A DNA stretch of 19,084 nt from a virus. Taxonomy: Duplodnaviria > Heunggongvirae > Uroviricota > Caudoviricetes. The notes below the pieces were generated by a model, which was not told where the DNA came from, made no database searches, and was given only the letters and a program-made list of their open reading frames with translations. How positions within the stretch are numbered: position 1 is the first letter of the stretch; every line of letters begins with the position of its first letter. Location: IMG/VR virus record IMGVR_UViG_2744054976_000008; one strand, 5' to 3'. The translations under genes were made by a program, and so were the position numbers. Below are positions 1 through 19,084 of this stretch, piece after piece.

Positions 1-124
1 TCCGGTATCTGATTATCTCCTGTGCCCACATCCCTTTTCGCCGCTTCTCCCAAACCAACGTTTATGAAAATGTAGAAATAACGAGCAAATGGCATCATCC
101 CTGCTTTTGTCAGGGAGATCTACC

Positions 125-613
125 ATGCTTATTGGCTATGTACGTGTGTCAACAAATGACCAGAACACAGATCTACAACGTAATGCGCTGAACTGTGCAG
201 GATGCGAGCTGATTTTTGAAGACAAGATAAGCGGTACAAAGTCCGAAAGGCCGGGATTGAAAAAACTGCTCAGGACATTATCGGAAGGTGACACTCTGGT
301 TGTCTGGAAGCTGGATCGGCTGGGGCGCAGTATGCGGCATCTTGTCGTGCTGGTGGAGGAGTTGCGCGAACGAGGCATCAACTTTCGTAGTCTGACGGAT
401 TCAATTGATACCAGTACCTCAATGGGACGCTTTTTCTTTCATGTGATGGGTGCCCTGGCTGAAATGGAGCGTGAACTCATTGTCGAGCGGACAAAAGCTG
501 GACTGAAAGCTGCTCGCGCACAGGGGGGATTGGTGATCACTGCCACAAACTTCTCGCAGATCAAAGGAAGCAGGCAGATGGCTACTTGCTTCAGAGTGCG
601 ATGCTTGATTTGA
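125..613 (+). pseudogene. Truncated serine recombinase / DNA invertase (Hin/Gin/Pin family) lacking the C-terminal HTH domain
   Basis: Track ORF 89..613; internal ATG at 125 is preceded by GGGAG. N-terminus MLIGYVRVSTNDQ carries the resolvase/invertase catalytic-serine motif and the conserved core runs to ...ERTKAGLKAARAQG. The protein then diverges and stops at ~160 aa with no recognisable helix-turn-helix in any forward frame. Confidence 0.7.
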
Positions 614-695
614 TGTAAGAATGTTAATGTTTAATAATTAATAGATTATGATGTGAATTTTGAATTGAATTTAAATATTAAAATGTAATGAGAGG

Positions 696-727
696 CCTGT
701 ACGCCCAATTAATAATGGGCGTACAGG
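696..727. terminator. Bidirectional stem-loop terminator between convergent genes
   Basis: Perfect 12-bp inverted repeat CCTGTACGCCCA / TGGGCGTACAGG around an 8-nt loop, with T-rich flanks on both strands, lying between the invertase stop (613) and the autotransporter stop (744). Confidence 0.6.
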
Positions 728-743
728 GTAACATTATTGAATA

Positions 744-2945
744 TTAAAAGAGGACTCGAACACCAGCTTTTACGTTGAATGGAACCTCGATGTTTGAACC
801 TTTAGAGTAACCAAGCTCAGAATAAAAAGATGCATTTTTGCCCATCTTAGCATCAAGGCCTAAACTATAATTCCCGATGGTTCCCGAGTTATCATTGTTA
901 ATTTTTACACTGTCATTGATCTTAATATAGTTGTCATCAATGAATTCGTGTTCAAGTGATACTTTTAAGTATGGAGTAATATTAGTGTTTTGCCAAACAT
1001 TTAAGTTTGTCCCTAATTTAACCCCGGCTTCTCCTTTCAATGATCTGTCATTGCCCAAATCAGCCTTCATTCCATTGCTAATCTTAACTTCTTCATTGTT
1101 GGCCATGAAGTATTCTGTTCGTACATATGGAGTAACAAATGAATTATCAAACCAAGTATATTTGCCAAATTCTAATGCAGAACCAAAGCCAGTTTGTTTA
1201 AAATTAGCAGTAGCAATGTCGGACGAATCAATGATAATCTCCGTAGTGTTATCAAATCGGTTTCCTTTGATTAATCCATCAATGTAGAATCCGTTTTTGT
1301 GGATATAGGAACCGTATAAACCAACTGAGTAACTGTCAACATCAGAACGAGTCCCAGATTTTTCTTTTATTTTGTTTTGGGTAATACCAGCGGAGATACC
1401 AAAACTAAAATCGCCATGTTCTTTTGAAATGGTTTTGCCTAATCCATACTCAAAACCATTTTGTGTAAGTTTATATGGTTCATTCACACCATTATTAACA
1501 CGATAATCAGAGCTGATAAATCTTCCCCAAAGATGATTCCCTTCAATATCGGTCAAACTATTATTCAATCTATCAGAGATAGTATGAAATTCATTTGTAA
1601 ATATTGAAGATGCATAAGATGCCATTGAAAGAACAGTTTTTGCTGAGGATGAAAGTTGATCAGCATGCTGTCTTAAATACCAGTCATCATTATTTTTTTC
1701 TAATGTATAGACATATGAGCCAAGTTCAACTTTGCCACCGTCTAATTTAAAAGCATCAACACTACTATTACCAGCGTGAATCAGATGATATCCATCACTG
1801 CTTTCTTTACCGCTACCATTAATGCTAACTGTGTTGTTATCGCCAGAAAACTCGGAAATATTAAGAAAATCGCCATTCATACCTTCAACTTTCATAAAGA
1901 ACGAGGAGTTATTGGCGTTTAGTTTATTGACGTTCAGAGTTTTAAATTCTTTTAAATTTGTTGATAATTCACCATCAAAAGAAGAACGGAAATAAACAGA
2001 TGAGTTATCCAGTGTCATGTTGCTATTTGTAATATCATTAACAACATAAAGCTTGCTCTGACTAGATAGTGAAATATCTGCATCAGAACCCTCAGCCATA
2101 TAAATTTCAGCACCGTTTTTTAGAGTGGCATAGCCAGTTAAAATTCCAGTTTCACGAACAAAACCTAAACCACCGTCAAAACTTACATTTTCACCAGTTG
2201 CCTCTGGATCTATATCATATTGTCCACCAATGATGGTTGTATCTTTTGCATAGCCGCCAGTATTAATATCTTGACGGCCGCCTTTATTAACTACAACATT
2301 AAAGGCAGAACCATTTACACCAATATTTTGATAACCACCGTCATTGATAATGTCACCAGTAGTGATCCCTCCTTCGGTTACTACTTGTTTACCACCATTA
2401 ATAACGCTATTAGTTGCAGTCCCCCCTCTAACAAAGAACGCCCCATCATTGACAGTAGTGTTGAGGGACTCACCGTTAGCGTAAGTATAAAGACTCCCAC
2501 CACTTTCAATAGTGGTGTTTTCTGACTTTCCACCAGAATTTATATACTGTCGACCACCATTGGCTAATGTGCTATAAGCTGATTTAGCACCATCATTTAC
2601 ACGCTGGATACCCGTTCCAGTTATTTCTGCGGAATAAGATATAGCACCAGTATTTAAGGCCTGAATTCCGTTTATTATTTTGAAATTTTTGATGTCGGCG
2701 TTATTTACAGTGCTTTTACCACCATTAAGAATAATATCAGAAGCTGCTCCTCCAGAGTAAATGTATTGATGCCCGCCAGTAGTAATCATACTATTTGTAA
2801 TATTACCATAAACGGACTGCTTACCATCAATAACCTCATTGCTGACTTCTTTTCCTTTTGCAATATTTTGAGTAAATGATGCGGCTAAAGCTGTTGTTGG
2901 AATTGTAGAAGCTATTAACACAGCAATTGTTTTTTTATTAAGCAT
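744..2945 (-). CDS. Autotransporter (type Va secretion) adhesin-like protein, AIDA/Ag43-like passenger repeats
   Basis: Track ORF 744..2975 begins at a TTG; the likely start is the in-frame ATG at 2945 (MLNKKTIAVLIASTIPTTALA, signal-peptide-like). The passenger has many degenerate ~19-aa Gly/Asn-rich repeats (GGxQYIxSGG..., INGGK...). The C-terminus is beta-barrel-like with alternating aromatic residues and a terminal ...VRVLF. Confidence 0.8.
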   Translation of the reverse strand: MLNKKTIAVLIASTIPTTALAASFTQNIAKGKEVSNEVIDGKQSVYGNITNSMITTGGHQYIYSGGAASDIILNGGKSTVNNADIKNFKIINGIQALNTGAISYSAEITGTGIQRVNDGAKSAYSTLANGGRQYINSGGKSENTTIESGGSLYTYANGESLNTTVNDGAFFVRGGTATNSVINGGKQVVTEGGITTGDIINDGGYQNIGVNGSAFNVVVNKGGRQDINTGGYAKDTTIIGGQYDIDPEATGENVSFDGGLGFVRETGILTGYATLKNGAEIYMAEGSDADISLSSQSKLYVVNDITNSNMTLDNSSVYFRSSFDGELSTNLKEFKTLNVNKLNANNSSFFMKVEGMNGDFLNISEFSGDNNTVSINGSGKESSDGYHLIHAGNSSVDAFKLDGGKVELGSYVYTLEKNNDDWYLRQHADQLSSSAKTVLSMASYASSIFTNEFHTISDRLNNSLTDIEGNHLWGRFISSDYRVNNGVNEPYKLTQNGFEYGLGKTISKEHGDFSFGISAGITQNKIKEKSGTRSDVDSYSVGLYGSYIHKNGFYIDGLIKGNRFDNTTEIIIDSSDIATANFKQTGFGSALEFGKYTWFDNSFVTPYVRTEYFMANNEEVKISNGMKADLGNDRSLKGEAGVKLGTNLNVWQNTNITPYLKVSLEHEFIDDNYIKINDSVKINNDNSGTIGNYSLGLDAKMGKNASFYSELGYSKGSNIEVPFNVKAGVRVLF

Positions 2946-3391
2946 AATGAAACCAGTATATAAAGCGATGAACAACTAATTAATTAATATCTCGGGGCTA
3001 AAGAAATATATTCATGATTAATTGTATTAACAGGTGGTTAGTAGACTTGTCTTTTCCTCCAAAATTACATTTTAAAAACATTTTACTTGTAATTTTTTTT
3101 TGCAACAAATCGGTATAAATTTCACACAATGCTCGAAAAAAATGATAATTACACAGTGTTATAATAAGCATTGTTACCATGTTGTTGATGAAAGACACCT
3201 TAGTTTCATGGCTTATTATTTTAATTTGTATTATTGTGTATGTATGAAAGAAAACACAAGCGCGGATGGGACAAAACTGAGACACAAAAGGCCTCACAAT
3301 GGCTTGCAAGGCTTTACATGTTTTGATGTGGTGGGACGTGTGAGCGCAGTGTTGATGGGGTAATGCTTTGAATTAGAAGCGGATTCTTATA

Positions 3392-3437
3392 ATTCGTAAT
3401 GCGAAGGTCGTAGGTTCGACTCCTATTATCGGCACCA
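3392..3437 (+). tRNA. Partial tRNA-Thr(CGU) gene, 3' 46 nt only (pseudo-tRNA / att remnant, ptwF-like)
   Basis: ATTCGTAATGCGAAGGTCGTAGGTTCGACTCCTATTATCGGCACCA matches the anticodon loop (CGT) through the 3' CCA of E. coli tRNA-Thr (thrW) as recalled from memory. No D-arm or acceptor 5' half is present upstream. Confidence 0.7.
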
Positions 3438-3438
3438 T
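3420..3438 (+). repeat. attL core: 19-bp direct repeat CTCCTATTATCGGCACCAT
   Basis: Identical 19-mer recurs at 16108..16126. This copy is the 3' end of the tRNA-Thr fragment and sits immediately upstream of the integrase gene. Confidence 0.75.
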
Positions 3439-3601
3439 CACCTAGTTTTCCCAAGTCAACCCACATCAACAAAATCATTTAAAAACATATATATTACGTT
3501 GTTTTCATACGTTTGAGGTCAACCCTTGTCTCTTGAAATCAACACGCGGTTGGGGGCACAATCAGGGGCATGTTCTGTTCGGTCTAGGAAATGTGCCCCC
3601 A

Positions 3602-4792
3602 ATGATGCTGAATGCCCGCAAGGTTGAAGCTGCGAAAGGAAAAGAGAAGAGCTACAAGCTGTTTGATGGAGGTGGCCTATACCTTCAGGTCGAACCTAAT
3701 GGCTCGCGTTACTGGCGTATGAAATACCGTTTTGCTGGTAAAGAGAAACGATTGTCCTTTGGTGTTTATCCAACAGTCACACTTGCTGATGCCAGACAAA
3801 AACGAGAAGACGCGAAGAAACTACTCGCAGCAGGTGAAGATCCCGGCGAAGTCAAAAAAGCCAAAAAGCAGGCTTTAAATGCAGCGATTGAGACACTTAA
3901 CCCATTCAGAGAAGTGGCGTTAGAGTGGCACAAAATGAAATCACCCAAATGGTCTGAGGGCTATGCTTCCGACATCATTGAGGCATTCGAGAAAGACATT
4001 TTCCCGCATATTGGGCACAGACCTATAGCTGATATTCAGCCCCTTGAACTGCTTGAAGTTCTGAGGTTGATAGAAACTCGAGGCGCTATGGAGAAAGCGA
4101 AGAAAGTCCGTCAGCGATGCGGTGAAGTTTTTCGCTATGCCATCGTAACGGGTAGGGCAATCTACAATCCGGCACCGGATCTTGCCAGTGCGATGCAAGG
4201 ACATGAAGCAGTCCACTATCCATTCCTCAAAGCCAACGAACTACCGGAGTTCTTTAATGCCCTTAATTCTTATTCAGGAAGTCCAATTGTATTGTTGGGG
4301 GCGCATTTACTTATCCTGACAGGTCTACGAACTGGAGAACTACGAGCAGGTGAGTGGCGAGAGGTGGATTTTGATAATGCGGTGTGGGAGATCCCAAAAG
4401 AACGTATGAAAATGCGTAGGAGCCATATTGTCCCGTTGTCAAAACAAGCATTATCCCATCTCAAAAGTTTGAAAGAACTAACTGGGAACTACCCGCTGAT
4501 GTTCCCTGGACGCAACGATCCTAGCAAATTTATGAGTGAAGCAAGCATTAATCAGGTGTTTAAACGTATTGGATATGCAGGGCGTGTTACGGGGCATGGT
4601 TTCAGGCATACGATGAGTACAATCCTACATGAGAAAGGATTTAACAGCGCTTGGATTGAAACCCAGCTTGCTCATTCGGACAAAAACTCTATTCGTGGAA
4701 TTTATAACCATGCCCAATATCTCGAAGGGAGAAGAGAAATGATGCAATGGTATGCTAATTATTTATCTGAGCTAATTGGTACTCATAAATGA
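3602..4792 (+). CDS. int: Tyrosine-type site-specific integrase (P4-like, with N-terminal arm-binding domain)
   Basis: Track ORF 3533..4792 starts at a TTG; the likely start is ATG 3602 (MMLNARK...). N-terminus KSYKLFDGGGLYLQVEPNGSRYWRMKYRFAGKEKRLSFGVYP resembles the integrase arm-type DNA-binding domain. Catalytic signatures: LTGLRTGELR, HGFRHT and a C-terminal tyrosine region (GIYNHAQY). Confidence 0.9.
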   Translation: MMLNARKVEAAKGKEKSYKLFDGGGLYLQVEPNGSRYWRMKYRFAGKEKRLSFGVYPTVTLADARQKREDAKKLLAAGEDPGEVKKAKKQALNAAIETLNPFREVALEWHKMKSPKWSEGYASDIIEAFEKDIFPHIGHRPIADIQPLELLEVLRLIETRGAMEKAKKVRQRCGEVFRYAIVTGRAIYNPAPDLASAMQGHEAVHYPFLKANELPEFFNALNSYSGSPIVLLGAHLLILTGLRTGELRAGEWREVDFDNAVWEIPKERMKMRRSHIVPLSKQALSHLKSLKELTGNYPLMFPGRNDPSKFMSEASINQVFKRIGYAGRVTGHGFRHTMSTILHEKGFNSAWIETQLAHSDKNSIRGIYNHAQYLEGRREMMQWYANYLSELIGTHK

Positions 4793-5613
4793 ATATTTTA
4801 AAAATTAATAATACTGATTCTCTGCTCAGAGATTACTACCAGTTGGATGAAGCTTCAGAAAAAATTGGTTGTAGTGAAAAGGATATACTCTGGTTTGCCA
4901 GAGAACGAGATGTAGAGCTATGCATGGAATTCCATGATGATGAGTATGATGTTTCATGTGGTTTGAAGATTGATGGTCAAATGGATGAGTTCTTATCTAA
5001 TCTGAAATATTTACCACGAGATAGAAATGGCAATATTATGTTGTCAGACTTAAGTTCTATAAGAATCCCTGATGAAGATAATTTAATTGATAAAAATGGT
5101 TTTATTCGATGTTTCATATCCGGTTTATGGGCTGTTGATTATGAATATAAAGATCTGTTAGTTAAGCATGAGGGGCAACCGGATTCCTGGCCTATTCATT
5201 TTCTACTGGCGGGTACGCCTAATATAAATTGTAAGGTAATTCTTTATGTAAATTATGATGAAAAAGAAAATTATTATCTTTTTGAGGTTTTGTGGATTAC
5301 AAAGGTACAGATTCAAAAATTCATTGATATAGTCTTATGCGAACAAAAGCGGATAAAAAACGCCAATAAATATAAATCACAATCTGAGGCGCAAAAACAA
5401 AAACATGCTGTTCCTCGAGCTGAAATACTCATGGCTATTATTTCGCTCTATCATCGTGATATGAGGCTAAGAAGAGAGAGTCCAGCAGCGATAGCTGATT
5501 ATCTTTTTCAACATGCCAGTGAGTTCTGGCCTAAGACCGGAGAACCGCCTTTGAGCTATGATACTGTTGTTAGTTTGCTACGTAGTTGCATGAAAAACAT
5601 TAAGTTTAACTAA
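4789..5613 (+). CDS. Hypothetical protein (274 aa), AT-rich, translationally coupled to int; possible N-terminal HTH
   Basis: Its ATG overlaps the int stop (ATGA at 4789-4792). The ORF is long, uninterrupted and AT-rich, with no motif I can assign; the N-terminal segment LDEASEKIGCSEKDILWFARE is HTH-like by eye. Confidence 0.6.
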   Translation: MNILKINNTDSLLRDYYQLDEASEKIGCSEKDILWFARERDVELCMEFHDDEYDVSCGLKIDGQMDEFLSNLKYLPRDRNGNIMLSDLSSIRIPDEDNLIDKNGFIRCFISGLWAVDYEYKDLLVKHEGQPDSWPIHFLLAGTPNINCKVILYVNYDEKENYYLFEVLWITKVQIQKFIDIVLCEQKRIKNANKYKSQSEAQKQKHAVPRAEILMAIISLYHRDMRLRRESPAAIADYLFQHASEFWPKTGEPPLSYDTVVSLLRSCMKNIKFN

Positions 5614-5738
5614 ATATTAACAATTATTGTGGCTAATGATTTTGGATTTTTTTCATTAGTCACATTTTTCTCATTTATAACCTATGTTTTAATTTTCCGT
5701 GTTGAAGCCAATAGACTTAGATAAACGGAGAATGATGA

Positions 5739-6029
5739 ATGTTATCTAAACATGATAATACTACTTTGCAACGACCTTCAATGGATTCTCTGATCGATAT
5801 GAAGTTTATTACTTCCGATTGTTTATTAAGTGATAAATGGATTTATCGATTGATTTCTCTGAATCGCTTTCCAAAACCTATAAAAATAGGTCGGATGTCA
5901 CGATGGCGCGCTGCTGATTATTATAAGTGGCGAGATGGGTTTGAAGAAAACTCAGGTCAACATTTTGAGGGAATGAGAAATAAGGCAAGAGCAATTAATA
6001 AAGGGAATAGATTATCACCTACTCCCTAA
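5739..6029 (+). CDS. alpA: AlpA-family phage transcriptional regulator / excisionase-like DNA-binding protein
   Basis: GGAG lies 9 nt upstream of ATG 5739. Core MKFITSDCLLSDKWIYRLISLNRFPKPIKIGRMSRWRAADYYKW resembles AlpA/Xis-type winged-helix proteins (FPKPxKxG...W...W). Confidence 0.7.
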   Translation: MLSKHDNTTLQRPSMDSLIDMKFITSDCLLSDKWIYRLISLNRFPKPIKIGRMSRWRAADYYKWRDGFEENSGQHFEGMRNKARAINKGNRLSPTP

Positions 6030-6061
6030 GCCTTAATTGATAGTTAGTAATATTTAACTGA

Positions 6062-6235
6062 TTAGCCTTTAGGGTCAATCCCGCGTGATTGGAGTTCTTT
6101 GCGTAAAATTCTTTTAATCCAAGTTGCCAACGCGCTATCTCCATCTTTGCGCATTTCGTTTTCGAGTTGCAACCTAAAATCGTCGGTAAGACGCATTTGG
6201 AATGGTGGAGAACGTTTCTCTTGTGGTGTTGACAT
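6062..6235 (-). CDS. Arc/Mnt-like ribbon-helix-helix repressor (58 aa); absent from the ORF track (below its size cutoff)
   Basis: Manual minus-strand translation from ATG 6235..6233 to TAA 6064..6062 gives MSTPQEKRSPPFQMRLTDDFRLQLENEMRKDGDSALATWIKRILRKELQSRGIDPKR. The PPFQMRLTDDFRLQLENEMRKDGDS segment parallels the P22 Arc N-terminal beta-strand and helix A (PQFNLRWPREVLDLVRKVAEENGRS, from memory). Confidence 0.55.
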   Translation of the reverse strand: MSTPQEKRSPPFQMRLTDDFRLQLENEMRKDGDSALATWIKRILRKELQSRGIDPKG

Positions 6236-6275
6236 GGTAATTACCCTAGAATATGATGACTACATGGTAATTACC
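6233..6275. promoter_or_regulatory. Twin operator-like palindromes: two copies of ACATGGTAATTACC, each with a perfect 10-bp palindrome GGTAATTACC, 30 bp apart
   Basis: Direct repeats at 6233-6245 and 6263-6275; GGTAATTACC is self-complementary. The first copy overlaps the start codon of the minus-strand RHH gene. The region is the divergent control region between the RHH gene and the rightward early operon. Confidence 0.55.
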
Positions 6276-6303
6276 ATTGTAAGTATAGTTCGCTTGTAAA
6301 AGC

Positions 6304-6338
6304 AATGCCCGATTGTGCGGGAACACAAATCGGGCATT
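6304..6338. promoter_or_regulatory. Perfect 11-bp inverted repeat AATGCCCGATT / AATCGGGCATT with a 13-nt loop (regulatory hairpin or weak leftward terminator)
   Basis: Seen directly. On the minus strand it is followed by GCTTTTAC; on the plus strand there is no U-tract. It lies at the transition from the AT-rich to the GC-rich part of the element. Confidence 0.35.
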
Positions 6339-6366
6339 TAACCAACCGTTATAAGAGGTAACGAAG

Positions 6367-6543
6367 ATGGCTAAACAGAAGTGTACCTGGTTATTTGCGG
6401 CGATCAACCGCAGTCAACGCAATGCCCGTCCTGTGATGTTAAGGATCACCGCAGATAACGAGCGGTCAGCGCGGCGCAGACTTGCCCCGGACTATGTACT
6501 GAGCTTTGCCGGGCGCATTCCCTGCGGAGGTGAACATGCGTAA
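6367..6543 (+). CDS. Small protein (58 aa), possibly Icd-like host cell-division inhibitor of P4-type elements
   Basis: AAGAGG lies 8 nt upstream of ATG 6367. Translation: MAKQKCTWLFAAINRSQRNARPVMLRITADNERSARRRLAPDYVLSFAGRIPCGGEHA. Its stop overlaps the next gene's start (ATGCGTAA). Not in the ORF track (under 60 aa). The family assignment rests on recollection only. Confidence 0.4.
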   Translation: MAKQKCTWLFAAINRSQRNARPVMLRITADNERSARRRLAPDYVLSFAGRIPCGGEHA

Positions 6544-6895
6544 TTATCCGCACCCCGGCGAACGCTGGCAGCATGAACGTGGCTGGACGGTCACGATTAT
6601 CCGATTAATAGAAGCCTCGCCCTCTGTGGCGCTGGTTAATCCTGAATTCAGCTGTGAAGTGCTGATACGTCATGACAGCGACAACCAGCTTTCTTCCTGC
6701 CCTCTGGCATGGTTTGAACAGCGGTATACGCGCCTGTTTGATGTACCGCTCTTTAAGCCTGCACCAGCTCCTGCAGGCGGTAGTGGTTCCGGCCCGCTGA
6801 CACTGCATCCGTCTGTGCTATTTATCCGCTGGCGGGAGCGTAGCATATGGCGTTCTGCTGAGCCTGACGACGGTCACTATTCAAAGTTTCTCTGA
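6536..6895 (+). CDS. Hypothetical protein of the P4-like early operon (119 aa)
   Basis: Track ORF 6506..6895; the likely start is ATG 6536 with GGAGG 7 nt upstream. Collinear and overlapping with its neighbours. Confidence 0.55.
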   Translation: MRNYPHPGERWQHERGWTVTIIRLIEASPSVALVNPEFSCEVLIRHDSDNQLSSCPLAWFEQRYTRLFDVPLFKPAPAPAGGSGSGPLTLHPSVLFIRWRERSIWRSAEPDDGHYSKFL

Positions 6896-6926
6896 CAAAA
6901 TACCGCTGAAAACGGAGTAATCCACG

Positions 6927-7211
6927 ATGAATATTTCAAACGGGCACAACGGTGCTCAGGGCCACACTTTGCCTGAAAAACACAATACCGGTGCTTTTGC
7001 CTATGGGTTGTCAGAGGACAGTTTCGGAAAGCTGACCCGCGCAAGAAATGCCTGCGACATGCTCCAGCTTCTCTTTTCTGAATACCCGTCTCAGGCCGGA
7101 GCACTGGACGCTGGCTGTGCGCATGGTGTCGCCGCGCTGATGGAGTACCTGCGGGCAGATTTGACGGATATTGCACACAGTTGCGCACTGATTGAAGGAG
7201 GTGCCAGATGA
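6927..7211 (+). CDS. Hypothetical protein of the P4-like early operon (94 aa)
   Basis: Track ORF; GGAG upstream; its stop overlaps the next start (ATGA at 7208-7211). Confidence 0.55.
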   Translation: MNISNGHNGAQGHTLPEKHNTGAFAYGLSEDSFGKLTRARNACDMLQLLFSEYPSQAGALDAGCAHGVAALMEYLRADLTDIAHSCALIEGGAR

Positions 7212-7591
7212 ACCAGCCGCAGGTTTCCATTTTCCCGGCAGAAATGACCACCGCGCTTTACCGGCGAGCTATTGCTTCAGCATGGCGGCAGAAAATGCTG
7301 AACGAAACTGGCAGTGATCAGTATGGTCCGCACAGCCTGACGGTGGAGCGTATTGAAATGGCCATTGCGCTGCATATCGAGTGCGTACTGATTAACGAGT
7401 ACGGCGAAGTGCAGGGCGCCGCTGCCGCGCTGGCACTGCTGACTGACATGCTGGAGCCGTCACTGCTAACCGCACCGCCGGTACTGACCGCGCGCGGCTG
7501 TGAAGTGATGGCGGAGATGTACCGCACGCTTCCGGCGGCCTTTGATGACTTCTGCAGTACCGGTGTGACGTTGTATGAGGGGGAAGTATGA
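7208..7591 (+). CDS. Hypothetical protein of the P4-like early operon (127 aa)
   Basis: Track ORF; GAAGGAGG upstream; ATGA overlap with the primase gene start at 7588. Confidence 0.55.
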   Translation: MNQPQVSIFPAEMTTALYRRAIASAWRQKMLNETGSDQYGPHSLTVERIEMAIALHIECVLINEYGEVQGAAAALALLTDMLEPSLLTAPPVLTARGCEVMAEMYRTLPAAFDDFCSTGVTLYEGEV

Positions 7592-10260
7592 CAATACAGA
7601 CGGTTACGCAGATTTCAGCCGCCGCACGGGGGAAATGGCCCGTTATTCTGCAGATGCTGCGTATTGATGTACCTGAAAACGGCAGGCACGGTCCCTGCCC
7701 GAAATGTGGGGGCAAGGATCGTTTTCGCCTTGATGACCTTGACGGGCGCGGGACGTGGATCTGCAGCCAGTGTGGCAATGGTGATGGTCTGGATCTGGTT
7801 AAGCTCGTAACCGGTTACAGCGTCAGAAAGGCTGCGCAGGAGGTGGCGCAGGTGCTTAATGTGCCGGATGTGCAGGAACTGCCTGTTAAGCCTGCCAGAC
7901 AAAAAGCCCCTAAACGCGACATGGGTCTTACCGTGGCGGCGCTGATGAAAGAGAGCCACACGGGAGAAAGCGCCTATCTGACAGAAAAAGGGTTCGCCGG
8001 ATACCCGGCCTCTCTGACCGGAAGCGTGCAGCATATCAGCGGTAAGGATTTCCCTGCCGGTTCCCTGCTGTTACCACTCACGACCAACACCGGAGCCGTG
8101 ACCGGTGCACAGCTTATCGCCCCGACGGGTGAAAAAAGCATACTGCCCGGCAGCACGATGAAAGGCGCGTTTGTGTCGCTCAGCCCGTTACCGTCTGAAC
8201 CACCGGTACAGGTGGTGATTACCGAAGGTTACGCTACGGCGCTGACGGTAAGCCAGCTCACTGCCGGATGCGTAGTGGCTGCCATATCTGCGGGCAACCT
8301 GCCCAATGTGGCGCAGTCGCTGCGGGCACGCTGGCCTGAGGTAAAAATTATCATCGCCGGTGATAACGATTTTCAGGACGGGGGTGAGAATCCCGGCAGA
8401 GCCTTTGCTGAACGGGCGGCAAAAGCTGTTGGCGGTTGGATGACGCTGCCACCAGGAGAGATTAAGGCTGACTGGAATGACTTTCATCGGGAGCACGGTA
8501 TTACCCGTGCCCGTGAAGCCTTTCGCAACGGTCTGGTACTGTGCGGGGAAGGCCGCACGCAACTGCCGCACGGGTTCCGTCTTACCCAGGAATATCTCTG
8601 GTATGAAAAGCAGGTACAGCGCAACGGTGAGACGGAGATCCAGAACGTCAAAATATGCAGCCCGCTGCGCGTGACGGCAATCACCTGCGATGCCGATGGC
8701 GGTAACTTCGGACGACTGCTGGAATGGGAAGATACGTGGGGTGAGCGTCGCCGCTGGGCGATGCCGATGGAAATGCTGAGCGGCAGTGGTGAGGAACTGC
8801 GCCGGGTACTGCTGGTTAACGGGCTGTCTTATATCAGCACCACCGGCGAGGCACGCGCACGCCTGATGGAATATATCTCACTGTGTAAACCGGAACGCCG
8901 CGTGACCTGCGTCAGCCGTACTGGCTGGCATGGTCAGGTTTACGTCCTGCAGGATGAGGTCAGCGGTGAAGGTGCAGAGGGTGTCATTCTCCAGACCACT
9001 TCCGTGCAGGGGCGTGATTTCCGCGTGTCGGGCACAACAGAGGAATGGCGGGAGAACGTATCCCGCTACTGTGCCGGCAACTCCCGCGTGGCATTTGCTG
9101 TCAGCCTGGCCTTTGCTGCACCACTGTTACGGCTGGTTGGTATGGACGGCGGCGGCTACCACCTCAAAGGGGAATCGACAGACGGTAAGACCACCACCAT
9201 GAAAGCGGCAACCTCCGTCTGCGGCGGGCCTGACTACTGGCAGACATGGCGGGCCACCGGCAACGCGCTGGAGGGATGCGCCAGCCGCCGCAACGATGCC
9301 GCCATGATGCTTGATGAGATCCGGGAAGTTGACGGACGCGAGGCAGGCAATATCGCCTACATGCTGGCAAACGGTCAGGGCAAGGGCCGTGCCGGTACGG
9401 ACGGTGAGCTGCGTACCCGTAAGCAGTGGCGCCTGTTGTTCTTTTCAACTGGCGAGTTGTCTCTGACCGAACATGCGGCAAAGGCCGGTGAGCGTACTTT
9501 TGCCGGGATGGAAGTCAGGATGATCCAGATCCCCAGCGATTCCGGGAAATTTGGCGTTTTTGAGGAACTGCACGGCTTCGACAGCGGCAAGGCTCTGGCA
9601 GAGCATCTTGAATGGGCCACGTCCTGCTACTACGGTTCGCCGTTCCGGGAGTGGCTGAAAGTACTGACCGCTGATCTTAATGGACTAACGGCACAGGCAA
9701 AATCGCTGATGAAGGAATATGCTGCCGCCCTGACTCCGAAAGATGCAGGCAATCAGGTGGGCCGGGCTGTGAATCGCTTTGCACTGGTGGCGATGGCGGG
9801 TGAACTGGCAACCCGTCTGGGTATCACCGGCTGGCCTGAGGGTGAAGCACTGCGGGCAACCCGCGTCTGCCTGAACGCATGGCTGAAAGATCGCGGGCAC
9901 ACCGCCAATCAGGAAGATATTGCCGCACTGGAGCAGGTTCGCAGTTTCTTTACCGCGAATCAGTACAGCCGCTTTGCAGACTGGTATGACGAGCGCAACC
10001 GCCCCGGCAATATGGTGGGCTGGCGCAGGGTGGAGAAAGGCAGTACCGCGCAGGGCACGGAAGCTGTCACTACGTTCTATGTCATGCCGTCCGGCTGGAA
10101 AGAAATCTGCAGGGGATTTGACCCGCGCAAGGTGGCGCGTCTGTGCGCAGATCGTGGATACCTGCTCCCCTCCACTGATGGCAAACTCCAGACAACCATT
10201 CGCCCGCCAGAGATGAATCCCCGCAGGCTCTATGTCTTCAACAGCAAGGTGCCGGGTTAA
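7588..10260 (+). CDS. P4 alpha-like bifunctional DNA primase-helicase (zinc ribbon + Toprim + P-loop NTPase)
   Basis: 890 aa. N-terminal Cys4 zinc ribbon CPKCGGKDRFRLDD...WICSQCG; Toprim signatures VVITEGYATA and IIIAGDNDFQDGG; Walker A GESTDGKTT in the C-terminal half. Confidence 0.85.
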   Translation: MTIQTVTQISAAARGKWPVILQMLRIDVPENGRHGPCPKCGGKDRFRLDDLDGRGTWICSQCGNGDGLDLVKLVTGYSVRKAAQEVAQVLNVPDVQELPVKPARQKAPKRDMGLTVAALMKESHTGESAYLTEKGFAGYPASLTGSVQHISGKDFPAGSLLLPLTTNTGAVTGAQLIAPTGEKSILPGSTMKGAFVSLSPLPSEPPVQVVITEGYATALTVSQLTAGCVVAAISAGNLPNVAQSLRARWPEVKIIIAGDNDFQDGGENPGRAFAERAAKAVGGWMTLPPGEIKADWNDFHREHGITRAREAFRNGLVLCGEGRTQLPHGFRLTQEYLWYEKQVQRNGETEIQNVKICSPLRVTAITCDADGGNFGRLLEWEDTWGERRRWAMPMEMLSGSGEELRRVLLVNGLSYISTTGEARARLMEYISLCKPERRVTCVSRTGWHGQVYVLQDEVSGEGAEGVILQTTSVQGRDFRVSGTTEEWRENVSRYCAGNSRVAFAVSLAFAAPLLRLVGMDGGGYHLKGESTDGKTTTMKAATSVCGGPDYWQTWRATGNALEGCASRRNDAAMMLDEIREVDGREAGNIAYMLANGQGKGRAGTDGELRTRKQWRLLFFSTGELSLTEHAAKAGERTFAGMEVRMIQIPSDSGKFGVFEELHGFDSGKALAEHLEWATSCYYGSPFREWLKVLTADLNGLTAQAKSLMKEYAAALTPKDAGNQVGRAVNRFALVAMAGELATRLGITGWPEGEALRATRVCLNAWLKDRGHTANQEDIAALEQVRSFFTANQYSRFADWYDERNRPGNMVGWRRVEKGSTAQGTEAVTTFYVMPSGWKEICRGFDPRKVARLCADRGYLLPSTDGKLQTTIRPPEMNPRRLYVFNSKVPG

Positions 10261-10293
10261 GGCTTTGCGTGAGTCTTATTTATTAAGGGTAAC

Positions 10294-10482
10294 AGGTGAA
10301 ACAGGTGGAACAACCGTATTTTACAGGGCTGAACCTGTTCCACCTTCTGAAATAGTGAGGTGGAACAGATGTAACGCCAGCCAATCCGCTGTTCCACCTT
10401 GTTACCCGCGATGTTCCACCGGTGCAGTGCATATAAATGCTTTACAAAACAAAGCAGTAACACATGTTTCACCTGTTCCACC
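10294..10482. repeat. Iteron array: eight copies of the 9-mer TGTT(C/T)CACC in both orientations; putative P4-type ori/crr
   Basis: Copies start at 10294 and 10304 (reverse orientation), 10336, 10359 (reverse), 10390, 10412, 10465 and 10474. They sit in the non-coding gap between the primase gene and the Psu-like gene. P4 ori/crr is built from a repeated TGTTCACC-type octamer bound by alpha (from memory). Confidence 0.6.
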
Positions 10483-10660
10483 GCATAAGGGACATACAGC
10501 AGACTGAAACAGAGGGCATTTTTATCTGGCTGGCTTTCATAGCCACGTCTGAATAACCGCAATCGCGCGTTGTGCCAGCCACCATACACTGAGCACCGAT
10601 AGTGTGCTTGTGTCAGCCACGACACAATTTACGTAACGAATCAACCCGACAGGAGAAGTC

Positions 10661-11422
10661 ATGAACAACACCGCAGTGAATAACAATCTTTCCTCTTTTC
10701 CGGCTGTAACGCAGCGGGCACTGGAAACCATGAACACAGCCAGAAACGCATGGCTTGAAGCACGTCGTCAGCAGAAAGCGGCAGCGGATAATATTGCGAC
10801 AATCCGCCAGCGCCGCGCTGAAATGGAAGCCACGACTAACGCGCTGAATGAGGAGTGGCGCACGCTGTTTCGTGAAAGTCAGGGCGTAGTCTCAAAGGAA
10901 ATGAAAAAACTGCGTACGGAAATTGCGCTGGGGCGTGAAACGCTTGAGGATTTTGATGAGCTGCTGACTGCTCAGGAAAGCGAAAATGCATTATTACCGC
11001 AGGAAGCCGGGAAATTAGCCGGGCAGTATATCAGCGCACATAACACCCTTGTGGAAATTCGCGCAAAGCAAATCTGGGAAGACTTCATGCAGTCGCATGG
11101 AAAAGCGCTTATTCAGACGCTGAGCCTGCTTAAATCAACAATGGGCCGGGAAGCCAGTGCTGTTGTGGGTGTGGTGAATTCAGTTAATGACCCGGACACA
11201 GTGCTGAAAGACTTTATTCATAAACATATCACCAGACCGGCTCTGGCTAACGATGCGATGCCTGAACAGGACCCGGTGTTTAAACTGGCGGGAGTTGCCC
11301 CGGATTATGCAGCTCTTGCTGATTTCCGCAAAATTCCTTCTCCGGCAGCCCTTCATAAAATGAAGATCCGGCAGGAACGTGAGGAACTACAAAAACGTAA
11401 CCGAGCTGCGGAGGGTATCTGA
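10661..11422 (+). CDS. P4 Psu-like (polarity suppression) or Sid-like coiled-coil protein
   Basis: 253 aa, strongly helical and charged; AGGAG upstream. The segment SAHNTLVEIRAKQIWEDFMQSHGKAL resembles my recollection of P4 Psu; the gene lies immediately upstream of an Ogr/Delta gene as in the P4 late operon. Psu versus Sid cannot be resolved without an alignment. Confidence 0.5.
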   Translation: MNNTAVNNNLSSFPAVTQRALETMNTARNAWLEARRQQKAAADNIATIRQRRAEMEATTNALNEEWRTLFRESQGVVSKEMKKLRTEIALGRETLEDFDELLTAQESENALLPQEAGKLAGQYISAHNTLVEIRAKQIWEDFMQSHGKALIQTLSLLKSTMGREASAVVGVVNSVNDPDTVLKDFIHKHITRPALANDAMPEQDPVFKLAGVAPDYAALADFRKIPSPAALHKMKIRQEREELQKRNRAAEGI

Positions 11423-11694
11423 TGGCATTGAAATGTCCTTTCTGTTCAGCCATTGCACATTGTCGAGCCAGTGTGTACGAAGCCCCCTCTGTAAAGAAAA
11501 CGTACTACCAGTGCCAGAATCTGGAATGTTCAAGCACTTTTACGGCGCTTGAATCAGTGCATACCATTATCACCCGCCCGCAGAAAGAAGAGAATACGCA
11601 GACAGTAGAGGAGGCTACAGACAAAAAAGGGCAGACACTGAATCGCTATGGCTCTGCATCCAAGCTTTCCAGCCGCCAACAAATCCCTGTCTGA
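11422..11694 (+). CDS. Ogr/Delta-family zinc-finger late transcription activator
   Basis: MALKCPFCSAIAHCRASVYEAPSVKKTYYQCQNLECSSTF has the C-x2-C...C-x4-C spacing and YxCxN motif of P2 Ogr / P4 Delta. Start overlaps the upstream stop (TGATG). Confidence 0.8.
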   Translation: MALKCPFCSAIAHCRASVYEAPSVKKTYYQCQNLECSSTFTALESVHTIITRPQKEENTQTVEEATDKKGQTLNRYGSASKLSSRQQIPV

Positions 11695-11709
11695 TTCTCC
11701 CCTACATAC

Positions 11710-11733
11710 TCCCGGTCCTGAGCCGGGATTTTT
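11710..11733 (+). terminator. Rho-independent terminator after the Ogr/Delta gene
   Basis: TCCCGG-TCCTGAG-CCGGGA stem-loop followed by TTTTT, 16 nt after the stop codon. Confidence 0.7.
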
Positions 11734-12312
11734 ACGCCTTTTCTTGGCTGGCTTGAGGACGTATGAGTGCATGTCTATGGCGCATGAAAACGCATGAGTT
11801 CCATGCACCAATTTTGACGCGAAAGCCCTTGTGTTGCGGTTCCTGAGACGATTTACGGGGTGCATGAAAACCATTCTGTTAAGCGAAATGGGTAGGCGGG
11901 CGGGGCTGCGCACGTGGTAGGGCTAAATGGTCAATTCTGGTGCAATTCGCGAAACTCAGTCAGTTTCAATAGATGTAAGTGTTGCTGGGGGAGATTCGCT
12001 ACTTTTTGGTATCCTAAATCGTATGGTTCGATGTTGATCATCTTTTCTTCGCACCTGCAGAGATATCAATTAAATGTGAACAAATAAGAGTCTGGATCTT
12101 CCCATATCGCTAAAACCGCCAGTATTGTTAGGGATGATGCCCATATTATGCGGTGGGGACCAGCGAGCCGCCAACTTGTCAGCGTGGCCTACACAATTTC
12201 ATGCAGGTGACTGAAACTATTACATTAAGTGGTCAAGTGTAGCGAGGATGCGATTGCGCGCAACGATGTAAAGAGTTATAAAAGCATAAAGGATAGTACT
12301 GTGAGGGGGGTT

Positions 12313-13590
12313 ATGAACCGGCAGCCATTTACTTCATCAGCACTTAAGCGTAACTTGAGTGAAAGTGAGAAGAGTTTTTATTTTAATAAAAACAATGTGG
12401 ATAAATTAGAATCATTAATCAGTGATGCTGTTTTAATTGCCAGCGAAAATTTTCGTTCTGGAGTAACTGTAAAGAAAATAAATATCAAAGGACGTTGTGT
12501 TTACAACGCATCTTGTTTAAAAGAAAAACTAATACTTAGACATTGTAATGCAAACTTAAAATGTTTGGAGTCACTTCTACCCAAACAAAGAAATAAAATA
12601 ATTGATGAGCTTAAAATTTATCTCAAAGAAGGTGCACAATTCCGAGTGTATCGCTTAGATATAAAATCTTTTTTTGAATCTATCGATTTGCCTCAGCTCT
12701 TTCAATATTTGCAAGATGAACGGCGTTTATCCAGACATACTAAAAATTTGATAGAATGGTATCTTAAAGCTTGTGAAAGAATCCATTCATCAAAAGGTTT
12801 GCCAAGAGGACTGGAGATTAGTCCTATGTTATCTGAGCTATATTTGGCAGCATTTGATAGTAGTATTCATCGGCATTCAGAAGTGTTTTATTACTCTCGC
12901 TTTGTAGATGATATGGTGATCATTTCAAGTGGAAATGAATGCCCATCGACTTTAATGAAACAAATACAAAGTTTGTTACCCAAGGGATTAAGTTTAAATA
13001 CAAATAAGTTGAAGGTGTCCCCACTTATCGACAAAAGAAGCAAAGGCACGGCAGGTAAAGATAAATTACTCCATAAATTTGATTTTTTAGGTTACTCTTT
13101 TTCTGTAATAGATTCTCCTCTAAGTAACAAAGGTGCTACTTTAAGTGTATATAGAAAAGTAACTGTAGATTTATCTCGTGGACGCATAAAAAAAATTAAA
13201 ACTAGAATAGCAAAAGCTTTCTACTCCTACCATAGAACTGGTGATTTTAAATTGTTATTAGATAGAATTTCTTTTTTAACAAGCAATAGAGATTTAAATA
13301 GGAAGATTAGATCATTAAGTTCATTAGAGAAAGGTAAGGTTAGTACTGGAATTTATTATAGTAATGCAAGATTGGATGTAAATTCTATATCCTTAAAGCA
13401 ATTAGATGATTTTTTATTATATTGTGTTAAATCGAACAACGGACGTTTGCATAGTATTGCGAAACATTCCTTCACTGTAAACCAAAGAAAGGAGTTATTG
13501 CGCAATAGTTTTAGAAAAGGTTTTGTTGATAGAGTTTATAGGAAGTACAATTTCAAACGTTACACTGAGATCACAAAAATATGGCTATAA
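12313..13590 (+). CDS. Reverse transcriptase 1 (about 425 aa; defence-associated RT, candidate DRT3a/UG3-like)
   Basis: Track ORF 12229..13590 starts at a GTG; the likely start is ATG 12313 with GAGGGGGG upstream. RT motifs: RLDIKSFFESID (motif 1/2-like), GLPRGLEISPMLSELYLAAFD (motif B-like), YYSRFVDDMVIIS (catalytic F-x-D-D, motif C), LHKFDFLGYSF. Strongly AT-rich codon usage unlike the flanking backbone. Confidence 0.8.
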   Translation: MNRQPFTSSALKRNLSESEKSFYFNKNNVDKLESLISDAVLIASENFRSGVTVKKINIKGRCVYNASCLKEKLILRHCNANLKCLESLLPKQRNKIIDELKIYLKEGAQFRVYRLDIKSFFESIDLPQLFQYLQDERRLSRHTKNLIEWYLKACERIHSSKGLPRGLEISPMLSELYLAAFDSSIHRHSEVFYYSRFVDDMVIISSGNECPSTLMKQIQSLLPKGLSLNTNKLKVSPLIDKRSKGTAGKDKLLHKFDFLGYSFSVIDSPLSNKGATLSVYRKVTVDLSRGRIKKIKTRIAKAFYSYHRTGDFKLLLDRISFLTSNRDLNRKIRSLSSLEKGKVSTGIYYSNARLDVNSISLKQLDDFLLYCVKSNNGRLHSIAKHSFTVNQRKELLRNSFRKGFVDRVYRKYNFKRYTEITKIWL

Positions 13591-15599
13591 AGAAAAATGT
13601 AAAACTTGATAAGAAGGATTACCTCAGGGCTTTACTATGTGATACGCAACCAGGTGACTGTCCCATCATCTTTTCAAATGATGGATTGTATTTGAACCTG
13701 ACCGAGTTTGAAAATCATTATAAGGAGATTTTGTATTTCTCTCCCCTTTCTTCATTCGTAAAGAAAATTATTAATCCTGCTTTTGATTTGTCTATAAAAA
13801 TAGAAGAACGAGAAAAAGACAAGAAGAAACAAAGCTTTCCGTTTGGCTATTGCATTGTCAAGGATGCTTTTAGTTTAAGATATCTTTCTTTAATTCATCC
13901 CAGATCGCAACTTAATTATTGTGAGTTTTATAAAAATTACTCAACTGTTATAACATTAAATGCGTCAAAAAGTAATTACTCTATAAGATATCCTCGAAAG
14001 GTCGCAAACTCATTCTTCTTATATGAAAATAATGCCTCAGAGAAATATAAAGGAGAGGATATTGAAACAACAAATGATGAATTAATGAGGAAGTATTCAT
14101 CATCTTATTTTTCTTATGGCGGATTTAATAGGATATATAAGTTATTTCAAAGTAAAATGTTTTTTGATCTTGAGAAAAGATTCTCAATAATGTGGATGTT
14201 AGATGTATCACATTGTTTTGATAGTATATATACTCATTCTATTTCATGGGCTTTAAAAAATAAACCTTACATCAGAAAACATGTGAAATATAGCAATCAA
14301 TTTGGTCAGGAACTAGATACGTTGATGCAACGTAGTAATAATAATGAAACAAATGGTATACCTATAGGCTCAGAATTTAGTCGGGTCTTTGCTGAGTTAA
14401 TATTCCAGCGTATCGATTGTAGTATTGAATCAAATCTTTTTGATGAATACGGGTGGGTTAATCACGAGGACTATGTGATATTAAGGTATGTGGATGATTT
14501 TATAGTGTTTTGCAACAATGAAGCAAATGCTGAACTTATCACTAAAACCATTAACGTGAAGCTAAATGATTTTAATCTTCAGTTAAATATCAATAAACTT
14601 AAAAAATATTCTAGACCATTCTGCACTAGCAAGACAGGATTGATCATTAAAGTTAACGAACTAGTGCGGAATCTTGAAGGTAAATTATATAAAAGGATTG
14701 ATGGTGACATTTTTCTAAATAAGATTAGAAGCAAGCATGATTTAAAAGTGAATATGATAAATAATATCAAGTCTATATGTGTTGATAACAAGGTTTCTTA
14801 CACGGATATTTCCTCGTATCTGATATCTTCATTATCAAAAAGATTAATATTAATTATTGATTTCTTTCCGGTGGAAAAGATTAAAGGTGATGTTGAAATA
14901 CGTAAGAATATTAAAGATATTATATTTTTAGTAACTGATATAATGTTGTTTTTCTTCAGTGTTAACCCAACTGTGTCATCTTCATATAAATTATCAAAAA
15001 CAATGGTTATCGTTAATGATTATTTGAAAATGCTTTCAAGTGATTATAGCAGTATTTTTATGACAACATTAATAGATACTGCTGAAAATATCAATTTTGG
15101 TGAAAATGACAATGGTCTTTTTATTGATGGGTTTATTTCCATAGAGAAAGTTAATTTGATATTAGCTGCTACTTTTTTTGGGGATAATTATCTTGTAAGC
15201 ACTTCTTTCTTTAATGGTATTATACATAAAAAGAAATTGGATTACTTTACAATAATCTCATTATTATTCTATTTTAGAAATAGAAAACCTTATCAAGAAC
15301 TTAAACATATTGTTGAGGTTAGAATTAAAGATTTGCTATATCCTGATATGGATTTATTACAATCATCGGAAAAGGCACATTTATTCTTGGATGTTATGTC
15401 TTGCCCATTTGTTTCAATTGAGACAAGACGATTTTTGTACAGAAAATATCTCAAAAAATATGAGAAAAATGTGAATAGAAGCCATTTGGAAATTGAGAGC
15501 GATCTGCAATCTATGCTCAAAACTTATTGGTTTGTCAAGTGGGATGAGTTAGATCTTGTAAAGATGATTGAGAAAAAAGAATTGAAAGAAAGTTATTAA
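13581..15599 (+). CDS. Reverse transcriptase 2 (672 aa, with a long C-terminal extension; candidate DRT3b/UG8-like)
   Basis: ATG 13581 overlaps the RT1 stop by 10 nt. RT motifs: MLDVSHCFDSIYTHSISW (motif A-like), GIPIGSEFSRVFAELIF (motif B-like), ILRYVDDFIVF (YVDD catalytic motif), LQLNINKLKK. About 300 aa follow the fingers/palm region. AT-rich. Confidence 0.8.
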   Translation: MAIKKNVKLDKKDYLRALLCDTQPGDCPIIFSNDGLYLNLTEFENHYKEILYFSPLSSFVKKIINPAFDLSIKIEEREKDKKKQSFPFGYCIVKDAFSLRYLSLIHPRSQLNYCEFYKNYSTVITLNASKSNYSIRYPRKVANSFFLYENNASEKYKGEDIETTNDELMRKYSSSYFSYGGFNRIYKLFQSKMFFDLEKRFSIMWMLDVSHCFDSIYTHSISWALKNKPYIRKHVKYSNQFGQELDTLMQRSNNNETNGIPIGSEFSRVFAELIFQRIDCSIESNLFDEYGWVNHEDYVILRYVDDFIVFCNNEANAELITKTINVKLNDFNLQLNINKLKKYSRPFCTSKTGLIIKVNELVRNLEGKLYKRIDGDIFLNKIRSKHDLKVNMINNIKSICVDNKVSYTDISSYLISSLSKRLILIIDFFPVEKIKGDVEIRKNIKDIIFLVTDIMLFFFSVNPTVSSSYKLSKTMVIVNDYLKMLSSDYSSIFMTTLIDTAENINFGENDNGLFIDGFISIEKVNLILAATFFGDNYLVSTSFFNGIIHKKKLDYFTIISLLFYFRNRKPYQELKHIVEVRIKDLLYPDMDLLQSSEKAHLFLDVMSCPFVSIETRRFLYRKYLKKYEKNVNRSHLEIESDLQSMLKTYWFVKWDELDLVKMIEKKELKESY

Positions 15600-15870
15600 T
15601 CTGATAGAAATATAACTGTGGTCAGTTTCAAAATACTTACGTTATTATTGTTGATGTGTTTTTGCGTTGGCAGTAATACGATTTCGCTGGATCTGAAATC
15701 GGCTTAATTGCTTAAACTTAAGTTAATAAATTTGCTTAAGATCCGATCCTGTTAAGCAGGAGAAGGAGCTTTCAGGTTCAGTTGAGAGTAGTTGCTAGCT
15801 GTTTATAGCTTAACCAGAACAGCTTGTGGTGCTTACACACCTGATGTTGAGAAACTGGCCACACCTACGC

Positions 15871-16006
15871 CCATGCTTCCCATGCTTCCNNNNNNNNNNN
15901 NNNNNNNNNNNNNNNNNNNNNNNNNNNNNNNNNNNNNNNNNNNNNNNNNNNNNNNNNNNNNNNNNNNNNNNNNNNNNNNNNNNNNNNCCATGCTTCCCAT
16001 GCTTCC
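15871..16006. repeat. 9-bp tandem repeat (CCATGCTTC) interrupted by an unresolved 98-nt run of N (15890..15987)
   Basis: Two full units plus one base are visible on each side (15871-15889 and 15988-16006). The right-hand units are exactly in phase with the left (117 nt = 13 x 9), so the gap is consistent with 11 hidden units, about 15 in total. N bases are not biological sequence. Confidence 0.6.
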
Positions 16007-16107
16007 AGAGCTGTAAATGGAACTAAATTGTGGGGCATGTATGGGGGCATATCATTTTAAATAAATTATTATTTTCTTGTTTTTCAGTTTGTTATGTGCA
16101 TGTTTTG

Positions 16108-16126
16108 CTCCTATTATCGGCACCAT
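16108..16126 (+). repeat. attR core: 19-bp direct repeat CTCCTATTATCGGCACCAT
   Basis: Identical to 3420..3438. Here only the terminal 18 nt plus one base of the tRNA-like sequence are present; upstream sequence does not match the tRNA. Confidence 0.75.
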
Positions 16127-16251
16127 TAAAATCAAAGAGTTACCCCATATTTAAATACACCACGTTTCCTCCTGTGCCGTATTTGTGCCATTGTAACCTT
16201 GGCAATTCATCAAAATACTGTTCTGACATCAGGCAGTGCAGGTGCAGACAT

Positions 16252-16662
16252 TTAAGCCAATTGCTGCCGCCATTCTTTGACGTAGTCAATCAGGGCGCGG
16301 AGCTTTGGTGCAATATTGCGACGCTGTGGGAAATACAGATAGAAGCCCGGAAATTGTGGAAGAAAGTCATCAAGCAGCGATACAAGCTTACCGCTTTCAA
16401 TATATGGCCTGAAAGTTTCCTGAGTGGCAATTGTTATTCCTCCGCCGGCAAGAGCCAGCCTCAACATCAGACGCAGATCATTAGTCGTAATCTGCGGTTC
16501 AATCGCAAGGTCGAAAGTTCTCCCGTTTTCTTCAAATGGCCAGCGATAAGGCGCAACCTCCGGGGACTGACGCCAGCCGATACACTTATGGGTATTTCCC
16601 CCGGAGGCGAGAAAGCGCTCTCCACGCCCGGCCGCAAGGATCAGGACGACGGGGGCAGGCAT
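16252..16662 (-). CDS. yagP: LysR-family transcriptional regulator C-terminal fragment (YagP-like, ~136 aa)
   Basis: Track ORF 16252..16794; the LysR-like part is the C-terminal effector-binding-domain sequence ...DLRLMLRLALAGGGITIATQETFRPYIESGKLVSLLDDFLPQFPGFYLYFPQRRNIAPKLRALIDYVKEWRQQ, with no N-terminal HTH. The proposed start is ATG 16662..16660, which overlaps the paoD 3' end. Position next to paoD matches the E. coli yagP locus as recalled. Confidence 0.55.
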   Translation of the reverse strand: MPAPVVLILAAGRGERFLASGGNTHKCIGWRQSPEVAPYRWPFEENGRTFDLAIEPQITTNDLRLMLRLALAGGGITIATQETFRPYIESGKLVSLLDDFLPQFPGFYLYFPQRRNIAPKLRALIDYVKEWRQQLA

Positions 16663-17597
16663 GAATCCTCCTCCTGATGGAGACGTACAGAGGCGACTTC
16701 TGCCAGCACGGAGAGTGCCAGAGTATGCGCATCCCGGGCTTTGGGGAATATCCCGACGGGTGCCCGGATTTGCGTTGTTTCCTCCCTGGACCATCCCAGC
16801 TCGTGGAGCTTTTGCAGACGTAACGTGTGGGTTCGATAGCTGCCCAATGCGCCGAGATAAAAGGGTTTTGCTTCTCGCGCGGCCTGCAACACTGGCAGCT
16901 CCCGGTTGAGATCATGGCACAGCAAAATGACCGCCGTATCGGTATCGATCTGAGCGCTGGCTGAGGCCGGAAAAAGATCGAAGATATGGCTGTCATAGCC
17001 TGTGGCTGCTGCAAGACTCGCGGTTGCCTGCGCCTCAAGAGAACGTCCGTAAATCATCAGCCTGACGCATGGCCTGAACCCCACCTCAAAGCCATTGAGA
17101 TTCCAGCCCGTCCGGGTTTGCGTGGGCAGGCACACCAGCGATTGTGCTTGCGGATCGTAGCGCAGCCCCACCGGTTTTCTCTGTTCCAGGCGGTTCAGCA
17201 CGGCGAGCAGAGGCTGTGCCGAGCGTAGTTTATGGAGCGTCAGCGTGATCCCACCGCCGCAGGGCAGAACGATGTCAAACCACGGCGAACCTTCGCCATA
17301 GCGAATTTCGCGATCGCGGCCTGAGCCCATCATCTCCAGCGCTTCAAAAGCGGCAGCGGCCTCCACGCAGCCGCCAGAGACAAAACCGCAGTAACGACCA
17401 TCTTCGCGCACCACCATCTGCGCCCCGAGCGGGCGCGCCGCGCCGCCGCGTATCTCCACCAGCGTCACCAGCACCGCTCCTTTACCGGACATTAGCGCCT
17501 CTACGGCGAAGCGCAGAATGGTCCGGTGGTCATCGGTGAGAAACGCCTGCTCTGGCTTATGCCAGTGTTCGTCTTTGTCAAAAAGCGGGTATGACAT
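16641..17597 (-). CDS. paoD: XdhC-family molybdenum cofactor insertion chaperone PaoD (YagQ)
   Basis: 318-aa ORF from ATG 17597 with GGAGG upstream. Sequence MSYPLFDKDEHWHKPEQAF...GFVSGGCVE... is XdhC/CoxI-like and lies immediately downstream of a molybdopterin oxidoreductase gene, as in paoABCD. Confidence 0.85.
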   Translation of the reverse strand: MSYPLFDKDEHWHKPEQAFLTDDHRTILRFAVEALMSGKGAVLVTLVEIRGGAARPLGAQMVVREDGRYCGFVSGGCVEAAAAFEALEMMGSGRDREIRYGEGSPWFDIVLPCGGGITLTLHKLRSAQPLLAVLNRLEQRKPVGLRYDPQAQSLVCLPTQTRTGWNLNGFEVGFRPCVRLMIYGRSLEAQATASLAAATGYDSHIFDLFPASASAQIDTDTAVILLCHDLNRELPVLQAAREAKPFYLGALGSYRTHTLRLQKLHELGWSREETTQIRAPVGIFPKARDAHTLALSVLAEVASVRLHQEEDSCLPPSS

Positions 17598-17606
17598 TGT
17601 TCCTCC

Positions 17607-19084
17607 TTAAACCACATCCGGCAGCTTATCGAGCAGCTTATCCAGAGTGATGGGATAATCCCGTACCCGAATACCGGTGGCGTTATACACCGCGTTGGCG
17701 ATAGCCGCGCTCACGCCGCACAGGCCCAGCTCACCGACACCTTTGGCCTTCATCGGGGAGGATATGGGGTCGGTATCATCCAGGAAAATCACCTCCTGTT
17801 TTGGGATATCCGCATGAACCGGCACCTCATACCCCGCCATATCGTGATTAACGAAGTAGCCCAAACGGTCATCCACCGCCAGCTCCTCCATCAGTGCCGC
17901 GCCCATGCCCATAGTCATTGCGCCAATGACCTGGCTGCGCGCAGTTTTCGGATTCAGGATGCGTCCTGCAGCACACACAGCGAGCATACGCCGGACCCGA
18001 ACTTCTCCCGTCGCGCTATGCACGCCGACCTCCACAAAATGCCCGGCAAAGGTCGACTGCTGGTACTCTTTGCTCAGTGTTCCGAATTCAATGCTCTCTT
18101 CCGCTGTCAGTCTGCCGCCTGCGGTGGCTTCATGTAGCGTGGCGCTTCGGGTACCGTTGGTAATCTTGCCGTCGGCAAACTGCGACTGCTCAGGATCAAA
18201 CCCGACTGCCGAGGCAATCATTTCGCGAAGCTTCATACAGGCGGCGTAAACGCCGGAGGTGGAGGTATTCGCGCCCCATTGTCCACCAGAACCCGCAGAA
18301 ACCGGGAAACTGGAATCGCCGAGGTGAACCGCAACCTGCTCCAGCGGTACGCCAAGCATTTCCGCTGCCGTCTGGGCCAGAATGGTGTAGCTGCCGGTGC
18401 CAATGTCGGTCATGTCCGTTTCTACGGTAACGGTGCCGTTTTGTTCGAGGTGAACCCGAGCACCCGATTTTTCCAGCAGATTATTGCGAAAGCCCGCAGC
18501 AACACCGTGGCCGACTAGCCACTCCCCGTCGCGCACCTGTCCGGGTGTGGCGTTGCGCTGCTTCCAGCCAAATTTATCCGCTCCGGTGCGCAAGCACTCG
18601 ATAAGCTGACGGCGAGAGAAGCAGCGCGTCGGGTCGGCGGGGTCAACCTGAGTGTCATTCAGGATGCGAAACTCGACGGGATCGATGCCCGCTTTTTCCG
18701 CCAGTTCGTCGATCGCGATTTCGAGCGCCATCAGACCGGGGGCTTCGCCGGGCGCACGCATGGCGTTCCCTTCCGGCAAATCAAGCGTGGCGAGCCGCAG
18801 GCCGGTATGACGATTCGCCCCGGCGTAGAGTAATTCGCTTTGCTGTACCGCCGTTTCCGGCGTGCCGCCGGGCAGGTTTCCAGACCAGCTTTCATGTGAG
18901 ATAGCGGTGATTTTCCCGCTCTGGTCGGCACCGATACGCAAGTGCTGAAGGGTGGCGGGGCGGTGCGTGGTGTTATTGGGAATAGAGGGGCGGGGGGGGA
19001 TCACTTGAACCGGGCGCGTTTCACCGCTTGGGGGGCGAGGGGCGCCAGCAGCGCCTCGCTTTTCAAGAACAACTTTCGGCCAAA
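17607..19084 (-). CDS. paoC: Aldehyde oxidoreductase molybdenum-binding subunit PaoC (YagR), 5'-partial (N-terminus beyond the window end)
   Basis: The frame is open from the window edge to TAA at 17609..17607; the track begins at an internal GTG at 19004 but upstream codons continue without a stop. The sequence is typical of xanthine dehydrogenase-family molybdopterin-binding subunits (...GTGSYTILAQ..., ...GQWGANTSTSG..., ...KAKGVGELGLCGVSAAIANAV...). Confidence 0.85.
   Translation of the reverse strand, partial: WPKVVLEKRGAAGAPRPPSGETRPVQVIPPRPSIPNNTTHRPATLQHLRIGADQSGKITAISHESWSGNLPGGTPETAVQQSELLYAGANRHTGLRLATLDLPEGNAMRAPGEAPGLMALEIAIDELAEKAGIDPVEFRILNDTQVDPADPTRCFSRRQLIECLRTGADKFGWKQRNATPGQVRDGEWLVGHGVAAGFRNNLLEKSGARVHLEQNGTVTVETDMTDIGTGSYTILAQTAAEMLGVPLEQVAVHLGDSSFPVSAGSGGQWGANTSTSGVYAACMKLREMIASAVGFDPEQSQFADGKITNGTRSATLHEATAGGRLTAEESIEFGTLSKEYQQSTFAGHFVEVGVHSATGEVRVRRMLAVCAAGRILNPKTARSQVIGAMTMGMGAALMEELAVDDRLGYFVNHDMAGYEVPVHADIPKQEVIFLDDTDPISSPMKAKGVGELGLCGVSAAIANAVYNATGIRVRDYPITLDKLLDKLPDVV

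What the first reader, a model, noticed from the sequence alone, without database searches (positions are those of the whole stretch)
3392..16126. Complete P4-like satellite element inserted at a tRNA-Thr 3' fragment, apparently in tandem with a neighbouring island
Identical 19-bp direct repeats (CTCCTATTATCGGCACCAT) lie at 3420 and 16108. The left copy is embedded in a 46-nt tRNA-Thr(CGU) 3' fragment that lacks the 5' half of the tRNA, so the attachment site used was itself a remnant left by an earlier integration. The island to the left (autotransporter plus invertase fragment) fits that earlier event. The right end abuts yagP-paoD. The 19-bp repeats give exact element boundaries and a testable prediction for the excised circle junction.
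Basis: partly seen in the sequence, partly recalled or inferred. Interest (0 to 1): 0.55.

Follow-up and report, generated by a model that had tools for sequence, protein, structure and literature searches.

The report
P4-like satellite with DRT3 at thrW

Summary
Observation confirmed. The 19-bp repeat CTCCTATTATCGGCACCAT occurs exactly twice (3420, 16108). Bases 3392-3437 equal the last 46 nt of E. coli thrW.

The boundaries are proven by comparison. 948 of 5426 complete E. coli genomes have the empty thrW|yagP junction. 18 have the same left island abutting yagP without the element. Strain A287 has the same element (99.92% identical) beside an intact thrW, with flanks only 96-98% identical.

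The element is a P4-like satellite. It has:
- a P4-type integrase with P4-type arm sites at P4 spacing;
- AlpA/Vis-like, Kil/Icd-like and Cnr-like (DUF5375) genes;
- an alpha-type primase followed by TGTTCCACC iterons;
- a Sid homologue, Delta, and a P2-type cos.

It is not "complete" in the seven-marker sense: psu is absent (close relatives have it) and no epsilon/Ash is detectable.

Its cos-adjacent hotspot holds Drt3a, Drt3b and their ncRNA (ACACAC template), followed by a variable 9-bp tandem repeat that lies under the N-mask.

The left island is the end of an Sf/P22-type prophage. Its attP core is the 46-nt fragment.

This is a known kind of element and of low novelty.

The parts
125..613 (+). 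Pin/Hin-type DNA invertase of the left prophage. It is frameshifted after about aa 135 and has lost the C-terminal HTH.
   Evidence: Pfam Resolvase E=8.6e-51. The N-terminus reads MLIGYVRVS, and the sequence diverges after AQGG. It is 84-87% identical to phage invertases.
744..2975 (-). Autotransporter adhesin (743 aa). It is a moron lying between the prophage tail/invertase region and attR.
   Evidence: Pfam Autotransporter beta-domain, AIDA and Pertactin.
3265..3391 (+). attP-derived arm of an SfV/SfII/P22-integrase-type prophage (the attR side).
   Evidence: 97-98% identical to the attP region of SfIV, SfII, SfI and SfV, and 82% to P22. The SfII record annotates it as attP.
3392..3437 (+). 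thrW tRNA-Thr(CGU) 3' fragment (nt 31-76). This is the attR core of the left prophage.
   Evidence: 46/46 identical to K-12 thrW. No complete tRNA is present.
3420..3438 (+). attL core of the satellite (19 bp).
   Evidence: Similarity to genomes that lack the element breaks exactly here.
3553..3599 (.). Three arm-type integrase sites GGGGCAY (3553+, 3565+, 3593-), 115-161 nt from the core and just upstream of int.
   Evidence: Same motif as the annotated P4 attP arm repeats (TTGGGGGCAC / ATGCCCCC), with the same number, orientation pattern and distance.
3602..4792 (+). P4-type tyrosine integrase (396 aa from the RefSeq start; the mechanical ORF starts at 3533).
   Evidence: Pfam Arm-DNA-bind_3, Phage_int_M and Phage_integrase. 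43% identical to P4 Int over its full length, E=9e-111.
4789..5613 (+). 274-aa protein of unknown function. It is conserved in all relatives and sits where P4 has cII, next to int.
   Evidence: No Pfam, PHROG or PADLOC hit. No similarity to P4 cII. The role is not established.
5739..6029 (+). AlpA/Vis-like HTH regulator or excisionase.
   Evidence: Pfam Phage_AlpA 20.6 bits, just under the cut-off of 21. phrog_66 E=1.6e-6. 32% identical to P4 orf88, E=0.001.
6367..6543 (+). Icd/Kil-like small protein.
   Evidence: RefSeq name in L001. 54% identical to the kil part of the P4 'cI' ORF.
6536..7211 (+). Two small ORFs (119 aa and 94 aa) in the position of P4 orf151 and epsilon. No epsilon/Ash homology is detectable.
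   Evidence: phrog_30862 and phrog_14861, both of unknown function. Only a marginal orf151 match, E=0.014.
7208..7591 (+). DUF5375 protein, homologue of P4 orf106 (Cnr).
   Evidence: Pfam DUF5375. 40% identical to P4 orf106.
7588..10260 (+). Alpha-type replication protein. The zinc-ribbon plus Toprim primase part is homologous to P4 alpha, but the helicase part is DUF927 instead.
   Evidence: Pfam Zn_Ribbon_Prim, Toprim_3 and DUF927. phrog_1139 E=1.7e-183. 38% identical to P4 alpha aa 4-311 only.
10295..10482 (.). Eight iterons TGTTCCACC/TGTTTCACC in both orientations, directly after alpha. This is the crr/ori equivalent. The 91-aa ORF at 10232-10507 is therefore probably spurious.
   Evidence: 8 clustered copies; 10 in the window against 3.2 expected, and 0 of 200 shuffles reach that. 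The P4 crr/ori type-1 repeat is TGTTCACC and lies downstream of alpha.
10661..11422 (+). Sid homologue (external capsid-size scaffold). RefSeq names it 'phage polarity suppression protein' or 'septation initiation protein'.
   Evidence: phrog_6165 E=7e-93 over its full length. P4 Sid is in phrog_6165, whereas P4 Psu is in phrog_6366. blastp to P4 Sid is full-length with E=2.5e-11, against only a partial E=1e-5 match to Psu.
11422..11694 (+). Delta/Ogr-type zinc-finger late-gene activator (90 aa).
   Evidence: Pfam Ogr_Delta E=5e-13. 37-39% identical to P4 Delta.
11710..11728 (+). Terminator-like hairpin plus T-run, ending the sid-delta operon.
   Evidence: L009 12319-12337, offset -609. Sequence seen.
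11780..11950 (+). cos region. The predicted 19-nt cohesive end is GGCGGGCGGGGCTGCGCAC at 11895-11913.
   Evidence: Homologous to the cos region of an E. coli P2-like prophage: they share GGTGCATGAAAACCA...AAGCG...AGGCG.GGCGGGG...TAAAATGG. That prophage region in turn aligns to P4/P2 cos with score 66. In about 900 E. coli genomes and 22 IMG/VR satellites, conservation stops at 11914/11915. The exact cohesive end is inferred by analogy.
12013..12192 (-). Pseudogene fragment of a P2-like portal gene Q (aa 276-339 of 346, with an in-frame stop), at the P2 distance from cos.
   Evidence: 74% nt identity to Fels-2 Q, E=3e-17. tblastn 45% identity, E=1e-10.
12313..13590 (+). drt3a (class-2, UG3 reverse transcriptase; RefSeq start).
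   Evidence: PADLOC Drt3a E=1e-130. Matches PDB 9z6y_A Drt3a, E=3.5e-55. RefSeq annotation.
13581..15599 (+). drt3b (class-1, UG8 reverse transcriptase).
   Evidence: PADLOC Drt3b E=3e-200. Full-length match to PDB 9z6y_H Drt3b, E=2e-111, with the YVDD motif present.
15617..15866 (+). DRT3 ncRNA, with the ACACAC template at 15835-15840.
   Evidence: This block is more conserved than the coding genes across three DRT3 alleles that are only about 78% identical in the genes. One hairpin is kept in shape while its sequence changes. ACACAC position. The ncRNA downstream of drt3b with a 5'-ACACAC-3' template is described in bioRxiv 10.64898/2026.05.04.722794. The ends are not mapped here.
15870..16006 (+). 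9-bp tandem repeat (CCCATGCTT)n. About 15 copies if the 98-N mask (15890-15987) keeps its true length.
   Evidence: There are 18.2 perfect copies in A287 and about 8 in PRO_A-1462, both elements being more than 99.7% identical to this one. The repeat is absent from the other DRT3 alleles, from the other fetched loci and from IMG/VR.
16032..16050 (+). Two arm-type integrase sites GGGGCAT, 58-76 nt before the attR core.
   Evidence: P4 has two tandem arm repeats 54-77 nt from its core on the matching side. The sites are conserved in L006 and L080.
16108..16126 (+). attR core of the satellite (19 bp).
   Evidence: Divergence from A287 starts immediately after it.
16188..19084 (-). Chromosomal flank: yagP remnant (LysR substrate-binding fragment), paoD (16641-17597), and the paoC 3' part (17607 onward).

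Best explanation
Bases 3439-16107, bounded by the 19-bp cores at 3420-3438 and 16108-16126, are one integrated copy of a P4-family phage satellite.

Integration. Its P4-type tyrosine integrase recombined a 19-bp attP core, identical to the last 18 nt of thrW plus one base, with that sequence in the chromosome. This regenerated the core at attL and left a copy at attR. Arm-type sites on both sides are laid out as in P4 attP.

Life cycle (inferred from homology to P4). The element replicates from iterons just downstream of its alpha-type primase. Delta turns on helper late genes. Sid redirects P2-type capsid assembly to a small shell. The P2-type cos lets the helper terminase package the element.

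Cargo. The variable hotspot next to cos carries a complete DRT3 defence system: Drt3a, Drt3b and the ncRNA with its ACACAC template. By the published mechanism this system makes poly(dTdG)/poly(dCdA) DNA and aborts infection by other phages.

Neighbour. The element sits directly behind the attR of an SfV/P22-integrase-type prophage that uses a 46-nt core in the same tRNA gene. The two form a tandem array at thrW.

What is shown and what is inferred. Shown: the boundaries, the homologies, the layout, and recent horizontal spread. Inferred: excision, helper dependence, packaging, and activity of the defence system.
For: Boundaries:
- The repeats are exact.
- A synthetic thrW + right-flank junction is found at 100% identity in 948 of 5426 complete genomes.
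- A synthetic left-island + right-flank junction is found at 99-99.7% in 18 genomes.
- The element sits alone at an intact thrW in A287, EC0900 and HS30-1.

Recent mobility:
- 10 mismatches in 12,451 nt against A287, while the adjacent chromosome is 96.3-97.7% identical and differs by a 4-kb insertion.
- Near-identical copies occur behind different prophage ends.

P4 kinship:
- Int is 43% identical to P4 Int, the alpha N-terminus 38%, Cnr 40%, and Kil 54%.
- Sid matches P4 Sid over its full length, and Delta is present.
- The arm sites have the P4 motif and P4 spacing.
- The iterons are TGTTCCACC, against TGTTCACC in P4.
- cos homology and conservation break at the predicted cohesive end.
- A P2-like Q fragment lies at the P2 distance from cos.

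Cargo:
- PADLOC and PDB matches.
- The ncRNA block with ACACAC is conserved.
- A hotspot next to cos is the published P4 pattern (PMC9122126).
- Relatives with the same backbone carry retron St85 at the same place.
Against: - No psu gene is present, although the closest backbones (98.5% identical) have sid-psu-delta.
- No epsilon/Ash homologue is detectable.
- The helicase part of alpha is DUF927, not the P4 type.
- Gene order differs from P4: sid-delta-cos-hotspot follows alpha, and attP lies between the hotspot and int.
- The predicted cohesive end matches P2/P4 at only about 12 of 19 positions. No phage with exactly this cos was identified.
- No excised circle, packaged genome or helper was observed. 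megablast finds nothing in the phage collection.
Confidence: 0.85

Rival explanations
1. It is a decayed, immobile P4-type remnant (a cryptic island like CP4-6) that is only inherited vertically. On this view the repeats are old scars.
For: psu is lost and no epsilon is detectable. A portal pseudogene fragment sits inside the element. Some relatives have a 1-nt deletion in attR.
Against: All ten backbone ORFs and both RT genes are open. The element is 99.92% identical to a copy in a strain whose flanks are 2-4% diverged, and it lies in different neighbourhoods. In this window attL and attR are both perfect. psu-less P4-like lineages are common and are thought to be functional (PMC8628076).
Confidence: 0.12
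2. One reading: the prophage integrated first, and the satellite then used the prophage's 46-nt attR remnant as its attB.
For: The required intermediate exists. 18 genomes have this same island end with the 46-nt fragment directly abutting yagP. The fragment contains the whole 19-bp core.
Against: The opposite intermediate also exists: the same element at an intact thrW. A later prophage integration into the regenerated thrW would give an identical map. No sequence difference in the window discriminates between the two orders.
Confidence: 0.45
3. The prophage end and the satellite form one composite island that moves as a unit between the intact thrW and the 19-bp attR.
For: Tandem arrays at thrW recur, with up to three elements in strain QDFD216.
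Against: Each part occurs without the other, with precise junctions. The two parts have different integrase families and different core lengths, 46 nt against 19 nt.
Confidence: 0.03

Closest known systems
Satellite phage P4 (NC_001609)
   Same: - The integrase family is the same, and the attP core is the 3' end of a tRNA gene.
- The arm-site motif GGGGGCA(T/C), its number and its spacing match.
- The following are homologous: Vis/AlpA, Kil, Cnr (orf106), the alpha primase domain, the TGTTC(C)ACC iterons after alpha, Sid, Delta, P2-type cos, and a variable cargo region next to cos.
   Different: - The target is thrW rather than leuX.
- There is no psu and no recognisable epsilon.
- Alpha has a DUF927 helicase domain.
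- Delta is single-length (90 aa).
- The late operon, cos and hotspot lie after alpha and next to attR, rather than between int and vis.
- The cargo is DRT3 rather than gop/beta/cII.
P4-like satellites lacking psu (Type B#06), and two-marker-deficient Type C, of Moura de Sousa and Rocha 2021 (PMC8628076)
   Same: It is a co-localised set of P4 markers with psu absent and no psu pseudogene at the expected place. [quoted passage not shown]
   Different: I did not run their HMM set, so assignment to a numbered variant is by inference only.
P4 defence hotspot of Rousset et al. 2022 (PMC9122126)
   Same: The variable locus is directly adjacent to cos and lies between the late operon and int in the circular map. 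The same backbone carries different systems: DRT3 in two alleles about 78% identical, and retron St85.
   Different: Here attP lies inside the hotspot-int interval, so in the prophage state the hotspot is at the end opposite to int.
DRT3 (Drt3a/Drt3b/ncRNA; PDB 9z6y and 26cz; bioRxiv 10.64898/2026.05.04.722794)
   Same: There are two RT genes in the same order, both matching the solved Drt3a and Drt3b chains (Drt3b over its full length). A conserved downstream ncRNA block contains ACACAC.
   Different: The proteins are diverged from the solved ones. A lineage-specific 9-bp VNTR follows the ncRNA.
CP4-6 cryptic prophage of E. coli K-12, and the Sf/P22 phages at thrW
   Same: They use the same tRNA gene as integration site and have the same right-hand chromosomal junction (...GGCACCATTAAAATCAAAGAG).
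   Different: CP4-6 IntF is only remotely related to this integrase. CP4-6 and the Sf/P22 phages duplicate 46-49 nt rather than 19 nt.

Membership tests
P4-like satellite (seven markers of PMC8628076) | Integrase | tested here: met
   43% identical to P4 Int over its full length. All three Pfam integrase domains are present.
P4-like satellite (seven markers of PMC8628076) | alpha primase/helicase | tested here: inconclusive
   The primase half is homologous (38%, E=3e-48). The helicase half is DUF927 and not alignable to P4 alpha.
P4-like satellite (seven markers of PMC8628076) | Sid | tested here: met
   Same PHROG as P4 Sid (phrog_6165, E=7e-93). Full-length blastp E=2.5e-11.
P4-like satellite (seven markers of PMC8628076) | Delta | tested here: met
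   Pfam Ogr_Delta E=5e-13. 37-39% identical to P4 Delta.
P4-like satellite (seven markers of PMC8628076) | Psu | tested here: not met
   No ORF has phrog_6366 as its best hit. The 660-nt psu segment present in L006 and L007 is replaced by about 125 nt here.
P4-like satellite (seven markers of PMC8628076) | AlpA | tested here: inconclusive
   Pfam Phage_AlpA 20.6 bits against a cut-off of 21. phrog_66 E=1.6e-6. 32% identical to P4 orf88.
P4-like satellite (seven markers of PMC8628076) | epsilon/Ash | tested here: not met
   No Pfam, PHROG or blastp match of any ORF to P4 epsilon. A non-homologous analogue is not excluded.
P4-like satellite | P2-type cos site | tested here: met
   The region is homologous to P2-like prophage cos, and conservation breaks at the predicted cohesive end. 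Cleavage itself is not testable here.
P4-like satellite | Helper-dependent packaging and capsid size redirection | not testable with these tools
   Needs infection experiments.
Site-specific integrative element at a tRNA gene | Direct repeats equal to the tRNA 3' end, precise empty site in other genomes, and an adjacent tyrosine recombinase with arm sites | tested here: met
DRT3 defence system | Drt3a (UG3) and Drt3b (UG8) genes in tandem | tested here: met
   PADLOC E=1e-130 and E=3e-200. PDB 9z6y chains A and H.
DRT3 defence system | Downstream ncRNA with ACACAC template | tested here: met
   Conserved block 15617-15866 with ACACAC at 15835-15840, as described. No Rfam model exists for it.
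DRT3 defence system | Anti-phage activity and poly(GT/AC) synthesis | not testable with these tools
   Experimental.

The most novel reading that the evidence does not exclude
The perfect 9-bp tandem repeat (CCCATGCTT)n lies immediately 3' of the DRT3 ncRNA. Its copy number changes (about 8, about 15, 18) among elements that are otherwise 99.7-99.9% identical. It could be a functional, rapidly switching module rather than slippage noise, for example by tuning the 3' end, the stability or the read-through of the ncRNA, and hence DRT3 activity or toxicity. A second possibility is that this psu-less lineage redirects capsids with Sid alone.
Probability: 0.07. Interest if true: 0.5.

Novelty: new member of a known kind. 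Interest (0 to 1): 0.2.

Why it matters
It matters little beyond good annotation. The locus is a clean, base-exact example of three already published ideas:
- tRNA genes as re-usable landing pads that build tandem arrays of mobile elements;
- P4-like satellites as carriers of swappable anti-phage systems next to cos;
- psu-less P4-like variants.

It also gives a natural genomic context, with exact att, cos and ncRNA coordinates, for a diverged DRT3 allele. That could be useful to anyone who wants to test DRT3 in its native satellite.

Tried and rejected
- ARAGORN and Rfam at gathering thresholds found nothing in the element. There is no tRNA, and no family exists for the DRT3 ncRNA or for a P4 CI-type RNA. 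At the E-value threshold only a weak symR-like hit appeared.
- megablast of the whole element against 50,697 phage records gave no match.
- A direct short-word BLAST of the P4 cos against the window failed. cos was found only through a P2-like prophage as an intermediate.
- The Fels-2 record shows no GC-rich cos next to Q, so it could not serve as the reference.
- The IMG/VR pattern scan for the cos core returned mostly unrelated GC-rich phages. Only 22 loci were related satellites, and none identified a helper with this exact cos.
- The single genome-contig scan, with a window-specific 40-mer, did not find the source genome. It found only a 3.8-kb contig in a chicken-gut MAG. The intact thrW upstream of this particular window therefore could not be located.
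- I considered that the 9-bp repeat might be alpha iterons or integrase arm sites. I rejected both: the iterons are TGTTCCACC at 10295-10482, the arm sites are GGGGCAY, and the repeat is absent from sister elements.
- I considered orf274 as a P4 cII homologue. No similarity was found.


Full report
**1. The observation**

- The 19-mer CTCCTATTATCGGCACCAT occurs exactly twice, at 3420-3438 and 16108-16126. No other copy exists even at two mismatches, and none is expected by chance.
- It is the only long exact direct repeat that spans the element.
- Bases 3392-3437 are identical to the last 46 nt (nt 31-76) of thrW, tRNA-Thr(CGU), of E. coli K-12. The 5' half is missing and ARAGORN calls no tRNA in the window.
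- To the right of 16126 the sequence is the K-12 junction ...GGCACCAT|TAAAATCAAAGAG, followed by the yagP remnant, paoD and paoC.

**2. The boundaries**

Four natural states of this locus exist among 5426 complete E. coli genomes.

(a) Empty site. A synthetic proA-thrW + right-flank junction is found contiguous at 100% identity in 948 genomes, for example ATCC 8739.

(b) Left island only. A synthetic junction of window 3140-3438 with 16127-16426 is found contiguous at 99-99.7% in 18 genomes.

(c) Satellite only, at an intact thrW. This occurs in A287, EC0900 and HS30-1.

(d) Both in tandem. This is the state of this window, and of PRO_A-1462, MFDS1022581, QDFD216 and LR4.

In every comparison similarity breaks at the edges of the 19-bp core. 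Against A287 the element has 10 mismatches in 12,451 nt (99.92%). The chromosome immediately to the right is only 96.3-97.7% identical and carries an extra 4-kb segment. An element that is 30-fold less diverged than its flank, and that sits behind different neighbours, has moved recently. The boundaries are thus established to the base.

**3. The left neighbour**

- Window 3265-3438 is 97-98% identical to the attP region of the Shigella serotype-converting phages SfIV, SfII, SfI and SfV, and 82% to P22. The SfII record annotates it as attP.
- Upstream lie a frameshifted Pin-type invertase and an autotransporter moron.
- The "island" is therefore the right end of an Sf/P22-integrase-type prophage, and the 46-nt fragment is its attR core.
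- In QDFD216 the array at thrW holds three elements: a CP4-type island with Ag43 and CbtA/YeeU, a full myovirus prophage, and the satellite.
- K-12 CP4-6 uses the same site with an unrelated integrase, IntF.

**4. The order of events**

That is possible, because state (b) exists and the fragment contains the whole core. But integration regenerates thrW, so a satellite-first history (state c) followed by prophage integration into thrW gives exactly the same sequence. Nothing in the window separates the two histories.

**5. What the element is**

From attL to attR, the gene content is:

- three arm-type sites GGGGCAY (3553-3599);
- int (3602-4792);
- a 274-aa unknown;
- an AlpA/Vis-like HTH;
- an Icd/Kil-like peptide;
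- two small unknowns;
- a DUF5375 protein, the homologue of P4 orf106/Cnr;
- an 890-aa alpha-type protein;
- eight iterons;
- Sid and Delta, followed by a terminator;
- cos, then a fragment of a P2-like portal gene;
- drt3a, drt3b and the DRT3 ncRNA;
- a 9-bp VNTR;
- two more arm-type sites, then attR.

Comparison with P4 itself gives:

- Int: 43% identity.
- alpha: 38% identity, primase half only.
- orf106: 40% identity.
- kil region: 54% identity.
- Delta: 37-39% identity.
- Sid: full-length match, E=2.5e-11.
- All.

Further points of kinship:

- The 253-aa protein that RefSeq calls "phage polarity suppression protein" or "septation initiation protein" belongs to phrog_6165, the family of P4 Sid. 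It does not belong to phrog_6366, the family of P4 Psu.
- The arm sites have the same motif as the annotated P4 attP arm repeats (TTGGGGGCAC, ATGCCCCC). They also have the same layout: three sites 115-161 nt from the core on the int side, two direct and one inverted, and two tandem sites 58-76 nt from the core on the other side.
- The iterons are TGTTCCACC, against TGTTCACC in P4. As in the P4 crr, they lie just after alpha.

**6. cos**

- A direct search with P4 cos failed.
- However, 11840-11914 is conserved in about 900 E. coli genomes and 22 IMG/VR satellites. In nearly all of them the conservation stops at 11914/11915.
- The same stretch aligns with the cos region of an E. coli P2-like prophage. 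They share GGTGCATGAAAACCA, AAGCG, AGGCG.GGCGGGG and TAAAATGG. That prophage region in turn aligns with P2/P4 cos at score 66.
- By analogy the cohesive end is GGCGGGCGGGGCTGCGCAC (11895-11913). This is an inference.
- About 100 nt further on, on the minus strand, lies a pseudogene fragment of a Fels-2-like portal gene Q (aa 276-339, with an internal stop). It sits at the distance that separates Q from cos in P2. It is most simply a scar of past recombination with a helper phage at cos.
- Two IMG/VR contigs have the satellite late region and cos followed by an almost full-length Q.

**7. Is it "complete"?**

- Of the seven markers used to define P4-like satellites (PMC8628076), int, sid and delta are clearly present. 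alpha is half-homologous and alpA is borderline.
- psu is absent and epsilon/Ash is undetectable.
- The sister backbones EC0900 and HS30-1 (98.5% identical up to 11381) have sid-psu-delta. Here the 660-nt psu segment is replaced by 125 nt, and everything to the right is only 75-80% identical. The late and cargo module has therefore been swapped.
- psu-less P4-like lineages without a psu pseudogene are already described and are considered functional.
- Gene order also differs from P4: here the late operon, cos and hotspot follow alpha.
- In the circular form the hotspot still lies next to cos, between the late operon and int. That is the published hotspot position (PMC9122126).
- All ORFs are open.

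**8. The cargo**

- Drt3a and Drt3b match the PADLOC models (E=1e-130 and E=3e-200).
- They also match the solved Drt3a and Drt3b chains 9z6y_A and 9z6y_H, and the YVDD motif is present.
- The 250 nt after drt3b are better conserved than the genes among three alleles that are about 78% identical. They keep a hairpin through sequence change and contain ACACAC at 15835-15840.
- This matches the published DRT3 ncRNA, which is encoded downstream of drt3b with a 5'-ACACAC-3' template. In the published mechanism Drt3a copies the template into poly(dTdG), and Drt3b makes poly(dCdA) by protein templating.
- HS30-1 carries retron St85 at the same place on the same backbone.

**9. The masked stretch**

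- The Ns hide the middle of a perfect tandem repeat (CCCATGCTT)n. The flanking copies are in register across the mask: 117 = 13 x 9.
- A287 has 18.2 copies. PRO_A-1462 has about 8, two of them variant units.
- The other DRT3 alleles have none. The repeat is absent from IMG/VR and from all other fetched loci.
- It lies between the ncRNA and the arm sites, so it does not change the arm-core spacing.
- I regard it as a slippage-prone VNTR of unknown significance. A regulatory role is the most novel reading I cannot exclude.

**10. Verdict**

This is a real, precisely bounded and probably active P4-family satellite. It carries DRT3 and is integrated at thrW in tandem with an Sf/P22-type prophage. 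Everything about it falls inside published categories: P4-like satellites and their psu-less variants, cos-adjacent defence hotspots, DRT3, and thrW as a multi-element landing site. It is a new member of a known kind and of low interest.

Noticed in passing
window 15870-16006 (Ns at 15890-15987): The N-mask hides the middle of a perfect 9-bp tandem repeat (CCCATGCTT)n. Copy number varies (about 8, about 15, 18.2) among elements that are more than 99.7% identical. The repeat is absent from the other DRT3 alleles and from IMG/VR.
   Followed up: partly
window 12013-12192 (minus strand): A pseudogene fragment of a P2/Fels-2-like portal gene Q (C-terminal 64 aa, with an internal stop) lies about 100 nt from the satellite's cos, at the P2 distance. 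It looks like a scar of satellite-helper recombination at cos. HS30-1 (L007) has it too.
   Followed up: partly
L060 about 2867-11245 and L062 about 1460-9875 (IMG/VR contigs): The satellite alpha-sid-delta-cos region (90-92% identical to the window) is followed, about 1.8 kb after cos, by an almost full-length P2-like portal gene (86% aa identity to Fels-2 Q). These are either satellite/helper chimeras or mis-joined assemblies.
   Followed up: no
window 6301-6372 (minus strand): A weak SymR-like antisense RNA hit (31.6 bits, E=0.0099, below the gathering score) with a strong terminal hairpin. It ends just upstream of the start of the icd/kil-like gene, on the opposite strand. It might be an antisense regulator, or it might be chance.
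   Followed up: no
window 10661-11422: RefSeq names this protein 'phage polarity suppression protein' in some genomes and 'septation initiation protein' in others. By PHROG family and full-length alignment it is the Sid homologue. The true psu gene is absent from this element.
   Followed up: yes
window 11381-15889 versus L006 and L080: Mosaic structure. The backbone up to 11381 is 98.5% identical to EC0900, but delta, cos and DRT3 are only 75-78% identical. Two diverged DRT3 alleles therefore occupy the same hotspot on near-identical backbones. The psu-less sid-delta arrangement also occurs on a 92% identical backbone (LR4).
   Followed up: partly
L001 18779-18797 and L006 15919-15936: In several sister elements the attR core has lost one G (ATCG-CACCAT), whereas this window and A287 keep a perfect 19-mer. 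In EC0900 the repeat extends 5 nt further left (TTCGA).
   Followed up: no
L005 and L010 (E. coli QDFD216): A triple tandem array at thrW: a CP4-type island (Ag43, CbtA/YeeU, own integrase), a complete HK97-head/Mu-tail prophage with its own integrase, and then the DRT3 satellite.
   Followed up: partly
L081 (DVIU01000229.1, 3841 bp): A contig that carries an exact 40-mer of the window's invertase/autotransporter junction is filed under the MAG 'Candidatus Scatousia excrementigallinarum'. It is probably an Escherichia contig mis-binned into that MAG.
   Followed up: no
window 125-613: The Pin-type invertase of the left prophage is frameshifted after about aa 135 and lacks its DNA-binding C-terminus, so tail-fibre switching in that prophage is probably dead.
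   Followed up: partly

Follow-up and report, generated by a model that had tools for sequence, protein, structure and literature searches.

Gene X, the second gene after the integrase gene of a P4-like satellite, is by its distribution and synteny a vertically inherited part of the backbone of one P4-like/PICI-like satellite lineage, and not swappable cargo. It lies at positions 4789..5613 on the plus strand, encodes 274 amino acids, and belongs to a family without prior description. What the protein does is a separate matter. Tentatively, it is read here as a DNA-binding regulator that, while the satellite is integrated, would be produced along with Int and would act on the adjacent alpA switch.

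The satellite element

The window is the whole stretch of DNA that was analysed, 19,084 nucleotides in length and from Escherichia coli. A P4-like satellite occupies roughly positions 3420 to 16120, or 12.7 kb. Its left attachment site is a 3' fragment of the tRNA-Thr gene thrW (3392..3437, plus strand), with the core CTCCTATTATCGG at 3420-3432. A second exact copy of this core at 16108..16120, also on the plus strand, forms the right attachment-site core. None of 200 shuffles gave two matches to the 13-nt core. Strain C21 has the same element directly at an intact thrW beside proA, and the fragment at 3392-3437 can be aligned to this complete tRNA-Thr gene, which there precedes the same int. 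To the left of the thrW fragment are an autotransporter gene and an invertase-like gene, which are part of a neighbouring island.

The first gene of the element is int (3602..4792, plus strand), which encodes a P4-type tyrosine integrase with arm-binding, central and catalytic domains (Pfam Arm-DNA-bind_3, Phage_int_M and Phage_integrase). The RefSeq start of this gene is the equivalent of 3602. Gene X comes next, and then alpA (5739..6029, plus strand), for a small HTH regulator of the AlpA/Vis type (Pfam Phage_AlpA; PHROG excisionase/regulator). The match of its product to Phage_AlpA has an E-value of 4e-4 and 20.6 bits, just below the curated cut-off of 21 bits. This is followed by a minus-strand gene for 57 amino acids (6062-6235), divergent from the best promoter-like site of the region (6229-6257). 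By eye only, its product looks like an Arc-type ribbon-helix-helix protein. The order continues with an Icd-like gene, two small genes, DUF5375, an alpha-type primase gene (7588-10260), psu, an ogr/delta zinc-finger gene, and Drt3a/Drt3b.

The canonical P4 core set consists of int, psu, delta, sid, alpA, epsilon/ash and alpha (PMC8628076, PMC13586616). The element shares int, alpA, the alpha-type primase, psu and delta with this set, and also has the Icd-like gene and DUF5375. Its order, int-X-alpA...alpha-psu-delta-hotspot-att, differs from that of prototypical P4 (PMC8628076). X is conserved within its own lineage as core genes are, but it belongs to none of the seven core families: it has no homology to a core gene, no counterpart in P4, and no Pfam or PHROG match.

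Evidence for a coding gene

The open reading frame and its ATG were confirmed at 4789-5613. The start overlaps the TGA of int as ATGA, as the earlier note on this DNA had claimed in proposing that the two genes are coupled, and the arrangement is conserved. In 13 loci that were compared, X overlaps or abuts int; among those with an unambiguous start, its distance from the int stop ranges from -4 to +7 nt. In most of the loci compared, a GGAG-like Shine-Dalgarno sequence for X stands within the end of int. The one in the window copy is weak.

X has a dN/dS of 0.11 against an E. coli copy that is 92.7% identical, and of 0.10 against Citrobacter. Its length and its N- and C-terminal motifs are kept in 16 close and 34 broad homologues. 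The exact protein of the window was found on 901 contigs. The gene is present in 66 of 5,426 complete E. coli genomes, and a second allele class, 31% identical, in 11 more of them. On the strength of the dN/dS of 0.10-0.11, the conserved length and motifs, and the 901 contigs, these comparisons mark X as a real protein-coding gene under purifying selection.

That the ORF is untranslated, and the AT-rich stretch a non-coding spacer or a decaying remnant, is hardly credible: the weak Shine-Dalgarno of the window copy and the occasional disruption of X in elements that are themselves retained (one IS1 insertion, split ORFs in three loci) would fit this, but the low dN/dS, a frame and length maintained over 20-60% identity in many genera, a confident structure prediction and the GGAG-type sites of most other loci speak against it. 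A lack of translation, which the earlier note had named as grounds for dropping its proposal, is thus unsupported.

Base composition

X was said to be much richer in AT than int, and it is, with 34.4% GC compared with 44.8%. This is not particular to the window. In every host examined, X lies 9-23 GC points below int, the replication gene and the host DNA. In Aeromonas, X has 41.7% GC (GC3 36), int 60.3% (GC3 76), and the host flank 64.4%. The GC content of X is also below that of alpA in every locus, with a gap of only 3 points in one metagenome element (L091). The bias is not a mark of recent import, because it has been kept over such divergence. It points to low or silenced expression being selected for, or to a constraint at the level of the DNA.

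The protein family

By word-indexed search, 18 clusters with proteins of about 275 aa, 54-61% identical to X, were found in Pantoea, Erwinia, Citrobacter and Enterobacter. Against 1.84 billion representative proteins, a profile search gave 44 clusters, mostly of about 250-300 aa, along with some shorter fragments. A second profile round added relatives from Aeromonas, Arsukibacterium and Rheinheimera. X had been called an orphan; with full-length relatives across the Gammaproteobacteria in 44 clusters, it is not one.

The related claim, that X falls into no recognised family, was borne out. Neither singly nor as a profile does X match anything in Pfam, PHROGs, NCBIfam, PADLOC or the sequences of the PDB. 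A tblastn search of 50,697 phage records gave no match, Foldseek found no match in BFVD at E<=0.001, and a literature search by X protein accessions returned nothing on the protein. Relatives are labelled hypothetical in every source, with the exception of one UniRef entry for the second allele class, which is named 'DNA-binding protein'. The family is therefore undescribed, and has no Pfam, NCBIfam or PHROG model and no structure. The likeliest kind of protein that X represents, an HTH protein in the integration/regulation module of a satellite, is already familiar.

Distribution and synteny

The sample consisted of 80 loci with an integrase related to that of the window, each from a different species, and it was scanned with an HMM of the X family. 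All 12 loci with an integrase at least 80% identical have an X homologue directly after int, and then an alpA homologue. In two of these (L008 and L086) the X ORF is split in two. No X was found in the 68 loci with an integrase at most 71% identical, and in almost none of them does a homologue of alpA or of the primase lie within 6 kb. These are other kinds of island.

The association of X with the satellite extends beyond close relatives of the integrase. In elements from Pantoea and Erwinia, int is only 63-64% identical and X is present at 54-59% (in one Pantoea example, 64% for int and 59% for X). These elements share the gene order through primase, psu and delta, and differ in the defence cargo after delta. 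X is also found between an integrase gene and a small downstream gene in islands from Aeromonas, Arsukibacterium, Rheinheimera and metagenomes, with two small genes between int and X in the case of Arsukibacterium and Rheinheimera. The gap between X and alpA measures 99-125 nt in loci with a recognisable alpA. Among the distant loci only L098 is without one, and has a gene of 61 aa with no Pfam match in that position. Three of the distant islands adjoin smpB, and the replication module of such islands is a DUF927 primase, or DnaB with HTH_36. A contig of 8.5 kb (L099) contains just int, X, alpA, a primase gene, SSB, one complete gene and one truncated gene.

Over the 12 loci, the identity of X follows that of the primase (r 0.93) and of DUF5375 (r 0.96), and has no relation to that of int (r 0.01). 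Even where int is 80-95% identical, X alleles can be only 24-31% identical; in strain AH02, for example, int is 95% identical and X 31%. In Citrobacter, dS is 1.11 for int against 0.27 for X. Since the identities of X and int are uncorrelated and their dS values discordant, the int/X junction is a recombination boundary. Judged by these comparisons, X stays with the satellite's regulatory and replication core, and the module that gets exchanged is int.

Cargo would be absent or replaced in some elements with the same backbone. All 12 close relatives keep a homologue, an empty X site was not seen in those examined, and replacement by unrelated genes was seen only in more distant satellites. The earlier note had seen in X a second variable cargo slot, and had suggested a presence/absence comparison across elements with the same int. 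That comparison came out against cargo in the X lineage, in which moreover divergence follows primase and DUF5375. Something of the idea is left on a wider scale, as unrelated genes stand after int in other int-alpA satellites: DUF6387, a NucC-like PD-(D/E)xK nuclease, an unknown 276-aa protein, and yfjH of CP4-57. The note had also allowed that homology to a P4 core gene would turn X into backbone. X is backbone in that spirit, and is not a canonical core gene.

Several genes in comparable positions were considered as relatives of X and rejected. The yfjH gene of K-12 CP4-57, between intA and alpA, is on the opposite strand and has an hhalign probability of 0.2%. EcCIMP1_002, which a PICI at the same thrW site carries between its int and alpA, cannot be X, given the size stated in its paper, about 10% of UvrB. 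In L077 and L050, int is followed by an ORF of 276 aa that is no remote homologue of X either; the one in L077 is DUF6387.

Protein architecture

In the predicted structure, residues ~12-45 form a winged HTH of the excisionase/MerR type. Then follow an acidic (pI 4.5), beta-rich and hypervariable middle domain (residues 46-172), a long helix that leads into a basic, conserved linker predicted to be disordered (173-205), and a conserved, helical C-terminal domain (206-268). The protein as a whole is acidic, with a pI of 5.4.

The earlier note had thought the N-terminus HTH-like by eye and called for a sensitive remote-homology search. Sequence and profile libraries came back empty, and structure comparison gave the winged HTH at the N-terminus, where the model has the strand-helix-turn-helix-wing fold. 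This fold matches Pukovnik Xis, TorI and an AlpA-type excisionase of GIsul2. A second model without residues 1-44 (pLDDT 84.1) lost all of these matches. In sequence the domain is much harder to see. HTH models do not match the window protein even at E<=1, so that no above-threshold match to Pfam HTH_17 or Phage_AlpA exists, and HTH_17 is weakly matched by three of 34 relatives, with a best E of 0.023.

The N-terminus of X is thus predicted to share its fold type with the winged helices of the excisionase/AlpA/Vis/TorI and MerR type (Pfam HTH_17, Phage_AlpA). Unlike the proteins of those families, X continues for some 230 residues more, which make up two domains with no recognisable relatives. 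Similarity in sequence between the X N-terminus and the neighbouring AlpA is not detectable, and a paralogue of AlpA was rejected on that ground. In the PDB, no convincing structural relative turned up for the middle or the C-terminal domain, and no enzymatic or effector domain can be recognised. X defines a new protein family, with a fold that is probably new as well.

The three domains have diverged very differently. Averaged over pairs of family members, identity is 33% for the N-terminal domain and 37% for the C-terminal one, against 10.5% for the middle domain, whose 127 residues are spread over 266 alignment columns. The C-terminal domain carries the family signature ERHAxxRExVLxAA...FWPxxGxPPLSxDxI, and the linker motif YKxQSxAQKQKHAxPR is invariant in the enterobacterial group.

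Transcription and the region before alpA

In every enterobacterial locus, an inverted repeat and then a run of T's come directly 3' of the X stop. In the window, the hairpin is at 5628..5669 on the plus strand, with arms at 5628-5638 and 5654-5664 and then TTTTT, as seen in the RNA fold and from covariation. In an alignment of 12 loci, 7 of the 11 pairs of this helix have changed on both sides, and 90.6% of the cells are paired. The G-U pairs work on the plus strand only, which is why the repeat is taken to be an RNA hairpin. It is read as a putative intrinsic terminator of the int-X transcript. A simple promoter scan missed it, given its long loop and AT-rich stem.

A putative leader hairpin lies further on, at 5693..5732 on the plus strand, where TTTTCCGT (5693-5700) pairs with ACGGAGAA (5725-5732). 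The second arm holds the Shine-Dalgarno sequence of alpA, which the hairpin could, tentatively, sequester. Several allele classes have such an inverted repeat, each in a different sequence, and its covariation support is weaker, with 67.7% of the cells paired. Taken as one structure, both helices have 80.8% of the cells paired, compared with 41-52% in slid controls. In the 125-nt gap between X and alpA, the promoter scan found no promoter-like site and Rfam no family.

From the ATGA overlap and the terminator hairpin it follows that int and X most likely are a two-gene unit that would stop before alpA.

Possible roles

Under the tentative regulator reading, X would be transcribed with int as a two-gene unit and translated by coupling to it, and so would be made whenever Int is made, in the integrated state. 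It would bind DNA sequence-specifically nearby, at the alpA promoter or leader, and possibly at the int promoter or the att region. Most likely it would hold off or tune the excision and replication programme driven by AlpA. The fast-evolving middle domain may meet a variable partner, for example a protein of a helper phage, and the conserved basic linker and C-terminal domain may contact a conserved one, be it DNA or a protein of the host or satellite. That X binds DNA is suggested, next to the predicted fold, by the weak HTH_17 matches of three relatives and by the UniRef name. Its architecture looks like that of a sensor because the ends are conserved (33% and 37%) and the middle (10.5%) is not.

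There are points against a regulator. The stretch around int, X and alpA was searched for repeats, with nothing but short, unconvincing AT-rich pairs as the outcome, and no operator-like motif near int or alpA was statistically notable. Other candidate regulators are present in the element, in the form of AlpA and the 57-aa minus-strand protein. The latter lies beside the best promoter-like site and could be the main repressor, which would weaken the case for X. The protein is acidic, and elements with an inactivated X are occasionally retained. AT-richness and fast divergence, finally, are also typical of defence and counter-defence genes.

It is also possible, if somewhat unlikely, that X is an accessory gene of the moron type, expressed from the integrated satellite for defence, superinfection exclusion or anti-defence, and fixed beside int. 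X is AT-rich in every host, as is the DRT3 cargo of the element, and its alleles are highly divergent even between elements with similar integrases. Unrelated genes, the NucC-like nuclease and DUF6387 among them, take its place in other int-alpA satellites, and expression with int would mean expression in the lysogen. However, PADLOC has no family for X or for three of its relatives, bar a marginal match on the HTH only, and the protein lacks a recognisable effector. The strict synteny of the loci examined, the lack of empty sites among close relatives and a divergence that tracks the primase also count against a defence gene, as does the retention of X on the L099 contig among very few other genes.

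Alternatively, X might be a recombination accessory that works with Int as an architectural or directionality factor, for example by favouring integration, or by blocking excision until AlpA is made. We consider this unlikely. The predicted N-terminal fold is indeed of the excisionase type, the att site is just upstream of int, and coupling to int is kept in 13 loci. Translational coupling is often seen for partners that are made in a fixed ratio. Yet X and int are not inherited together, as the lack of correlation over 12 loci and the discordant dS in Citrobacter indicate; the two modules recombine freely. Where small genes part int from X, in Arsukibacterium and Rheinheimera, it is the adjacency of X and alpA that stays tight. 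Directionality factors are small (~55-100 aa), basic and single-domain, whereas X is 3-4 times larger than the known ones, has a low pI and contains three further segments. The element moreover already has an AlpA/Vis homologue.

A bolder version of the regulator reading, and an unlikely one too, is that X is a sensor of helper phages. As a repressor-like protein produced with Int, it would silence alpA through its winged helix and C-terminal module, until a helper protein captures the hypervariable middle domain, whose fold seems to be novel, and releases the block. The AT-richness would then reflect selected low or silenced expression. By analogy, X would be for Gram-negative hosts what Stl is for SaPIs, made of unrelated parts.

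The Stl master repressors of SaPIs, the staphylococcal pathogenicity islands, have an N-terminal HTH, lie between int and the excision/regulatory genes, and come in strongly divergent alleles. X is similar in size, with a predicted HTH at the same end and in the same relative position, and it too diverges strongly between alleles, in a part that could meet helper-phage proteins. In other respects X differs. It has no sequence relationship to Stl and no PHROG match. It also lacks the divergent promoter arrangement: X is downstream of int and co-directional with alpA, with the putative terminator in between.

Implications

Whatever X turns out to do, its reading as cargo is corrected, and this stands even if the function proves different from the one favoured here. 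The same goes for the int/X junction as the point where int recombines with the remainder of the satellite, and for X as a new protein family with a probably new fold, even if the regulator model is wrong.

Excision and replication of Gram-negative PICIs have AlpA as their master activator, and the study of EcCIMP1 showed that alpA is switched on by helper induction, and no more than that (PMC11773190). X, placed between int and alpA throughout its lineage and with a fast-evolving middle domain, would be an obvious candidate for the protein through which Gram-negative satellites controlled by AlpA sense their helper phages.

Boundaries and surroundings of the satellite

The P4-like satellite is about 12.7 kb long. 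It is bounded on the left by a 3' fragment of thrW (tRNA-Thr) at 3392-3437, and on the right by a second copy of a 13-nt core from this fragment, at 16108-16120. Since thrW is represented by its 3' part alone, ARAGORN calls no tRNA anywhere in the window. The satellite is a member of a tandem island array at thrW, a site that is also occupied by the PICI EcCIMP1 (PMC11773190).

To the left of the satellite lie a DNA-invertase-like gene (89-613, +) and an AT-rich autotransporter gene with AIDA and pertactin domains (744-2975, −; 33-40% GC). The content here differs by strain: PRO_A-1462 has a restriction-modification system, others have IS elements. The thrW array is therefore variable in its own right.

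Cargo

The hotspot 3' of the ogr/delta zinc-finger gene is occupied by the defence reverse transcriptase pair Drt3a/Drt3b (12229-15599), with PADLOC E-values of 1e-130 and 3e-200 and a GC content of 27-32%. In Pantoea, Erwinia and E. coli AH02, this position holds SMC/AAA-type genes or Kiwa instead.

The AH02 satellite (L004), which carries the second allele class of X, has Kiwa as its cargo and lacks psu. A gene whose annotation is P2-family major capsid protein (L004 15214-16218) lies between its alpA and its Icd-like gene. This satellite is a relative with different equipment that still keeps int-X-alpA.

Candidate regulatory elements around alpA

A candidate leader hairpin at 5693-5732 pairs with the alpA Shine-Dalgarno, which it could possibly sequester. 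Other allele classes repeat this hairpin with changed sequences, for example AATCCTCTC...GAGAGGAAT in comparison locus L014.

Further on, a conserved 57-aa protein (MSTPQEKRSPPFQMRLTDDFRLQLENEMRK...) is encoded at 6062-6235 (−), and is found in Pantoea and Erwinia elements as well. Pfam and PHROG give no match for it; on visual inspection its sequence resembles that of Arc/CopG ribbon-helix-helix repressors. The region's best sigma-70-like site, TTGACA-17-TATGAT (6229-6257, +), is oriented divergently to this gene and precedes the operon running from the Icd-like gene to the primase. At 6301-6372 (−), overlapping the start of the Icd-like gene, Rfam gives a below-threshold hit for SymR antisense RNA; its score is 31.6 bits (E 0.0025), where the gathering score is 61. 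The hit could represent an antisense regulator of the c4/CI type, or be due to chance.

The position after int

GC content starts to drop before int (3602-4792) ends, within its final ~200 nt (4600-4792). The histories of int and X, the AT-rich 274-aa gene that follows it (4789-5613, +), also disagree: in Citrobacter, dS is 1.11 for int and 0.27 for X. A recombination breakpoint therefore lies at the int 3' end, or just inside it.

X is now and then inactivated. In E. coli NZ_CP128592.1 (H2) the match comes in two pieces with an annotated IS1 transposase in between, while in E. coli NZ_CP178675.1 (H54), L008 and L086 the ORF is broken in two and the remaining element is retained.

In more distant int-alpA satellites, the first gene past int is not related to X. 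Directly after int there is a NucC-like PD-(D/E)xK nuclease (DUF6602) in L073 (7830-8696), a DUF6387 protein in L077 (7183-8010) and a 276-aa protein of no recognised family in L050 (7293-8120). Viewed family-wide, the slot after int does act as a variable site.

Follow-up and report, generated by a model that had tools for sequence, protein, structure and literature searches.

A predicted Arc/Mnt-like repressor gene with twin palindromic sites on the replication-operon promoter of an E. coli P4-like satellite prophage

A 57-residue protein encoded between the integrase module and the replication genes of a P4-like satellite prophage is, judging from its sequence and genomic setting, very probably an Arc/Mnt-type repressor with two palindromic sites on the promoter of the replication operon. 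We refer to its gene as rhh. Overall, the evidence is best explained by a ribbon-helix-helix (RHH) repressor that would switch the early operon, with an antisense RNA as an additional layer of control; based on comparative sequence analysis and structure modelling, we give this reading a probability of about 0.7.

The element and its gene map

The window, which is the whole stretch of 19,084 nucleotides that we analysed (IMG/VR record IMGVR_UViG_2744054976_000008), is an E. coli P4-like satellite prophage in which the core genes for integrase, AlpA/Vis, an alpha-like primase, Psu and Delta were all detected with Pfam and RefSeq (Table 1). The segment at 5700–6600, which includes rhh and its surroundings, is 100% identical in several complete E. 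coli chromosomes.

Table 1 Features of the satellite prophage in window coordinates.
Feature	Position	Strand	Details
Tyrosine integrase	3533–4792		
274-aa ORF	4789–5613		
AlpA/Vis-like gene	5739–6029		Convergent with rhh
Terminator-like hairpin and T run	6002–6027	−	About 35 nt past the rhh stop; overlaps the 3' end of the AlpA-like gene
rhh	6062–6235	−	57-aa Arc/Mnt-like RHH protein (predicted)
Early promoter	6229–6257	+	TTGACA (6229–6234), 17 nt, TATGAT (6252–6257); 11/12 consensus match
op1, proximal candidate operator	6232–6245		ACATGGTAATTACC; core palindrome GGTAATTACC at 6236–6245
op2, distal candidate operator	6262–6277		ACATGGTAATTACC at 6262–6275; extended 14-bp palindrome ATGGTAATTACCAT at 6264–6277
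Putative weak rhh promoter	6276–6305	−	TTGCTT (6305–6300), 18 nt, TACAAT (6281–6276); predicted
Putative SymR-like cis-antisense RNA, ~75 nt	6298–6372	−	Sub-threshold Rfam symR match, 31.6 bits, E 0.0013
Icd-like gene, first of the operon predicted to be controlled	6367–6543	+	NCBIfam phage_ICD_like, 84 bits
Small genes between the Icd-like gene and the primase	6536–6895, 6927–7211, 7208–7591	+	Third gene DUF5375 (Pfam)
Toprim/DUF927 primase	7588–10260	+	Pfam, RefSeq
Psu	10661–11422		
Ogr/Delta	11422–11694		
Drt3a/Drt3b defence pair	12229–15599		

rhh is a conserved gene

The product of rhh (MSTPQEKRSPPFQMRLTDDFRLQLENEMRKDGDSALATWIKRILRKELQSRGIDPKG) comprises 57 residues followed by a stop codon in the ORF listing. 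The first-pass annotation had described an unannotated ORF of 58 codons encoding a 58-aa protein; the codon count stands when the stop is included, the protein length is one residue too many, and 'unannotated' held only for that annotation's own gene track, RefSeq carrying the product as hypothetical protein WP_001605077.1. The gene is uncharacterised rather than unannotated. Searching 5.8 billion proteins, we retrieved 85 homologues with 54–98% identity, nearly all 56–58 aa long, from Enterobacterales, Pasteurellaceae, Gilliamella and Oceanisphaera/Oceanimonas, with Escherichia, Citrobacter, Pantoea, Erwinia, Xenorhabdus, Photorhabdus, Yersinia and Pectobacterium among the genera represented. 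The family is compact: a search of 1.84 billion representatives yielded only 40 clusters at E ≤ 1e-3.

An ORF this short might simply not be expressed, in which case the repeats in front of it would be promoter-associated DNA elements only. We regard this as extremely unlikely in view of the median dN/dS of 0.11 across 58 distinct coding sequences, the retention of a length of 56–58 aa across distant genera, and a Shine-Dalgarno (SD)-like AGGG located 8 nt upstream of the ATG. The terminator-like hairpin that follows the stop codon indicates that rhh is monocistronic.

The rhh product is predicted to adopt an RHH fold

The protein carries a classical RHH signature, consisting of a strand that alternates polar and hydrophobic residues and includes basic ones (F12-Q13-M14-R15-L16), helix A, a G32-D33-S34 turn and helix B, in which D31, G32 and D33 are nearly invariant across the family. 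In the predicted layout, the β-strand spans residues ~11–16, helix A 18–31 and helix B 36–50, followed by a conserved tail, RGIDPKG. The AlphaFold2 (AF2) monomer model (pLDDT 78.8) shows both helices at these positions preceded by an extended N-terminus and contains no β-strand, as expected because the RHH sheet forms between subunits; the sheet itself is thus not demonstrated by the model. All seven Foldseek matches to the model are RHH or RHH-like proteins, none of them with an E-value below 1, in line with the expectation of the first-pass annotation that structure prediction would return this fold.

The annotation had also noted that the N-terminus parallels the β-strand and helix A of Arc, and profile comparisons bear this out: hhalign places residues 8–34 on Arc residues 6–32 in an Arc-like register, and 13 of the 40 family members match Pfam Arc (best E 1.5e-4). 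Similarly, PHROG 228, 'Arc-like repressor', is matched by the window protein at E 0.003. Neither a Pfam nor an NCBIfam model matches the window protein, which stays without a hit to Pfam Arc (PF03869, gathering cut-off 20.4 bits) even at E ≤ 10, and the distant relative P0108 reaches a sub-threshold 18.5 bits against that cut-off. A sequence profile search of the PDB returned only designed helical repeats and Sec31, which we discarded as spurious helix-loop-helix matches. From the sequence comparisons and the model, we conclude that the rhh product probably belongs to the RHH superfamily (Arc/MetJ/CopG), though it does not score as a member of the Pfam Arc family.

Pfam HicB (RHH domain) is matched above its gathering score by two of the distant relatives, P0105 and P0108, and homologue names at JGI include 'predicted HicB family RNase H-like nuclease'. 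In addition, the accessory genes that a survey of Enterobacter satellites reports for P4-like elements and PICIs include one named 'HicB' (PMC13612085), which is probably rhh. These names raise the question of whether rhh could be the remnant, or a solo copy, of a HicB-like antitoxin from a type II toxin-antitoxin pair. We rejected this reading as very unlikely: a protein of 57 residues is too short to contain the HicB N-terminal domain or a tail for toxin binding, no HicA or other toxin gene shares an operon with rhh, and rhh is followed 35 nt after its stop by its own terminator without any co-transcribed partner. Furthermore, the position of the gene and the overlap of operators with promoters are kept in front of replication operons.

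The C-terminal tail following helix B (residues 50–57, 6062–6088; S-R-G-I-D/E-P-K-G) is kept even in the most distant relatives (P0099–P0113), and may provide dimer-dimer or partner contacts.

Twin palindromes lie on two predicted, overlapping divergent promoters

Upstream of rhh, we confirmed the arrangement reported in the first-pass annotation, namely two exact copies of ACATGGTAATTACC, each containing the perfect palindrome GGTAATTACC, spaced 30 bp start to start, with the first overlapping the ATG. More precisely, op1 overlaps the rhh start codon (CAT at 6233–6235 on the + strand) and the flank of its SD sequence. A 14-mer resembling ACATGGTAATTACC with at most two mismatches is expected by chance 0.17 times per window, and no further exact copy of GGTAATTACC occurs within the window. 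The same two-palindrome layout is found upstream of rhh homologues in most of ~50 distinct loci from ~25 genera, and this conservation shows that the palindromes are not a chance occurrence. The proximal palindrome of the relatives always ends at the start codon or 1 nt into it. The centre-to-centre spacing, by contrast with the earlier suggestion that 'about three helical turns' might be a constraint, lies anywhere between 27 and 35 bp in the relatives, and we therefore reject a conserved helical phasing. Two loci, from Pantoea allii and P. ananatis (L056 and L057), encode a homologue with a KTDQYQIRL-class strand and have neither recognisable twin palindromes nor the AGCCAT unit described below upstream of it; the module may have decayed or been rewired there.

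The protein was also proposed to control a divergent early operon, and the promoter map agrees: the palindromes overlap a strong promoter reading into the Icd-like gene and on to the primase, as well as the rhh start and its likely promoter. In the early promoter, op1 occupies the spacer between the −35 and −10 elements, and op2 begins 5 nt past the −10 element and covers the expected transcription start at ~6264. In 25 of the 26 loci examined, the distance from TTGACA to the rhh start is unchanged, and a hexamer resembling a −10 element separates the two palindromes. This −35 element is the reverse complement of rhh codons 1–3 (ATGTCAA); the encoding of the −35 element at this place accounts for the recurrence of the ATGTCAA start context in nearly all loci and for the invariant, or nearly invariant, Met-Ser at the start of the protein.

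For rhh itself we propose a weak promoter on the opposite strand, which matches the consensus at about 8/12 hexamer positions (7.5–8/12), below our threshold of 9/12. Its −10 element abuts op2, and its expected start at ~6269 falls inside op2, face-to-face with the early promoter. A pattern of the same kind, TTGyTT-17/18-TAcAAT with the −10 element ending at −40/−41, recurs in most loci of the GGTAATTACC class. The −10 hexamers of the two promoters face each other at a distance of 18 bp, from which we infer that two polymerases could not bind together.

Palindromes and the predicted recognition strand change together

Across loci, the predicted β-strand of the rhh product and the sequence of the palindromes vary in concert. 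Proteins with the strand KRSP[PQ][FY]QMRL accompany GGTAATTACC, the distal copy often being GGTCATTACC or GGTCGTTACC; KRSPQFPMRL accompanies GGTATATACC, KTDQYQ[IL]RL accompanies TTGTAATTACAA, the Pasteurellaceae strand variants accompany TGTAATTACA and RGNPPFQFRL accompanies GTGTAATTACAC. As this set comprises about five clades that are related rather than phylogenetically independent, we take the covariation as strong circumstantial evidence, not proof, that the rhh product reads the palindromes.

The genetic linkage points in the same direction. The first gene of the divergent operon differs from locus to locus, being an Icd-like gene, a primase gene or a gene for unrelated 115-aa proteins, and rhh is the only protein-coding gene that is consistently linked to the palindromes. 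This bears on the alternative that the palindromes serve another factor, such as an AlpA/Vis-like protein, an integrase, or a host or helper-phage protein, with the small ORF having a different job. An AlpA-like gene does lie 33 bp beyond the rhh stop, and Vis of P4 binds the P4 early promoter region. Nevertheless, the palindromes persist although an AlpA homologue is detectable near rhh in only about a quarter of the loci, and the GTAATTAC core stays with rhh in elements that otherwise consist of unrelated genes. Changes in the flanks and centre of the palindrome follow changes in the rhh β-strand, and P4, which has Vis, possesses neither rhh nor the palindrome. We therefore consider another reader of the palindromes unlikely, and favour the rhh product.

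A putative SymR-like antisense RNA overlaps the start of the early operon

Nearly all loci contain a conserved unit that lies between the rhh promoter and the first operon gene, irrespective of the identity of that gene. On the rhh strand, its parts are, in order, a TAnnnT box (commonly with a TGn extension), 7 nt, AGCCAT, a hairpin with an anti-Shine-Dalgarno loop, UGGUYAGA, a GC-rich hairpin and a T run. We interpret the unit as the gene of a short cis-antisense RNA. In the window, the putative −10 box of this RNA (TACACT, 6385–6380) lies 7 nt upstream of its 5' end, which reads AGCCAU and is thereby complementary to the ATGGCT start of the Icd-like gene. There follow a first hairpin (6347–6363) carrying the anti-SD loop, UGGUUAAA, and a terminator hairpin (6304–6338) with a U run, such that the RNA covers both the SD/ribosome-binding site and the start codon of the Icd-like gene.

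An alignment of 37 loci supports this structure, with 94% of cells paired compared to 35–45% in slid controls, and with compensatory changes in 14 pairs. About 46 G-U cells occur in the hairpins and about 80 in the structured element, including an invariant G-U in helix 1, the outer helix. We assigned the RNA to the antisense strand because the minus strand alone is compatible with the T run and with the G-U pairing. The same observation led us to reject a P4-style immunity RNA on the sense strand, in which the hairpin at 6304–6338 and the repeats at 6296–6311 and 6413–6428 would have supplied seqA, seqB and seqC. No C4-type RNA was found by Rfam, and P4 DNA shows no similarity.

Full-length alignments (1–77) to Rfam symR (RF01809) were obtained at the same position in three further loci, L010, L013 and L058, at 42.1, 33.2 and 26.7 bits, respectively; these loci and the window all miss the gathering score of 61 bits. 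By analogy with SymR, the RNA would block translation of the Icd-like gene.

In nearly all of the loci L002–L062, the first gene of the divergent operon starts with Met-Ala (ATGGCT), even when the proteins are unrelated. This constraint seems to be due to the 5' end of the antisense RNA, whose AGCCAU pairs with UGGU, rather than to the protein.

The region additionally contains a 16-nt direct repeat at 6296–6311 and 6413–6428 (GTAAAAGCAATGCCCG and GTCAACGCAATGCCCG), with a further pair of segments at 6324–6338 and 6421–6435. The repeat places a second complement of the terminator hairpin arm inside the Icd-like ORF; it is not conserved in L005.

The predicted repressor and its candidate operators are exchanged as a cassette

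Comparison of related elements shows that the left part of the region is replaced as a block. Three loci (L060–L062) align with the window from 6333–6346 rightwards at 76–94% DNA identity, of which L060 and L061, from Pantoea and Enterobacter, remain ~93% identical through primase and psu, and L062 is ~76% identical. To the left of this point, their RHH proteins are only 52–54% identical to that of the window and their operators are different.

In E. coli, the early region is present in 333 of 5426 complete genomes and the window allele of rhh in only 66; the match of the elements lacking this allele breaks off at 6307 or 6341 of the window. By sampling the ranking evenly, we obtained estimates of how the slot is filled among the 333 genomes, namely ~20% with the window allele, ~20% with the RGNPPFQFRL class and ~57% with YlcI/YnfO. 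Two examples illustrate the exchange, both encoding an Icd-like protein identical to that of the window next to a different small gene and different repeats in the rhh slot. The first (L073; NZ_AP045736.1, 2217–2445) has an RGNPPFQFRL-class homologue, an RHH allele of the 54% type, accompanied by GTGTCATTACAC and GGTGTAATTGAC. The second (L072; NZ_CP028578.2, 2189–2485) has a bona fide YlcI/YnfO protein (65.7 bits) with an RHH-like sequence pattern, preceded by three TGAATCGCAC direct repeats, in contrast to the two palindromes of rhh.

Like the rhh product, YlcI/YnfO proteins (NF041551) are small (~60 aa) and are encoded in the identical slot of sister P4-like elements. The L073 homologue and P0097 score 19.9–20.4 bits with this model, whereas the window protein is not matched at E ≤ 1. 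Our literature search found no characterisation of the YlcI/YnfO family.

An immunity or specificity module would be expected to show exchange of this kind. The suggestion in the first-pass annotation that rhh forms an immunity or maintenance switch gains support from this exchange of repressor/operator cassettes between otherwise identical elements, and we consider it plausible on these sequence comparisons.

Proposed mechanism of the switch

In our model, the rhh product would act as a small dimeric RHH repressor, each dimer reading one GGTAATTACC through its N-terminal β-ribbon (~P10–R15). In the resident state, op1 and op2 would both be occupied, keeping polymerase off the operon that runs from the Icd-like gene to the primase. 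Since the two sites cover the start of the rhh promoter and the ribosome-binding region, rhh would also limit its own synthesis. The antisense RNA, made constitutively, would mop up leaky translation of the Icd-like gene. Upon derepression, the early promoter would fire and transcribe across the antisense gene, reinforcing the 'on' state, and because the promoters physically overlap, loss of repressor should let the early promoter occlude the rhh promoter and lock that state in. The trigger is presumably a helper-phage or AlpA-dependent event. Dimerisation, binding, repression, autoregulation and bistability are in this model predictions made from the DNA and protein sequences.

The rhh product might instead bind the palindromes mainly for a transient, Arc-like shut-off of early expression, or to regulate helper-phage DNA, rather than for maintenance. 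In P22, Arc acts in lytic growth and Mnt in lysogeny, and sequence alone cannot separate a lytic from a lysogenic role. Arc is a repressor of both Pant and Pmnt, promoters that diverge and overlap (PMC2724298). We see a small chance that such a role is the main one, given that rhh lies outside the operon and divergent from the promoter it would control, which is the arrangement of Mnt and not of Arc. It also has a terminator and a putative weak promoter of its own, and the window contains no GGTAATTACC sites beyond the two operators. A maintenance repressor remains our preferred reading.

Comparison with known regulatory systems

Judged by analogy, the closest textbook parallel is the immI region of P22. 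In both, the gene of a small RHH repressor is transcribed divergently from the strong promoter under its control (predicted control in the satellite), operators lie inside and at the start of this promoter, the two promoters overlap physically, and a short antisense RNA, sar in P22 and a putative one in the satellite, covers the ribosome-binding site of one of the operon's genes. The two systems differ in that immI employs two proteins with two different operators, whereas a single RHH protein and one palindrome present twice are found here. The rhh product lacks the C-terminal tetramerisation domain of Mnt, its sequence similarity to Arc is marginal, and the window RNA resembles SymR, not sar. 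The controlled function is an antirepressor in P22; here it would be the Icd-like and primase functions of a satellite.

SymR of E. coli is a cis-antisense RNA that covers the start codon and SD sequence of its target (PMC4147584). The window RNA shares with the SymR/SymE pair (RF01809) a length of ~75 nt, the cis-antisense orientation and a 5' end located just inside the target ORF. It differs in its scores, which range from 27 to 42 bits across four loci compared to the gathering score of 61, in its target, which is the Icd-like gene or another first gene of a satellite operon rather than SymE, and in its partner, which would be an RHH repressor rather than LexA.

With P4 itself, the element shares the order int, Vis/AlpA, early promoter, Icd-like ORF and primase, with psu and delta as later, late genes; the early promoter is placed like PLE, the early left-operon promoter of P4, and the first ORF starts with ATGGCT there too. 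Both rhh and GGTAATTACC are missing from P4, in which the gap between vis and the following annotated ORF, 'cI', is only ~180 bp. The immunity RNA of P4 (CI RNA) is read from the sense strand, in contrast to the structured leader RNA described here, which is supported on the antisense strand only.

The Stl master repressors of staphylococcal pathogenicity islands (SaPIs) offer a positional parallel: their gene is divergent from the replication operon, lies between it and the integrase module, and shows allelic diversity between islands; rhh is located between the same two modules. Stl proteins are larger helix-turn-helix proteins, with no relation to the rhh product in sequence or fold.

Small RHH repressors that act through palindromic operators on a divergent promoter are, as a kind of system, thoroughly known. 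In our literature search, we found no relevant paper on an RHH or Arc-like repressor in P4-like satellites, or on its operators or RNA; two matches were discarded, in one of which 'icd' stood for isocitrate dehydrogenase, the other concerning a PerC-like regulator. What appears to be new is the rhh family, together with its allelic cassettes and its position in P4-like satellites. More broadly, and with odds that we would set somewhat below even, exchangeable cassettes of small RHH-type repressors and their operators, together with the SymR-like RNA, could constitute an undescribed master switch of many P4-like and PICI-like satellites in Gammaproteobacteria, located where P4 has its RNA immunity. 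The alleles would then correspond to heteroimmune groups and/or to different helper antirepressors, as for Stl.

A large share of Enterobacterales genomes contains P4-like satellites, which carry defence systems (DRT type 3 in the present element); to our knowledge, P4 is the only one whose silencing and waking are understood in detail. A repressor protein whose operators can be read and whose alleles are exchangeable would predict which satellites cross-regulate each other, and would provide a bait for finding the helper-phage inducer. A repressor role would also explain why tiny genes labelled 'hypothetical', 'HicB' or 'YlcI/YnfO' hold a fixed position in satellites, and the paired operator and β-strand variants would form a natural specificity series for RHH-DNA recognition.

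Additional features of the element

Downstream of psu and delta, the overlapping reverse transcriptase genes of Drt3a (12229–13590, 435 bits) and Drt3b (13581–15599, 665 bits), both on the + strand, make up a DRT type 3 defence system. Just upstream of psu are two TGT-N12-ACA motifs on the + strand (10571–10588, TGTGCCAGCCACCATACA, and 10609–10626, TGTGTCAGCCACGACACA), which look like candidate sites of an Ogr/Delta-activated late promoter. We rejected a PLL-like late promoter in front of the AlpA-like gene; there is no TGT-N12-ACA there, and the pair upstream of psu is the sole one.

The integrase gene is flanked in the window by a resolvase gene (89–613) and an autotransporter gene (744–2975, − strand), and no tRNA gene was detected beside it in the window. 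In NZ_CP128592.1 (L001, 4313–5914), the region identical to the window over 5700–6600 adjoins tRNA-Thr, downstream of proA, and an IS1 interrupts the counterpart of the 274-aa ORF.

Finally, three Photorhabdus loci (L024, L025 and L027) contain two whole modules in tandem, each with antisense RNA, palindromes and rhh, located ~1.2 kb apart at ~3640–3790 and ~4856–5000.

Follow-up and report, generated by a model that had tools for sequence, protein, structure and literature searches.

[quoted passage not shown] 2026, according to the summary of that work in PMC13314766. What makes DRT3 remarkable is that one strand of the repeat DNA is copied from RNA, while protein side chains specify the sequence of the other. 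For EcoDRT3 of Wang et al. 2026, with its DRT3b structure (PDB 26cz), the template role of an ACACAC motif has been demonstrated, the importance of EcoDRT3b residues R71, D182, F187 and R241, of the YVDD motif and of Y666 has been tested by mutation, and an E22D replacement retained partial activity and still made poly-(dCdA) (PMC13174585). PDB entries 9z6y and 9z6z represent a DRT3 complex solved by cryo-EM; this, too, is work of Deng et al. 2026 that PMC13314766 summarises. P4-like satellites have been described to carry a defence hotspot abutting cos (Rousset et al. 2022, PMC9122126), and UG3+UG8 has already been named among the RTs of P4 hotspots (Mestre et al. 2022, PMC9226505).

We have analysed a 19,084-nt stretch of viral DNA, hereafter the window, in which an earlier sequence-only reading had proposed a module of this kind. 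We conclude, with a probability of roughly 0.92, that a P4-like satellite, inserted at an att site derived from tRNA-Thr, here carries an intact DRT3 system as AT-rich cargo of its cos-proximal hotspot.

The two reverse transcriptases

Both RT genes lie on the + strand, drt3a (UG3, a Class 2 RT of 425 aa) at 12313-13590 immediately upstream of drt3b (UG8, a Class 1 RT of 672 aa with an alpha-repeat domain and a C-terminal tail) at 13581-15599. The sequence-only reading had described these two ORFs, with motif C intact in each (FVDD in the first, YVDD in the second) and a 10-nt overlap, and on all these points it was accurate; the overlap, read directly from the sequence, is exactly 10 nt (ATGGCTATAA, 13581-13590, drt3a stop and drt3b start). 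Among homologous loci from other bacteria, a 10-nt overlap recurs in L003, L005, L086, L087 and L088, and the overlap in L089 is 4 nt; drt3a and drt3b are probably translationally coupled. We place the drt3a start at ATG 12313, which directly follows a Shine-Dalgarno sequence (GAGGGGGG) and is the equivalent of the RefSeq start in near-identical genomes; the mechanically called ORF begins at GTG 12229. The promoter scan gave no sigma-70 consensus promoter upstream of drt3a. A conserved TTGCGC-17-TATAAA at ~12255-12283, spotted by eye, is an unscored guess at a promoter. The RT pair had also been called AT-richer than the P4-like backbone, and G+C is indeed 0.27-0.32 over 12501-16000, as compared to 0.50-0.62 in the backbone at 6500-12000.

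Profile HMM searches match both proteins to DRT3 models at a level far beyond chance. Drt3a aligns to the PADLOC Drt3a model over residues 1-424 of 425 (435 bits, E 8e-131) and scores 362 bits against the NCBIfam equivalog NF041747 (cut-off 200), whereas its PADLOC runner-up is RT_UG17. Drt3b aligns to the PADLOC Drt3b model over residues 4-672 (665 bits, E 3e-200) and scores 606 bits against NF041748 (cut-off 350), with Drt6, AbiP2, UG14, Drt4 and AbiK as PADLOC runners-up; Pfam RVT_1 is matched in Drt3a and Drt3b alike. The UG3/Drt3a and UG8/Drt3b assignments, previously made by motif reading, are confirmed by these scores. Models for retrons and group II introns remain far under their cut-offs, and neither protein is therefore placed in a non-defence RT clade. 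The next-best kin, the telomerase-like DRT10/UG17 and the protein-primed Class 1 AbiK/DRT4, fit the pairing of a Class 2 with a Class 1 RT, but they reach 100-140 bits, compared to 435 and 665 for the DRT3 models, and are single-RT systems.

Sequence matches to the solved Drt3a and Drt3b structures have E values of 1e-55 to 1e-111. The 9z6y system has the same components in the same order (Drt3a, Drt3b and ncRNA), and both of our proteins align with it over their full length, Drt3a to chain A and Drt3b to chain H, although identity is only 34% and 35%, respectively. Motif C, the Arg switch and the terminal Tyr align between the two systems; 9z6y differs in the length of Drt3b (650 aa, as compared to 672 here), in its gate residue (Glu, E26, where we find Asp) and in motif C of Drt3a (YVDD, where we find FVDD). 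The FVDD of the present Drt3a occupies aa 197-200 (nt 12901-12912), and its first position is F in 27 of 74 species and Y in the other 47. Drt3b also matches 26cz over its full length, yet EcoDRT3b is farther from it than 9z6y is (257 versus 377 bits), and the N-terminal 80 residues align via a profile only.

We placed the key residues of Drt3b by profile alignment and tallied their conservation over 76 species. The counterparts of the mutationally tested EcoDRT3b residues are R100 for R71 (nt 13878-13880), D208 and F213 for D182 and F187, R268, the Arg switch, for R241 (nt 14382-14384), and the priming Tyr Y672, encoded by the last codon, for Y666 (nt 15594-15596); the YVDD of motif C, read from the translation, lies at aa 303-306 (nt 14487-14498). 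R100, D208, F213, R268, Y303, V304, D305 and Y672 are residues that are invariant across the 76 species, including the C-terminal Tyr position (76/76). The acidic (dATP) gate maps to D26 (nt 13656-13658), the equivalent of E22, and is thus Asp instead of Glu. Asp occupies this position in 24 of the 76 species, and we regard it, on the alignment, as a common natural variant and a conservative change. Judged by this mapping, the Drt3b residues of experimentally proven importance are all present, the gate in its Asp variant.

The downstream ncRNA and the adjoining array

The DRT3 ncRNA, only alluded to in the sequence-only reading, is present 3' of drt3b as a structured RNA of ~250 nt (15617-15863, + strand). 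The DRT3 ncRNA is absent from Rfam 15, and Rfam searches of the whole window at the gathering threshold and of 11650-16150 at E up to 1 found no family; we therefore built our own covariance model, R1, from 15 other, distant species only, with the window's own sequence left out. R1 has a single match in the window, at 15597-15869 (+ strand; 38.9 bits, E 5e-7), the next best having an E value of 0.25, and the fold z-score of the region is -6.0. At default filters R1 missed the ncRNA of the Yersinia locus L088, which is obvious by eye, so the sensitivity of the model is imperfect.

In the constrained fold, the RNA is closed by helix P1 (15617-15629 with 15851-15863), inside which lies P2 (15632-15635 with 15845-15848). 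Both helices covary, and across species 90% of cells in P1 are paired, as compared to 31-48% in slid controls. The helices enclose a predicted stem-loop (15640-15680), a predicted branched domain (15684-15785) and a further predicted stem-loop (15786-15834) that abuts the template. The template for poly-(dTdG), ACACAC at 15835-15840, is read from its position and takes its putative role from EcoDRT3, which has the same motif in its downstream ncRNA; it is followed by the conserved CCTGATGTTGAG. ACACAC is found 105-311 nt 3' of the Drt3b stop, in a conserved context, in 77 of the 78 Drt3b loci with sequence. Here it lies 236 nt past the drt3b stop, as compared to about 120-220 nt elsewhere, and the ncRNA is ~85 nt longer than the consensus model and longer than most; the added length falls in variable stem-loops, outside the template region. 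The terminator scan gave no intrinsic terminator 3' of the ncRNA.

The additional ~85 nt, together with D26 in place of E22 and the ~35% identity to the solved proteins, could be taken to mean that this is a DRT3-family module functionally apart from the characterised ones, with a different repeat product or a different trigger. We consider this improbable, as the template is exactly ACACAC with conserved flanking sequence, the extra RNA leaves the template region unaffected, and R268, R100 and Y672 are invariant; moreover, an Asp gate is common in nature and the corresponding E22D enzyme still makes poly-(dCdA) (PMC13174585).

A partial copy of the 5' strand of the ncRNA at 11959-11980 (17/22 match, repeat D9) was treated as chance, R1 having no significant match there. 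This 17/22 match sits just 3' of the cos-like block, in sequence that is missing from other satellites.

The only oddity of the locus is a variable 9-nt array after the ncRNA. This tandem array, (CCCATGCTT)n, has ~15 copies at 15870-16006, within which fall 98 N (15890-15987); L001 has 18 copies and L002 eight, the latter being five perfect copies and three more, two of these CCCGTGCTT variants. We rejected the array as a component of DRT3: neither the 79%-identical DRT3 loci of E. coli nor 80 loci from other species contain it. The same repeat occurs on 35 unrelated metagenome contigs with no Drt3a or Drt3b nearby, and has no matches in viral contigs. It adjoins the DRT3 system but probably does not belong to it.

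The satellite, its hotspot and close relatives

The P4-like satellite spans 12.7 kb (3420-16126, + strand), as recognised from its att repeats, from Pfam and PHROG matches and from the RefSeq annotation of near-identical loci. The 19-nt att direct repeats (CTCCTATTATCGGCACCAT, D10 in the direct-repeat search) lie at 3420-3438 and 16108-16126, and between them stand, in P4 order, an integrase ORF (3533-4792; Pfam Phage_integrase), an alpha-like primase (7588-10260; Zn_Ribbon_Prim, Toprim and DUF927), a Psu-like gene (10661-11422; Psu, phrog_6165, E 7e-93) and Ogr/Delta (11422-11694; Ogr_Delta), followed by a terminator found by the terminator scan (11710-11728). The tRNA scan found no tRNA gene, and attL holds only a 3' fragment of tRNA-Thr-like sequence; the satellite is integrated at a tRNA-Thr-derived att site.

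A G-rich block (GGCGGGCGGGGCTGCGCAC, 11890-11913, + strand), nearly invariant in four satellites, marks the left edge of the hotspot and is a likely candidate for the cos region. When satellites carrying the same or other cargo are compared, their backbones cease to be similar near 11920 and become similar again at GGGGCATGTATGGGGGCAT (16033), and by this comparison the variable cargo occupies 11925-16032 (+ strand) and consists of ~390 nt of non-coding sequence, then drt3a and drt3b, followed by the ncRNA and the array of tandem repeats. Another satellite has DprA and a phosphoribosyltransferase between the same flanks. The sequence-only reading had already claimed both a P4-like context and a position in the hotspot, and both claims hold. 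As in the hotspot of Rousset et al. (PMC9122126), the cargo lies past psu and Ogr/Delta, starts right after the cos-like block and extends to the integrase-arm/att end, and we see no substantial difference from that arrangement.

The 672-aa Drt3b is identical to protein cluster P0001, present on 217 contigs, and the DNA of the locus is matched with 99.6% identity in three E. coli chromosomes. In two of these, A287 and PRO_A-1462-6M-A_ESBL, Drt3a is 98.8-99.8% and Drt3b 99.9% identical; the third, MFDS1022581, is related by DNA match only. RefSeq already names an identical Drt3b and the 98.8-99.8% identical Drt3a as drt3b and drt3a (WP_053292704.1/WP_087604462.1 and WP_044789697.1), and the suggestion that the pair might be a divergent or new two-RT variant does not hold up. 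The A287 and PRO_A-1462-6M-A_ESBL loci share with the present one an identical ncRNA, the same P4-like satellite and the same paoD-side flank, and differ from it in the number of array copies (18 and 8, as compared to about 15 here) and, beyond the satellite, in the left-hand flank. The architecture and the 10-nt overlap are kept even in homologues whose proteins are 79-81% identical, which indicates purifying selection.

This conservation bears on whether the locus might be a decayed, non-functional relic of DRT3, a passive passenger of the satellite. The failure to detect a consensus promoter or terminator and the hypervariable array against the ncRNA 3' end would suit such a relic, but both frames are full-length with all catalytic and specificity residues intact, the ncRNA is unchanged in two other genomes where Drt3b is nearly so, and the more distant homologues keep the arrangement; we judge a relic very improbable. 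An origin of the RTs in a retron, group II intron or other non-defence retroelement, for which there are weak partial palm-region matches, is already refuted, as those matches (78 bits for the group II model, cut-off 300; 52 bits for retron St85, cut-off 235) cover the palm only, no group II intron or msr/msd RNA of Rfam turns up even when E values up to 1 are admitted, and the matches to the models of Drt3a and Drt3b run from one end to the other.

Proposed mechanism and meaning

Because the locus is homologous to two experimentally dissected DRT3 systems, the mechanism most likely follows theirs, and it is from this homology that we infer its repeat-DNA products, trigger and defence phenotype. 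Drt3a would bind the ncRNA encoded just 3' of drt3b and copy ACACAC over and over into poly-(dTdG), the abutting stem-loop setting the 5' limit of the template. Drt3b, primed by the hydroxyl of its C-terminal Y672, would add dC and dA alternately without a nucleic-acid template, by means of the acidic gate D26 and the Arg switch R268. In uninfected cells, host RecBCD would degrade the product; phage inhibitors of RecBCD (e.g. lambda Gam) would allow it to accumulate, leading to growth arrest and thus abortive infection.

Some observations count against reading the locus as an intact DRT3 system. Identity to the 9z6y pair is no more than 34-35%, and the score of Drt3b against 26cz is lower than that against 9z6y; the Asp gate gave only partial activity when put into EcoDRT3b (PMC13174585); and the ncRNA is longer than most, with neither a consensus promoter nor an intrinsic terminator detected. 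It is a long shot, but this lineage with its Asp gate and long ncRNA might differ in fidelity, activity or trigger, and (CCCATGCTT)n may tune the 3' end or abundance of the ncRNA. If so, array copy number would act as a phase-variable control on a DNA-synthesis system that is constitutively toxic.

The intact DRT3 system that we favour is already known as a module: its identification here is correct and ordinary, and brings nothing new. The locus is one more annotated natural copy of DRT3, and the discovery of the mechanism has already been published. Its value is modest: it offers a complete and clean specimen of a lineage that shares ~35% identity with the solved systems and has an Asp gate, set in a precisely bounded hotspot, and comparisons that test the gate residue or the size of the ncRNA could make use of it.

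A paired reverse transcriptase module

The two co-oriented reverse transcriptase (RT) genes described in the sequence-only reading are borne out on the plus strand: drt3a occupies 12313–13590 (425 aa counted from the ATG; the mechanical ORF opens at GTG 12229) and drt3b occupies 13581–15599 (672 aa), the drt3a stop and drt3b start overlapping by 10 nt (ATGGCTATAA). Directly 5′ of ATG 12313, which is the RefSeq start of drt3a in near-identical genomes, lies GAGGGGGG. Motif C is FVDD in Drt3a (aa 197–200) and YVDD in Drt3b (aa 303–306), and G+C content is 0.27–0.32 across 12501–16000, compared to 0.50–0.62 in the backbone at 6500–12000.

The same reading had proposed a DRT3 assignment, to be checked with profile HMMs, and this also holds, with UG3/UG8-type models matched in both PADLOC and NCBIfam, the latter above their cut-offs. 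For Drt3a, the match to the PADLOC Drt3a model runs from end to end (E 8e-131), and the NCBIfam equivalog NF041747 scores 362 bits, its cut-off being 200; for Drt3b, the PADLOC Drt3b model reaches E 3e-200 and NF041748 scores 606 bits, with its cut-off at 350. The runner-up PADLOC families (UG17 for Drt3a; Drt6, AbiP2, UG14, Drt4, and AbiK for Drt3b) fit the expected pairing of a Class 2 with a Class 1 RT. Pfam finds only the generic RVT_1 palm in both proteins. Group II intron and retron RT models score far under their cut-offs. The solved Drt3a/Drt3b complex 9z6y can be aligned with the whole of each protein (Drt3a, E 3.5e-55, 34% identity; Drt3b, E 2.2e-111, 35% identity), and Drt3b additionally matches 26cz, a SUMO-tagged 667-aa DRT3b.

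DRT3, the way it works, and its occurrence at this P4 site have all been published, and the copy in the window is already known. Its Drt3b is exactly the NCBI cluster “MULTISPECIES antiviral reverse transcriptase Drt3b” (217 contigs), and the locus has 99.6% DNA identity to three complete Escherichia coli chromosomes in which drt3a and drt3b are annotated. Two of these three E. coli loci (L001 and L002) share 99.9% identity with the window in Drt3b and 98.8–99.8% in Drt3a; the ncRNA is identical in both. This lineage occurs in ∼22 of 5426 complete E. coli genomes.

The P4-like satellite and its cargo hotspot

A perfect 19-nt direct repeat (CTCCTATTATCGGCACCAT) at 3420–3438 and 16108–16126 delimits the satellite as 3420–16126. 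Pfam and PHROGs identify a tyrosine integrase (ORF 3533–4792), an AlpA-like regulator, a DUF5375 protein, a Zn-ribbon/Toprim/DUF927 primase (7588–10260), a Psu-like protein (10661–11422; phrog_6165, E 7e-93), and an Ogr/Delta zinc-finger protein (11422–11694), downstream of which lies a terminator (11710–11728). An AT-rich 274-aa ORF (4789–5613, plus strand) starts within the integrase gene, with a 4-nt overlap at its stop. Pfam, PADLOC, and PHROGs offer no match for this ORF, which is labeled a hypothetical protein in RefSeq and may be the satellite's second accessory gene.

The left repeat copy is the end of a tRNA-Thr-like 3′ fragment (∼3395–3438) at attL, and the window contains no complete tRNA. 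To the left are a serine resolvase (89–613) and a 743-aa AIDA/pertactin-type autotransporter (744–2975, minus strand); the neighbor of the satellite is therefore another island, arranged in tandem, and not an intact tRNA. The right chromosomal flank (16127–19004) carries a truncated LysR-family pseudogene, then paoD (16641–17597, minus strand) and paoC, and corresponds to the E. coli K-12 CP4-6 prophage region at its right end.

The placement in a P4-family hotspot, also put forward from sequence alone, was confirmed by aligning the satellite with three others, one of which carries DprA and a phosphoribosyltransferase in place of DRT3. The common backbone stops just past a conserved G-rich block (11890–11913), likely cos, and restarts at GGGGCATGTATGGGGGCAT (16033); thus, the DRT3 module fills the cos-proximal cargo hotspot of P4-like satellites (Rousset et al. 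2022, PMC9122126), where UG3+UG8 were already among the RTs recorded (Mestre et al. 2022, PMC9226505). Upstream of drt3a, ∼235 nt of non-coding sequence (∼11990–12240) is missing from two 79%-identical E. coli DRT3 satellites (L003 and L005); its part up to 12161 has an 87% match to another E. coli satellite.

The downstream ncRNA and the adjoining tandem array

An ncRNA, mentioned in the sequence-only reading with no location, was found downstream of drt3b. From the drt3b stop to ∼15865, where conservation ends sharply, sequence is conserved among E. coli DRT3 loci with protein identities of only 79–81%. An ACACAC motif, read from the sequence at 15835–15840 (plus strand), recurs 105–311 nt past the drt3b stop in 77 of 78 species loci with downstream sequence, fetched with a Drt3b profile (chance expectation ∼0.1 per 400 nt), and the order stem-loop, ACACAC, CUGAUGYUGAG is recurrent across loci. 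For 15 distant species, RNAalifold gives a 13-bp closing helix and a 2-bp junction helix, with compensatory changes at 13 of these 15 pairs; paired cells are 90%, compared to 31–48% with slid partners, and the covariation score is 0.79, compared to at most 0.23, and is reached by none of 500 shuffles. A covariance model of the same 15 sequences, none from E. coli, searched with filters off, has a single match in the window (15597–15869, plus strand, 38.9 bits, E 5e-7; next E 0.25). Rfam 15 has no family for the DRT3 ncRNA.

The fold z-score is −6.0. With the template kept single-stranded, the predicted plus-strand fold comprises closing helix P1 (15617–15629/15851–15863) and P2 (15632–15635/15845–15848), on both of which closer relatives agree, a hairpin (15640–15680), a branched domain (15684–15785), and a long hairpin abutting the template (15786–15834); the internal helices are predictions only. 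The closer relatives also show the extra length of this ncRNA to sit in variable stem-loops. Within upstream sequence absent from the other satellites, shortly past the cos-like block, 11959–11980 resembles 15621–15642, the 5′ strand of the closing helix (17/22 matches); this likeness is probably due to chance, because the covariance model has no significant match there.

Starting 6 nt past the 3′ strand of the closing helix, a (CCCATGCTT)n array of 9-nt units spans 15870–16006. The 98 N of the window (15890–15987) fall within it and keep the repeat phase, implying ∼15 copies; near-identical genomes have 18 (L001) and 8 (L002). The array is in no other DRT3 locus compared, and 35 metagenome contigs with the repeat never have it beside Drt3 genes. 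We regard it as a hypervariable lineage-specific minisatellite; a regulatory effect on the ncRNA is conceivable but improbable. A 66-aa hypothetical protein annotated by RefSeq across the array (minus strand) in L001 is probably spurious.

Functional residues and proposed mechanism

In EcoDRT3b, structure and mutagenesis identified Y666 as the primer, with E22 as dATP gate, R241 as dCTP switch, and a base stacked on R71 (Wang et al. 2026, PMC13174585); its metal ligands are D182 and the YVDD motif (PMC13174585). Profile alignment to 26cz, the EcoDRT3b structure (chain offset 108), places these at window Y672 (the last residue), D26, R268, R100, D208, and 303–306, and F187 at F213. Across 76 Drt3b loci, for the most part a single one from each species, no variation is seen at R100, D208, F213, R268, Y303, V304, D305, or Y672. 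As gate residue, 52 of the 76 have Glu and 24 have Asp, and the first residue of Drt3a motif C is Phe in 27 and Tyr in 47 of 74; E22D is reported to retain partial poly-(dCdA) synthesis, with Asp frequent in nature (PMC13174585). The Drt3a FVDD and the Drt3b Asp gate are therefore not unusual.

Fifteen of the 76 homologs (among L045 and L057–L082, DRT3 loci of other species), mostly from Alphaproteobacteria, have YVDN rather than YVDD as Drt3b motif C, and 13 of these 15 carry one extra residue after the priming Tyr (Y-A or Y-H). With its second catalytic Asp altered, this sublineage may merit a look.

The window DRT3 most likely works as do the published systems (PMC13174585; Deng et al. 2026, as summarized in PMC13314766). 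[quoted passage not shown] RecBCD would hold this repeat DNA low until inhibited by a phage, for example through lambda Gam, upon which its build-up would lead to abortive infection.

Follow-up and report, generated by a model that had tools for sequence, protein, structure and literature searches.

The stretch of DNA analysed here (referred to as the window) spans 19,084 bp and represents an entire deposited record, LRXG01000158.1 of assembly GCA_001563385.1; both window ends are therefore contig ends. It contains a satellite element at positions 3420-16126, which is delimited by an exact 19-bp direct repeat, CTCCTATTATCGGCACCAT (family D5), forming the attL core (3420-3438) and the attR core (16108-16126) on the + strand. 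Pfam matches to Zn_Ribbon_Prim/Toprim_3/DUF927, Psu and Ogr_Delta place the element among the P4-like satellites, in agreement with the PGAP product names, and a putative integrase ORF was found at 3533-4792. The sequence GGCGGGCGGGGCTGCGCAC at 11895-11913, between ogr/delta and drt3a, resembles the P2/P4 cos site. Such a site would put the DRT3 cargo between cos and attR, the cargo hotspot of the satellite. Positions 3389-3437, ending in the attL core, appear to match the 3′ 49 nt of the E. coli tRNA-Thr gene thrW. The 5′ half of this thrW-like sequence is missing; ARAGORN detected no tRNA at 3389-3437, and the Rfam tRNA model reached only 14 bits. Because of the missing 5′ half, the satellite seems to occupy a thrW-type att site, secondary or tandem, that another island left behind. 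Two short 9-bp arrays (10291-10312 and 10461-10482), consisting of AACAGGTGA and its reverse complement CACCTGTTC, were observed approximately 170 bp apart after the primase gene; they resemble P4 ori/crr-type iterons.

The satellite carries two reverse transcriptase genes on the + strand, drt3a (UG3-type, class 2; 12313-13590) and drt3b (UG8-type, class 1; 13581-15599), which follow each other immediately with an overlap of 10 nt. Drt3a matched the NCBIfam equivalog NF041747 with 362 bits (cut-off, 200) over residues 29-452 of the ORF starting at 12229, and aligned with chain A of PDB entry 9z6y (E = 4e-55); PGAP annotated the gene likewise in related loci L001-L003. Drt3b matched the equivalog NF041748 with 606 bits (cut-off, 350) and chain H of 9z6y with E = 2e-111, and is 100% identical to protein cluster P0001. 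With both proteins far above the equivalog cut-offs and matching the solved complex 9z6y, the system is DRT3.

The gene for the ncRNA of DRT3 systems lies in cis directly after drt3b, and the RNA displays a conserved ACACAC template loop (bioRxiv 10.64898/2026.05.04.722794). In EcoDRT3 from E. coli ECOR12, this RNA comprises 161 nt and starts 15 nt past drt3b (Wang, Yoneyama et al. 2026, bioRxiv 10.64898/2026.05.04.722794). The RNA binds Drt3a and acts as the scaffold of the Drt3a/Drt3b complex. Poly(dTdG) is synthesised by Drt3a on its ACACAC loop, and the complementary poly(dCdA) is produced by Drt3b, for which no nucleic acid serves as template (bioRxiv 10.64898/2026.05.04.722794). Mutation of ACACAC abolishes both defence and poly(dTdG) in EcoDRT3, and DRT3 was found to be constitutively active and toxic in the absence of RecBCD (bioRxiv 10.64898/2026.05.04.722794). 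The EcoDRT3 ncRNA is also the subject of Deng et al. (2026), a study that PMC13314766 cites, and DRT3 is covered in the reviews PMC13314766 and PMC13213688.

The original prediction had named the region after the second reverse transcriptase gene as a candidate site of the ncRNA of the system. This was borne out by the ACACAC motif, a covarying closing helix and the sole match of a covariance model: the segment 15617-15863 (+ strand) is a DRT3 ncRNA gene and belongs to an already described family that was characterised in 2026. The boundaries of this core of ~247 nt were drawn from the predicted fold, covariance model R1 and the limit of conservation. The gene lies in cis, on the same strand as and directly after drt3b, with the 5′ strand of the closing helix P1 starting 18 nt past the stop codon. 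The ACACAC at 15835-15840 (+ strand), the predicted template for poly(dTdG) synthesis by Drt3a, is embedded in a 17-nt motif, ACACACCTGATGTTGAG, whose core columns were invariant in 36 aligned loci. Among the genome-scan loci having downstream sequence, about 60 of 66 DRT3 loci carried ACACAC 40-240 nt past the drt3b stop. In the enterobacterial satellite-borne loci this distance was 235 nt, versus 120-170 nt elsewhere. No ORF of at least 80 aa was found in 15600-16029, in keeping with the earlier remark that the region lacks a convincing ORF, and the sole one touching the region (16030-16677, + strand) extends across attR.

Folding of 15600-15889 gave a minimum free energy z of -4.0 and a long-range closing stem, P1, between 15617-15629 (UGUGGUCAGUUUC) and 15851-15863 (GAAACUGGCCACA), both on the + strand. 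An equivalent helix was present in 38 of 40 loci, where a segment ~17-31 nt past the stop pairs with a segment starting 17 nt after ACACAC, the sequences themselves being different. Cognate P1 strands displayed a mean duplex energy of -22.9 kcal/mol, compared to -10.5 kcal/mol for non-cognate strands (p = 4e-26), and compensatory changes were found in 12 of the 13 pairs. These duplex tests, which need no alignment, and a structure alignment of a subgroup replaced RNAalifold on a MAFFT alignment of 36 RNAs, which had yielded no more than 4 pairs owing to misalignment of the 5′ parts. In the subgroup alignment (A3; 21 non-enterobacterial DRT3 RNAs with explicit structure), P1, a GCAA-type hairpin and the template-abutting stem-loop together had 86.6% of their cells paired, compared to ~42% in slid controls. 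Changes on both sides occurred in 24 of 26 pairs overall and in 6 of 7 pairs of the template-adjacent helix. The R1 alignment places the counterpart of this helix in the window at 15786-15834 (+ strand), directly 5′ of the template. This stem-loop, equivalent to SL4, carries a 39-nt insertion, and in the R1 alignment GAGUA (15786-15790) pairs with UGCUU (15830-15834).

A covariance-model search had been suggested earlier as a check of the ncRNA assignment. We ran it with R1, which was built from 21 non-enterobacterial DRT3 loci only and thus contains no enterobacterial sequence. It yielded a single match in the window, at 15702-15850 (+ strand; 25.9 bits, E = 8e-5), a local match that excludes P1. 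Conservation with relatives sharing 80-94% Drt3b identity stops at CCACACC (15858-15864). The window RNA exceeds that of other clades by ~85 nt, with extra hairpins at ~15640-15680 and 15741-15770; owing to these hairpins, the ncRNA is longer by this length in enterobacterial, satellite-borne DRT3 loci. The smaller elements pointed out in the original prediction were found as described, namely a local stem-loop (CGATTTC at 15679-15685 and GAAATCG at 15695-15701) and repeated CTTAA motifs, of which there are four at 15703-15738.

Searches of Rfam 15 at gathering thresholds and at permissive E-values returned no family for this RNA, and no match to the RNA region was obtained in phage and plasmid collections. 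An nhmmer search with the published ECOR12 ncRNA produced no match in the window or in the compared DRT3 loci, which indicates that the family is too divergent for a sequence-only search. Scanning viral and metagenome contigs for the exact 17-nt template motif gave 132 matches, 24 of which were true DRT3 loci. The other 108, viral ones included, were not adjacent to a Drt3b gene, and in one contig (L320) the motif lay inside a 60-nt repeat; the exact motif alone is thus no evidence of a DRT3 RNA. A direct repeat, D4 (11959-11980 versus 15621-15642), was considered as a second RNA 5′ end upstream of drt3a and dropped: an exact 11-mer is expected by chance ~20 times within 13 kb, and the similarity does not extend further.

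The second feature of the region is a 9-bp tandem array, (CCATGCTTC)n, at 15870-16006 (no strand assigned), separated from the end of P1 by 7 nt. Four units are readable in the window, and the array is interrupted by an N run of 98 bases (15890-15987). As the window is the whole deposited scaffold, the Ns represent a scaffold gap in a draft assembly. The same sequence, CCATGCTTCCCATGCTTCC, is present on both sides of the N run (15871-15889 and 15988-16006) with a start-to-start distance of 117, which equals 13 x 9, so that both sides of the gap are in register; the in-phase repetition of a 9-mer across the Ns that had been noted earlier was thereby confirmed. If the gap is in register, the array would comprise 15 units, 11 of them inside the Ns, a number within the range observed in relatives. 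Considered by themselves, the two 2-copy arrays are near chance, given that TRF reported 10 other small arrays of similar score elsewhere in the window. The array was accepted as real because relatives carry uninterrupted arrays at the same place.

Three complete or chromosome-level E. coli genomes matched 15400-16300 at 98.4-99.6% identity over spans of varying length, and their arrays were uninterrupted with 8, 18 and 11 units. Further alleles were gathered from contigs encoding either the identical Drt3b (P0001) or the Drt3a of the window. This comparison of repeat number across related loci, another of the checks proposed earlier, revealed uninterrupted arrays of 2, 4, 5, 7, 8, 10, 11, 18 and 20 units at the same place among loci with identical Drt3b, and the flanks of these alleles were >98% identical. 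The smallest allele, with 2 units, came from a metagenome contig (L328); 4 units were present in L088, 5 in each of L081 and L082, 7 in L083, 8 in L336, 10 in L086, 11 in L089 and 20 in L085. The interior variant units CCGTGCTTC were common to L001 and L083. The array is therefore made up of identical units in head-to-tail order, and their number varies among close relatives, from 2 to 20 with 100% identical Drt3b, as is characteristic of a variable-number tandem repeat (VNTR).

Four other assemblies break or gap at the array. One contig (L090) terminates where the array begins, a second (L338) terminates inside it after three units, and a third (L337) has a 100-N gap at its left edge. The 18- and 20-unit alleles were found in chromosome-scale records only. 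Together with the recurrent breaks, this suggests that the gap in the window reflects a long array, which short reads cannot span; a 98-N scaffold gap would result. The expectation that the gap most likely hides further units was thus upheld by uninterrupted arrays of up to 20 units in relatives and by several assemblies breaking exactly there.

The distribution of the array is narrow. In loci whose Drt3b is 94% (L091) or 92% (L092 and L204) identical to that of the window, only two imperfect units occupy its position: CTCATGCTT CCCATGCTT in L091, TTCATTCTT CCTATGCCC in L092 and CTCATGCTT CCCATCCTT in L204. A clade with ~80% Drt3b identity (L004, L212 and L263) carries an unrelated linker of ~60 nt instead. 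A comparable array was absent at this position from about 88 other DRT3 loci, and the 17-mer scan of viral and metagenome contigs likewise revealed none except for the metagenome contig with 2 units, which is the same element. The two closest relatives in the genome collection (L005 and L006; Drt3b 67% and 82% identical, respectively) are represented by contigs that end within drt3b. A full-text literature search found no paper containing this repeat.

The best reading of the array is a lineage-specific VNTR that probably arose by slippage. In the simplest history, the linker of one sub-lineage would have held two imperfect 9-mers, CTCATGCTT CCCATGCTT, as a chance proto-repeat; these proto-units may then have become identical, and slipped-strand mispairing during replication would have expanded and contracted the array.

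Separately, in a DRT3 locus of Chromohalobacter sp. HP20-39 (L008), whose Drt3b is just 40% identical, a perfect (GTGCTTCC)x6 array was observed at 5435-5482, ~230 nt beyond the ncRNA. Its unit GTGCTTCC nearly matches CCGTGCTTC/CCATGCTTC of the window. The resemblance is a probable coincidence, with a rough chance estimate of ~0.01; convergence would be the alternative. TGCTTCC arrays were also considered as markers of DRT3. None of 109 IMG/VR loci with such arrays encoded a Drt3 gene in tblastn searches, and most of the arrays resembled coding repeats of the Gly-Ser type; a TGCTTCC array thus does not mark a DRT3 locus.

The original prediction had listed part of an RNA, a variable-number repeat and an assembly artefact as options for the array. 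The RNA is the upstream segment, and both P1 and conservation end at 15863/15864. As it follows the closing helix and no other DRT3 clade carries it, the array does not belong to the conserved RNA. A promoter and terminator scan found no intrinsic terminator from the RNA to attR and only weak promoter-like matches. With no terminator between them, transcription probably runs on from the ncRNA into the array, which would form a 3′ trailer. It is predicted to leave the RNA fold undisturbed: with 0-20 units in silico, the P1 probability remained constant at 0.977 and template accessibility was unchanged. In predicted folds, pairing is possible between the final units of the array and G-rich boxes further downstream.

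These boxes belong to GGGGCATGTATGGGGGCAT (16032-16050, + strand), which comprises two direct GGGGCAY boxes on the attR side. The 19-kb window has six exact matches to GGGGCAY, and all but one fall within 180 bp of an att core, at 3553, 3565 and 3593 (- strand) near attL and at 16032 and 16044 near attR. Inverted copies occur among the boxes at 3553-3599 and 16032-16050, as do copies overlapping the integrase ORF at its 5′ end. GGGGCAY boxes are kept in satellites with the unrelated linker (L004 and L212), and the linker between the RNA and these sites is not conserved between clades. From this pattern, the boxes are probably integrase arm-type sites; such a role would explain why GGGGCATGTATGGGGGCAT is conserved where the linker is not, and the array would therefore lie in a dispensable linker between the cargo RNA and the recombination site of the satellite.

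Taken together, we are fairly confident that the locus combines a known DRT3 ncRNA with a separate, lineage-specific and probably neutral VNTR that contains an assembly gap. The 500-bp region would thus hold two separate things, the ncRNA gene at 15617-15863 and, 7 nt further on, a 9-bp minisatellite. The RNA itself is a longer variant, closed by a helix of 13 bp and carrying additional hairpins as well as a stem-loop abutting the template at 15835-15840. An unlikely, albeit not negligible, alternative is that the array constitutes a functional hypermutable 3′ extension of the ncRNA whose length tunes 3′-end formation, stability or abundance, the amount of RNA setting the output of a constitutively active and potentially self-toxic defence in the manner of a contingency locus or rheostat. 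The terminator of the EcoDRT3 RNA is located where the window has the array (bioRxiv 10.64898/2026.05.04.722794). As no terminator is predicted here, the array could sit in the 3′ tail of the RNA and affect end formation or stability. Several observations are consistent with tuning. The array lies 7 nt past P1 with no predicted terminator before it, at the equivalent of the place where the RIP-seq-defined EcoDRT3 RNA runs past P1 into its terminator; its copy number is highly variable among otherwise identical isolates; the units and the downstream G-rich boxes are predicted to form a long hairpin before a U/A-rich tract; and DRT3 reportedly acts constitutively, with toxicity when RecBCD is lacking. 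However, the array is missing from every other DRT3 clade, with an unrelated linker in sister clades, the predicted core fold and template accessibility are independent of its length, and it is located outside the promoters and ORFs of the system. We thus regard it as improbable that array length sets the level of mature ncRNA and of poly(GT/AC) DNA via a hypermutable 3′ trailer. If it did, a clonal E. coli population would gain heritable and rapidly reversible variation in defence strength and self-toxicity, and the near-identical (GTGCTTCC)6 beside the Chromohalobacter DRT3 locus would be convergent.

The remaining explanations have far less in their favour. That the units are candidate protein-binding sites amplified in tandem, e.g., degenerate inverted arm-type sites for integrase or excisionase, appears very improbable. 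The array is 25 bp from the two GGGGCAY boxes resembling arm-type sites, the reverse complement of the unit, GGAAGCATGG, weakly resembles GGGGGCAT, and the proto-unit of L092 reads GAGGGCATAGG on that strand; however, two mismatches fall in the G-run of the unit, L091 and L204 have not kept the proto-repeat as a GGGGCAY site, and the L004 clade uses the same att core without such an element. We attach hardly any weight to a small repeat peptide, either antisense MPHNLVPFTAL(EAW)nA or sense (MLP)n. In L002 and L003, PGAP placed hypothetical proteins over the array, as did a gene caller in L085-L087 and L089, and the unit length is divisible by 3. Yet the unit is stop-free in all six frames, so that open frames through the array arise automatically. 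Neither ATG is preceded by a Shine-Dalgarno sequence, L092 (GGGGTATG) has lost the antisense start codon, the ORF is just 16 aa in L091, and nothing resembling the peptide is encoded in the unrelated linker of the L004 clade. The annotated 'hypothetical protein' entries WP_332240278.1 and WP_432796428.1, at 4966-5166 of L002 and 4966-5103 of L003 (corresponding to window 15865-16038, minus strand), are the antisense MPHNLVPFTAL(EAW)nA; these calls are probably spurious, with a length that follows the number of repeat units. It is just as hard to credit that the N run hides unrelated sequence or that the repeat is an assembly artefact. A gap length given by a scaffolder is an estimate, and for an arbitrary length the chance of being in phase is 1 in 9; uninterrupted arrays with identical flanks in complete and chromosome-scale genomes argue against this explanation, as does the finding that the repeat was the only sequence between the flanks in about 15 related loci.

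With the reading of a DRT3 RNA gene followed by a separate slippage array, the ncRNA is located in a P4-satellite-borne E. coli system as a longer variant that keeps the template, the adjacent stem-loop and the closing helix. This variant should be useful for annotation and for comparing how the RNA scaffolds the complex. A 9-bp VNTR of 2-20 copies explains the recurrent assembly break and could be used to type this satellite; annotating it as a protein, as PGAP does in some genomes, should be avoided. If the array does affect RNA 3′-end formation, it would represent a rare hypermutable tract tuning an RNA-dependent defence.

Several known systems offer comparisons. The combination of an RT-associated RNA and tandem-repeat DNA within the same system family is reminiscent of DRT10 and telomerase-like synthesis; DRT10-type repeats, however, are extrachromosomal RNA-templated products, whereas the repeat of the window is genomic and bears no match to the ACACAC product. 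A hypermutable tract attached to a defence system also recalls simple-sequence contingency loci, such as those of phase-variable restriction-modification and surface genes. In contingency loci, the tract lies in a promoter or reading frame and its length switches expression. The tract of the window has neither placement: it is located 3′ of drt3a, drt3b and the ncRNA core, and its 9-bp unit keeps the frame. A parallel in form is provided by the minisatellites of bacterial VNTR/MLVA schemes, replication-slippage arrays that are used in strain typing. Like them, the array consists of perfect short tandem units, varies in copy number in close isolates, is intergenic and disrupts short-read assemblies; unlike them, it resides on a mobile satellite right beside a functional RNA gene. 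Compared to the 161-nt EcoDRT3 RNA, the window core is longer at ~247 nt, has extra hairpins and shares no nhmmer similarity, and the locus, carried by a P4-like satellite, has a variable 9-bp array instead of an intrinsic terminator after P1. In both systems, the RNA directly follows drt3b, ACACAC lies immediately 3′ of a stem-loop, the ends are joined by a closing helix, and the partners, putative ones in the window, are Drt3a and Drt3b.
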